A DNA stretch of 63,986 bases, filler included, from Welwitschia mirabilis (lineage: Eukaryota), in NCBI GenBank assembly GCA_051453625.1. It is 5 parts of one record of this genome, joined end to end, with 100 filler letters (N's around TTAATTAATTAA, not from the genome) between each part and the next. Parts side by side here need not be neighbours in the genome. Positions count along the whole stretch, not along the records: positions 1 to 17,534 come from JBOZIK010000001.1; 4 more parts are not named here. The stretch is one strand, 5' to 3'. How positions within the stretch are numbered: position 1 is the first letter of the stretch; each line of letters begins with the position of its first letter. Below the pieces are notes generated by a model. The model worked only from the letters and a program-made list of their open reading frames with translations, was not told the DNA's origin and searched no databases. Shown piece by piece: positions 1 to 63,986 of the stretch. The position numbers were made by a program, and so were the translations under genes.

Positions 1-96
1 ATTGGATCATAATCCAAAATTTGTATTATAAAAGCCTACAACCTAATTGATAAGCTATTTAGTAGTTTTTCCGATCTTGTTTTCCTATTTTCTTAG

Positions 97-531
97 ACCA
101 AAGCATATAGAGTTTGAAATTTATCATAAGAAGTTTAAGAATAAGTGTCCTATAAGTGTATAAACCATTTGATTATGTGAATTAATGGGTTTTGCATTTG
201 ATGTTAATGTAAAAGATGAAGATGAAGTAACTCCCTTACATCTTTCATCAAGAATAAAACATCTCCAAACCATTTAGCTTCTCCTTAGAAATGGATCCTT
301 CATCTATGCATCAACACATCCTAATGGGTATGACATAAAAATTCTTCCTTGCTTTGTAATCTCTCTCAACAACTTTTATGGAGGATATATTTCACTCAAA
401 TCCATCATTTCCACTAATTTTAAATAACCTGGAAGCATCCGTTTATAGCTTGCTGTCAATGTAGGTTATCTAGATATTGCAAGAGAATTGTTGGCTTAGG
501 ATGCAGATTGTATGATAAGAGATTCCTCAAG
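97..531 (+). pseudogene. XB3/XBAT31-like ankyrin-repeat E3 ligase fragment (2 exons, copy A)
   Basis: Manual translation GFAFDVNVKDEDEVTPLHLSSRIKHLQTI*LLLRNGSFIYASTHPNG [GT intron] SIRL*LAVNVGYLDIARELLA*DADCMIRDSS matches the XBAT31-type motif GFARFVNIRD..GATPLHLAAR...STPLHLAARGG.LDCIRELLAWGADRLQRDSSG. Contains stops. Confidence 0.75.
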
Positions 532-1608
532 GTATGTATTTTTTATTACTTTCTCCTCTAAGTCTATAAGTATTGGCTTTTTAAAGGCTTTCTTAAACTA
601 AAAGTGAATCTAGCATATGCTTTCAACTAAAACTATGGATTTCAATCTCATTATGAGTATTGTAATAGCTAGTACACCTAAATATCTCCTAGATGAATTC
701 TCTATGAAGCTACTTTCAAGTACAAACATACTTAATATGCTATCATATTATAGTATATGATTAGATAAAACCTTTAGTTTACAGAAACTTTCCACTAAAG
801 TGACATTTAAATAAGAAGTTTAAAACTCTAATGTTAGTATTTAAACATAATCCATCAAAATTTTAATGAATCAGAAACATGGAAATAATTTCCCATATGA
901 GTTTAAAAATGTGAAGTGCTTTGTAATAAGCATGCTAAGAAAAACCAATGAAATGTACATGAAAATGCATAAAGATTTCTTTAGTTTACTATTTGAACAT
1001 GTACATGTGCCATATGTAAGTTACTTAAATTCATATGTATCATTTTCAGTTTTTATTATATTTTGTAAGATTACTATATTTTTAATTCTTTATACAATAA
1101 TTATCTAAAATAAAATACTCATGTTTCCTCCATATATTTCACTTTTTTTAAACTAATTTCATTTTATTAATTATGGAAAACATGGTCTTAGAATAGGGGT
1201 TGAGCTTCCACTAAACAAAACTAAGGAATACAACAACTAGTTGTCCTCCAAATTTACAAGACAATAAATCATCTCTTCTATTACTAACTAGAGTCATAGT
1301 GTGATAGCTATTTAATGATTTCCATAATATGTTTTTGTTTAAATTGTTGTATAAGCTATGTTGGATAATAGGCATTAGTATGTATTTCATGCTAAGAGAA
1401 ATGAAACTACAAGATCAGGACTAGTCATCCAGTAAATTACATTTACTTACTAAATAAGGTAAGTTTATATTCCAGGATTTTCTATTTATTATATTATAAA
1501 AATTTACTAATTCATATTTAGATGTTAATTATTCTAATAAACCTCATCTAGTATATGTAACATTTAATGTTAATTCTTCATTTTCTTAGTTTTGATTTAA
1601 TTGAATAG

Positions 1609-1779
1609 ATATGCACTAGTCATACAACTTTGGAAATGAACATTGCATGTTATGGGTGGTAGTAAAGAGGATAAACATGAATCTAGTTTAGAGCATTGAA
1701 GCCTTGTAGTAAATGATGGTAAAGCTTTAGAATTATAATGGTTCCTTGAGATACCAATCCTTCATTGTTGTTCGCACAA
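1609..1779 (+). pseudogene. Kelch-repeat protein (At3g27220-like) single-exon fragment, copy A
   Basis: After an AG acceptor: YALVIQLWK*TLHVMGGSKEDKHESSLEH*SLVVNDGKALEL*WFLEIPILH, compared with recalled YAPATQLWRGRLHVMGGSKENRH.P.LEHWSIAVKDGKALE..WR.EIPIPRGGPHR. Confidence 0.75.
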
Positions 1780-2254
1780 ATGAGTAGTAGTTTTTCTTAT
1801 CTCATAAAAGTTAAACTATAAGAGGGATCTCACATTGACTTTTCTCTCTAGTCATTTATCTACATTGATCTATTTTTAATGTCTTTGAAATTCTATTTTC
1901 TAGAATTACTATTATAATTTTTTAATTAAAAAAGAAATATATTAATACTTATGGTTCTCAGCATTTTACTTTCTGCTATTACTTTTTAAAGAATGATATT
2001 ATTCATTACAGAAATCATAAAAAAGCACATTTTGAAGTAGGATTAATACAAAGAATTAAGTTAGCAAAGTTTTTACTGTAGTAGTAGTATCTTCACTTGC
2101 ATAGGCACAGGCTAATTTTTCAAAGGCATTGCTATGGTTCTATAAAAAACACACATGATTAAGAACTTCAAAGATAAAAAAGTACTTTTCTTACTCTATT
2201 ACTACATTTTCTTTGAAGATGATGTCATGTATAACCTGAAGACATCCAAGGGTT

Positions 2255-2878
2255 TATAGACGGTGAGATCCCTTTAATGAAAGATAGTGTTCCTTTTATC
2301 TCTCACATAGTGGTTCTCTAATAAACTTTTTAACAGAGGCCTAATTAGCTTGACTAGAAGAACACTATTTTTATGGGATTTCTGTAATACTTACCTAGCA
2401 TTGGCTTTACTAGCTTTATCTACAATTAGTATCCAGAAATTTAGATATGTGATATAGCCTATTGAAAGACAATTATTTGGTTTTTAACACTTATGTAACT
2501 CATAGCTAAATTAAAAAATTATAGAATAGATATTATAGTTAGAGGAGCAAATGTAAAATCCTTGGGAGGAAATGTGAAAATAAGGAATTTGTAAAACCAT
2601 CATATTTATAAAATCTCATTCTTAAACTTAATTTCTAATCTAATCACTAATCCTTCAATATTTCTTGAGGATTGGTTGTAGTTTTGTGTTATATAACTAT
2701 TACATGAATAAATGTATACAAATATTTGATAATCTCTTAAACATGTAGATATACTTATTAAACAATAGTGGCGATATAACATGCATAGATAGTTACATAC
2801 AGTAATGAATGAAAAAACCTTAGAAAATAAGAAGGAAGAGTATTTATTGCTTTAACTAAATAATAGTGTGAAATCTAA
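2255..2878 (-). pseudogene. Omega-3 fatty acid desaturase (FAD3/7/8-like) 3' fragment, copy A
   Basis: Minus strand ISHYYLVKA (tail of the penultimate exon), an intron, then IKLVKPMLGKYYRNP...ENHYVRD, matching TEAAKPVLGKYYREP...EDHYVSD. Confidence 0.7.
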
Positions 2879-3059
2879 AACTAAAATCTCTTTTAGGATT
2901 CTATGCATAGAGGAACTTTTTATCCTTATTTTCCATGTTGTTCTTCTAGAAGAATAATGGTCAAAGTCTAAAAACTATGGTTGATGGTTAAAAACCAAAA
3001 AAAGCTAGGTAAGATGATGCCCCTCAGATGATTTGAGAGGTTTGCTGAGAGAACCTCAT

Positions 3060-3310
3060 TAGAAGAAAATCTAGGCACAATAGGGAAGAATATGGAGTAT
3101 TTATTGATTTTGGAGAAACCTCCATACTTCTTTCTTACCTAGAAGTAGTGCCTAATAAATTCATTTCATTCAAATGCCTTATCTCAGATATATTCAGAAC
3201 TATCTGAGTGTAGATAGTAGGGAATGTCTGGTTCTAACTAAGAAAAACTAAGAAGCTAAAAGGAGACCAAAGGATAAAAAGCTAAAGATTCTAGATGAAT
3301 TAAAATTTAA
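3060..3310 (+). pseudogene. Possible S1 RNA-binding domain fragment
   Basis: GEEYGVFIDFGETS...EVVP, then frameshifted LSVDSRECLVLTKKN, resembles the S1 consensus (YGAFVD...V+V++VD...+.L+.K). Heavily decayed. Confidence 0.35.
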
Positions 3311-4315
3311 GTAGCTCAAAATATCAAATAGATATAAGAATTCCTATCTAAATATAGGATATAGATTAAGCTTTTTGCACCATAGCCTGTTTACTAGGAT
3401 ATCCTTAATAGATTTGATCTTAGTTAGTTAAACCTAAAGATTAAATTTGATTTGATAGAAGCATAAAAGTGATACGGAGGGAGTGTTCTTGAAGATGAAA
3501 TTATTCCTCTATCTCTAAAGAAAATAGATAAAAGAAGTGAAGGATGCTCGTGTAATATAGGAGTGGAAAGTCCTGGCCTTTAGCTATTTTCAATAAATAA
3601 TAGATAGAAAATCTTACATACCTTGAAAAACTAGATTTTGAGACATGATTATCATTTATGAACTAATTATTTTATAATAATTTGAATTTAGTGAAATTCC
3701 TTAGTTATTAAACATACAAACTTAAGATTATGTCATCTCTTCATAAAACACACATTTAGAACACCTCTTAAGCTGTGGTTCAGATAACTTTACTTATATT
3801 TAAGAATTTTTACTTTTGGCTTTCAAAAAATATTATTAAGTAGCATTTGCTTTAAAATTGAATATCAATAATAACATTTTAATGTTATCTATAAAATGTA
3901 TGTTTCTACTAAAAATAGCACTAAATGATAAACAGGGATAGATAAATGAAATAATGATAAATTTTTCAATTTCACCAAAGTATCCATCACCTTTTTATAG
4001 ATTTCAAATGAACAATTATATCCCTTTTCTTAATTTCTCTTTTTCATGAATTGTATGTTCNNNNNNNNNNNNNNNNNNNNNNNNNNNNNNNNNNNNNNNN
4101 NNNNNNNNNNNNNNNNNNNNNNNNNNNNNNNNNNNNNNNNNNNNNNNNNNNNNNNNNNNNTTATTTGACATTAATGATAGTTTTCATAGGCTAGATTTTT
4201 TCCCTTTTCTACTATTTTCTATTTTATTTTCATCTATCCTTTCAAAATGTAGGGTTTTGAAAATAATAATAAGCTATTCAGTAGTGTTGCTAATCTTGTT
4301 TTCCTATTTTCTTAG

Positions 4316-4699
4316 ACCAAAGAATACAAAGTTTGAAATTTATCATAAAACATTTAAGAAGAAGTGGCGTATAAGTGCATAAATCATTTAGTCATGTGAA
4401 GGAATGGGTTTTGCATTTTATGTTAATGTAAAAGATGAAAATGGAGTAACTCCCTTACATCTTACATAAAAAATGAGACATCTTCAAACCATTTACCTTC
4501 TCCTTAGAAATGGATCCTTCATCTATGCATTAATACATCTTGAGGGATATGACATAAAAAAGTCTTCCTTGCTTTGTACTCTCTCTCAGCAACTTTTATG
4601 GAGGATAAATTTCATTCAGATCCATCTTTTCCACTAATTTTAGGCAATCTAGAAGCATCCCTCTACATCTTACTGCTAGAGGAATTTATCTAGATATTG
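4316..4699 (+). pseudogene. XBAT31-like ankyrin fragment, copy B (truncated)
   Basis: VNVKDENGVTPLHLT*KMRHLQTIYLLLRNGSFIYA...SIPLHLTARGIYLDIV. Diverged duplicate of about 97-480, cut at about 4699. Confidence 0.75.
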
Positions 4700-4702
4700 T
4701 TG

Positions 4703-6060
<1,358 letters not shown>

Positions 6061-6769
6061 GTTAATTATAATCACAACAAAGTTCTTTGTAACAAGCATG
6101 TCAAAAAGGACCAATGAAATGTACATGAACATGCATAAAGATTTCTTTAGTTTACTATTTGAGCATGTAAATGTACCATATGTAAGTTACTTAAATTCAT
6201 ATGTATAATTTTTAGTTTTCCTTATATTTTATAAGATTGCTATATTTTTAGTTATTTATACAACAATTTTCTAAAATAAAATATTCATGTTTCCTCCATG
6301 TATGTCACTCTTTTGAAATGAATTTTATTTTTTTAATTATGAAAAACATAGTCTCAGAATAGGGGTTGAGTTTTCAATGAACAAAACTAAGGAATACAAC
6401 AACTAGTTATCCTTCAGATTTACAAGATAACAAATTGTCTCTTCTATTACTAACTAGAGCCATGGTGTGATAGCTATTTAATTATATCCATATTATGTTT
6501 CTATTTGGATTGTTGTATAAGTTTGACAATAAGCATTGGTATGCATTTTGTGATAAGAAAAATGAAACTAAAAGATCAGGACTAGTCATCCAGTAAATTA
6601 CATTTTACCTACTGAAGAACGTAGTTTATATTCCAAGATTTCCTATTTATTGCATTAGGATACTTCACTAATTTAGCTTTAGATGTTAATTAATCTAATA
6701 AATCTCATCTAGTTTATGTAACATTTAATGTTAATTCTTCATTTTCTTAGTTTTGCTTTAATTTAATAG

Positions 6770-6934
6770 ATGTGCACAAGTCATAAAACTTTGAATTTCT
6801 CATATTATTTGTGGTAGTAAAGAGGATCAACATGAACCTGCCTTAGAGCATTGAAGTATTGTAGTAAAGGATGATAAAGCTTTAGAATTATAATGGTGTC
6901 TTAAGATACCAATCCTTCATGGTGGTCTGCACAA
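6770..6934 (+). pseudogene. Kelch-repeat (At3g27220-like) exon fragment, copy B
   Basis: GSKEDQHEPALEH*SIVVKDDKALEL*WCLKIPILHGGLH, bounded by AG and GTGAGT. Confidence 0.75.
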
Positions 6935-7439
6935 GTGAGTATCAATTTATCTTATCTTTTAAAACTTAAACTATAAGAGGGTTCTCACATTGACTTTTAT
7001 CTTTAGACATTTACTTACGTTGATATATTTTTAATGTATTTGAAATTCTATTTTCTAGGATTACTATTATTTTTTAATTAAAAATTAATTTATCAGTACT
7101 TATGGTTCTTAGCATTTTACTTTCTACTACTACTTTTTGAACAATGTTATTATTCATCACAAAAATCATAAAAAAGCACATTTTAGATTAGCATTAATAT
7201 AAAGAGTTAAGTTAACAGAGTTTTTACTATAATAGTAGTATCTCCACTTGCATAGGCACAAGTTGATTTTTAAAAGGCACTGCTATTGCATTATTATAAT
7301 TTTTTCACTAAGTATATTTCTAGAGATAACACACATGGTTAACAACATCAAAGATGAGGAAGTACTCTACATACTCTATTACTAGATTTTCTTTAAATAT
7401 GATGTCATGTACAATTTGAAGACATCCAAGGGCTTATAG

Positions 7440-8881
7440 ATGGTGAGATCCCTTTAATAAAATACAATGTTCCTTTCATCTCTCACATAGTAGTCCTCTG
7501 ATAAACTCTTTAACAGAGGCCTAATTAGCTTAACTAGAAGTACACTATTTTTATGGGGTTTCTATAATACTTACCTAGCACTAGCTTCTCTACCTCTGTC
7601 TATAATCAACACCTAGAAACTTAGATATGAAATATGGCCTATTGAAAAATAAATGTTTGGTCTTTAAAACTTCCATAATTCATAGCTAGATTCAAAAAAT
7701 TATAGAGTAGAGATTATAGTTAGAGGAAAAAATGTAAAATTCTTGATATGGAATGTGAAAATAAGGAATTTATAAAACCATCATATTTACAAAATTTCAT
7801 TCTTAAACTTAATTTCTAATCTAACCACTAATCCCTCAGGATTCCTTGAGGATTGTTTATAGTTTTGAGTTATATAACTATTACATAAATAAATGTATAT
7901 AAGTCTTTGATAATCTCTCAAACATATAGATATACTTATTATATAGTAGCGGCCATAAAACATGCATAGAAAGTTACATATAGTAATGAATGGAAAAATC
8001 TTAGAAAATAAAAAGGAAGGGTATTTACTAATTTAACAAAATAATAGTGTGAAATCTAATGGAAATAAGTGGTGCACAATGTATATACTATTATCATGAT
8101 AGATTTTGTTGAAGATTCCATAGTCCATGTCAAGGGTGGAAAGTCCTTCTCTCAAATAGATCCATTCATTTTCAAATTACACTAGGCATAAAAACTTATC
8201 ATTTTAATTATTTTTGAAAAAGTTATTATAAGGTATAGACTTTACATATCCAAAAGATTAAAAATAACTAATAAATTGCAAATGATGTGAAATTGCAAAT
8301 AGTGTGATTAATGTTATTTTTCTTTATACCATAGTACTTTTTGCTTATGTCCATGATTATGTTCGTAAGTGATCAAATCTAATCATCCCATAAATACCTG
8401 TTAAGAAAGAAGGCAATAATAAGGGGAGCTAAGAATTTAAATTCTAATGTTTTTATTAGTTCCGTCCATAGATCTCATAATCAAAATGAAAGGATGTAGA
8501 GAGATGGCACTCAATTGATTTCCCTAGTCTGGAATCAAGTACAACTTTTAAGATCCATAGGGGACTCATGACTATGGTACAATCCCTGAGTATATATGCC
8601 ATGATAAAACAACAGAGTGTTGAATTTATAACATCTTTTCTTTCACTTGGATTAAACAGATTTAAGTCTAGATCAAAATGTTATCCTTCTTTACTAGGAG
8701 AGTTGTACATCTATTCTTAGACATTAATCAATATTCTTAGTAGCACAGGACATAGCTTGTTAAATTATAGATATCTGAGATTCCTAAAAAGGTATAGAGA
8801 AAATGTAAACAACTACCATGGGATAGTGGACCTTCAAATCTTAGTGCCTTCAGGCAGGTTCTTACATACCTTCTATGTAAG
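7440..8881 (-). pseudogene. Omega-3 fatty acid desaturase (FAD3/7/8-like) fragment, last five exons with introns
   Basis: Minus-strand exons in native order: [132 protein letters not shown]...SEDYYVRDERNIVFY. Confidence 0.85.
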
Positions 8882-10749
8882 CTAATATAAAATAAAAACA
8901 TGACTAAAATAGATAATGTCCAGTATTTCCCTACTTGTGAATAACAAGTTAAAATGTTTTTTCATAATGTGTGACCTCTTATATGCCTTGAAAAACTAGA
9001 GTTTAAGACATTGATTGTCATTTATGTACTAATTATTTTATAAACATTTTAAATTTAGTGAAATTCCTTAGTTATTAAACATGAAAATTTAAGATTATGT
9101 CATCTTTTTATAAAACACACACTTATAATACCTCTTAAGTTGTGTGTTAGATAAATTTACTTATATTTAAGCATTTTTACTTTTGGCTTTCAAAAAATGT
9201 TACTAAGCAACATCTAATTTAAAATTGGATATTAGTAATAATACTTTAATGTTAGCTATAAAAAGTATGTTGCTACTAGAAAAAGCACTAAATAAGAAAG
9301 AGGAATAGATAAATGGAATCATGATAATTTTTTTAATTTCACCAAATTAGCCATCACCTTTTTATAGATTTCAAATGAACAATTATATCCCTTTTCTTAA
9401 TTTCTCTTTTTCATGAATTGTATGTTCTTCATTATCCTCTAGTATTTTTTGAGTGATATTTCTTTATTTAGGGACCTAATTTCAAATGAAATACTATATT
9501 TATTTTTTCTTTTAATTTATGGGTGGCTTGGGAATGTTGTGTTTCTTATCATCATCTTCTAAGATTACACTTCTAAGATAAAAAATACTATTTTCCAACT
9601 CTTGGTCATTAATTTCTTATAAAGCACTCTCATCAAAGTAGATTCCAAGAAATAGTAGATGACATAAGGCTTTTAATGGTAAGAACATTCTTGAGTAGTC
9701 AACTAGACTCATTAAAATGAAAAAAAAAAGCAACTTTATTTTGAGTTTAGCAATACAAGAAATATAATACGAATTGATAAAGTTCTATTATCTAGAAGTT
9801 CATCTATCAAACTAGTTACTAAATTTAGACTCAGTAATGTCTTATAATTATTCATAACCTACTATTCTTATTCATCTAGATCTAGCTGATGTTGACTAAC
9901 TACTAAATTCTTAGGAGAAGAGGTTAAAGTAGAATCTCTACTTGAGTTGTAAGAAGATGCATTAGTTATTCCCCATATGAGCTTGTGAGTATCCTTCTGT
10001 AAGGCATGCTATTTGAAGACCTTTCTATATTTGTTATATGGGGATTTTCTATCTATCATTGCTCTAATAACTTTTGATAATCATAGCATGAAGGTTTTTG
10101 GATAATGGCTTAGCCTAAACCATTGTTTAATGGTTGTTTCTCTACCTTGAGGAGTGTTTCTATTAAAATAGGCTCTACCTCAAGTCTCTGTCGACCATGT
10201 TCTTTTATTGTTGAAAGTGAAAAACTAATAATGTAGCTTTGTAAGGCATCTAAATGAGATCATGCATCTAGTTTATGGGCATGATCAACAACATTATAAG
10301 AATTGAAGGATACAATCATATTGTGTAACCATAGTAGGTGGCTAGTGCTCTTCATAGCTATGCTAATGAAGAATACTCTCAAATTTATTACTCTTTACTA
10401 CCCAAGCACTTAATCGACATGCTTAAAAATGGATAGTAATGTTTTTGTCTTAGGTTATACAAGCCAAATACATTACACCATAGCACAAACCTCATGGGAC
10501 ATGTCCATTATGTGTAATAAATTTGAAAAGTTATTAATCTTAAATTAATAAATAGATGATTTGTTATTTCTCTTAAATATCCTACTGGTTGTGAATGCAA
10601 TGATACCTTTTTGCTTAGCTATAATAATATCTCTCTATGATACTTTCTCTTAAACTATTATTAGACACTTTGTTATCTTTCTAAATTATGATATGAAAAT
10701 TTAACTATGATTATTAAAACCTAATTGTGATTGTTGATTATTATCTTAG

Positions 10750-10806
10750 GTACACATAGAGTACTTAGAAGCAAGGGCTGATATAATGGTTATAGCTTCT
10801 TATTAG
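10750..10806 (+). pseudogene. Homocysteine S-methyltransferase single-exon fragment
   Basis: AG|VHIEYLEARADIMVIASY*|GT, compared with plant HMT VHMEYLEAGADIIVTSSYQ (Gln codon read as TAG). Confidence 0.65.
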
Positions 10807-11199
10807 GTATATGATAATCCTATTTATTTTATAACAATTCAGATTGGCTTTGGATTTATCTTTGCTTATCTTACTCAAGTAGCCTATGAGAATCATCTTT
10901 AATTCTTTTTTATTTTTTAATCTTTTTAATCATCAAAATAAGTCTAAACACTTGAAGATATAAAAAAGGCCATCACAAACAAAAAATAGAGAGATATTAC
11001 TTAATAAGATTAGTAGATATCAGTTAAAGTTGCATTTATTTTTTGCACAAAGATTAGAAATTAAAAAAAAACAAATAACTGATTGCACATTAGAAAACAG
11101 ATGTTGATGCATTTGTTTTATTATTTTTTTCTAGGTAACTCCTTTCAAGGTGTTTATTTGATAAACATCTTCAAATAGCTTTTGAGGAATTTTTTAAAA

Positions 11200-11450
11200 T
11201 AAATTCATTAAATGGCCTTTTGCAACATTTGTTTGAATAAATGCCTAAGATGTTTATTTAAAAAATTACTGTAAAAGACCTATTAAGGCATTTCTTTGAA
11301 AAACACCTTAAAATCTATTTTGAGACATTGTTATTAAAATACCTTAAAAATGCCTTAAGGTGAAGTTTTTAAAAGCATTTTGTGAAGAAATGCCTTAAAA
11401 GCATTTAAGGCATTTTTTTAAGACCTTTAAATCTTGTATTTCTTGTAGTG
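11200..11450 (-). repeat. CACTA terminal inverted repeat plus subterminal repeat array
   Basis: TIR at 11439-11450. Variants of AAATGCCTTAA/TTAAGGCATTT occur in both orientations at about 11240, 11283, 11301, 11340-11360 and 11388-11415. The next 3 bp (ATC) are the expected TSD. Confidence 0.8.
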
Positions 11451-11981
11451 ATCCATCCTTTCCAAGCTTGGTCAGTAGGTGTAAAAAATAATATAATAAG
11501 ATCTAATAAATTATTTTAACTACATGAGACAAAAAACATGAGTAAATACTTTAGATCACATATAATTACTATTGCATGAATGAAATAAAGTTAAAAGAAA
11601 TCTATATCAAAGGTGCAATTAATTTTTAACATAAGTCAAGTGATCCAATGTTAAATTGCATTAATAGAAAAACATTTGTAAGCAATAGTGTGTTTCATAA
11701 TCAAATTAATCTTTCAATTAATTAACTAAAATAAATAAGTTAATCTTTTAATAAATTCTAAAATAAATAATCGTGCAAATACCTAGTTTAACTATTACTT
11801 TTATTCCATATATTATTATTTTTAAACAATTTGAAACTAGACTTATTATTATTATTATATTTTTAATATTTAATTATTTATCCAAATTAACTAAGAAGGT
11901 TTTTTAAACTTAAGAAAATATAGATGTGATAAATCTCTCTGCCTTAAGAGGTCTTTTCCTAAAAATGTATTAGTAGCTCAG

Positions 11982-14900
11982 TGTTTCGATGCTGATTTGT
12001 AGGAATTTGATGGTGTATTTGGAGTACTTTTGCAGGACATTTATACAAGTTTAGATGCAATTCTACTAATTATGAAGAGATGATAAGATGATCATGAAAG
12101 CATGTAATTCTTGGCATAATTGGAATCATTTCAGGCATGATCTGATACTTAGCATAATAAAGGAGAACTAAAGGTAAAGAAGACCAGTTTACGCTACTTG
12201 AGGAGCTTGGAAAGAGTGTCGTTCCCACTATCATCCCCATGATAGAGGGGACGATAGCTTATTATGTGGATAAAGGCTGAGGCATCGACAACATCACATG
12301 ATGATAGAGCATCGTCCACCATGTTGTCTGGATGACTGACAAGACAACCACATGAGTAACATGCGATCACAACCCATAAAGCTAATGGTATCACATTGGC
12401 ACACAATCCAAGACAAGAAGGTTGCATCGTCCCCACTGTCATGTGGATGACTAACAGGACGACAGATGATTTTACATATCCACAATAAATACTATTGTAA
12501 ATGGGGTCAAGTAACTCATGTGGGTGACTAGGGTTTTCTTAACAGATTTCTAGGTTATGATTCATTGTAAAAACTATAAATACCCCTTCCCTCCTTCACT
12601 TCCAATCATCTTTTGACTTGATATGCTTGTGACGGAAGATTGAAGGTAGGAAGTCCATCCAATAGTTGCAGAAAGGGGTTTTCTTGGTGTTAGGCTATGT
12701 CTCTTCCATTCAGGAGCTGTTATTCTATTATAAGTGAATGTAAAGTTCTTTTGATTAATACAAATACTCTCTTTCACTCCCATTATGTGAATGTCCCTTA
12801 TGGTTTAAGTTCATCTTAGTTATTGACAATCTTGGATTTATTTTGATCATGAGGGAAACCTTTGTTAAGGCTGACCTTGGTTAGTAATAGGTCTGCATTG
12901 AATTTCTATTTCATTCATATTTCATATTGCATATTTTACGTGGTAGATCTAATGGTTTATGTTAATTAAGAATTAGTAGATACTCTTATTGATTGATGTA
13001 AATTATAGAAAAGATAGTCTTTATGACAGAAAGGCTAGAATCTAGTCCTTATGACAGAAGGATTAGGATCTAAGTAGAATCTCATTTCCATTACCATTCA
13101 TTTGCATATCTTCATTTATCTTACATTGCATTCACTTTACTATTTCCTTTTAGTTAAGTAAAAGATAAAATACCAAAACTACCTTTGGAAATAAATTTTC
13201 TAACTCTAAGCCTAGTGCCTTCATTGGGATTATGACATTCAGGTGAATTCTCGTCTATACTAGCGTGTGTCTTTTTGTAATTTATATGATTTACATGTTT
13301 ACCTAAGGATTTTAAGATTGTATAAATTCGTATCGCAACATTTTGGTGCCATTTTCGAAGAAGGCCGCAAAGAGCTAAGAGAATTGTCATTAATCACATA
13401 AGTACCTTGAATCTTTTTGTTTAGGTTATTTATTTGAATTAATGTTTTATTTCTAGCGTATCTTAAGGTAGATTTATTTTTTGCAAAATTTTATTTTCNN
13501 NNNNNNNNNNNCATCTAGACGACATAGGGTACGATAATTCTAAAATTTTGACTTTAGTTTCTATTTTTGCAATTTTTCTTTTGTTTAGAGTTTACTGTCA
13601 TCCTATTTGTCATCCAGACGACGAGGTGGATGACAGTCTTAGTTTTAGTAATTTTCTTTTGGTAGTTTCTAAAGTTTTGTTGTTTTAGAGTTTAGTCTTT
13701 CTGTGATTGTTATCCAACCTGTCATCCCCACGATAAGGTGGACGACAGTCCATTACATTTGATTCTGATTTTTTTTTTTAATGTTTGTGCATGTAAGGAT
13801 ACAAAAAATTATGGATGAAAGATGAATTATCAGCCAGCAAGGAACTAGATTAACAGAAACATCAAGAATTATTCAACTTTAAATAAAAATCCAGGTATGC
13901 ACAACACAGGTACGTAAATTCTAAAATTTATTTTTTCTATCTTAGAATTAGATTTTCTTTTTTCTGTATAGTTAATTTGCAATAATGATGTTACATCTTC
14001 TGGGGTATTAAGAAATAGCAACCTCAAACATCCAAAAACATTAACCTTCATTATGTACCTCTCTTCCTTATCATTTTGAATTTAGACTCTCTTATTCTAT
14101 NNNNNNNNNNNNNNNNNNNNNNNNNNNNNNNNNNNNNNNNNNNNNNNNNNNNNNNNNNNNNNNNNNNNNNNNNNNNNNNNNNNNNNNNNNNNNNNNNNNN
14201 NNNNNNNNNNNNNNNNNNNNNNNNNNNNNNNNNNNNNNNNNNNNNNNNNNNNNNNNNNNNNNNNNNNNNNNNNNNNNNNNNNNAACCTAATTATTCTTTT
14301 CCCTCTTCTTTTCAAACCTCATATCAAGATAATGATGAAGATTCACCATTTTTTAGGGATTCCACCTCATTTAGACAAACCTCTTGCAATCATCTTTCTC
14401 AATCCCAATCATCTTTCATGATTTACTATCACGAAGAACCATCTCCCATCAACTACTAGGAAGAATAAAAAGATCCATTAAGAGAAATTATTGGTGAAAT
14501 GACGAAGAACCAAGAAAACACTAATAAAAACTTAAAAAGATTAGTTAAAATCTTACAACAAAACCTATTAAATATTCAAAGATCTTTCACAACACAACAT
14601 CCTCATAACCATTCCACTCCATTCTATCTTAAGGAAAATGATGAGAATGATTCTTGCTTTCAACTTGAAGATGAACGTATAAATCAAAATTTAACATCCT
14701 ACTCATTAGGAGATAATAAAAAACGGTTATAATAATAATATAACTCAACATGTCAACAATTGAGATGAAGATAACCACTTAGTAGAAGATGATATTGAGA
14801 TATTAGATTATATCCCTACCATTCATCTTCTATTAGATAATTAAGAGGAGGAATCTAATCATGAGAAAACTAAAAATTTTTCAACCAATGATGAAGATGA

Positions 14901-17534
14901 TATTATTTCTCTTAATAATATTTTTAATGAATCTAATCATTTAGAGAGTGAAAGTAATCTTTAACAAGAAAAGGAAGATATAGTTACAACTAATGAAGAT
15001 GAAAGTACAATCAACATGGATACTAGTGAAGAAATTAAAAGTAATGAAGGACCCTTAGAGATTCATTCCAGCTTCATAGAAAATAGACTTATTCATTCCA
15101 CTCATGCTTCTACATTTTCCTCATCTATGCCTTCACGTTCAATTACAAATCACATCCTTCTATCCAATCCCCCTTCACTTCTATTTCCACCTTTACATTA
15201 CCTCCTAACCTTGATAATAATTATCTTTCTCCATTCCTTTCAATTACACCTTCATATAATTCTCAAGGCCATGTTCCTTTTCTTGACTCTCATAACATCC
15301 ATCACTTTGAAGATTCTATTTCTTGTATTTCTTAATATTTTTCTTCTAAACCTTCATTTAATCCTTAAAGTAACATTCATTCTTTTTCAAAGTCTATTAT
15401 ATCTTATGTTTTTAATGATTATTCTTTTCAAAAGTTTAACTTAGAATATCTTGGAATATTGCATTAGGGAAATCCTTATCTTCTTGATAGTAATCCATGC
15501 TTAGAGTTAAATCTTAAAGATCTTTTCAATCTTATTAAACATTTTCAAAAGATCTTCAAGATTTCTTGCATCCATTCTATGAGTAGTACCTTGAATGAAT
15601 TATCTAATGATACTCATACTTTATACTATCTTTATAAGAGATTACTTATCAATCAAATTTATCACTTCTTTCTCTCTTATTTAGACTCTGAAATTTGTGC
15701 TCTCAAAGTTTTATCATTTTACTTTCTTTATTTCCAATTAATTTTACTCTGAAATGATTAGATATTCTTTATGTTTCATCAATTAGTTTCTGTTTGGTTT
15801 GACCATTATTTTTCTGAAACATATAATACTTAAGTAAACTTTTGATATAACTAGTTGAACTTCTCAATGATTTGGTTCTTATCTTTCCAAAAAAGTACAA
15901 TTTAAATGACTGTGTTGAAACTTTCAATTTGAACACTTAGGAAATTCAAAAGTTAATGGATAAAAGGTTAAGCATCATTGACATATCTATTGATTAACCT
16001 TGAGCATGATAGAAGTACTTATGTTGGAATTTTTTTTTACTATCATTATCTAAATTCTTCTTTAGTCGATTTCTTTAGTAAATGTCATGCTATCACTTAA
16101 ATATTTTTAACTTGATTAATATTTTACTTTATGAAGTTACCATGATTACTAAATATTTTACTTGGGAATTTTTAATGATAAGATTAGCTTCAACTAATCT
16201 TCCAACATTTATATGTCTATGAACTTTATTTTTAAGGAAGATGTCTTGATTCTTTTGTTTTCTTTCAATGGTGTGAGTTGTTTTAGCATGTTCTTCCTTA
16301 TTATTTATCTCCTCACTTCACTTTTATCCTTATGAGTATTTGGTCCTGTGAAATTTATGTATCAAAAGAAAAAGAAAAACAAATAAAAACAAAGACAAAA
16401 AATATATATATATATAAAATAAAGGTCATGTTCTTTCATGTTCTATCTTATAAAATGGCCCTCATGATGTCCTACTGTAAGTGCATCAGGGCAAATATTC
16501 TTAACAGAAGCCTTTGGTAGTGTGATATTGTAGCTGTGGGAACTCCACTGGGGGGTCAGTTGGCCATGCTATGCAGGTTCTTACTCCTCTGATAGTGGTT
16601 GTACTCCCCTCATCATGGTAAGAATAAAATTGCAATTAGAGGCTACGAGATCAGTGGTGTCCCTGATATCATCAGAGGCATTGCTTGTTTTCTAGACTTA
16701 TTGTTATTTATTTATAGTACTTCCACATGCTCACTTTACTTTTCTCGATTCTAGTGTTGTTTTGAGATGATAGCTTATAAGTTCCTATTTTAACAGCTTT
16801 TTATCTTATCATTCATTATTTAATAACATCAGACATACTTGACATAGTCATAATCATTGCCCATTCGAGTGGAACTTTATGATTTTTTTCATTACGTCAT
16901 GCATTCTTATCAGGTGATTTTATGATTTCTTCTAAAGGACTTTGCTAAAGATTAATTTTGGATAGGTAAGCAAATCTTCTTCATGTTCCTAGTTGTCTAT
17001 TTCTCATTATGTTTTTCCTTAATTGTTTTGTTTGGAATTTTTCAAAGTCATTACAATATCTTTTTCTACATCATAATTAGAACTTGGTCATTTGATAGCT
17101 CTCTAGTTGTCTTTTTATTTTCACTCATAGGTTTTCTTTATAAGGGCTATTTTTCTTTTCTGCACTATNNNNNNNNNNNNNNNNNNNNNNNNNNNNNNNN
17201 NNNNNNNNNNNNNNNNNNNNNNNNNNNNNNNNNNNNNNNNNNNNNNNNNNNNNNNNNNNNNNNNNNNNTAATTATAACTTGATTATTTGGTAGCTCTCTA
17301 GTTGTATTTTTATTTTCACTCTATGGTTTTTATTTTTAAGGGTTATTTTTTCTTTTCTGCACTATTAATTAATGCATTTCTTCCCCTTTCTTGGTATGAT
17401 CTTTTTGTTTTATGCTAATGTTTTTGCTATGTGGTTTTATAGTTTTGCATTCATCCACTTACAGCTTTTTAAGCAATCATGGATTCTAGACCACATTGAA
17501 GAACTACTTATGAGCATTTCTATATTTAATGCAT
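11982..17534 (+). mobile_element. Athila-like Ty3/gypsy element, apparently non-autonomous; 5' LTR 11982-13340, 3' end lost at a scaffold join
   Basis: LTR termini TGTTTCGAT...ATCGCAACA. Decayed Athila-type PBS TGGTGCCATTTTCGAAG at about 13344. No pol recognised in the internal region. Its 16200-17500 segment matches 61660-62710 in reverse orientation. Confidence 0.75.
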
Positions 17535-17634
17535 NNNNNNNNNNNNNNNNNNNNNNNNNNNNNNNNNNNNNNNNNNNNTTAATTAATTAANNNNNNNNNN
17601 NNNNNNNNNNNNNNNNNNNNNNNNNNNNNNNNNN
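17535..17634. other. Artificial scaffold spacer (also at 31147-31246, 58743-58842, 62711-62810)
   Basis: Identical 44 N + TTAATTAATTAA + 44 N; the 12-mer has stop codons in all six frames. Confidence 0.95.
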
Positions 17635-19031
17635 TGTTTTATAAATACTAAATCAAAGATCCTTCACATCCATATGCCCACTTCAGCATTTACTCTAGAA
17701 TTTTCACCTATCATACAAAAGTATGAGATGATAACTATGAAAATCCTACAGCTCCCAAAATAGTCCAGGAAAGAATAATTAATTTAACAAGGAATTTTAA
17801 GCATTGAGATAAGAAAGACAAATAAAGACTTTAAGAGAAACAAGATATAATACAGACACCAACCTTATGGTTATGAATGAGAATATTATATATATTAAAA
17901 TATCTTAATCACTTCATTACCTTAGTCAATGATCTGTGAAGTCCACTACCTCATTCGGTGATTTGTAGTTCTTATATAATATTTAACTTTACTTCATCAT
18001 TTGGTGATCTGTGAAGCCCACTGCCTTATTTAGCGATCTACAATTCTTATATATATATAATCTCAAATATCATTAACTTTACTACTTCATTTGGTGACCT
18101 ATGAAGCCCACTACATCATTTGGTGATCTACAATAAATTTAATATCTTCACTACCTCATTTGACGATCTATGGAATTTTCACTTCACTACCTCATTTGGC
18201 GATCTATAAAGCCCACTACCTCATTTGGTGATCTATGAAAATTCATAACCATAAGTTTAAACATAACAATGTCAAGAACCTAAGATAATTTTGACCAAAA
18301 GATACAATCTCAAACCATAGATTTCAATGGCATGATGACAAGGTAAATATGATAAGAATTAATCATGAACAATGATCTCATATTAAGAATGCATAATAAC
18401 AAGNNNNNNNNNNNNNNNNNNNNNNNACAGAAATATAAACACAATGATTTCAATAATGGAATGCATAAGGAAGGACCAATAAGGAAGCATAAAAGTATAG
18501 AACCATATTTATATATGTTGACTATTCTAAGATCTTCTAAGTTTCCAAAGCTTTTAGATCTCTTTTGAAAAATAAACTAGACTTAAAGAAGGAAGAACTC
18601 TATTTAAAGTGAGAAAATATGGTTAAAGATGATAAAACTCAAGAATATGAAGGGATACATCATGAGCCAATAGTAAGAGGGGATTACATAACATCTTATA
18701 AAGGCTTGCCTAGCTACCAAGTGCTTTTAATAATATAAAAATAATGCTTCACATTTAATCATAATAATGAGGGAAAATAAATAACAAGCCTTTATAATTT
18801 ACATTTAAATGCAGAGATTTCAGGAAAGTATAACAAAATGAAAATAAATGAAATCATCACCACTATAAGAACATTCTTAAAAAGGAACTTAAGTCATAAT
18901 TTAATATAACAGCATCTCAAAAACATAATATTTAAATTAGTTGGAGATTTTAAAATACCTAAATCTTTCTAAATATTTTATTAAACTTAATCTTATAACT
19001 TTTTAAAATAACTAAAAATGTGGATGTGATA
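17635..19031 (-). mobile_element. Tekay/Del-like LTR fragment
   Basis: Terminus GGATGTGATA (reverse TATCACATCCACATTTT) resembles the LTR start TGTGATAACCCACATTTT at 30510. Contains a tandem motif array. Confidence 0.45.
17915..18240. repeat. Array of about 9 degenerate CACTACCTCATTTGGTGATCT motifs, often paired
   Basis: Copies at about 17915, 17944, 17990, 18019, 18080, 18109, 18149, 18185 and 18214. Confidence 0.8.
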
Positions 19032-19499
19032 GTGCACCATTTTTATCCCACTTTAATTTGTAAGAATATTTTATTTTTGTCCTAAATATCTTTTATCTAT
19101 AAGTCTATTATTAAGGTTCCTTACTTAGGGATTCTAAAGTATAAGATAACCCTTGAAAGGGTTTCTCTTTGAGATTCTATAATTACCTCTAATCACTTTT
19201 AGGCTATTATTCAATTGTAGTTCCTAAGGGAAAGAGTATGTTACCTTGTAAGAAGTATTTCATTCATATGTAAGATTGGTGGAAAAACCAATATTTTCTA
19301 TAGGTTAAAATATATTAAAAGATGTAAAGGAAAGCTTGCCTTTACATGTGAATGTACCCAGGTTAGAAAACCATGTAAATTGGTAAGGTCTCTATTTATT
19401 ATTTTTTTATGTTAGTTAAATTTTTATTATTAGAAATTCATTCATCCCTTTTCTTTTAGTTCAATGTTCCTCATTTGTGATAAATACCTCAAGGCCATG

Positions 19500-22400
19500 A
19501 CATAAGATGTGAGTATAAAATTACCTTTCTAGAAACACTTGCAAGAAAAGTTCAAGTATGCTAAGATGTAAAAGGATTTAATAAGGAAAAAGCAAAAACT
19601 AATAACACCTACTTGAGTTTTTATGACATAATCTATCTCTTACTTAATTATTCAAAAGTCCCCAAATTTAAAGATTCTTGGGATGCAACTATAAGTGTTT
19701 TATTAGAAGAAAGTTAGAAAATTAAAAAGGATTTGATCGATATTTTGAATCTAGTATAAATGTTATGTTACTTCACATATGGAAAACATTTAGATGAGAA
19801 AATGGGATATAACCAATACCAATTCTATTAAAGCTATCTAATACAACCATTAAAATATCCATAGAAATTATCAAATATTTATTAATTTAAATTAAAAAAA
19901 TCTTATTACCTACTCAATGTGGTCATGATTGAAGTAAAGTAAAAATGATGTTACCATTACTTTTAAAAGAGTCATTTTATGCTATTGCACATTATATCAT
20001 AGATACTCAAATTAGTATGATGGAATGTCATATTGGTAATAATAAATTTATGATAAGAGCATTTAATGTAGTGAGAATGATATAGAGGATGACTTAGAAA
20101 TCAATAAAAACATTAAATTAATGATGTTCATCCAACATCATCCTATGGAAGAAAATATCTCAATCTTACACAATAAATCCTTGAGTGATAATTATTTTAC
20201 ATTTTTTAATATTTTAGGTAGTTTATGTGTTTCAAGATTTTAGATAGTCATAATTCTTTAAATCCTTATGACTATAACAATGATCTTTTATGCAATTATC
20301 AATAATGAGAAGTGCATGATACTTTTAAAATCCTCACTAAGATTAACATCAAATAAGTGCTATTTATTAAATCCTTGTTTCACCTAGATAGATGTACACC
20401 TTCTATGAGTGATAATTATGAAATTTAGCCTAAATAATTACCAAATTATTTAAAGTACATCTCCCTTTATGATAACCCTAAGAAACTATTTGTGATTAGT
20501 TAGCATCTTTCTCCATAATAAGAGGAATCCTTTATTGAACTTCTTCAATTCAAAATACATGATTTTCATTGGATTTAAAAAGATTTGAATTCAATTCCTC
20601 CCTCTATTATTTAACATAAATTTATTTAAAGGATAATGCTAAATCAATTAAGCAACCCTAAAGAATAATAAATCTAGTCCTTAGGATCATTAAACTTATG
20701 GATTCTAGAATTATCTATTGCATTTTGTATAATGATTTGATTAGTACCAATTTATAGTACCAAAGAAAGATGAAAAGTGATGTGTACGTATAAATCTTGA
20801 AAACTCAATGATATAAAAAAGAAAGATCATTATCATTTTCTTTTCTAGATGAAGTCTTTTATCACATACAATATCACTCATATTATTGTTTTCTTGATGG
20901 TTATAATAATTATAACCAAGTCTACATAGCTAGTGAAGATTAAGTCAAAATAATGTTTACCTAATTCTTTGATACTTTTGTATTTAGGAGAATACTCTTT
21001 GTTTTATGTCATGCAATAGGTACCTTTCAAAGATCCCTAATGGACATTGTTTAAGATGTGATTAAAAAATCCATTGAAATTTTTGTGGATGTTTTTTCTA
21101 TCTTTGGGAATTTATTTAAACAAAGTATGAAAATACTAGAATGAGTTTTAAATTATTATATTAATTGTGGGTTCAATTTAAGTTGTAAGAAAATACATTT
21201 CTTAGTAAAATAGGGTACTATGTTAAGCCATCATATGTATAATAAAGGCACAAAAATGATTCTAATAAAAGTTAACATCATATATACTCTTCTCCCGCCT
21301 ACAAATGTTAAATAAGTAAGATCTTTCCTTCAACATGTTATCATAGATTCATCCAAAATATGTTAAAAATTTGTAAAGTACTCTACATCTTCCTTATGAA
21401 ATAAGTTAAATTGGATTAGAATAAGAATTTTCAAATATCTTTTAAGGTATATAAACTAAACTTACATCTAAACTATTATAGAAGGACCTCATTGTGTTAA
21501 GTTGTATTGCCAAATTGATGTTAAACTAACATATTTAGTGTAGTTTAATATGTTGTAAATATTTCAGAAAGTTAAACTCCTTACATGTTAGAAGTAATCT
21601 AACATTTTTTTACTAGTTTCATATGAATCTAAAAAGTGACAGAGCTCTCAAATAATTGATCAGATCCCAAAGGGGTCAATCAAACCTATATCAAAAATTG
21701 TTTGATCAATTTATTAAGGGGTCAATCTGATCCTAGTAGGATCAACTAGATCTATGCTAAAAATAGTTTATTCATATCAAGTTGATAATGGATCGACTAG
21801 ATCAAAATGGGATTGACCAGTTCTAGGCCAAATGTGGTAGACTAAATTCTGCATGGGATCAACTGGACTATGTTACATAAGGAAATTAGGTCGACCAGAA
21901 GAAAATTAGGTCAATTGACTTTAGTAATACCAACCAATGGGGTTTACTAGATGTTTTGAGGGATCGACTAGTTGTAGTGAAAACAGAACTTTTTAGTATA
22001 TTTTCTAGCCATCTCTTCTATTTTAAATTGTTAAAGTATTAGATTCATTTATCAACCCTGGAAACCTAACTTATATATAAGCCAAATGAATTAAAAACCT
22101 TACATCAAACTTTTAACCAAAACAAAATAGACATTTGTGTAATGTGGAAATTTATTAGTTGAAAGACTACACTGTATGATCTTGTACTTATAATCTTATC
22201 TTCAAATAGTGTATTCTCACTTTACTTGCACTTCAGATCTGATGGAGCTAGTGCATTCAGGCATACTATTATCACCAAAATATTTTCTCTATAAAGGTTG
22301 AGGATTATCCTTAAAAACTCTATTTGTAAAGGTTGCAAGTTGACCTAGAAACTTGGAAATAAAGCAACAATGATTTGAATCATCTTAAGATTAAAGCTGA

Positions 22401-25400
22401 TAACTAAGAGTGGAGTAGGAAATTTTCTTGAACCACTAGAAATCATTGTGTCTAGTACTCTTTCTTGGTATTTTTTATTTTAGTTACTTTCTTACTACTT
22501 CATTCATCTAATTTTATTTCTTTTAATAGTAGTTAGTTCTTATTTCAAATGCATTAATTTTTGGTATAACTTTTAAAGGATATTTTTTAAACCTATTCAC
22601 ATTGTTCCTATAGGGTTTGTAGATCCTTTATTTGATATAGGTCCAATCGACCCCTTTGGAATCTAATTGATTCCTTAAGAGCTCTATCACTTTTCAAGTT
22701 CATATGAAACTAGTGAAAAACATTGGATTACTTTTAACTCATAAGGACTTTAAATTCCTAAAATATTTGCAACATATTATGCTACACTAGATATGTTAGT
22801 CTAACATCAATTTGATAATATAACTTGACAATATTTCCCTTTGACATTGATGGCAAATTATATTTGATTATATAAAAACTTGTTAAGCTTATGTAGTAAA
22901 CTCCCTCTCGTGCTATGCCCACAAGGAACTTAGAGTATTTAAACAATATAACATTTTTAATTTTTCATATATATTCATAAGTTTTGTAAAAAATTATCAT
23001 CATTTTAGATTCTAGTTACATCACAAGCTTGAAACTTTAACACCCATGTCTTTCATTAGTTGTCCCACTCTATCCACATGCATATTTTCTTAAGAACTGA
23101 AAAACCCTCAAAATATCCTTCTCCTAAGTAGACCTCTTTTAAAGAAACTCTATTATACCTAAAATGGCTTGAGTCACATACCCATCACATGAAGGAGGAT
23201 TTTATTATAACTAGTTATAAAATTGAAGATACTTCTATGGACGCTGGTAGCTCTTAGCACTAGGTAATAGAAGAAGAAGAACAAGAAGATCGAGATTCTA
23301 AAGAAGAAGCTAAGAAAAAGAAGACGTTTGAATAGTCCTTCAAGTATTGTTGTTTTTTCTCCTTTATCATTGATGTACAAAGGGAAATAAAATAGTCTCT
23401 TTTAAAAAGTAGTCTTTGTAATGTATTATTTTTTCCCCAGTATGGTTACTGTATAAAAATCAAAACTCAATTGTAGTTTATCTATTGAAAGCTGTTATCA
23501 GTTGTACTACTTATTTTTGTTAAAATAATGAATATTATACTTCTTGTAAAAATTATGAATATATGTGAAAAATGAAAAATTTTATATTATTTAAATACTT
23601 CAAGTTCCTTGTGGGCATATCATAAGGGGAAGTTTTCTACATAATATTAACAAGGTTTTATATAATCAAATATATTTTTCCATCAATGTCAAAGAGGAAG
23701 ATTGTTAATTTCTATTACTAAATTGATGTCAAAGTAACATATCTAGTGTATCATAATATTTTTTAAATATTTTAATAAGTTAAAGTCCTTATAGACCAGA
23801 AGCAGTCTAATGTTTTGTACTAGTTTTGCGTAAACCTAAAAAGTAATAGAGCTCTTAAGGGGTTAATCAAATCATATATGGGATTGATTAGAGCTATGAT
23901 AAATATATTTGTTTCATATTGAATTGATAAGAGTTAACCAAATCAAAATGGGATTGGTCGGACCTAGACCAAATGTGGTCGACTAGATTTTAGATGGGAT
24001 GGACCAAACTATATGACATAAGAAAAGTAGGCCAACTAGAATAAAATGGAGTCAACTAGAAGAAAATGTGGTTGAGTAGATGGTTTAAGGGATCCATTAG
24101 TTATAGCAAAAATGGAACATTTTAGTGTATTTTCTAACCATTATCTCTTCTATTTCAAACTGTTAGAGTATCAAATTTATTTGTTAACCCTAAAAACTTG
24201 ACTTCTATATAAGCTAAATGAATCAAAAACCTTGCATAAAATTTTTTATTAAAAAGAAAAAGGATATTGGTATACTACAAATACTTATTAGTTAAAAGAC
24301 TACACTATATGAGCTTTTACTTGTAATCTAATTTGCAAATAGTGTATTCTAACTTTGCTTGTGCTTCAGATCTGACGAAACTAGTGCATTTATACCTACT
24401 ATTCTAACCAAAAGCTTTACTCTCTAAAGGTTGAAACTTAGCCTTAAAAAGTCTATTTGTAAAGGTTTTAGGTTGACTTAGAAACCTGAAAAGAAAGCAA
24501 CAAGGATCTAGATCAGCTTAGGGTTGAAGCTGACAGTTGAGAGTGGAGTAAGAGATTTTTGTAAACCACTATAAATCATTGTGTTTAGTGCTCTTCCTTG
24601 ATATTTTTTATTTTAGTTATTTTCTTACTACTTCATTCATCTAATTTAATTTATTTTGATATTAGTTAGTTCTTATTTCAAATTCATTAATATTTTGGTG
24701 TAATTTTTAAGAGGTAAATTTTAAATCTCTTCATTCCTTCCTTTCCTCTTCTCCCTCCAACCTAAATTAAAAAGGTTTATAGATCCTTTATATTAGACTA
24801 AATATCTTAAATTGATGTGTGATACAAGTAACATAACCATAGGTTATGTGTTAGGATAAAAGTACAAGAAGGGATACAAAGTTATAAGTTACACTAGTAA
24901 ACTTCTCTTTATTATCCAACTAAATTATACAACCACTAAAAAAAATGTTAATAGTTATATTCTTCTTAAATAAACTTAGACACTACATTCTTAGATTTTA
25001 TATTAATGTTTGTACTAATCATGTTAGTATCTACTATGTTATGACTAAGAAAACCTCTATTTCTATACCAATTAGATGAGTTTTATGCATGAAATAATTT
25101 AATCTCACCATCATAGATAGAGTAAAAAACATAATTGTATTATAGATCATTTATCTCTTATTCCTTAATAATATAGAATCCTCCATTTCTATCCAAAATT
25201 TCCTATTAATGGTACCTTTCTTGATGAGTAACTCTTTGACAAAAACATCTCTACTTTGTCTCTTTCTCTTATATAACTCCATCATATGTAAACATTGTAA
25301 ATTACTTATTTACCATGAAAACTCCTTGACGTTAGACATGTAATCAAAATAAATCTTTTCTCCATAAAACAATGAGATTATAAGTGGCATGAACCATAGT

Positions 25401-26520
25401 TATATTATCATTATAATAATCAAATCATGCAGAAGTATATTTCTACATGGCAATAATATGATGTCTTAATCCTTTTGCATGGTAGGATTTGTGGTGGTTC
25501 CTTAGTGGCCAAAATACAATCATAAAAATTTTACATATATGATTTTATTATCCAACTCTTTATAAGGCTTCTTTTTACTTTTCTAGATGATGTGATGTTT
25601 GCCAATGCTTTGAAATCCTATCTAGACCCTGATACATATCCTTATAATCTATTTGAAATTTGAACCTTTTAATTGTTAGGGTATTAATCTTATAGACCAT
25701 TTAAAACCATATTATTCTAGTAAAATTATATTCTTGTAGCTAATAATTATGTAACTAAATAGGTTTAGGCCATTTCTACTATTTTTAATGATGTAAAAAC
25801 TATAAGTCATTTCTTCCATTCTAATATCTTTCATAGGTTTATCTTTTCAAGGATTTTGATAAGGATACTCATTTGTTAAATAAAATCCTTATGACACTTA
25901 TTATTTTAATAGGAATTGAGCATAGGATTATCAATGCCTATCATCCTAAAATCAATGGTTAATATGAAAAATATAATGAAGAAACTAAAAATATGCTTTA
26001 CAAACATTTGTTTAAGAATGAAAGTTATGATTACTCAAACTTGATGATGTCCTTTGGACTCATCATACATCTTGGCATAATACACTTGATTTTTCTCCAT
26101 ATAAATGTATATATAGTAAAACTTTAATTCTTCTAATTGATGTGTGATATGACTATTGTAACACTATTAACTAACTTAAATATCCTTTATCTTGATGAGA
26201 TTCTTTAATATATGCTAGCACAATTGCAGTACACTGATGAAAAAGAATGTACCCATGTTATTCATAAACAAGTAATTCATAAATCTAAAGCCAAAGCTAC
26301 CTATAATAAGAAACATTTGCATAAATTCTTTAAAATAGAGTATTTATTATTGTTATATAAGACCCACGTGCATTTTGTTCATAATAAGTTAAATCCTACA
26401 TGGTTAGATCCTTATCTTATAGATAAAGTACATTTTAATATTTTTATTAAGATTTCTAAATTAAACTTTAATGATAGACAAAAGGTTAGAGGATCATAAT
26501 TAAAGCTTTTTCAATCAGTA
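19500..26520 (+). pseudogene. Decayed Athila-like gag-pol (protease, RT, RNase H, integrase), interrupted by the 21495-24790 insertion
   Basis: RT: YYCFLDGYNNYNQVYIASED, GTFQRSLMDI, IEIFVDVFSIFG. RNase H: LMCDTSNITIGYVLG, NYTTTKK. Integrase: CDVCQC, IEHRIINAYHPKING, KLNPTWLDPY. Many stops. Confidence 0.85.
21495..24790 (+). mobile_element. SIRE-like (Ty1/copia) non-autonomous LTR element; LTRs 21495-22630 and 23703-24790
   Basis: Two related LTRs of about 1.1 kb (TGTTAA...GATCCTTTA) carrying repeated GTCGAC-type motifs. PPT AAAGAGGAAGAT precedes the 3' LTR, with extra upstream purine tracts. TSD CATTG/TATTA; removing the insert restores the Athila frame PHWTKYLKLMCDTS. Confidence 0.8.
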
Positions 26521-26597
26521 ATAATTATCATTACATTATGAAAATGATAAAATAGTTAACTTGAAAGATCTTCTCAATGAAAAGTAGAGTCTTTCCT

Positions 26598-27845
26598 TAT
26601 TATGGTATGCATTTATGCAATTTTTATGTCCTTAGGCAAAACTTGTAAATCATAATACTTGTAGAAAACACACACTAGTATATACAGGAGTTAATCCAAA
26701 TGTCATAATTCATTGAAGGCACTAGACTAGGAGTTAGAGAATCAATTTCACAAAATATTTTAGTCTTTTCTATTTTAGTAAACAAAAGTAAATAGCAATG
26801 CAAATACAATGCAAGATGAATGATGGTAAAATGCAATGAATTAAATGCAAGTGAGATAATTTCTATTTTATTATAATCCTCTTATCATAAGAATTAGTTA
26901 TTTATAATCCAAATCAATTAGAAAATGTTTATGACTTGTTTCTAACCAATATAAACTATAGGATATTCCAAACAAGATATGAATAATGCAAACATGAAAT
27001 AGAATAAAGGAAATGCAATATAAGATTTAAACTAACAAAGTCAACCTTAATAAAGGTTATCCCTATGATCTAAATAAACTATAGAGATATCACCAAACTA
27101 TAATCAACTTAAACCATAAGGTACATTTACACAATAGTAGTAAAAAGAGGAATTGAATTAATCATCAACTTTTACATCTACTTACAATAAAGTAGTAGCA
27201 CCTTAATGGAGGATACTCAGCCTAACACTAAGGTAAACTTCTCTCTATAGCTACTGAATGGATCTCTTATCCTTCAATCTTCTATCACAATAATATCTAG
27301 TATAAAAGATGGAAATGAAAGTGAAGGAAAGGGATGATATTTATAGTTTTATATTAAAGTTCTAGAAGCTCAACCCTAAGAGTCGAAGAAGAAACCCTAG
27401 CAACTTACATGACTGCATTACAAAGATAATTCTTTCCATTTATATAAAATAGTTATCATCTTGACTATCATGAAGATGACAATGGGGACTTTACTCTAGA
27501 TCAAAAGGTCTTCCATTAGCTTTAAGCCCTGTAGTCAACTCTATAGATTCTATCTATATTAGCAGTGTTGTCATCCTGCTTATCATGGAGATGAAAGAGG
27601 AAATGATAAGCCTCTCCATCTTTTAGCTCAAAGGGAAATTAGTCTTCTGCATTATTAATTCTTCCTTAAAAGTATGAATTATTAAAATAAATTTAAGATG
27701 CCTCCAAATGTCCTAAGAATAACATGTTTTAGTGAACATCCTATCAATTCTCCATATTTATTAGAATTGCATCCAAACCTATATGCATGTCCTATAAAAG
27801 TATTCAAAATATTCCATTAAATTCCTACAAATTAGCATCATAGCA
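26598..27845 (-). mobile_element. Athila-like solo LTR (same family as 11982-13340)
   Basis: Reverse complement aligns with both ends of the 11982-13340 LTR. Flanked by TSD TTCCT/TTCTT, with no PBS or PPT adjacent. Confidence 0.8.
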
Positions 27846-29620
27846 TTCTTTTATCATCATATTAATGATTTCTTAATTGAGTCCCTTGGTTGAGTTATCT
27901 TACTTCTTGATTATCTCTTCACTAGATTATTTAACATTTTCTTTAAGTAATTTTACTTTAAATACTCTAAGTTACAATATTATATTTTAGTCAATATTAA
28001 GAAAATATTATGTTTATGAACTTTTTAGTAAAAGGAAAATTTTTATATTATCTTGTTGTAGTGTCAACTATGTCAAATTGGATGCTTCTCTTTAGCTATA
28101 TGCTTTATTAGCTTACCATTTCAATGATTAATTAATGTTTAAAAAACAAAAACATGCTTAGGGTGAGATGATGGAGAAAAAGAAAAATTTATGCATCCTC
28201 TATTTCCATGGTGTCCTACTACAAATGGACTAAGAAAAAGTTTTCTACTAGGGGCCTTAACTAGTGTGATATCATAACTATGAGAACTCCACCAAAGGAT
28301 CAATTAATTATGATATAGCTTATATGTATGGATTCTTACTCTCTTGGTAGTGGTTACACTTCCCTCCCCTCATTATAATGAATGATGTTTTTTAATACCC
28401 TATTAGCTTAAGTTTTTATAACTTAAGATTCATGCCTTTGTGAGTAATTACAATACATTATCTATTAGATGGTAAAGTGATGAGTTTTTATTTATTTTCA
28501 CAACTAATGATCAGATTGAATTTTGGTTATCACACTACATTGATGCTTTGCATAGTAATTATTATAATCACTACACTTTATTTCATGATACTCTAATGTC
28601 ATTTAGCATTCAATCATGCATTTATAGCATCAAGAAATTTTATGATATATACTAATGAGTTTTACTACATTAGAGTTTAGGACATAGTAGTTAATGTTAT
28701 ACATGCTTATTTATGTTCATGTATAGTGAAATATATTTTAATTATATTACAGATGTTTATTTAATGGTATATGATTTTGAAATCTCTTCTTTAGCAGCCT
28801 ATGTAAGAGTTCCCATCAACATAAAACTTAGACATATAGTTTAGGATTTTACTACATCATAAATAGACATTGTATGTCTAATAATGATATTTTGATTATA
28901 CTATATATGATTCGACTACTTACTTATGATTTTTATGAGATATATAAACATGACATTTTGATTTTTTATTAATTTCATGATTTTTGCTTAATTTAGCATT
29001 CTATTCTTCTATTATTACATCCATAACAAACATGTAGTGAAGTAGCTAATGTGCAAAAAATCATCATCATTTAATGTTTCCCCCCTTTTATAGGCTATTT
29101 TAAGAATATCTATAATTCTTTCATGTATAAACATGATTGCATTATACTTCAAAGGGGTCAAAAATTGGAAGCCCTTTTAAAAATAACATATGAAAGCATA
29201 ATTCACTTTATCTTATAGATAATCATACTAAGATAAATGATTCTCTAATTATATACTAACTACTAGATAGATTCTTTACTTGGTTTGATTTAAGAACCTC
29301 CATAATACACAACTAAAATTTATTTTAGTGCTTAATGTTATGTACTTTCTTTGATAAGAACTAATAAATACTAAGTGGGGAGCTATGTTAGAAGGATAAA
29401 TTAATCATATTTCACATTATTTGTAGAATTTTTTTATCTTATTTGATATATTTCTAATGAAGTTATAGCTTCCAACATATCTATTAAACAACAAAATAGA
29501 AATTCAGATATTAACTTATATTAAAAAATAAGGTAATCAATGGGACTGAAAATCAACTAGTCTTTAATAGTCTCTAGATTATAAGAGACAAACTCAGACA
29601 AATGTGGCATTATGAGGCTA
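27846..29620 (+). mobile_element. 3' internal region, PPT and truncated 3' LTR (from 29386) of the old Athila-like element
   Basis: Carries the conserved GC-rich block (28205-28375), then AAGTGGGGAGCTA followed by TGTT at 29386. Confidence 0.55.
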
Positions 29621-29639
29621 GATGTATGCATCTTTATGC

Positions 29640-32600
29640 TTTTATTTCTTAATTACAAATGGGGGATTACCATCGTTCTAATATTTTTTTCACTTCTTAA
29701 ATGGTAAATCAACTTCTCCTTGCATTGAGACTATTAATAATGGAAGCAACATTCAAAGTTCTTAATATGATATTCTTAAAGTTTTTCATAATTATTTTCC
29801 AACCTTTTCTCAACTACTAAAGTGAATGAATAAGCCATTAAGAGATGCCTTAAAGATCTTACTCCATTTAACCAGAATACCTTTGGTTTAGAAACTTGCT
29901 TATCTCAAATAAAATTTCTTCATGCTCTGCAACAACTTAAAAATGGTAAAGCTTTAGTCATTGATGGTTTATCTAGAAAATTTTATATGTGATTTTAAAA
30001 TATTATTAGTAATAATACTTACAACATATACATTAAATCTCTTGATAAAGGTTCTTTAGTGACTAATCTGAATACTAAAGTGGTGAAACTAATTTCAAAT
30101 TAAGGCACCCTTGTAACATCAATAATCTAACACCAATTAGCTTTTAAATGTTATCTATAATATTATGTCTAAATCTCTTGCTAAGAGATTAAAATGGTTT
30201 CTTCCTACTCTTATCAGCAAATAGAAAATAGGTCTTACATTGAACAAATTCATTTGATTAATGTAGTCAGAGAAGTGAAGTATATGAATTGGACTTCTAT
30301 TACTTATTAAAATGCTATTCTTTTTAAATTGGACTTTGATAAGGCCTATGATTATCTTAATTGGCACTTCTTATTAAAAGTTATTAGACACTACAAATTG
30401 GAAAAATTCCTTTAAAAAGCATATGAAAATCTTATTTCTATTACCTGTATTAATGGAGTGTTTCCCCTCCTATTCATCTTAAGAGATCTATTAGGTCAGA
30501 TTGCCCTTGTGTGATAACCCACATTTTGTAAGATTTAATTAATAGAGTTTTTAAACTATATAATACATTTTGATATTAATTTTAATGAAAATCCCTTTTT
30601 ATTGAGAATTTATATATAGCCCTATAATCAATAATGTATTATATTTCAAACATTATAAATACTCATAAGGCTACTAAATTATTTAACCTTATTTTTGAGT
30701 AATTATTATTTCAAGTTATAATAATGATACAAGAATTTTCATACTAAATAAACTTATTTATGTTTAAGCAAGTCATTTTCCATGGTTAAATAGTTAAATC
30801 CAAAAAAAAAAAAATNNNNNNNNNNNNNNNNNNNNNNNNNNNNNNNNNNNNNNNNNNNNNNNNNNNNNNNNNNNNNNNNNNNNNNNNNNNNNNNNNNNNN
30901 NNNNNNNNNNNNNNNTTTTAATGAAAATCCCTTTTTATTGAGAATTTGTATGTAGCCCTATAATCCATAATATATTATATGTCAAACATTATAGATACTC
31001 ATAAAGTCACTTAATTCTTCAATCTTAGTTTTGGACAATTTATTAATTCAAGTTATAATAATAATTATAAAAATTTTAATACTCAATAAACTTATTTATG
31101 GTTAGGCAAATCATTTTCCATGGTTAAATAGATAAATCAAAAAAAANNNNNNNNNNNNNNNNNNNNNNNNNNNNNNNNNNNNNNNNNNNNTTAATTAATT
31201 AANNNNNNNNNNNNNNNNNNNNNNNNNNNNNNNNNNNNNNNNNNNNATCTGGAAGGTGGTCAGATATCAAGTTGGAATGTCATTAATAGGAGATGCAACT
31301 TTCTATTATATTAGTTAGGCACTATTCTAAAACTTATCTATTGTATGTGATAAAATAAGTTAACATTCCATCAACTTTATACAAGATATTTTTGTATGGT
31401 GAAAACAAAGTTAGGAATAAATATAAGATACAATTTTGACATCATTATTGTATACAAACCAAAGGGATTAATAGTTAAGTNNNNNNNNNNNNNNNNNNNN
31501 NNNNNNNNNNNNNNNNNNNNNNNNNNNNNNNNNNNNNNNNNNNNNNNNNNNNNNNNNNNNNNNNNNNNNNNNNNNNNNNNNNNNNNNNNNNNNNNNNNNN
31601 NNNNNNNNNNNAAGTTAGGGTGTTACACCTTTGGCTTCTTATATTTTCATTATTGTTGTAGATACTTTATAATATTTTTTCAAAGCTAAACATTTGTTAG
31701 GACATTCATAGGGTATTACTCTTCTTAATGGAGATATGGTTCTTCATAGCCAATTTGTATATGATACCTTTCTTTTAATTTTAAATAATGAAATTAACTT
31801 TAAAATAACTTTGGATATTATTAATATATATTGTAGTGCCTCTGTCTTGGTTATCAATTGGGAGAAAACCCAAGCTATACATTCCAGCTTTGATGCTCAT
31901 CCACATTAGATGTTTGAACATAATATTCAGTGGATTTCTTCTACAAACCAGTTTAAGATTCTTGGGGTTTTTCTTACTCTAATAGATACTCCTTCAGCTA
32001 TGTGGCATAGAGTTTTGAATAAAATCAAATCAAAAATTTTAAAATTGGTAGTCAATCCTTTATCTTTAGATAGATAACTTATTGTCTACTCTCATATTCT
32101 TAATGTCATCCCAATATATTATGCTTTCTTCATGAGTTTATTAAAAAAAATCCTTCACTATCTCTTATGGAATAACTCCAATACTTATAAAGTTTTTAAT
32201 AGGATAGCTCAGAATGTTTATCAATATGCTAAATATCTTGATGGCTTAAGGATTCCTTCCTTAGAAACTCAAGGTATCTTTCTAGTAGCCAAATGGATTG
32301 TTAGATTTTTAAAGGCGAAGATACTTGAAAGGTGATATTTTGACATTACTTCACTGATGTTAGGCTTTTCCACTTACAATTGTACCATGAAATTCACTAG
32401 AGCAACTCAATTTTCTCATCTATTAATGTTTTTTAATAAATTTGAAAATTCTAGATAAAAGTCTTAGATTTTCAATGGGCTTACTCTTAATAGCTTGCAA
32501 ACTCATTCTCCTTGGTGGTCTCTAGTTTTCATGATTGATAATAAACCTCTAGGCTACTATTATCCTTATAGAATTACTAGGTTGATGAAAAGTGATTTGA

Positions 32601-33400
32601 TTTATCTTGATCAATTTATTTCTTACAGTAATAGCAATTGTAGCATTTGATGGTTAACTCTTAAAACTAAATGAAAGGTGCAAAAACCTAATTTACATAT
32701 GATTAAGCATATTTTTAAAATCATAATGAAGCATACATGGAGGAATTCTAGTACTAATTGGTGGGAAGATTGAAATTGATCAAATGGCACTATGTTACAT
32801 GACTTTTCTTTTAATAAAGTTAAGTTATGAATAATACTTTTCATACCATTCAATAATCATTGAATAGTAAATGGAATCGAGATTGGATGGAAGATTAATA
32901 GAAAGAATTGTTTCATACTCTTTGAAAATCTAAAGCCTAGCCAAAAAACAAAGTTTGTCTTTAGTGTCTTATCCATAAAGTCCTACCTATTGGTCATTGT
33001 CTTATTCATTTAGGGATCATACAAGCTTATTGTCCTATTTTTTAATGTGAAGATCATTTTCAACATTATTTCTGGCACTATAGTTTAGCAATGAAGTTAT
33101 GGAATTAGTTACAAAGTCTTTTTTATATGTAAACCCCCTTGTTTTATCCAAAGTCTATTCTTCTCCAAGACAAAGTTTATAACAATGTGAAGATAGGATG
33201 GCATATTATTTTGTTGTAAGGACTTCATTTTTTGTGGAAATGCTATTTCTAAACTTGGTATAAATAAGAAACTTTTAATAGCTTTACTTATGAAATAAAT
33301 AGTTTAATACTGTAGTAACTGCTCTTTAATATGAAGTCACTAAAGATCATCACAAAGATCAATTTATGATAGTGCATCAAAGAGGAATTCTTTAGAATGT
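29640..33400 (+). mobile_element. Decayed L1-type LINE ORF2 (RT and C-terminal Cys/His region)
   Basis: LKNGKALVIDG, KLDFDKAYDYLNW, DCPL/PLASYIF (QGCPL motif), QFVYDTFL (YADD region) and HKVLPIG...CPIF*CEDHFQHYFW. Many stops and frameshifts. Confidence 0.85.
30510..31627. mobile_element. Tekay-like LTR element inserted into the LINE RT (mostly gaps)
   Basis: TGTGATAACCC...GGGTGTTACA termini, TSD CCTTG/CCTTT, splitting the LINE GCPLAPY motif. Confidence 0.65.
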
Positions 33401-33940
33401 AAAGTCATCTCATTCTTCTCTATAAGTAACTAGCTCAGGGGCACAGCTACCTATAAGAATTTTTTTGGGCTCTATTGAGGCTTCTTATTCCTAATTGATA
33501 TGGTTTCTCTATATCTTAATACTTCCTCCTCCATGTTCATGAAGCCTTGCTTTTAAATAACTATTTAACAATTACATGTAGTACTAGTTAAATGGCATTT
33601 TGATAGTCAAATGGAGCAATAATGACATACACAACTTTAAAGATGCCATAAATCAGTTCCCGATAAAGCCTTCTTAAGGTAGGTGAAGCCTTGTTGAACA
33701 TATGGCATTTATTTCAAAACCCTAGAAAAGACTCAAAGATTTGTCTTATTTATCGCTTTAGGGTAGGCAAGTTAATAAATCCTAGATAGCAATTAAATTC
33801 TTGTTTGGATGGCCCCAAGAATGTAATCCAAGCCTTTCAAAGCCTTTTGAAAGGATCTTCATTTTAGAGAAAGTTTGTAATGCATCCTTCAGATTTGAGA
33901 AACAATGGAAAGGTTTTAATGAGATATTTTATATGAAGGA

Positions 33941-35578
33941 TGATGTGAACCCATATTTTTATTTTTATGTTTTGCTATTTAGCACATATTATTATTTTCT
34001 TGCTTTTCATTTAATCCCATATTGCTTAGGAATCTCTCTTAAAATGGCTTATGTCCTATAAATAAGTGGCGTATGTACTATTTAAAATGATTGAATAAAG
34101 ACTTGGATTTTTTTAATTGAAGGCTAATCACCCTCATAGTGATTAAATGGAGGCTTGACCCCCTCAAAGTGATCACTCTCCTTTCAGTTCTTATGTTACA
34201 TTTTGCATAAATACGATGGGGTTCAAAACAATTGGTATTAGAGCCTTGTTCTAGATCCATGGTAGATTGCATAATACTTTTAAAGATAGAAAATCACCTT
34301 AAATACATGAAGGAAACATTCATTAGATAGGTAGAATGCATAAGAAGATCAAAGAAGATAATAGAAAGAAATATAAAGGCATTGGAAGATATTAGAATAT
34401 TAATTGGTGCAGTTGAATTAAAGTATATCCATGGAAAATTCTCGACTTCTTCTGAAGAGGTATCTTCTCTAAACTATGATCAAACTCAATAATTAGGACA
34501 AAATGATACTAACATCGAAAATAACATGATAGGAGTTGAAGATGAGACTTTGGACATAGGTATAAGAAACACTACAATTCTATCTTAGAGGAAATCAAAG
34601 GTGAAGGTGCTCCATCCAAAGATAGATATATTGTGGAGAGGGACAACAATCATGCTAAAGAAGTTCTCAATGCATAGACTAGGGGATTTAAATTACTAAA
34701 AAGAAAGACTAAAGAATTAGATTCATCTAAGATGTTAAAGATTTTGAGTTACAAAAAAGGGACATTTAAGATTTAGAGTTGCAGAAAAAATACATTTAAG
34801 ATTTCCAATCTCATAAGACATAAACTGAAGGTTTGGAAATGGGAAAGAAAGAGTCCAAGATTGATAAGGGTCTTGAAATAGTAAAGCATCATGAAAAGGA
34901 AAGTGGACATGATGCATTAAGATGTGGTCTTCATCTTCTGGATTCGGCTATGAATGCTTAAGCAAGAATTGTAGAGGACATTAGAATGACCACACAGTTT
35001 AGAGCAAATGATGAAGAGCACCCATACAATGGCTGAAATATAAGTGTTATGTGAGTGGTACAGAATATTATAGTGTTGAATGTATTTTTGAGTTAAATAT
35101 TTAATCCTCGCTTATAAATACTCTATGATTTGTATAATAAGGATATAAAGTATTTGAACAGGGTTAGAATTGAAGGCACATGAGAATATCTTTACAAGTT
35201 CAAAGAAGAAATTTCATATTTATAACCTTGAGAACAAGGTTGTTTTAAAGGGGGATGGAATGATGTAACCCCATAGCTTTATTTTTATATTTTACTATTT
35301 AGCATATATTTTTATTTCCCTACTTTTCTTTTAATCCCACATTGCTTAAGAATTTCAGTTGAAAGGACTTATGTCCTATAAATAAGTGGCTTATGTACTA
35401 TTTAAAATTCTTAAATAAAGACTTGGATTCTTTTAATTGAAGACTAATCACCCTCAAAGTGATTATTAAAGGCTAATTATCCTCAAAGTGATAAATGGAG
35501 GCCTGAATAACTCAAAGTTGTCACTCTGCTTTCAATTCCTATGTTATGTTTTGCATAATTACAATGGGTTTTGTAACA
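33941..35578 (+). mobile_element. Complete small non-autonomous LTR retroelement (TRIM-like); LTRs 33941-34230 and 35261-35578
   Basis: TG...CA LTRs, PBS TGGTATTAGAGC (tRNA-iMet type), CTTGAGAACAAGG followed by PPT AAAGGGGGATGGAA, and a perfect TSD AAGGA. About 1 kb internal region without pol. Confidence 0.9.
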
Positions 35579-37269
35579 AAGGAGTGCTGGAATATCTAAG
35601 CCTAGGCAAACTTATAAGTCTATAACTGACAAAATAGTTCATTTTTTGTTTCTAGAAAAAAGGATATCTCTTTTGGTAAATCTAATATGCATCTTCTATC
35701 TTGGATATCGTGGAGAAATAAAATGCTAATTTTTTCCTTAGGCTTTAACTTATCCTTGCAATTTTGATGCATTCTCCGGTTTTGGCAATATTTCCTATAA
35801 CTCTGATATCAACTTTCTGTNNNNNNNNNNNNNNNNNNNNNNNNNNNNNNNNNNNNNNNNNNNNNNNNNNNNNNNNNNNNNNNNNNNNNNNNNNNNNNNN
35901 NNNNNNNNNNNNNNNNNNNNNNNNNNNNNNNNNNNNNNNNNNNNNNNNNNNNNNNNNNNNNNNNNNNNNNNNNNNNNNNNNNNNNNNNNNNNNNNNNNNN
36001 NNNNNNNNNNNNNNNNNNNNNNNNNNNNNNNNNNNNNNNNNNNNNNNNNNNNNNNNNNNNNNNNNNNNNNNNNNNNNNNNNNNNNNNNNNNNNNNNNNNN
36101 NNNNNNNNNNNNNNNNNNNNNNNNNNNNNNNNNNNNNNNNNNNNNNNNNNNNNNNNNNNNNNNNNNNNNNNNNNNNNNNNNNNNNNNNNNNNNNNNNNNN
36201 NNNNNNNNNNNNNNNNNNNNNNNNNNNNNNNNNNNNNNNNNNNNNNNNNNNNNNNNNNNNNNNNNNNNNNNNNNNNNNNNNNNNNNNNNNNNNNNNNNNN
36301 NNNNNNNNNNNNNNNNNNNNNNNNNNNNNNNNNNNNNNNNNNNNNNNNNNNNNNNNNNNNNNNNNNNNNNNNNNNNNNNNNNNNNNNNNNNNNNNNNNNN
36401 NNNNNNNNNNNNNNNNNNNNNNNNNNNNNNNNNNNNNNNNNNNNNNNNNNNNNNNNNNNNNNNNNNNNNNNNNNNNNNNNNNNNNNNNNNNNNGTAAGGT
36501 CAAGCTTAATATCGGGTTTATAGGGTACCTATTCTAGTAATTTTAAAAGAGGCTGAGGTTTAAGATTAGATTTATATTATTTTTATGCATCACTTATAGA
36601 ATCCAAATCAAGCTCATATTGTTTTTATGCAGTGGAAACATGTTTTAGAATCAATACTGAGAACTAAAGTACAACCTCAATAGCTCAAATAAGAATATCA
36701 TTATCAAACTCCAAGGGGAAGCAGAAATATTAATATGGCATAGAATTCCAAGATAAGATTCCTTACATATTTATGTTAAAGAGTGTATTCTTTAATAAAT
36801 GCCTTACAATGTTAAATTGTGTTAATATTATTCTTACTATTTTTATTATCTATGGCTCTTTTCTTTGTCTATAAATACATTCAATGATTACTTAAATATT
36901 TTCAAATCTTTCATTAATGTGTTATGCTTCAAAGTCTATTTAAAAGTTTCATGTTTGATAAGAAGATCATTTCAACTTTTGAGAAATATGTTTAACTTAA
37001 TTTCAGGAATTGCTAAATGCATTAAATTTCTTAATTTCTAAAGTTTTAATCAATAATGTTTTGTAAATTCAAGTCTGTTTAATTCTAGAGCATTTTAAAT
37101 AGAGCATTTTTATGTTGTTTCTTAATTACATTAGTTATGAAATGCTACTATTGTGTGGCTCATAAATCTTACTATCATATTTTGATAAGAAATTAATTAA
37201 TTTATAGTTAAGGGCTCTATTACAAATTATCTACAAATTATCTTGCATTTATTATAGGAATTTTAATTG

Positions 37270-37600
37270 GCGAATAAAATCCCTTAATACTGATTTGGAA
37301 AAAGTTAGAAACCTTAAGGAAGTAAGCTTAAATAGATTATAAGAAATCCAAAATGAAGCCTATAAAAACACAAAAATCTTTAAAGAAAGGACAAAAGCCT
37401 TACATGATAAGCATATCATTAGGAAAAATTTTATACCTAACAACTTAGTATTGCTTTATGAATCTAGGATACATAAAATTCCTAGTAAATGTGTATCTAA
37501 TGGATTGGTCTATTCTAAGTCTTAAAAGCATTTCCTCATAATGCTATCAAGATTTAAAGTCTTAAGGATAACAATTTATTTAAATTTAATAGTTGTTTCA
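37270..37600 (+). pseudogene. Athila-like integrase C-terminal remnant
   Basis: LNRL*EIQNEAYKNTKIFKERTKALHDKHIIRKNFIPNNLVLLYESRIHKIP. Confidence 0.75.
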
Positions 37601-40600
37601 CCCATCTATTCTAATAGGTCATGACTTAGACCCCATCCCCTTAATCTAATTCCATAGGTATATTAAGGGGGAAGAAATTGTTTAGGGTGAATAAAGTTAA
37701 AATATTTGTCATATGAGAAATTAATTTGGATGATGTAAACTATTACGGTTTTTTTGAATGATGTAAACTACTAGGATTTTTGTTGCTTACAATTTAGAGT
37801 TATGCTACCTAAATAATTCACCTATTTTATTTGTAAGATGTCAATTACTTAGGTTCCTTCTACTGCTTGTCTAAGTAGGGTATAATTCGGCTAAGGGCCT
37901 CTCCACTTACATATTGACATCTCCTTGTGTTATGCATTCATCATACCATGGATTACACTTAACACTACATTTGTCAAGTGATATTCATCTACTTTAGAAG
38001 ACATATATGCTATGATGACATCATCTCTACTCATCCTTTGTTACCACCATCTAAAAAATTAAAAGGGAAAAAAAATAGGGGGTGAAAATTAAAAATGTAA
38101 TCTCTGAAAGCCAAGCTAAATTCAAAAGAGGAGCTGAAACTTTTTTGAAAAAATAAGGTGGGATGGGAATCAAATAATCTAGTCCCTTTTGTAGTGCGTT
38201 AATTTAGCATGCAAAAGGCATATAAATCCACAAATGTCTTACTAGTATAAACATAACAAAGTTTGATATCAAGGTGAAGAAGCCTTTTCCTTTGAAAAAA
38301 CCTTTTTTTATGTCAGTGATGGGATTTTGGCAGGGGCAGGGAGGGGGGGAAGGAGAGGAAATATATATATAGTAATGATTAATTCTTGTCATGACTAGTT
38401 TAAAGGCTTAATCATGTTAGGTTTCTCAGATGTCAAGTTTCTTGAATTTATTAAGATAGTTAAACTTATGTCTCTGTTTTTTAATTTTAATTTAGTTTTA
38501 TAATACTACTTTAACCTTAGGAAAATTAATAATCATACTCTAATTGATAGAATTTTGAGTAATGTGCTCTATCAATTAGGACTAGATATAAGAAATAGCT
38601 CATGCATAATCTCTAATCATGTAACTATAATACTAAGACATTTTTATAAAAAGAACTTAGACTGTAACCTAAAAATAAGATCTTAAAAACCCTAAAAGTG
38701 ATCCTTTTTAAAGTTTTTCCATACTATAAAGTTCAAAATTTGCCCTAAAGACCTCATTATCATGATTTGAAGGATTTTAAACTAGGCAATTTAAACTCCT
38801 AACAAATTGATTAAAAAAGTACAACCCTGTCAGTCTTTGGAACATTGCTTTAGCACATTCTTCTACCACCACCCTAGTTATTAATTATCTAGTGTGTTGC
38901 TACATTAAAATGATGAATTTTTCTTTTTCTAATTAATTCTCTCTATACCTCACCTATCAAAATGTCAAAACTAGTAACTTGTTTTGTAGAAGAAATGTAG
39001 AAATCATTGCTAGCCATGTCCTCTTCATGGGATTCCTGATAGATTATGGATGGAACTATCTCTTTAAACTAAGGCCCTTGAATGATTATTATTTGCCTAG
39101 ACTACTGTGAAAATTTTAGAAAAATGCTAAATATACAAAGGATTTCATCATCACCATCAACATGAATGGAGTATAGTTCTCAATAGATCTTAACTCCATC
39201 ATCATTATCATTGGTATGCACAGTACCTTTCATTTCTATTTTTCTAATGATAATATAGGAGTCAATTGATCTATAGCTAATGCTAGTGGTATGGATAAGA
39301 ATCAGTTAGCACTATTTAGATTTATAATTAATAATATGCATCATAATATCCACATTATAAAAGTCTCATATAACCTCTATTTAACTTATGTGAATTACAT
39401 TCTTTTGGACATATCATAACATGTGTCTAGTTATATTAATGAATTAATAAGAGGCTAGAGAAACAACTGATACCCTAACGTTATCCTATCTTATCACTAA
39501 TATTAATCCCTATGAAAGTAGAGAAATTAGGAGTAGTTATGTCAACCTTTAACCATAATCATATCCACCATGTTACATAGAGGGATATTATACAAATAAG
39601 AATATGTACAAGACTCAGCTGATAGTTCGATATTAATTGTCGATTACTTCATCCATCTTGTAGAGCTAATCCATTGTCAGCTGACTGCATCTCCTCTATC
39701 CTACAATATTCAACTTCCTAAGAGTTCCAAGAATTTATTTCACCATTAGGTGATCCATACTTCAAAGATTGTATATTCTCATCTAGGGGCAAAATAAATC
39801 ATAGGTAAATAAATTATTAGAATGAAAAGAAGATTAAAGAGAATCCTTCACTACACATGATTCTTGTACCATAGTAGACTCGTGTTCTGCATGTTTAATC
39901 AGATGTATCGAATCGTTATCCCTCTTATATTTTTTTTTCTTATTTATTTCTTCATATGCATGCATACTACTAATTCAAATCTTCCATCCATTTACTTATC
40001 TCTATTAAATGTAGCTCTCATGTTCAGATGAAATATCTACTATTTTAGAAGCTATTACATCATACAATATATATAAGTATCATTTCATGCAATGTTTTTC
40101 AATTACTTCTTACATATTTCACATGTGGATACTACTTATATTAGGTTGGAATGACAAATTAGGAAATTTTAGTAAATTTTTCAATTTCGCTTTTTCCATT
40201 TCTTAAGTTAAAATGGTATAACTAAAAAATAAAACATAAAAATTAAAAAATGACAATTTTTAGTGTTTACTATTGAAATGATAGCACCTACAAGTGCCTA
40301 CCAAATCATTAATTCAAGGGCTATAATATTCAAAGAGGACTATCTTCAATTTGATACACATTAAATATTAAAAAACATAAAAATATGCATGGTTTCATTT
40401 TACAGTTCTTAGGTTTTAAAATTTTAGATGATTAATGATTATCCATGCATACAATTATGTGGTTTTATGTAATGAATCATCTACTTATGTTAACTCATCT
40501 TTTATCTACAATTAATTATGTAATTAACTACATGACATTTTTAGCCATTTTACACTTTCACCTATATAGCACATCGACATACTTCCATACAATGATGGAA

Positions 40601-40949
40601 TTTTTGGCATCCTTTTGACTCAGGTAATAATACTAATAATTTACATCTCTCATGCTTCACTTATATTACTAAGGTGCTAGCAGTAAGCTGATGAAGGGGT
40701 GTATCAGTACTTAAGTTTTGTATATTTTAATACCTAAGTTATGGTTATTGTATTATCTTAATATGGTATGCATTATATTTTACTTATGAAAGCATGTTAA
40801 ACACCTAAAATTTTAAAACATATGTGTTATATTATTTTACAAATTAATTTGGACAAAATAGGAAATGCCTAATAACTAGATCTATGGAGTCCATGTTAGA
40901 CTATATTAAAAAGTTTTAGGATTCCAATTCATTATCATGATGATGTCTT

Positions 40950-43000
40950 AGAGTTAGGAGATAAGATTCGGAGATATAGTTCATGTCGGCTGCCTTGATC
41001 ACATAAGTAATAGTGTTCTCTCTTTGAATCACCTTTTCGTTTAACATGAAAACGCCTTATAATAAATCCAACCTATTATACTCTAAGTCCAATAACACCT
41101 GTAGATTTAAGTCTATCTTTGTGTATGGATTTCCCCCTCTTATGAGGCATTTTCCCAATGCTATGCTAATTGAAGGTTCATCACAACATACTGTTGATGT
41201 AACATTTACTATGGTGACTATGGAACATTATCTCTCTTAAAACCATTCACACTTGTATTCTATACCATCCTAGAACTAAATTTAATCATGTAGTCAATGC
41301 AATCACTTATGAGTCTCTTATACAAGAAGACTTGAATTCAATATCATTTCAAAAAACATTGTTTGGTAATTTAATGACTACATATTAATGACTTATGGGC
41401 TTCCTCTACATTAGAAACTATATTTGAATAGAATTGTTATATGTTTCCCACATCAAATTTAATGTTTTGAGTTCATTTTCTTCTAAATCTAATATTTTCT
41501 TTGTTGCTTGTGATGCCTTGGTATTAGAATGTCTTATTCTGATACAACTTTAAGTAACTGGTGACAAACAAGTACCAAGAGTAGAATATGTTCATTTATA
41601 TATTAATTAATACATGAATACGTCACTTAAGTTATCTTTTATTTTCTTAAAGGGATTTTTGTTAATAATGTTTTCCTTCTATCAATTTAAAGTCAAATTC
41701 TAAATAACTTGTGAGGATGCACCAAGTTTCTAATAATCTTATTTCTATCTTAGTAACGCTTTTCCTATTAAAGGCTAACTTCAATGAAAGATCTAAGTAA
41801 TCTCTTAATCATTAAAAGAAATGTTCACATATTTTTTATCCCAAGGGTTCAAGGAACTGGAGTCTTAATATATTGATAGTTCAGAGGCCAAGTTTCTCAT
41901 CAATTTGCAAGGTGTTAAGAGCAACTAGAAGAGGATCAGGGAAGAATACATGTTTCTTTAAGATTATTGATAGAATTTATGTTTATTAAGGATGAGTGCA
42001 TTTTTGTTCTATAATAGATTCTTCTAGGTAAAGTCAAAAATAATTTGTTACATTGTATAGTTTGTTAAATGGATTTTGATAATAGTTGTGGAGAATTGTC
42101 TATGTGTCTATCTTCAAGTTGCAAGAACTCACTAACTTCTTATTTATTTTTATGAAACTCCTTCAATGTTCTCAAAAGATATGCTTTCTAATGCAATTAG
42201 AGAAGTTTCTTAATTCTTTTAGTGCTTCTTTTAGTGCTAGATGCAATTCCCTTCATTAAAAATGTAAAATCTCAAGTACTTTTCATAATATAAATTATTT
42301 TCTACTAAGAATATTTTGTTGTTCAAGCAATGAAAGGGATTACTATTTCCTGAATGGAGTCCCTTCCATTAGAATTTTCCTTTAAAATAGGACAAGGATC
42401 ATGTTGGTCTGAATGGAACATAATATTTATCATTGTGAACCATGTGCATCGGTGTTGTGAATCCTGAATTGTCATTATCATAAAATTATATGGCATGCCA
42501 TTTCTGAAATGATTAAAAAAGGAGAATTACGTATCATAGCTATATTTTTTAACCTCCAAAATGTTCACTTTTGTGATCAGGCATCATTCTAGATTAATAT
42601 TATCAATCACCTATTCATATTCTTGGGTATCCTTTCCTTAAGGCTAGTAAGTATGTTCCTTCAAATGATCTTGTAATTATAACTCGTTAACTAAACATCC
42701 TCCTCAACTAAAGCAAGGAGAGATGTGTGGATAATGAGTTCATAAAACGAAATTAGGAAATGGATGGCATTTCCAAGGAATAGCCTACAAGCATGCTTCC
42801 TTTCTATTTTTTTAAATTTTATCTAAACTTTATGGTAGATGACAGTTTTTTTGGATCATCAATGAGCTTGTTGCAATGCCAAGACTCAATCATTACAAGA
42901 AGGATAGCAAGGGAATTCAATCTCCATGCAAAACATAAGTTTTAAAGCCCAAGTGTGATAGATTAATATTTATGTCCAACACTGAATTCCACAACACATT
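40950..43000 (-). pseudogene. Probable CACTA TnpD/Tnp2 transposase relic
   Basis: Minus-strand fragments in TnpD order: LCLHGD..NCHLP (Tnp2-like), TPMHMVHN (DxMH-like) and YKCEWF...IVNVTSTVCCDEP (DUF4216-like KCDWF...DEPFI). Very degraded. Confidence 0.4.
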
Positions 43001-46000
43001 TATTAATTTCTTTACTGCTAATCATATTTGATAATAATTGGTCAAACTACATCATGAGACCGTCCAAATCTACTATTCTAATATGTATTTCAAATAGCAT
43101 ATCAAATTTTCCACAAAGGTAGTTCTAATATCATGTCATATGGTCTTATGAATGAATTAATTTAGTGTCAAAATGGTTGCAATTTAAAGAATAATAAGAA
43201 AATGTGTTGAGGAAGCTTGCTTTCATTATAATAGGAAGAGTGACAATTTGCTTAAAAAAGCCCAATTCTTTTTAAATTATCTTATATTGGTGATGGGTAA
43301 GTGATACGGTGCATGATATATACACCTATGAATCACGAACTTTATAGCATGATTGGGACAACCTCAATCATAAGTTAATAGAAGATCAGAAACATATGTT
43401 ACACTTTGAAACTTAAGCTAATTGTCTTTTGAAAATATTTATCCACTATACCCAATTTAGTTCCACTGGTTTTGGTTTCATGTTTATTCTAATCAACTAT
43501 TTGTATGTTGCTAGTTTTCTTTTTACTTTATTTATTGGTTTGAACAACATACAACTTATATAAAAGTCATAAAATAAAAAATAACAAAAACAAAACTTAG
43601 TTTTGTTGTTCTAATAATTCATTTTGATTTCAGTTTTTCTTGTTAAGCCATGAAAAAGGCAAAAATAGAGAGAGACACAGAAAGAAAGATTAATTCTTGG
43701 TTCCACACTGATTTTATTTCACAAAGAGTGATTTTTTAGGTTAAACTAGGGTGGACACAAAGCATGATTAGCTAACTTATGATGTGTAATACTTGAACTC
43801 CATTTCAGAGTGCTAGAACAACAACTACATTATAGTTGCAACTAATTTCAATTTCCTAAATCCTTCCATATGGTGGATCTCTCTATAATAAAGGGGCTTG
43901 TAAAAAAAATTCTCTTATTTCACTTTCATAACTTTGGTCCAAAGAAACATCATTAAATAACAATCTCTATAAGTAATTTTTCTTAGGAGATACATTAAAT
44001 GCTTCTAGATTTCTCAGCTCTAGCCCTTTAGCTCTATGTTCATATACTAAGTTCTAGTCTATTATATATGTCTTACTAATCCCATTCAAACTGTGCCAGC
44101 AAAAACTGGACTTCGGCTTGTTTAATAGTCTAATTCCAAGAGTACACAGAGAAGAAGTGATTATAAGAAACTCTTCATTAACTAAATCCTTTCAACAATT
44201 GATAATAATTGCCCTTTCCATCATTGGCTAAGTAAATTTCATAATGATACATGCCATTAAACAATGGAGAAGCCAAGTTATGTATCTGTAAGGTCACCTC
44301 ACCTTGTAAATACTGTTAATGAAATATCTTTGCTACTTAAGATCAAATGGAAAGATCTTGCTCTTTGATAATTATATTCGTAATCCTTTGATCTTGGTGA
44401 ACTCTGTATGTATTTATTGAAGACAAATTTCCGCATGCATTGTAATGCAGAAGAAAACTAAAGTTAAAAGAATTGCAGCATATACGAATTGCATAGGAGC
44501 AAGTTTGTCCCACAATGTGACAGATAAATACCAACAAGCTCATCAGCTTACATTCGTGATCCAGGTAAATGACGGTTAGTATTTTTTTATGTAGGAATGG
44601 AGAAAGGGGTTCCGTCTTAAACCATTACTTCTTGAAAAGAAGCCACAAGGACGTTTGTTTATCAAAGCAGAGAATTTCGGCGTGGAATAACATTCTAATA
44701 ATAATTATTGCCAATTTTTAGGAAATCTTAAGAAGAAATGCATCTACAAATTCCATGGCATTTAATAACCTCACGGGAACTTTTTTAGTTAATTATTATA
44801 AGTGGCAGAGTCTTTCCTTATGCAATTGGAATTTTTCCCCTTGTTGAAAATGATTTAGTGTGAAGTTGCAGATTATCACAGGCTGGAAAACTTAGATATG
44901 CTGTGAAATACAAGAACAATGGATGCAAATAGAAGACTACGACATGTAAATCAGATCAAAGAACTCTGCAGATCACGATTGTGCATACAACTGAAGCTTT
45001 GGATACATTTATGTTATCAAATCAATATTGTAAGCAAACCTCATTAGACAAAGTTTTACTACATGTATTTTGATTTTAATATTTGCATTCTTACAAAATT
45101 CACTGTATTAACAATCTTTGAAAAAGATTTAACTTGAATATAATCTTTTATAAGTTTCTAGTGCAGCTTCATATGAATGAGATTGGCCCAAATACGGGTT
45201 CATTCACTTAATCCAAAACAATAGATTGGTAAGTAAAACGTCCAAGACATTGTGCAATTATATCTCTCTCTAAAGTGTCACCATATTATAAAGTTGGACC
45301 CCAAAGAATGTGTGGTCTTGACAGATTCAAAGAAAAGCTTGAAAAGATTCTAGAAGATGAGAGAGTTAATTTGTAGCTGAATTATTGGTGGTGAATGCAC
45401 ATGCATCAACTTAGTATTTTCATTACGTATGACACCACTTCCTGTATGCAACATCCAATTCTCTGTTTTCATTTCTCGGTTCTGGTAACCACATAACAAA
45501 GTAAGAGGTTAAGCCAGTATGCACAACGAGAAAGCTAAGGCCACTTTGTGAAAGAGATTTACTGCCACTGAGAACAAGGAATACCCTTGTGAAAAGAATG
45601 AATGACATTGTAAAGGAAAGGAATGGCATTATGAAAAGGGAATTCAAATAAGACACAGAAAATGAAGAAATTTGATGATGATGAATGTGAAATGCCCGGA
45701 ATAGAGGCTAAAGCACTTTAAATGCTCTGCAAACATCAAAATGAGTGAGCTCTTTCAATTCTATGAGGCAATCTCGTTCTTTCTACAAAACACCCAGAAT
45801 TGTAAGGACTACTGCTGTTTTGAAAAGGATGAAGGTAACGCGACAATAAGAAATTAAGTTCGTTCTGAAAAGAATGAATGACATTGTGAGAAAAGGAATG
45901 CCACTGTCAAAAGAGAATTTCACACTCGGGTTCACCAAGCTACACATGCAGAGAGAACATGGGAAGATTAAAAACACTTTGCAGTTGGATACGGCACAAC

Positions 46001-46668
46001 GTCACATAACCATTGAAATATAGTTCATCCGAAAAATGTATAATACCAAGACCAGCTAAGAAGATTGAAAACAAGTTGCAGTCGGTTGGATTCAGCCCAA
46101 TGTAACATAATAATGACATATAGATAATCCAGAAAACGTAACAGCATAAATAATGCAGACAATTGTGCTATTCATTTACAGCACGCCTGCAAGAGTAGAT
46201 ATCAATTTTTGCACGATAAGGTCAAAAGAATGGCAAGCATATCTACTATCAGTGCAATAAAACAGACAATTATGCAGAGGTTTCGCCAATAATTATTTTA
46301 ATTTCGAAAACTGCTGGCCAAAAAATTGGATCAATAAACCCTAGAACATCGATCAAGAATTTTCACAAACAATCTTTAAAAATAGATGAACGAATAATAT
46401 CTTACTTCCATCAAGTGAAGCTAATCTGATTGCAACAAAACAAAGAAATATGCAGTGGCACAAGATAGCGGTGTACATTTCATTGCAGGGTGAGATCCAA
46501 TGTGGATCTTGTTTAACATTCAGGAAGCCTTAAATCGGCAATAATTATTTGAATTTCTAAAACTGTTAGATCAATTAATTGGGGCAGAAAAACCTTAAAA
46601 CTTCGATGAAAGATCCACGAACGATCTCTGAAAATTGGATGAATGAATAAATATCTTACTAACATCAC

Positions 46669-47241
46669 TCAAATGATGGAGGCTCTCCTTAGAACTTGTT
46701 TGCCTGCAACAACAGTACCGACTACAGCGCCGCCGATTGCACCGGCAACGGCTGCCGATCGAAGTCCAGCGGTGGCCCTGAAAAGCGCGCCTGTGCCAAG
46801 CCCTGCAGCTATGCTATTCCAGATATCATCCTGACCGTTTCTTGCAGCAACGATTCCGCTCTCCGTTCCTGCGTAAAGAAGTCCGACGACGCCGAGCTTG
46901 TTGCCGAACTTTCTTCCGCTGTGACCAGACGCGTTCAGAACCCTATTGATCCGCAGCTTAAGCGAATCCCCTGGTTCTCGCGCCTTTAAGCCTTCAACCA
47001 GGCCAATTCCGGCTCCAGAAACGGCGCCGACAAGGTATCCGCATCCCGTATAGTATTGTAGATTTTCTCCCCAGGATCGCCTCTGAACGGCGGCCTCTTC
47101 CGAAAAGAGGAATTCTGGAGACGTAGGAAGCTCGTAAAGATTCCTCAGAGGCACATAGTCGACTGCGCCATGGAAGCCCGTGTAAGGATTATAGACTCTC
47201 TTATTGTCACCATTTTCTGCTCCGTCCGCTAACCTCCTCAT
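46669..47241 (-). CDS. TIM23: Mitochondrial inner membrane translocase subunit TIM23 (190 aa, intronless)
   Basis: First in-frame ATG at 47241. MRRLADG...RVYNPY...[36 protein letters not shown]...[12 protein letters not shown]...[21 protein letters not shown] closely matches plant TIM23. Intact ORF with CpG retained. Confidence 0.95.
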
Positions 47242-47881
47242 TTCGCTTCTACGCAAACGCCTGATGTCTTCCGCGTTCTCTAAATTGGAAGAGAATTTGC
47301 TGAGTATTTGAAGAAACAATCAAAAGCAAAGGAAAGGAAAGAACCGCCTCTGCTTTCGACGGCTTTCCGCCGAACCAGAAAACGATCTCAAAAGAAAATC
47401 ACGCACTCGCAAAAAGGCGCGGCACTGTTTTATCTCAAGTTTCGTGATCGCGAAGGAAGCTTGAAAGTAGAAACCCTGAAATTTCAGTTCTGGTTAATTC
47501 CAGCTTCGAAGTACAGAACAGTTTCGTAATCAAACTGAAAGCGACGATTTCAGAAGTTTAGAGGCTTCTATAACAATAAGAAGTTTGTTAAGGGGTTGAC
47601 CATCTCATATCGTCAACCAGGCATAATAAAAATTACATTTAAAAAAAGAAACATTTAGAACTCTTTCACATGATTATGCTAGTTATTATATGATTGCCTT
47701 TTAAACTCGGGGAAGTAGCCAATCATATGTTTGATTGTGCTTAGAGCCTATTAAGGTTAGAAGTACAACATATTTGCACTAAGGTTTTTATACTAAAATA
47801 CAGGAAGGGCGGCCAATTAACTCCATTGTCATCGTTACAGCCACATCTATCCTTTTTATTATTTTCTTATTGGCCACATTT

Positions 47882-48033
47882 ATTTTTTTTTTTTTTTTTT
47901 TGGAACTCTGTAGCCCATGCGCTCAATATGGGAATCAAACTTGGAACTTGACGCCTCATAAGCAGATGTCTAGAATCAAACTTGGAACTTGATGCCTCAT
48001 AAGCATATGTCTTTACCACTAGACTAAAGGTCC
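47882..48033 (-). mobile_element. tRNA-derived SINE with poly(A) tail and internal 41-bp tandem duplication
   Basis: Minus strand: A-box-like TAGTCTAGTGG, B-box-like AGTTTGATTCC, then a long A-run. Units at 47932-47972 and 47973-48012. Confidence 0.6.
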
Positions 48034-48439
48034 ACAGGCTTTTAAGCATTAGCATATTTGGTGATCCAAAATTATTATTTATAATGTAAAAAACTCCTTT
48101 TTTTTTTAAGTATTTAGAAATTTGATGTTAAAATATAAATTTAATTTTAAAGTTTTAGTAATGTACCATTAATAGACAAATTGACAAACCGAAGTCATTA
48201 GCAGAAATATGTATCTTGTAAATGACGGTGAGTGTTAATAGCAAAGATTGATACCTAAATAGTAAATTCTTTATGCATTTTTGAGACTACTTGTAAAACA
48301 CTTTGCAATATTACCCCCTTGAGTTAGCCAAAGGGAAATAATATTTTCTATCAATGCAAATCAAGTGTGAAGCCTGTGACATATCTTTAAAAAAGATTAA
48401 AAAAGATCCGGGAAGTGTTCAAAGTGTTTCTAGTGGATT

Positions 48440-48820
48440 TGCGAATGAGATCAGTTTGAGATTGAACGCTTATGGGAAAGTAAATTGTAGCAAAGAAAAG
48501 AATGAAATTATTTCATAAGACGGTCCTTTTAGAGAAGAAAATTTCATGAAGGTGCTAAAGTTGTCTAGTATAATTATATATTTTACCTCTTTTTAAGGAA
48601 ACTCGACCCAAAATGGGAATGCCCGTTTAAAGTTGTAAAAGCTTATCACTATGGTGCTATTAATATTAAAGATCTTGAAAATGTTCATCTGATCTAAGCC
48701 AATCATTCTAAAGTTAGATTGTTTACAAATTCGATCACATCCACTAAGGAAGACATTTCATGTAGTTCTAACCACTAATTATTGAATACCTCGGATGCCT
48801 CCTATGGATTCGATGGGGGG
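48440..48820 (+). pseudogene. Ty3/gypsy integrase C-terminal (GPY/F) remnant with following purine tract
   Basis: KLDPKWECPFKVVKAYHYGAINIKDLEN, followed by GATGGGGGGA. Confidence 0.55.
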
Positions 48821-51800
48821 GATAACATTATATCTAGTGCCTTAGCTTTTTGATGTATTTAAAATGTTATTTTAATTTGGTGTACAAAATCTTAGTATGG
48901 TAGTAAGAGTAAAAAATAAAGCATTCATAATCATTCAAATGAAGGATTTTAATTACACCCGAAGGGTGATAGTGCGTCAAAGAGGGCATCCAAATGTTTG
49001 AACCCACAATCTTCTACATGAAGGATGAGTGGATTAGTGTCCCAGTAGTTGGACCACTACACCATTGGCTATTTTCCCTTTTCAATAAAATAATTCATAA
49101 TGTCAAAGGAAGTTATACTAAATAGCCAACAAAGTACTATTTGATAGGCCTTCATTCTCTTAAAAAACATGTCTATATAACAAAAGATACCTTACTATAT
49201 TTTATGATACTAGGAAAGGTTATATGCATAGCACTAAACAAATGTAAAATGCCTCATCAAAACACACTTCAAGACCCTTCATTGGCACTTTGTGAAATGC
49301 TCCCTCAAGTTTTCACTCATCCATTCCATTAATCCCTTTGTTAGAGGTTCTTCAAGTTATTCTCGCACATATTTTCTATAAGATTTATGAATGGATATTT
49401 AAAAAATCAATGATTCTCTAACCAAACTTCATTATGTTGGAGTTTTCATAAACACAATAAATTGTAGAATGATTTTTAAGTGTCTTCACACTATCAATGT
49501 AGAAGTTGAAAAGAAAAACTAATATGTCTAGCTTCATTCATAATGAGTTCTTGGACTAGTAAGTTACATGCAAATATACTTCATGAAAAATCGTCACCAA
49601 CATTGAGATTGCCCTCCAAACTAATTAAGAGGATTTGGAATTCAAAACCTTTAGTGATTGTACCTTCCCCAAGGCATAGCCACCATGATTGCCTAAACAA
49701 ATAATTTAATTATGCTCAAGGCCTCACTGTATGTCAATTAGGTCATTTGAAGGTTGAAACCTATAAATTCCTAAATGGAGAGTAAGTATCTGACTAGTTG
49801 GGCTACCATCCCATTGACCCTTCAAATCAATTAGATTAAGTGATGACAAAATGAAAATTTAAGCATCCATGCTCATTATGCCTACCCCAACATAATTTTT
49901 ATAAAACTATAAGTCTATGAAACCTAAAAAGTCGAGGGTATATAGCTTTTTAAGAAAGCCACCTAAAGACATAGTAAATCAAATTTTATAGTAGAACATG
50001 CATTTTGTTACTTTATCAAACCTTTGGTGAATGCAATAAAGCATCATGGGGCAAGGGGAGGAAAGATAAGAGAATTTTTATATGAAACCAATCTATAGTC
50101 ATTCCTCTCAAATCCAGTAGAGCTTGTTTGATTAGATTTATCAGATTTGAGAAGTTATCGAATTCAAAAAATACATATTGATTTTGAAGTAAAAAATTAA
50201 CAAAGTGGGGGAAAATTAAAATGCATCTTTAGTTTGCTATTTTAATACATTTTACTTGCTACTTTTCTAGATTTATTTTTGATTTTTTAAAGACATCTTG
50301 CAAGATGCAAAAGAATATTTTATATTCTTTATTATAAAATACATATTTTCGTTATAATATATCATTCCTAACCATAATTTTAAGGGTTAATTATACCTCT
50401 TAAACTTGATACTTAGGGAATTCTTATTAGTTTTATATCAGCTACACTTTTGACAGTTTGCGATGTTTCCCTATAGGAATAGAGTTTGTTGAACAAATTT
50501 TTATTGAATATCACCTTTGATCGGAATGACTTTTTAAGGGTCTTTTTTTTTTTTAAACAAAGGTGAAGAAAGCATATCTTAAAAAGAGTAAAGTTTCTTT
50601 AAAAGAATAAAGCTTTCCATTGTCATATTCTATCATTATGAAATGTCTTAAACTAGTTTGTTAAATATCAATTTGTTATCAACGATACAAGGATTAATTT
50701 GTAAGGATCCTTTACGTTGTTGAAGCCTTGATGCAAAGGGCAATTTTGTAAAGGATGTCAAACTCGAAATTTTTAGTAACCATACCTCCCTGTGGGGGTA
50801 TAACTACACCGATATCATAACCTTAAAGTTTCAGTGACCAAAGTATAATCACCATGATCACTCAAATGATTTATTATTATTATTTTATTTTTTTTTAAAA
50901 AATAAGTCATGAAGACCAAACCACAGTTATGATAGGGACTTGTTCATGTGGCTAGATGAAAATCCTTAGGTGGCCCTAGCGATCTAGGAGCTTACCACCA
51001 ACTATCTAGGTCTTGCATGTGAGCTATACTAAAGATATAGAAGCTTGTGTGGGGTTGCGCCTTAAACACATGAGTAAGAATTATAAGCCAATCCCCTTGC
51101 CACTTACAAATATGACTTCAGCCAACTACACTATAGAATAAGGTCTACATTAAATTAATGATATATAAATTTAAAGAATTAGACTAATGTTTTTTATGCC
51201 CATTTGAGAAAGCTATATAACGGTATAGCCTCCTTGTGATTAAAGGCTCCCCATTCCTCCTATTCGATAAGGTGATTTGTCATCAAACATAGATTGATAC
51301 ATTCGAGACCCTTTATAATCTTTGCAAATTTAACATATGTACTTGACCAACCAAAGTATCTCTAATTTTATTCATCAAATCTAAATTCGTATTAAAATTA
51401 CCAACAATTAAGACAACTAAAATTAAGTATATCAAGATTTTGAAACATCATAGCAAATTCCTCTTACAATCTCTCCCTATCTTTAGCTGCTTCTTTGCAT
51501 TAACCCTAACCCAAGATCTCTCCTTTCAAATTAGCATATAACTTGGCTTAGAAACTAGACTAATACCTTGTGAGTGTCCACAACATGAAACTACATAGTT
51601 ATGCACTCTCCAGTAATTTTAAACAATTTTCCTCCTCCATCATCAATTCTTGGATTCCAAATAACTCACACTTGGAAAAATAACTATTTTTATATTTCTT
51701 CTTTCTTCTTGCTTCTTAATTTTAGAGTGCCTCCAAAGTTTTCCTAATGCATCATGCAATTCATACGAGTATCACTTCTACTGCTTCATGAACTCTACCA

Positions 51801-52139
51801 AACTTTGGTGTTGAGATGAGAGAGCATTTCTATAAAAAGGAGTAGAAACTCATTCATATGTATATGATTTAGATGCAATAATTAATACCAAAGTGCTTAA
51901 TGTAACATTTACTATTATAATCATCAAAGAATTTGTTGGCTGTTATAGCTCTTAAGCAAAACGACATGTTATCTTTGATAGGCTAAACCATTCATCTACA
52001 TCCTCAAAATGTCAAGTCCCGTCCCTTGAACTTTTCACTTTCACAGTGCTCCAGAAGCCTTTATTAATGTTGTAGCTCTAAAAATCCATGAGATCCATCT
52101 AAAAGGAACAATTTCTCTATGTAACTACTAAGTTAGTAG

Positions 52140-52241
52140 TCCCTTGGAGACATCTAACAGGTAGAGCAGTGCTCCCATAGCCGTGGTTGTGAATTCAATT
52201 CTCAAAAAAAATCTTTAAAAAAAAAAAAGAAAAAAAAGAAA
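52140..52241 (+). mobile_element. Short tRNA-derived retroposon (SINE-like) with poly(A) and 17-bp TSD
   Basis: Body contains CAGGTAGAGC and GTGAATTCAATTCTC, then an A-rich tail. Flanks AACTACTAAGTTAGTAG (52123-52139) and AACTACTAAGCTAGCAG (52242-52258). Confidence 0.7.
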
Positions 52242-52845
52242 AACTACTAAGCTAGCAGGCCTGAAACAAAACGTCTCATCAATCATCTTTATCAAGAAAA
52301 CCCAACTTCTACTTTGACACAACTGGCTATAACCAATAAGACCTTGGAAGAAAACCAAACCAATCTATACTATACAGTATCCATAACAAATCTTAAATAT
52401 ACAGAGAATGCTTTGGAGGTGATATATTTCTTGAGGGGCATGCGCGCGCACACACACACAAATAAGGAGAAAAAACCTGAAGAAAAAGAAAAAAAAAAGG
52501 AAAATAATTGTAACAAAAATGAAGAGACATCCTAACTGTAAAGTGCTGCTCCCATAAAATTTCGGAATCTTAAAATGAACATCACATTCTTGATACAATG
52601 ACACTAAAACTCAAAACAACCCTGTGCTTTGTTCAGGGGAAATGCTTCTTTGATACCAGGAGATATGACACCAAACCACAAACCAACAATACCTTATGTT
52701 TTGCAGGTAGATATTTGAATGGCTTCTCACTTGCCTACTCTTCAGGAGGGCTAACAGAAGAACTTTAGATGAACAGTTCATCTAATTACTATAACTACGT
52801 AACTGAATGCCAGTGGAAATATCAAATCAGAACTTAGATTATCAA

Positions 52846-54897
52846 CTAATGTTGACCAGTTTGATGAGTTCCGGATGGCTTCCCCTTAACTTTGTTAAAA
52901 ATGCGTCCAAGTTTGGGAATGTGTGGCTTCCTTCTTCTGGAATGAGCATTCCCTTCAGCAGAGTGATCAGGATGCTCATCTTTTGGCAGTTCATAGGTAA
53001 TCTTCAGATTTAGCACTTCTGCAAGTGACCCAGTAGGAACAGTTTTGTTGTCCCTTGTTTCTGTGGCGTCATCTTCATCCCCATCGCTTATGATATCAGG
53101 CTGAGAAGCAAAGGTTACTGCCTTCTTTCGCTCTTCATGATCTCGCCATCTTCCCAGATCATTTTCCACTGCATTTCTGGCTGAGTCTGTTCTGTCTCCA
53201 GTTTCCAAGGCTTCTTCCTCTGATGATTTTGGATCATCAACTTCTTGATTTGCTTTTTCGGTTTCTGCAAGTTCATTTGAATCGTCAAGATGTCTACTCA
53301 TGGATTCATATTCATCATAAGGTACTTTGAAATCTGCACTATAGTCTGATACAGATCTCGTTATGCCACTGGTTTTATCTGGAAGGTCTCTGATTTTCGC
53401 AAGAGCCATTGCCTCTGCTGCTTTAGCTGCTTGTACGTCCTTTAAAGCATCCTGCAATCTGAGCTCTACAGTTTCAGCTGCAACCTTTCTCTCTTCTGCT
53501 TCAGACTTAGCTTTCTGGGCTTCCTCTTTCATTAATTCTCTCTCTTTCTTGGCCTCGTCGACCTCAGAAGCCATCTTCTGCAGCACTAACGTAAGACTCG
53601 AGGCTGCACCTTTTGCTTTGCCAAACTTGCCCTGCTTTTATGAAGTTCTGCGTTAAGAGATGCCGTTGCTGTTTCAGTCTCTGCGTCCTTTCTTTTCAAA
53701 TCAGCCAGTTCCCTTCTGACTTTGTCAAGCTCAGCCTTCAGAATGTTTATCTGGGATTTTAGAAAAAGCCCCTCTTCTGTGACTTTTTCGAGATTGGACT
53801 TTGCTTCCTCTAGTTCCAAATCCTTGGATTCTGAAGAACGAACGTCCTCAGATGTTTCAGTTTTTGATTGTGGCAATGCAGGGTTAGATTGCGACTCCTG
53901 GACAAAAGCAAGCTCCCTGCGCAGAGATTCTACTTCTGCTTTTGTGACAGCTAATCTGGCTTCCAGATCTCTTGAGGAATCAACCTCTTTCTTCAGAGAC
54001 TCCAGTTCTTCGCTCAGTTTCTGAATTGTTTCTGCTGCCCTGGATGCCTCAGCTTCCTTTTCTAACAGAATGGAAGCCTTTTCTTTTTCAGCTTCAACAG
54101 AAGCAACCTGGATAAGAACAACAGAATCATTTGTCTCGTATATGTCTTTTGAAAGCTCGTCAAGTGTTTTGAGATTTGTTTCTTTCGCAGAAGTGGAGTT
54201 TTCAACTTGTCTTATTGCATAAACTTGAGCTTCTAATGCAGTGTCTTTTTCTTGACTGAGTTTTCGCAGATCATGGTCGGCATCGTTCAGGCCATGCTGC
54301 TCCGATGCATTGTTTAATTCTGCCTGCCAAATAGTAGCAGAGGCTTCTGTATTTGCAGGTTTAGGTTCCTCGGCATGCGGCTCCGCTGTCTCAGACAACT
54401 TTGTTGCTTTAGCTGTGGGTTCTCTCGTTTTCTCCAGTTGAAGTGTCAAATCTTCAACAATTTTCTTAGCCCTTTCAAAGTCCAGAATAGCCTGAGACTT
54501 CGTAGATTCTGCATTCTTCAGTTGCTCTTTTGCTTTAGATAGTTGCTTTTGTATGATGTGCAGTTCTCTGTCTTTGGATACCCGTTTCTAGATAACGAGG
54601 AAAACAATCAGAGAAGAAGTTTAGCGGCAAAAGACTGCAGAAGCCGCACACACAACAGAACCCAATTCTAAAATTCAGGTTAAAATTGCAAACAAAATCA
54701 CAGTATTGGTATTTTCTATTTACCTCTCCTGCTGCAAACTTATTGAATTTATTCACATAAATCTGTCCTCCAAGAACCTTCTCACCAAACAGAGTTACAG
54801 CTTCTTTTACAGACTCAAATGGAGCTGTGGTGTCAATCTCTGCCTTATGAAATACAGACTGTGGTGATGCATTACGAGACGCTACAGTACTTGCCAT
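52846..54897 (-). CDS. WEB family (DUF827/WEMBL) coiled-coil protein, At5g55860-like; exons 54724-54897 and 52846-54587; frameshift near 53620
   Basis: EIDTTAPFESVKEAVTLFGE signature. A phase-0 GT-AG intron (54588-54723) joins exon 1 to KRVSKDRELHIIQKQLSKAKEQLKNAE, in frame with ORF 53586-54449. The C-terminal half (AAKAAEAMAL...AVENDLGRWR...IPKLGRIFNKVK) is in a different frame. Confidence 0.85.
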
Positions 54898-55122
54898 CTT
54901 GCTTACCTGATTAAGATCTGTAAATGTTGAAAACCAAGGAAATCAGGAGTTAACAGAATCTGAACATGTTGTTGCTAAGAAATAAAAGTTGAAAGCATTC
55001 CTGCTACTCGGGGTACTGCATATCATCATAACCTCCATATGATGAACTACTCTTCCCTTTCAATCAGCCTGAAGCCATTAACATTTTTCATTTCTGTAGT
55101 CCATATTACTTGGGCTGACTCA

Positions 55123-55258
55123 AAATTTAGTACTTTTGTGGGGTTGCAGAATTAATGAAAATGCTGATGCATACTTCTACCTTAAAGAAATTTGCACTTT
55201 TGTGGATTTGCAGAATTGATGAAAATGCTGATGCATACTTCTGCCTTAAGAAATTTGC
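55123..55258. repeat. Tandem duplication of about 65 bp in the WEB 5' intron
   Basis: Two copies of ACTTTTGTGG..TTGCAGAATT.ATGAAAATGCTGATGCATACTTCT.CCTTAA. Confidence 0.85.
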
Positions 55259-55788
55259 TACCCAAACAAAAGGAATTGTAAAGAGCACATCATTTATCTA
55301 TGGATCTGTGCATTTTTCATTGAATGATGTAAGGAATCTTTTATAATGGGAAAGCGCACAAACAATTCAACTTGCAGACAGAATGGATTACATCTCTAAG
55401 CATTTCAAATGGAGACCAGTCTTTGCAGATAAAAAGATTGATGACTTATTTCTTTCATAACCTTAAATATAACTGTAACGAAGAACACAAAGCTAGGTCA
55501 TTCAAATGTGCTGAAAACTTTCAGTTTCTTGATTATCCACATATGACATAGGCAATTCAATTATGTTCTGTAAAAGGTCACTACAAAGTCCTCAGAAGAA
55601 TGGGGAAACAAAAATAAATAAAGGAATTCTAAAAGAAGGCACTGTGATCCAAAATCTGCTTTCGTAATTCAGGTCTAGAAGCCTACCCCCATCCACATTT
55701 TCGTGAATAACGCATAAAGAAAACCAAAGAATTCATATGGATGTGTCAATGGACAAAAAACCTTAATGAAAAAGCCTCGATTACATAC

Positions 55789-55880
55789 CTTAGATCTTCT
55801 TCAGCAGCTTCTGCTACTGTAACCTGCAACTTTCTGCAACTGCCCAGCAGAATTATCCCAAGTCCATCAACGCCAAAGTC
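55789..55880 (-). other. Probable 5'-UTR exon of the WEB gene
   Basis: TTTTCAG acceptor and AAG|GTATGT donor upstream of the ATG exon. Confidence 0.4.
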
Positions 55881-58842
55881 CTGAAAATTCCGAGGAGAAT
55901 TTCAGAAAGACAAAGCAAACGCTAATTCTGACACGCTGTCAGGACACCATGAATGTCTCGGTATAAGCCGAAGCCAGCGTGGACGGAGACCAGTGAAAAC
56001 GATAAATTTACCAGCAATAAAACCAGGAAATATTGAACAATCCTAAAACTGGGCATCCGGTCCACCTTGTAACTGCAAATGGTAGATTTATAAGAGCAAA
56101 AAATAGTCGGGCTCTTACCGATTTTTTGTCTGGAAGGGAAAGTACGCGCCTCTTCCGGGTTTCGTCGTTTACTTGACTGGATAAATTTGAACGCCGGTTT
56201 TGCTGCGACGGGACAAAACATAGCAGAAAACAAAGCTGATCTGACAACTGAATAAATCCTGCAAAACAAAAACATGAGTAGAATCGAATGTTTGTTTGGA
56301 TTATTGTTCCGGTCTGTTTCTGTTCCAACGTTCATCATTTTCTTGTAATTGGGTGTGTTTCTTTGCTTCCAATTTACTGTCCATTCTTCCATTTTTTTAG
56401 GATTTTTTGGTGGGTCTCCCTTAAAATTGTTGTTGTTGATATTAGCGTTGAAGAGTGGAAATCTGGAGGTGGGTCATCTTTTGCCAGATCGTGGAAGCAA
56501 CACTTTGTATCCTCAAACTGAATTTTAAACCAATTTTCTGGCATTTGTTATTCTATTATTTCCTTTTCTTCGTTGTTGTGGGTGGCATCTTACTTGTGAT
56601 CATGCTTTCACATATTTTGCAAGCTCATATGTCATTGGGTGACATGCAACCCATAAAACAATGAGATTAGAGGTATCTTAATGATATGTTGACACCTTTT
56701 ATGATCATTAGTAATATGTCTTGGAGCATTCGAGAAATTATTAAATAAGCTAGACAACAAAGCAATAGCATTCTTCTTCCAAAGAAAACAGTGAAATCAT
56801 AGGTGAAAGCCTAAAAAGGCTCATCTCTTAAAAAGGGAGATAATAAATGTAAAAAAACTAAAGGCTAGGAAGTTTAAAATACAACTGAAGAGTTTCATTA
56901 CGCACTTTATTGGTACTAATAAATGCACCATGGGAATGCCCATGTGCATAGTTTTTTTATGGAGTCAACAATTGTGATTTAGCTTTATATTAGTTGAGAT
57001 CTATTTGTACTGGTATGTGGATCCGTAATTTGGGGGATTATTTAATGCAATCCATGGCAAATACCACTGTATAAATTCATTCAAGTTTAGTGGAATAAGT
57101 GAGCTAGTTTTAATTGGAAATTTTGTAAAGCTTCATCTTTTACCTGTTCTGCTTCCAACCCCAACATACATGCCTATAGGGTAGCAGAGGATCATCAACC
57201 TAGTACACCAAAAATCAAAGTGAGTAATTAATGTTTAGATGAGCTTGCTCAGCTTGCACTTTAATTTGAAAGATGATTTGATAAACAATATAAGCTTTTT
57301 CAACATAAGAAAAATCATAGTGAGCATCTTCCTTATGAAAAGTAATTACATAATAGTGTTTTCATATTTGATATAGTGTAAGAGGACAAATGCACTTTGA
57401 TATAAAGGGCAAGGAGGATGCAAATAAGGCTTATCACCAAAGAAAATGTCTTTGCAATCTAGCTTGAAACTTTGTATAGCTTGGGATACCTATGATCAAA
57501 AGGAAGTTGCATTATGACATTCATAAAAATGGTGATAGGAACTCTCAACCAAATCATAACAAGAGTGGACTATTCAAAAAAGCCTAGATGAAGTAGACGA
57601 GATCAACCTAGATGAAGTAAACTAGAGAAAATGTTTTATTTTTGAAAGAGTAGGAAATTTCTAGATGAAATTAAATCAAGATTTCTAATCTTGCTCTGAC
57701 TCATTTACATTCCATTGATGATTACATATAAGAGCAAGAAGATGAGTAGAATTAAGGAACTTACATACTTTATTAACTTTGAAAGGCAATAAATTATATT
57801 ATGGAGGGAAATCCCACAAAAAAAATTCATTATTAATTAACTAAAAATGGTGCTTAAAGAAATCCTTTAACTTTAAAAAAGAAAGATGGATTATTATAGA
57901 TGATTTATACAAAATTTAAAAATTCGTTCATTGAAGCCACTACCCTTGAAAAGAGATACAACTTAGTGAAACAATGCCTTTATAAAACCACCAAGATTCT
58001 TACTTAAAGAACCATTAGGGAAATGAAGCCATCATGGATTCAGTTTTTGAAGCATTGATGGAAGAAAAATAGTGTATGCTAATTAATGTATTAATGGATG
58101 GACTTCCAAGTTTTCTAAATGATTTGAAAAACATAAGTACTATCGATGTTGATTTTATGAGGGTAGATTATTCAATTCATAGGATGGGTACCTTTTTAAA
58201 TAGACTGATGTTTAGAAAAAGATGTAGCTAATCTATTTAAATGTAATGTAGTAACCATACTAAATTCACTAACACCATGCAAAATCTATTTGCTAAATGA
58301 AATTGAGATTACTTAAAATAATCTATAGAACCCAGGAAACTCTCTCTCTTTTTTTCCCCCCTAAAGGAAGATAACACATTTTCTAGGCCACTCTAGCAAA
58401 ACAGTTTCTAGTATTAAAAAGAAGCCTAATAAGATGAATAAAAAGTATGAGTAGAGGCAAAAATGAATTTACATATATACATTTTCTGGTGGTTGAGAAC
58501 CTTTAGGTTTTGATTTATTTATCTTGTTTCAAATCTTTTCTAAATTCTAATTCTAAAGGTTTCCATTTTTAGGTTATCTAGAAAATGAAAAGAAAATTTC
58601 CAAAACAATAAAATATCTATTGATATCTATTAAGAAATGAGTCAAACACAAAAGAGAAAATCTGTTGAGAACCCATTGTCATTTATTAATTTAACGATTT
58701 CCTATAAGTTAGTCTTTTGTGTAGGTATTTTCAAGAACCGGGNNNNNNNNNNNNNNNNNNNNNNNNNNNNNNNNNNNNNNNNNNNNTTAATTAATTAANN
58801 NNNNNNNNNNNNNNNNNNNNNNNNNNNNNNNNNNNNNNNNNN

Positions 58843-60330
58843 AATAAATGTGTAACTCTATTCTACTGAAATAAATTACAACGCATAGAAATTGAAATAA
58901 CAATGAAAAACTAATCTATAAAAAGAAATAGCAATGAATCTAATCTAATTAAGCTCAGACTTAACGAAGGCTGCCCTCATATTCTATATAATTAAAAAAA
59001 CCTATCATAAATCTAAAACAACATAAACTATGAGGGATAAGTTCCTGCAATTATTGACAAAAAAGGATAATTCTTATTAAAATAGAAAAGGCATCTGTAT
59101 CACAAAGTAGTCATTCCTCAATGAAGGATACATCATCCAACACCAAGGTAATGTCTCTCTGGATTATAAGATGGTTCTCTAGTCTCAAGATCTTCTATCA
59201 CAAGAATGTCAGGTACTGTCAAAGATGATCAGGGATCAGGGGGAAGAACTTTATTTATAGACATAAAGGAAAAGTAAACTAACAGAAAGGTAAAGTATAA
59301 AATCTAGCTAACATGCAAGGGAAAGTCACAAATAATAGGCGATAACTTGGGAATACATTCTATAAAAGTAAGAGGAAACAATGTCATCCTTATTATCATC
59401 CAGACAATGTATGAGAGGACAAGGATTGATAAATAGTTATCTGTTTAGCTTTCAGTTTAACTGCCTATGATCTGCATGTGAAGTCCTATCAACTGGTTCT
59501 GGAGATGTCCACTACTATCATCTAGATGATGAGGTGGATGATAAAGTCTAATAATAAGATATTTAGTTTGACTACAAGTTATCTTGGAAGAGGTTTATTT
59601 GTCACTTAATTAAGGTTATCGNNNNNNNNNNNNNNNNNNNNNNNNNNNNNNNNNNNNNNNNNNNNNNNNNNNNNNNNNNNNNNNNNNNNNNNNNNNNNNN
59701 NNNNNNNNNNNNNNNNNNNNNNNNNNNNNNNNNNNNNNNNNNNNNNNNNNNNNNNNNNNNNNNNNNNNNNNNNNNNNNNNNNNNNNNNNNNNNNNNNNNN
59801 NNNNNNNNNNNNNNNNNNNNNNNNNNNNNNNNNNNNNNNNNNNNNNNNNNNNNNNNNNNNNNNNNNNNNNNNNNNNNNNNNNNNNNNNNNNNNNNNNNNN
59901 NNNNNNNNNNNNNNNNNNNNNNNNNNNTAAACTGGTTCTGGAGATGTACACTACTATCATCTAGATGATGAGTTGGATGATAAAGTCTAATAATAATATA
60001 TTTAGTTTGACTACAAGTTATCTTGGAAGAGGTTTATTTGTCACTTAATTAAGGTTATCGTCCTGACTGTCATAGAGATGATGGAGGGAACGACATCATT
60101 TCCTTCATCCTTTATCATTCTGATATCTTATTATTTGCAAGAATATTTATCTGAAAATATAATTTATCTATATCTACATGAAATTCTTGTGATTTATTTG
60201 ATAAACTGCATGTTTTCATCTTGTGCTCCTAGATTCTTGATTGTCATAGGAACTAAACATTTATTTGTAAGTTTATCTGTAAAACAACTCAAAATACCCT
60301 ATTAAATACATCTAAGTTGGCATCACAATA
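58843..60330 (-). mobile_element. Athila-like LTR of a second subfamily nested in the 60331-60764 LTR
   Basis: Starts TATTGTGATGCC at 60330 on the minus strand. Related to, but diverged from, 12570-12900. Truncated at a scaffold join. Confidence 0.6.
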
Positions 60331-62710
60331 GAGATGATGTCTTAGGTTGCATGACCATGTGCTACTATCATCTCCATGGGTTGTACTCACATCCGTTATC
60401 TTACATGTCATCTAGACGAACTAGGGAACGATACCCTATCATCATGTACTACTATCCAAGTGTTGTCCGTGTGCTATTCCTATGTAGCTATCATAATGAG
60501 CTGTTGTCCCTTCTATCTTGAGGACGACACTCTTCCTAAGCTCCTCAAGTAGCATAAATTAGTCTTATTTACCTTTAGTCCTCTTTTAATATGATAAGTA
60601 TCAGAACATGCTTGAAATGCTTCTAATTATACTAAGAATTACATGTTTTCATAATTATTTTATTGTCTCTCCATAATCAATAGAATTGCATCTGAACCTG
60701 TATAAATGTCATACAAAAATACTCCAAATATACCATCAAATTCTTACAAATTGGCATTACAACATAGCCCTATACTCAGCCTTGTTAGTCCCTAACAAAG
60801 TAAGTGATTAACTAGATTGCAAGCCAATTTGACTAAGATAATCATTAACTAAAGAAATGGAATTTATGTTCTATCTATCATGCAAGAATAGATAATAATA
60901 ATTCATTAATACAATTGTTGCTGTAGTTAAAATCCTCCTACTTAAACTTATCACAATAGTCCAAATAAATGGCATACATATAACAAGTTAGAGTAATAGT
61001 TCCAAAAAATGATAACATATAGACATAATGCTAAAATTGATATGTCAGCTTAAGTATTAATAATCTCAAAAAATAATGCATTAAAAGCTCATNNNNNNNN
61101 NNNNNNNNNNNNNNNNNNNNNNNNNNNNNNNNNNNNNNNNNNNNNNNNNNNNNNNNNNNNNNNNNNNNNNNNNNNNNNNNNNNNNNNNNNNNNNNNNNNN
61201 NNNNNNNNNNNNNNNNNNNNNNNNNNNNNNNNNNNNNNNNNNNNNNNNNNNNNNNNNNNNNNNNNNNNNNNNNNNNNNNNNNNNNNNNNNNNNNNNNNNN
61301 NNNNNNNNNNNNNNNNNNNNNNNNNNNNNNNNNNNNNNNNNNNNNNNNNNNNNNNNNNNNNNNNNNNNNNNNNNNNNNNNNNNNNNNNNNNNNNNNNNNN
61401 NNNNNNNNNNNNNNNNNNNNNNNNNNNNNNNNNNNNNNNNNNNNNNNNNNNNNNNNNNNNNNNNNNNNNNNNNNNNNNNNNNNNNNNNNNNNNNNNNNNN
61501 NNNNNNNNNNNNNNNNNNNNNNNNNNNNNNNNNNNNNNNNNNNNNNNNNNNNNNNNNNNNNNNNNNNNNNNNNNNNNNNNNNNNNNNNNNNNNNNNNNNN
61601 NNNNNNNNNNNNNNNNNNNNNNNNNNNNNNNNNNNNNNNNNNNNNNNNNNNNNNNCAATGTGGTCTAGAATCCATAAGTGTGAGAAAATCTATAAGTGAA
61701 TGAATGCAAAACCACAAAACCACATAATAAAAACATTAGCATAAAAAGATTACATTAATCAAGGTGAAAGAAATATATCAATTGATAGTGTGAAAAATAA
61801 AAACAACCCTTATAAAGAAAACCTATAAGTAAAAATAAAAGACAACTAGAGAGCTATCAAATGATCAGGTCCTAATTATAATGTGGAAAAAGATACTATA
61901 ATGAATTTAAAAATCCCAAATAAAATAACTAAGGAAAAACATAATGAAAATGGACAACTAGGAACATGAAGAAGATTTTCTTACCTATCCAAAATTCATC
62001 CCTAGCAAACTCCCTTGGAAGAAATCATAAAATCACCTAATAAGAATGCATGATATAATGTAAAAATTCATAAAGTTTCACTCTAATGGGCATTGGTTAT
62101 GATGATGTCAAGTATGTCTAATGTTATTATACAATAAATGATAAAATAAAAAGCTATTAAAACAGGAACTTACAAGCTATCATCTTAAAATAATAATAGA
62201 ATCCAAAAAAGAAAAGTGATTATGTGGAAGTAATATAAATAAATAAAAATGAGTCTAAAAAATAAGCAATGCCTCTGATGACACCAGGGGCAACACTAAT
62301 CTCGTAGCCTCTAACTGCAATTTTATTCTTACCATGATGAGGGGAGTACAACCACTATCAGAGGAGTAAGAAACCGCATAGCATGGCTAACTGACCCCTC
62401 AATGGAGTTCCCACAGCTACCATATCACATTGCCAAAGGCCCCTCTCAGGAATATTTCCTGTAGTGGTTTGTGATAAGACATCATGAGGGCCATATTTTA
62501 AGATATAACATGAAAGGGCATGGCCTGAATTATTTTTTTCTTTCTTTTTTTTCTTTTCTTTTCTTTTTTTTCTTTTTCTTTTAATACATAAATTCCACAT
62601 GACCAAATACTCATAAGAATAAAGTGAAGTGAGGAGATAAATAACAAGGAAGAAGATGTTAAAATAACATATTACTCATACCATTGAAAGAAAATAAAAG
62701 AATTAAGACA
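60331..62710 (-). mobile_element. Athila-like element: 3' internal region, PPT and start of 3' LTR (60331-60764)
   Basis: Minus strand GGCTGAGTATAGGGCTA|TGTTGTAATGCC matches the LTR start at 11982. The internal part is an inverted homologue of 16200-17500. Confidence 0.8.
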
Positions 62711-62810
62711 NNNNNNNNNNNNNNNNNNNNNNNNNNNNNNNNNNNNNNNNNNNNTTAATTAATTAANNNNNNNNNNNNNNNNNNNNNNNNNNNNNNNNNN
62801 NNNNNNNNNN

Positions 62811-63986
62811 TGTGGGGTATAGTTTTTAGCCAAAGTTTTGCCCTACCCTTTAATGTTATGGGAAAAATTATCATATATGTTCTATCTGTTATTTTTTCTT
62901 TCCATTTTTTAAGGTAAGAATAAGTTTTTCAATGTCTCCAATGTGTTGAAGAGGGTTCTTATTATCTTTTCCACTAAAAGTTGTGTAGGCATGTAAATTT
63001 TTAAGCTCGACATCATCTTCTGGGGATAGGTCAAAAGGTGTTTGAATTTCTCTATTCTTGTTGCCTAATAATTCTTTAAGGGTAAGGTTTACATTATGAG
63101 TAGAAGATCCTATGACTTGTTTTTGCTTTCTGGAGGTACTTGACATTGTGAATTGGTTCTCTCCTTTTAAAGGATTTTCGTTCAAAAAATATGATTCCAA
63201 AAAAATAAATTTGAAAGAAGGTTTGAGTTCATCTGGAGATTGCTTTTCCAATTCATTTTTTATATTCATCAGTCCTTCTTTGATGTTCTTTTCTATCAGT
63301 TGCTTTTCTCTTAGATATTTCTTCTCTAAGTTAATCATATCACAGCATCCTGCAAACAGCAAATAATAAAAAATAGATAAAAAATAACAGACTATCATTC
63401 TGTCTATCATGGAGATGACAGAAGGGATGACAAACATAGAAACCAGAAAAACAAAAATAGAATAAAAAATGAAATATAAAAAAAAAAACACAAAAATAGG
63501 AATATCATATACCTGATCATTTAGACATCACAGGAGATGATGAAAACTAATTTATTTCAAAAAAATTACAATTTAAAAAAAAAACTAAAAACAAAACTAG
63601 CAAACTATCGTCCTAACTGTCGTGGGAATGACAGAGGGGATGACCACTCTTTTTTATGGAAAACTAAAACCGAGAAACCGAAACTGAAAAAAAATTGCAC
63701 ATAGAAAACCTATAACTTCTAATAAAATAAAATGCTACATAGATAAATAACCAAACTAAGTTTAGATATCTTCACCCGAATGACAACAATCCTTGTACTC
63801 CTCGATAGCCTTTCCCGATAATGGTGCTAATTTGTTGCTATTTGTATTTGTGCAAGTTTTTATATTCAAATAGATCCTGTCATTTATAATCAAAATAGAT
63901 ATCTTACACAATACAACACACTAGTATGAGTGGGAGTAGACTTGAAATGTTATATCTTGTTAAAGTCTATAAAATGAGACTTAGGT
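62811..63986 (-). mobile_element. Athila-like 5' end: LTR end (63833-63986), PBS, leader and gag N-terminus
   Basis: Minus strand GCAACA + AATTAGCACCATTATCGGGAAAGG (decayed Athila PBS). ORF 62889-63491 contains FSGKDNKNPLQHIGDIEKL, resembling the gag motif FHG...EDP..HL.EF. Confidence 0.75.

Follow-up and report, generated by a model that had tools for sequence, protein, structure and literature searches.

A CACTA-type right terminus adjoining a two-module mosaic of gene fragments in Welwitschia mirabilis: a possible Pack-CACTA-like element

The stretch of Welwitschia mirabilis DNA analysed here (63,986 nucleotides, hereafter the window) contains a genuine CACTA-type right end at positions 11439–11450, adjoining a low-copy block in which three or more unrelated plant genes are represented by broken, intron-bearing pieces on both strands. 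That a single gene-collecting transposon encloses all of these fragments is plausible. Our tentative interpretation, whose chances we put a little short of even, is a Pack-CACTA-like, non-autonomous cargo element with its right end at 11450 and its left end lying off the window or lost. The features concerned are listed in Table 1.

Table 1. Features of the terminus and of the block to its left (window coordinates)
Feature	Position	Strand	Remarks
Module U1	50–4060	+	Right side cut by the gap; longer ankyrin piece, last FAD exons only
Ankyrin-repeat gene fragment	173–558	+	In-frame stops; Pfam Ank, E 6.6e-05
Assembly gap between the modules	4061–4160		100 N; true size not given by the N count
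Module U2	4269–9427	+	Ankyrin piece, kinase cassette, backbone B, FAD cassette, backbone C
CRK/DLSV-type receptor-kinase fragment	4694–6102	+	Kinase domain only; several exons with introns; U2 only
Omega-3/FAD-type desaturase fragment	7448–8881	-	Five exon blocks
Low-copy stretch between module U2 and the family-shared end	9428–10539		Low depth
Family-repeated part of the end, common to other genomic copies	10540–11450	-	From contig depth; inner edge approximate
Subterminal repeat region	11140–11423		Direct and inverted copies of the AAATGCCTTAA / TTAAGGCATTT motif
CACTA right end	11439–11450	-	12-bp terminal inverted repeat CACTACAAGAAA; plus-strand reading TTTCTTGTAGTG

The terminal inverted repeat (TIR) has a single exact match in the whole window, at the right end itself, and the 27-nt terminal string has no second match in the window at up to 3 mismatches. 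The subterminal zone consists of ∼300 bp of AAATGCCTTAA-type repeats, with families D1–D6 and inverted pairs I1–I25. All four exact window copies of AATGCCTTAA fall within 11283–11414, and 18 matches are found when one mismatch is allowed. Since these repeats lie to the left of the terminus, the body of the element must also lie to the left, in agreement with the canonical terminus and orientation originally predicted. The features of the CACTA (En/Spm) superfamily, a CACTA terminus together with direct and inverted subterminal repeats, are thus present at the one end seen. The core motif CACTACAA occurs at 9 sites in the window, compared with 1.95 expected, and only that at 11443 is accompanied by subterminal repeats or by a partner whose ends match. 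The flank outside the terminus starts with ATC, and the right flank alone falls within the window. A metagenome scan with the 22-nt terminus gave 0 matches.

Distinct differences in copy number are seen between the terminus and the block. Across 10888–11460 the contig depth, summed for each of three DNA runs (X1, X2 and X7), is 850, 771 and 473 respectively, whereas in the 19 bins of 1–10887 it spans 10–82, 6–59 and 0.2–14; contigs of depth ∼120–160 cover position 10548. This contrast indicates that the terminus belongs to a repeated family and that the block is low copy. The family-shared portion comprises the terminal ∼0.6–0.9 kb and the terminus is at least 95% identical to numerous other copies, whereas the cargo is present in about one to a few copies. 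The stretch at 9428–10539 has no Pfam domain in six frames and no homology elsewhere in the window.

The DNA to the left of the terminus is contiguous for 7.3 kb (4161–11450), and extends to 11.4 kb if the 100-N gap is crossed; public contigs reach 80 and 302 nt into this gap. The block of at least 11.4 kb in the original prediction is one that spans this gap. Rather than a single simple cargo, it is built of two modules, U1 and U2, in direct orientation, which are 86.7% identical over 2831 aligned sites (K2P distance 0.148). In blastn comparisons, segments 4269–4699, 6080–8059 and 8977–9427 of U2 match U1 at 85–88% identity, and the intervening DNA is replaced in one module or the other. In U2, the cassette at 4700–6079, a 1.38-kb kinase piece, stands where U1 has 434 bp of ankyrin sequence, and the cassette at 8060–8976, which carries the 5′ exons of the FAD gene, is found only in U2, with 733 bp of other DNA in its place in U1. 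The U1-specific cassettes, at 480–913 and 2879–3611, are unrelated to U2, and the second has no Pfam or PDB match. Each module has had one internal cassette replaced since the modules split. A simple head-to-tail tandem duplication was considered for the modules and rejected, as neither the spacer at 4161–4268 nor positions 1–49 match anything after U2.

The original prediction listed five captured genes, of which the CRK-type kinase and omega-3 desaturase pieces are borne out, as is the piece named XBAT31-like at the broader level of an ankyrin-repeat gene, with the predicted introns and with both strands represented. The other two, kelch and HMT, find no support in Pfam searches of 109 ORFs (at least 33 aa, E ≤ 1) or in six-frame read-through at E ≤ 0.01, and the HMT candidate matches nothing in Pfam or PDB at E ≤ 10. 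The ankyrin piece aligns over residues 4–47 with 312 PDB ankyrin sequences at E ≤ 0.1. Its counterpart in U2 stops abruptly in mid-exon at 4699, and exactly there, to the nucleotide, the kinase piece begins.

The kinase fragment (Pfam Pkinase, E 4.5e-14) coincides with the cassette at 4700–6079 and spans, by tblastn, residues 170–476 of the 522-residue protein P0007; its relatives bear PF01657 together with the kinase domain. RNA reads of expressed paralogues are 95–99% alike to the piece, with loose ends at exon edges, and at the intron at 4791–4919 they continue into the upstream exon. Judged by this level of similarity, the kinase piece is much younger than the split between the modules. 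The desaturase fragment has its 5′ exons in the cassette found only in U2 and its last exons in the shared backbone B, where their U1 counterpart is at 2369–2416. A 47-residue FAD exon gave 184 phmmer matches at E ≤ 1e-3 (best 4.7e-11); FA_desaturase was present in 8 of the 10 matches scanned, and DUF3474 as well in 5 of them. A word-indexed protein search with the exon at 8459–8680 (minus strand) returned 9 candidates, none scoring. Transposase domains are absent from 1–11451, as had been predicted; six-frame read-through against Pfam finds Ank and Pkinase only, and the 109 ORFs agree.

The observed/expected CpG ratio is 0.09–0.10 in the block, compared with 1.2 in a TIM23 gene of the same window, and at each of the seven listed sites where the kinase piece departs from the RNA reads, the window has A or T and the RNA has G or C. 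Together, CpG depletion and A/T-ward differences are what would be expected of transposon-like DNA that decays while silenced. Transcripts of the locus were not found: no RNA data set was listed as containing the stretch, and of 36 reads from one RNA run none was at least 99% alike. The block appears to be silent now, and to be decaying through methylation-driven C-to-T change.

No left TIR is found in 1–11420, where the best candidate has 19 matches in 30, and we conclude that the right TIR is not part of a small separate element, a possibility that the original prediction had itself raised. The sole plus-strand TIR-like site, at 9751 (CAATACAAGAAA), is rejected as the left end of a short, intact element closing at 11450; it agrees with the terminus at 15 of its first 18 positions and at 19 of 30 overall, lacks a subterminal cluster, and is flanked by TAG compared with ATC at the right end. 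A possible insertion of the terminus into a huge repeat on its right was also considered, as an argument that would force the left end beyond the low-copy block. This argument fails because the other copies of the repeat in the window begin at 11988, separated from the terminus by a 537-bp AT-rich spacer.

Several lines of evidence favour the Pack-CACTA-like element. A real terminus from a repeated family is joined without detectable break to a low-copy mosaic, in which three intron-bearing fragments are butted together; there is neither a transposase nor a left TIR within the DNA searched; cassettes have been replaced twice, independently, since the modules split; the block decays as a silenced transposon does; and rival carriers were not found in our searches. 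Terminus and mosaic are both covered by one explanation, for which Tgm-Express1 and Arabidopsis Pack-CACTA provide precedents. The absence of transposase and the presence of host coding-gene fragments are as in Pack-CACTA elements, the status of these fragments as interior hinging on there being both ends. Such an element must, however, exceed 11.45 kb (or 7.3 kb, should the gap be a mis-join), with its left TIR and target site duplication (TSD) unseen, and no clean presence/absence joint removing the block occurs in the three DNA runs. One X2 contig does link position 104 to position 11435, with one additional base; it may represent either a deletion derivative of this locus or another copy of the family.

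A different reading, with an appreciable probability that is nevertheless well below even, is that a solo or truncated CACTA end of ∼0.9 kb (10540–11450) lies beside an unrelated two-module pseudogene mosaic. The CACTA body would have been lost by incomplete excision or later deletion, and the mosaic would be an old segmental duplication, its gene pieces derived from filler-DNA break repair or from an earlier carrier. Family-shared depth does cease ∼0.9 kb in, with all DNA further inward being low copy, a pattern that fits a truncated solo end equally well and so counts against the larger element. The same is true of the missing left end in 11.4 kb and of the module edges, as no CACTA terminus or subterminal motif is present at the module starts (47–50 and 4266–4269). 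The modules are 13% diverged, whereas the terminus is at least 95% like many other copies, which would allow the end to be of far more recent origin than the mosaic. One-ended deletion derivatives are frequent, being described as common products of Pack-type elements, and in rice 2151 Pack-MULEs are one-ended compared with 2853 intact (PMC6379663). Gene-fragment duplication is also reported to be widespread in gymnosperms (PMC13477047), and with gene fragments so abundant in these genomes a chance adjacency would not be rare. Against this, a solo end requires that two unrelated rarities, a tight mosaic of at least three genes and a transposon end, should adjoin, and the DNA between them shows neither a break nor a second terminus nor another repeat. 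Moreover, that cassettes were replaced twice within 5 kb points to a break-prone, transposon-like interior.

It is improbable that the mosaic is instead the cargo of a Helitron, Pack-MULE or large LTR retrotransposon, with the CACTA end as a later neighbour or nested insertion. In the LTR variant of this proposal, U1 and U2 would be the two LTRs and the internal part would lie inside the 100-N gap. Two direct repeats of 4–5 kb do flank a gap of nominal size, the homology of the modules may be taken to start with TGATAAGC in U1 and TAATAAGC in U2, making a TG start possible, and LTR retrotransposons dominate gymnosperm gene capture in the account given by PMC13477047. No gag, pol, reverse-transcriptase or integrase domain is visible in 1–11451, however, the 108 bp preceding U2 include no clear polypurine tract, and the copy number of the block is low. 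For Helitrons, whose termini the original prediction had named as the competing boundary of the cargo, both strands of 1–12000 contain no GC-rich hairpin with CTRR, as judged by perfect 6–8 bp stems with at most 2 A/T pairs, a criterion that degenerate ends could escape. Nor are there long TIRs (∼100 bp or more) of the Pack-MULE kind, the longest inverted pair in 1–13000 being 35 nt at 74% identity.

An assembly artefact, either a scaffolding error at 4061–4160 or one at the join between terminus and mosaic, is very improbable: the draft is fragmented (2544 N in 18 runs in the window) and the inter-module gap is a round 100 N, but 4161–11450 is free of gaps, contigs from X1, X2 and X7 show 0–4 differences over pieces across the block, and modules 13% apart are not collapsed haplotypes.

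If the block is indeed the interior of a Pack-CACTA-like element, the gene pieces may have been captured in several steps from genomic DNA, together with their introns. The ‘delete and fill’ replacements would fit repair of an internal break or gap with template switching to other loci, and the tandem direct modules could reflect local reinsertion in the same orientation followed by terminal deletion, as in Arabidopsis Pack-CACTA. A more specific proposal is that of a still-acquiring gymnosperm Pack-CACTA of more than 11 kb, both of whose modules swapped cassettes by gap repair with template switching, the latest swap bringing in a whole receptor-kinase domain a few percent removed from expressed CRK genes; this we regard as rather unlikely. 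Were it true, one could follow at this locus, step by step, the assembly of a multi-gene mosaic by a CACTA element.

CACTA elements that carry gene fragments are known in soybean, Ipomoea, Arabidopsis, maize and rice, and the kind itself is therefore not new; to our knowledge, elements of this sort have not been individually described in this gymnosperm lineage. Should both ends be found, the locus would provide a concrete and unusually large gymnosperm example, in which paralogous modules that differ by cassettes give a before-and-after view of capture, with one event datable against the expressed donor family. It would bear on how Pack-type elements acquire DNA, whether by fusion of neighbouring elements or by repair with template switching. 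On the alternative that only a solo remnant of the end survives, the locus amounts to commonplace debris of pseudogenes and transposons.

The Welwitschia end shares its 12 terminal bases, and its use of short subterminal repeats in two orientations, with maize En/Spm. That element is an autonomous CACTA, whereas the Welwitschia block has no transposase genes in 11.45 kb and an interior of host-gene debris. Arabidopsis Pack-CACTA elements are a few kb long. They have two TIRs and 3-bp TSDs (PMC6379663). Like the Welwitschia block, Arabidopsis Pack-CACTA1 (Catoni et al. 2019) is non-autonomous with genic cargo, and it has the same CACTACAA core TIR (PMC8903248). Its tandem direct copies and one-ended derivatives, described as steps in capture (PMC6379663), resemble the modules and single end seen here; its capture proceeds by fusion of neighbouring elements, whereas the Welwitschia cassettes look like delete-and-fill. 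The packFinder procedure, as described, discards singletons (PMC8903248).

A close likeness in cargo is to Tgm-Express1, a soybean CACTA element of 5.7 kb that has CACTA ends, no transposase and five intron-bearing fragments of unrelated host genes (PMC1947982). Both ends and mobility are documented for Tgm-Express1, whereas one end is seen here, in a gymnosperm host, with at least 7.3–11.4 kb of DNA, two diverged modules, three verified fragments and, by the RNA read count given above, no transcripts found. The genome paper of Platycladus orientalis (2026) describes gene-fragment capture by transposons as widespread and ancient in gymnosperms; in the available portion of its text the named examples are LTR retrotransposons, with Pack-CACTA appearing in the reference list only (PMC13477047). 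The legume frame of reference adopted in the original prediction was mistaken, as the best named relatives of the TIM23 gene in the window are from conifers, at 69–77% identity.

The most instructive feature of this locus is a pair of direct modules with swapped cassettes, U1 (50–4060) and U2 (4269–9427), in the block to the left of a CACTA terminus (1–11450). This two-module structure is new relative to the original prediction, in which the block was a candidate Pack-CACTA element. The modules share a three-part backbone (86.7% identity overall, K2P distance 0.148 over 2831 aligned sites), with unrelated DNA between its parts. The ankyrin exon continues beyond 479 in U1 and is cut at 4699 in U2, where the kinase fragment starts, and we conclude that a 1.38 kb piece of a kinase gene took the place of 434 bp of an ankyrin gene. 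In U2 the desaturase (FAD) fragment is unbroken over the 8059/8060 border; U1 has only the last FAD exons (2369–2416), with 733 bp of other DNA in place of the earlier ones. This distribution of exons indicates that the ankyrin-FAD mosaic is older than the module split, after which each module went through one delete-and-fill replacement. A plain tandem duplicate was rejected, since neither the 108 bp preceding U2 nor the 49 bp preceding U1 has a match elsewhere. Close to the right edge of U2, a minor local duplication repeats the 28-nt motif that ends the module (9368–9395) 111 bp on (9479–9506, 79% identity). A 100-N gap (4061–4160) cuts U1 on the right; of a block put at 11.4 kb or more, only 7.29 kb (4161–11450) is surely contiguous with the terminus.

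Features of the stretch; summed contig depths from runs X1, X2 and X7 give orders of magnitude only, not copy number
Feature	Position	Strand	Evidence
Ankyrin repeat fragment	173–558	+	Pfam Ank, 6.6e-05
CRK-type receptor kinase fragment	4694–6102	+	Pfam Pkinase, 4.5e-14
Omega-3/FAD-type desaturase fragment	7448–8881	-	five exon blocks by tblastn
Backbone match	U1 50–479 = U2 4269–4699		85–88% identity
Backbone match	U1 914–2878 = U2 6080–8059		85–88% identity
Backbone match	U1 3612–4060 = U2 8977–9427		85–88% identity
Unrelated DNA between backbone parts	U1 480–913, 2879–3611; U2 4700–6079, 8060–8976		
CACTA terminus CACTACAAGAAA	11439–11450	-	sole exact match in window
Subterminal repeats, AAATGCCTTAA-type motif	11140–11423	direct and inverted	packed
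Block interior	1–10887		summed depth in 19 bins: X1 10–82, X2 6–59, X7 0.2–14
Terminal region	10888–11460		summed depth: X1 850, X2 771, X7 473
Extremely high-copy repeat family	11988–17168		contig depth
Same family	26611–27350; 27703–27839; 60492–60757; 61785–62710	-	
Repeat pair	21714–22599 with 23855–24733	direct	
Repeat pair	22629–22985 with 23548–23905	inverted	
TIM23 (Tim17/22/23 family), intact, apparently intronless	46672–47241	-	GC 50%
WEMBL (weak chloroplast movement under blue light) coiled-coil gene	52846–54942	-	three long ORFs; PF05701 in Pfam, lowest E 1.1e-32

Six-frame Pfam scans of 1–11451, with stops read as X, matched Ank and Pkinase only, as did a scan of 109 ORFs of at least 33 aa at E≤1; the predicted absence of a transposase holds in both. 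Of the five gene fragments proposed (XBAT31-like, kelch, omega-3 desaturase, CRK-like kinase and HMT), three were recovered, as ankyrin repeat, CRK-type kinase and omega-3/FAD-type desaturase. Kelch had no Pfam match in the block, and the HMT candidate (1643–1798) had none in Pfam and nothing in the PDB at E≤10. Residues 4–47 of the ankyrin fragment align with ankyrin repeats of many structures in the PDB, where 312 sequences fall at E≤0.1. Relatives of the kinase fragment combine PF01657 with a kinase domain (best identity 79%), conifer and Ginkgo CRKs being numerous among them; residues 170–476 of one 522-aa relative (P0007) map by tblastn to the fragment. A 47-aa desaturase exon (8036–8176) matches 184 proteins at E≤1e-3 (best 4.7e-11); FA_desaturase was found in 8 of 10 matches scanned, five of which also carry the N-terminal domain DUF3474.

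The kinase capture is far more recent than the module split. All 36 RNA reads on the stretch, from one oligo-dT run, are 95–99% alike (none reaches 99%) and nearly all lie over the kinase fragment. Their loose ends at 4920 extend into the upstream kinase exon, with ...GGFGTVYK immediately before 4920, which identifies 4791–4919 as an intron and the reads as products of expressed paralogues, not of the block locus. At each of the seven listed differences, the RNA has G or C where the window has A or T. The CpG observed/expected ratio falls from 1.2 in TIM23 to 0.16 for the kinase cassette and 0.09–0.10 for the block, and we infer that the block is silent, methylation-decayed DNA. In most of the X1 contig depth (24.9 of 33.5) an extra T follows 5567, which would put the kinase exon halves (GYMAPEYAIQGQ / STKADVYS) into one frame; this depth suggests several near-identical CRK paralogues rather than the block locus.

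The terminus is a real CACTA end with subterminal repeats, as predicted. All four exact copies of the AAATGCCTTAA-type motif in the 64-kb window lie within 11283–11414, and the element body is on the left, where it had been placed. Within the window, the terminal 27 nt are unique at ≤3 mismatches. The 8-mer CACTACAA occurs nine times in the window (1.95 expected; 0 of 100 shuffles reach nine); sites other than 11443 have neither subterminal repeats nor a matching partner and may be decayed CACTA ends.

Contigs from three public DNA runs, aligned over 1–17168, have individual depths of ∼3–10 in the block, and position 10548 already lies under contigs of depth ∼120–160. These depths indicate that the terminal 0.6–0.9 kb is shared by the many copies of a family and that the rest inward exists in one to few copies. 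To the right (11461–17168) summed depth is 5,600–85,600. This high-copy repeat does not prove an insertion: three in-window copies share the edge at 11988, which leaves a 537-bp spacer between it and the terminus. ORFs tried in the repeat gave no protein domain.

A Pack-CACTA-like element, complete or one-ended, is our tentative preference, somewhat short of an even chance. It is favoured because the CACTA end is the sole transposon terminus in reach and faces the mosaic with no intervening break, and because the interior, with its two cassette replacements, would seem prone to breaks. A close-packed mosaic of unrelated intron-bearing gene pieces is the hallmark of Pack-type cargo, as in Tgm-Express1 (PMC1947982) and Arabidopsis Pack-CACTA (PMC6379663). 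The reading is weakened because only the right end is seen, without a second end or TSD, because the family-shared part ends 0.9 kb inward, and because the modules seem older than the end. The starts of U1 and U2 have no CACTA features. In 1–11420 no 30-nt stretch matches the terminus at more than 19/30, and the one TIR-like site, 9751, lacking subterminal repeats and a matching flank, was rejected; the alternative that the TIR belongs to a small separate element was thus not borne out. Contigs of the three DNA runs contain no joint marking clean excision, the joint sides being only 20–24 nt. One X2 contig (depth 7.6) joins 104, in U1, to 11435 with one extra base, and so to the final 16 bases of the CACTA end; this contig represents a deletion derivative of the locus or else a different family copy in which the subterminal sequence resembles 85–104 by chance.

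A solo CACTA end adjoining an unrelated mosaic is a serious possibility, if a less likely one. In rice, one-ended derivatives almost equal intact Pack elements in number (2151 against 2853; PMC6379663), and gene fragments abound across gymnosperm genomes according to a survey of TE gene capture (PMC13477047); both weaken the Pack-CACTA-like reading. Among the literature matches listed for Pack-CACTA, that survey is the sole gymnosperm paper, with the term in its references only. Another class of carrier, including an LTR reading of U1 and U2, is unlikely: the Helitron termini raised as an alternative did not appear, with no GC-rich hairpin in 1–12000, and the longest inverted pair in the search for MULE-type TIRs (1–13000) is 35 nt at 74%. 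An assembly artefact is very improbable. The kind of element is already known, and the Pack-CACTA-like locus is at best a new example within it.

The draft sequence of the window is AT-rich (GC 21–41% in 2-kb steps) and fragmented, with 18 N runs that total 2544 N, and its very low GC and CpG depletion are presumably reminiscent of gnetophyte genomes. Of 3225 candidates, 591 match TIM23, led by a transcriptome protein (85% identity), followed by Araucaria (77%), Cryptomeria (69%) and angiosperms (≤68%); conifers being the best named relatives, these matches place the window in a gymnosperm, not a legume, and one to which none of the named species in the database is close. A pattern of 44 N, 12 bases and 44 N occurs four times (17535–17634, 31147–31246, 58743–58842 and 62711–62810) and looks like a masking or scaffolding artefact, not ordinary gaps. 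Repeats of 78–82% identity, both direct and inverted, cluster at 21495–24733 and are probably another rearranged transposon.
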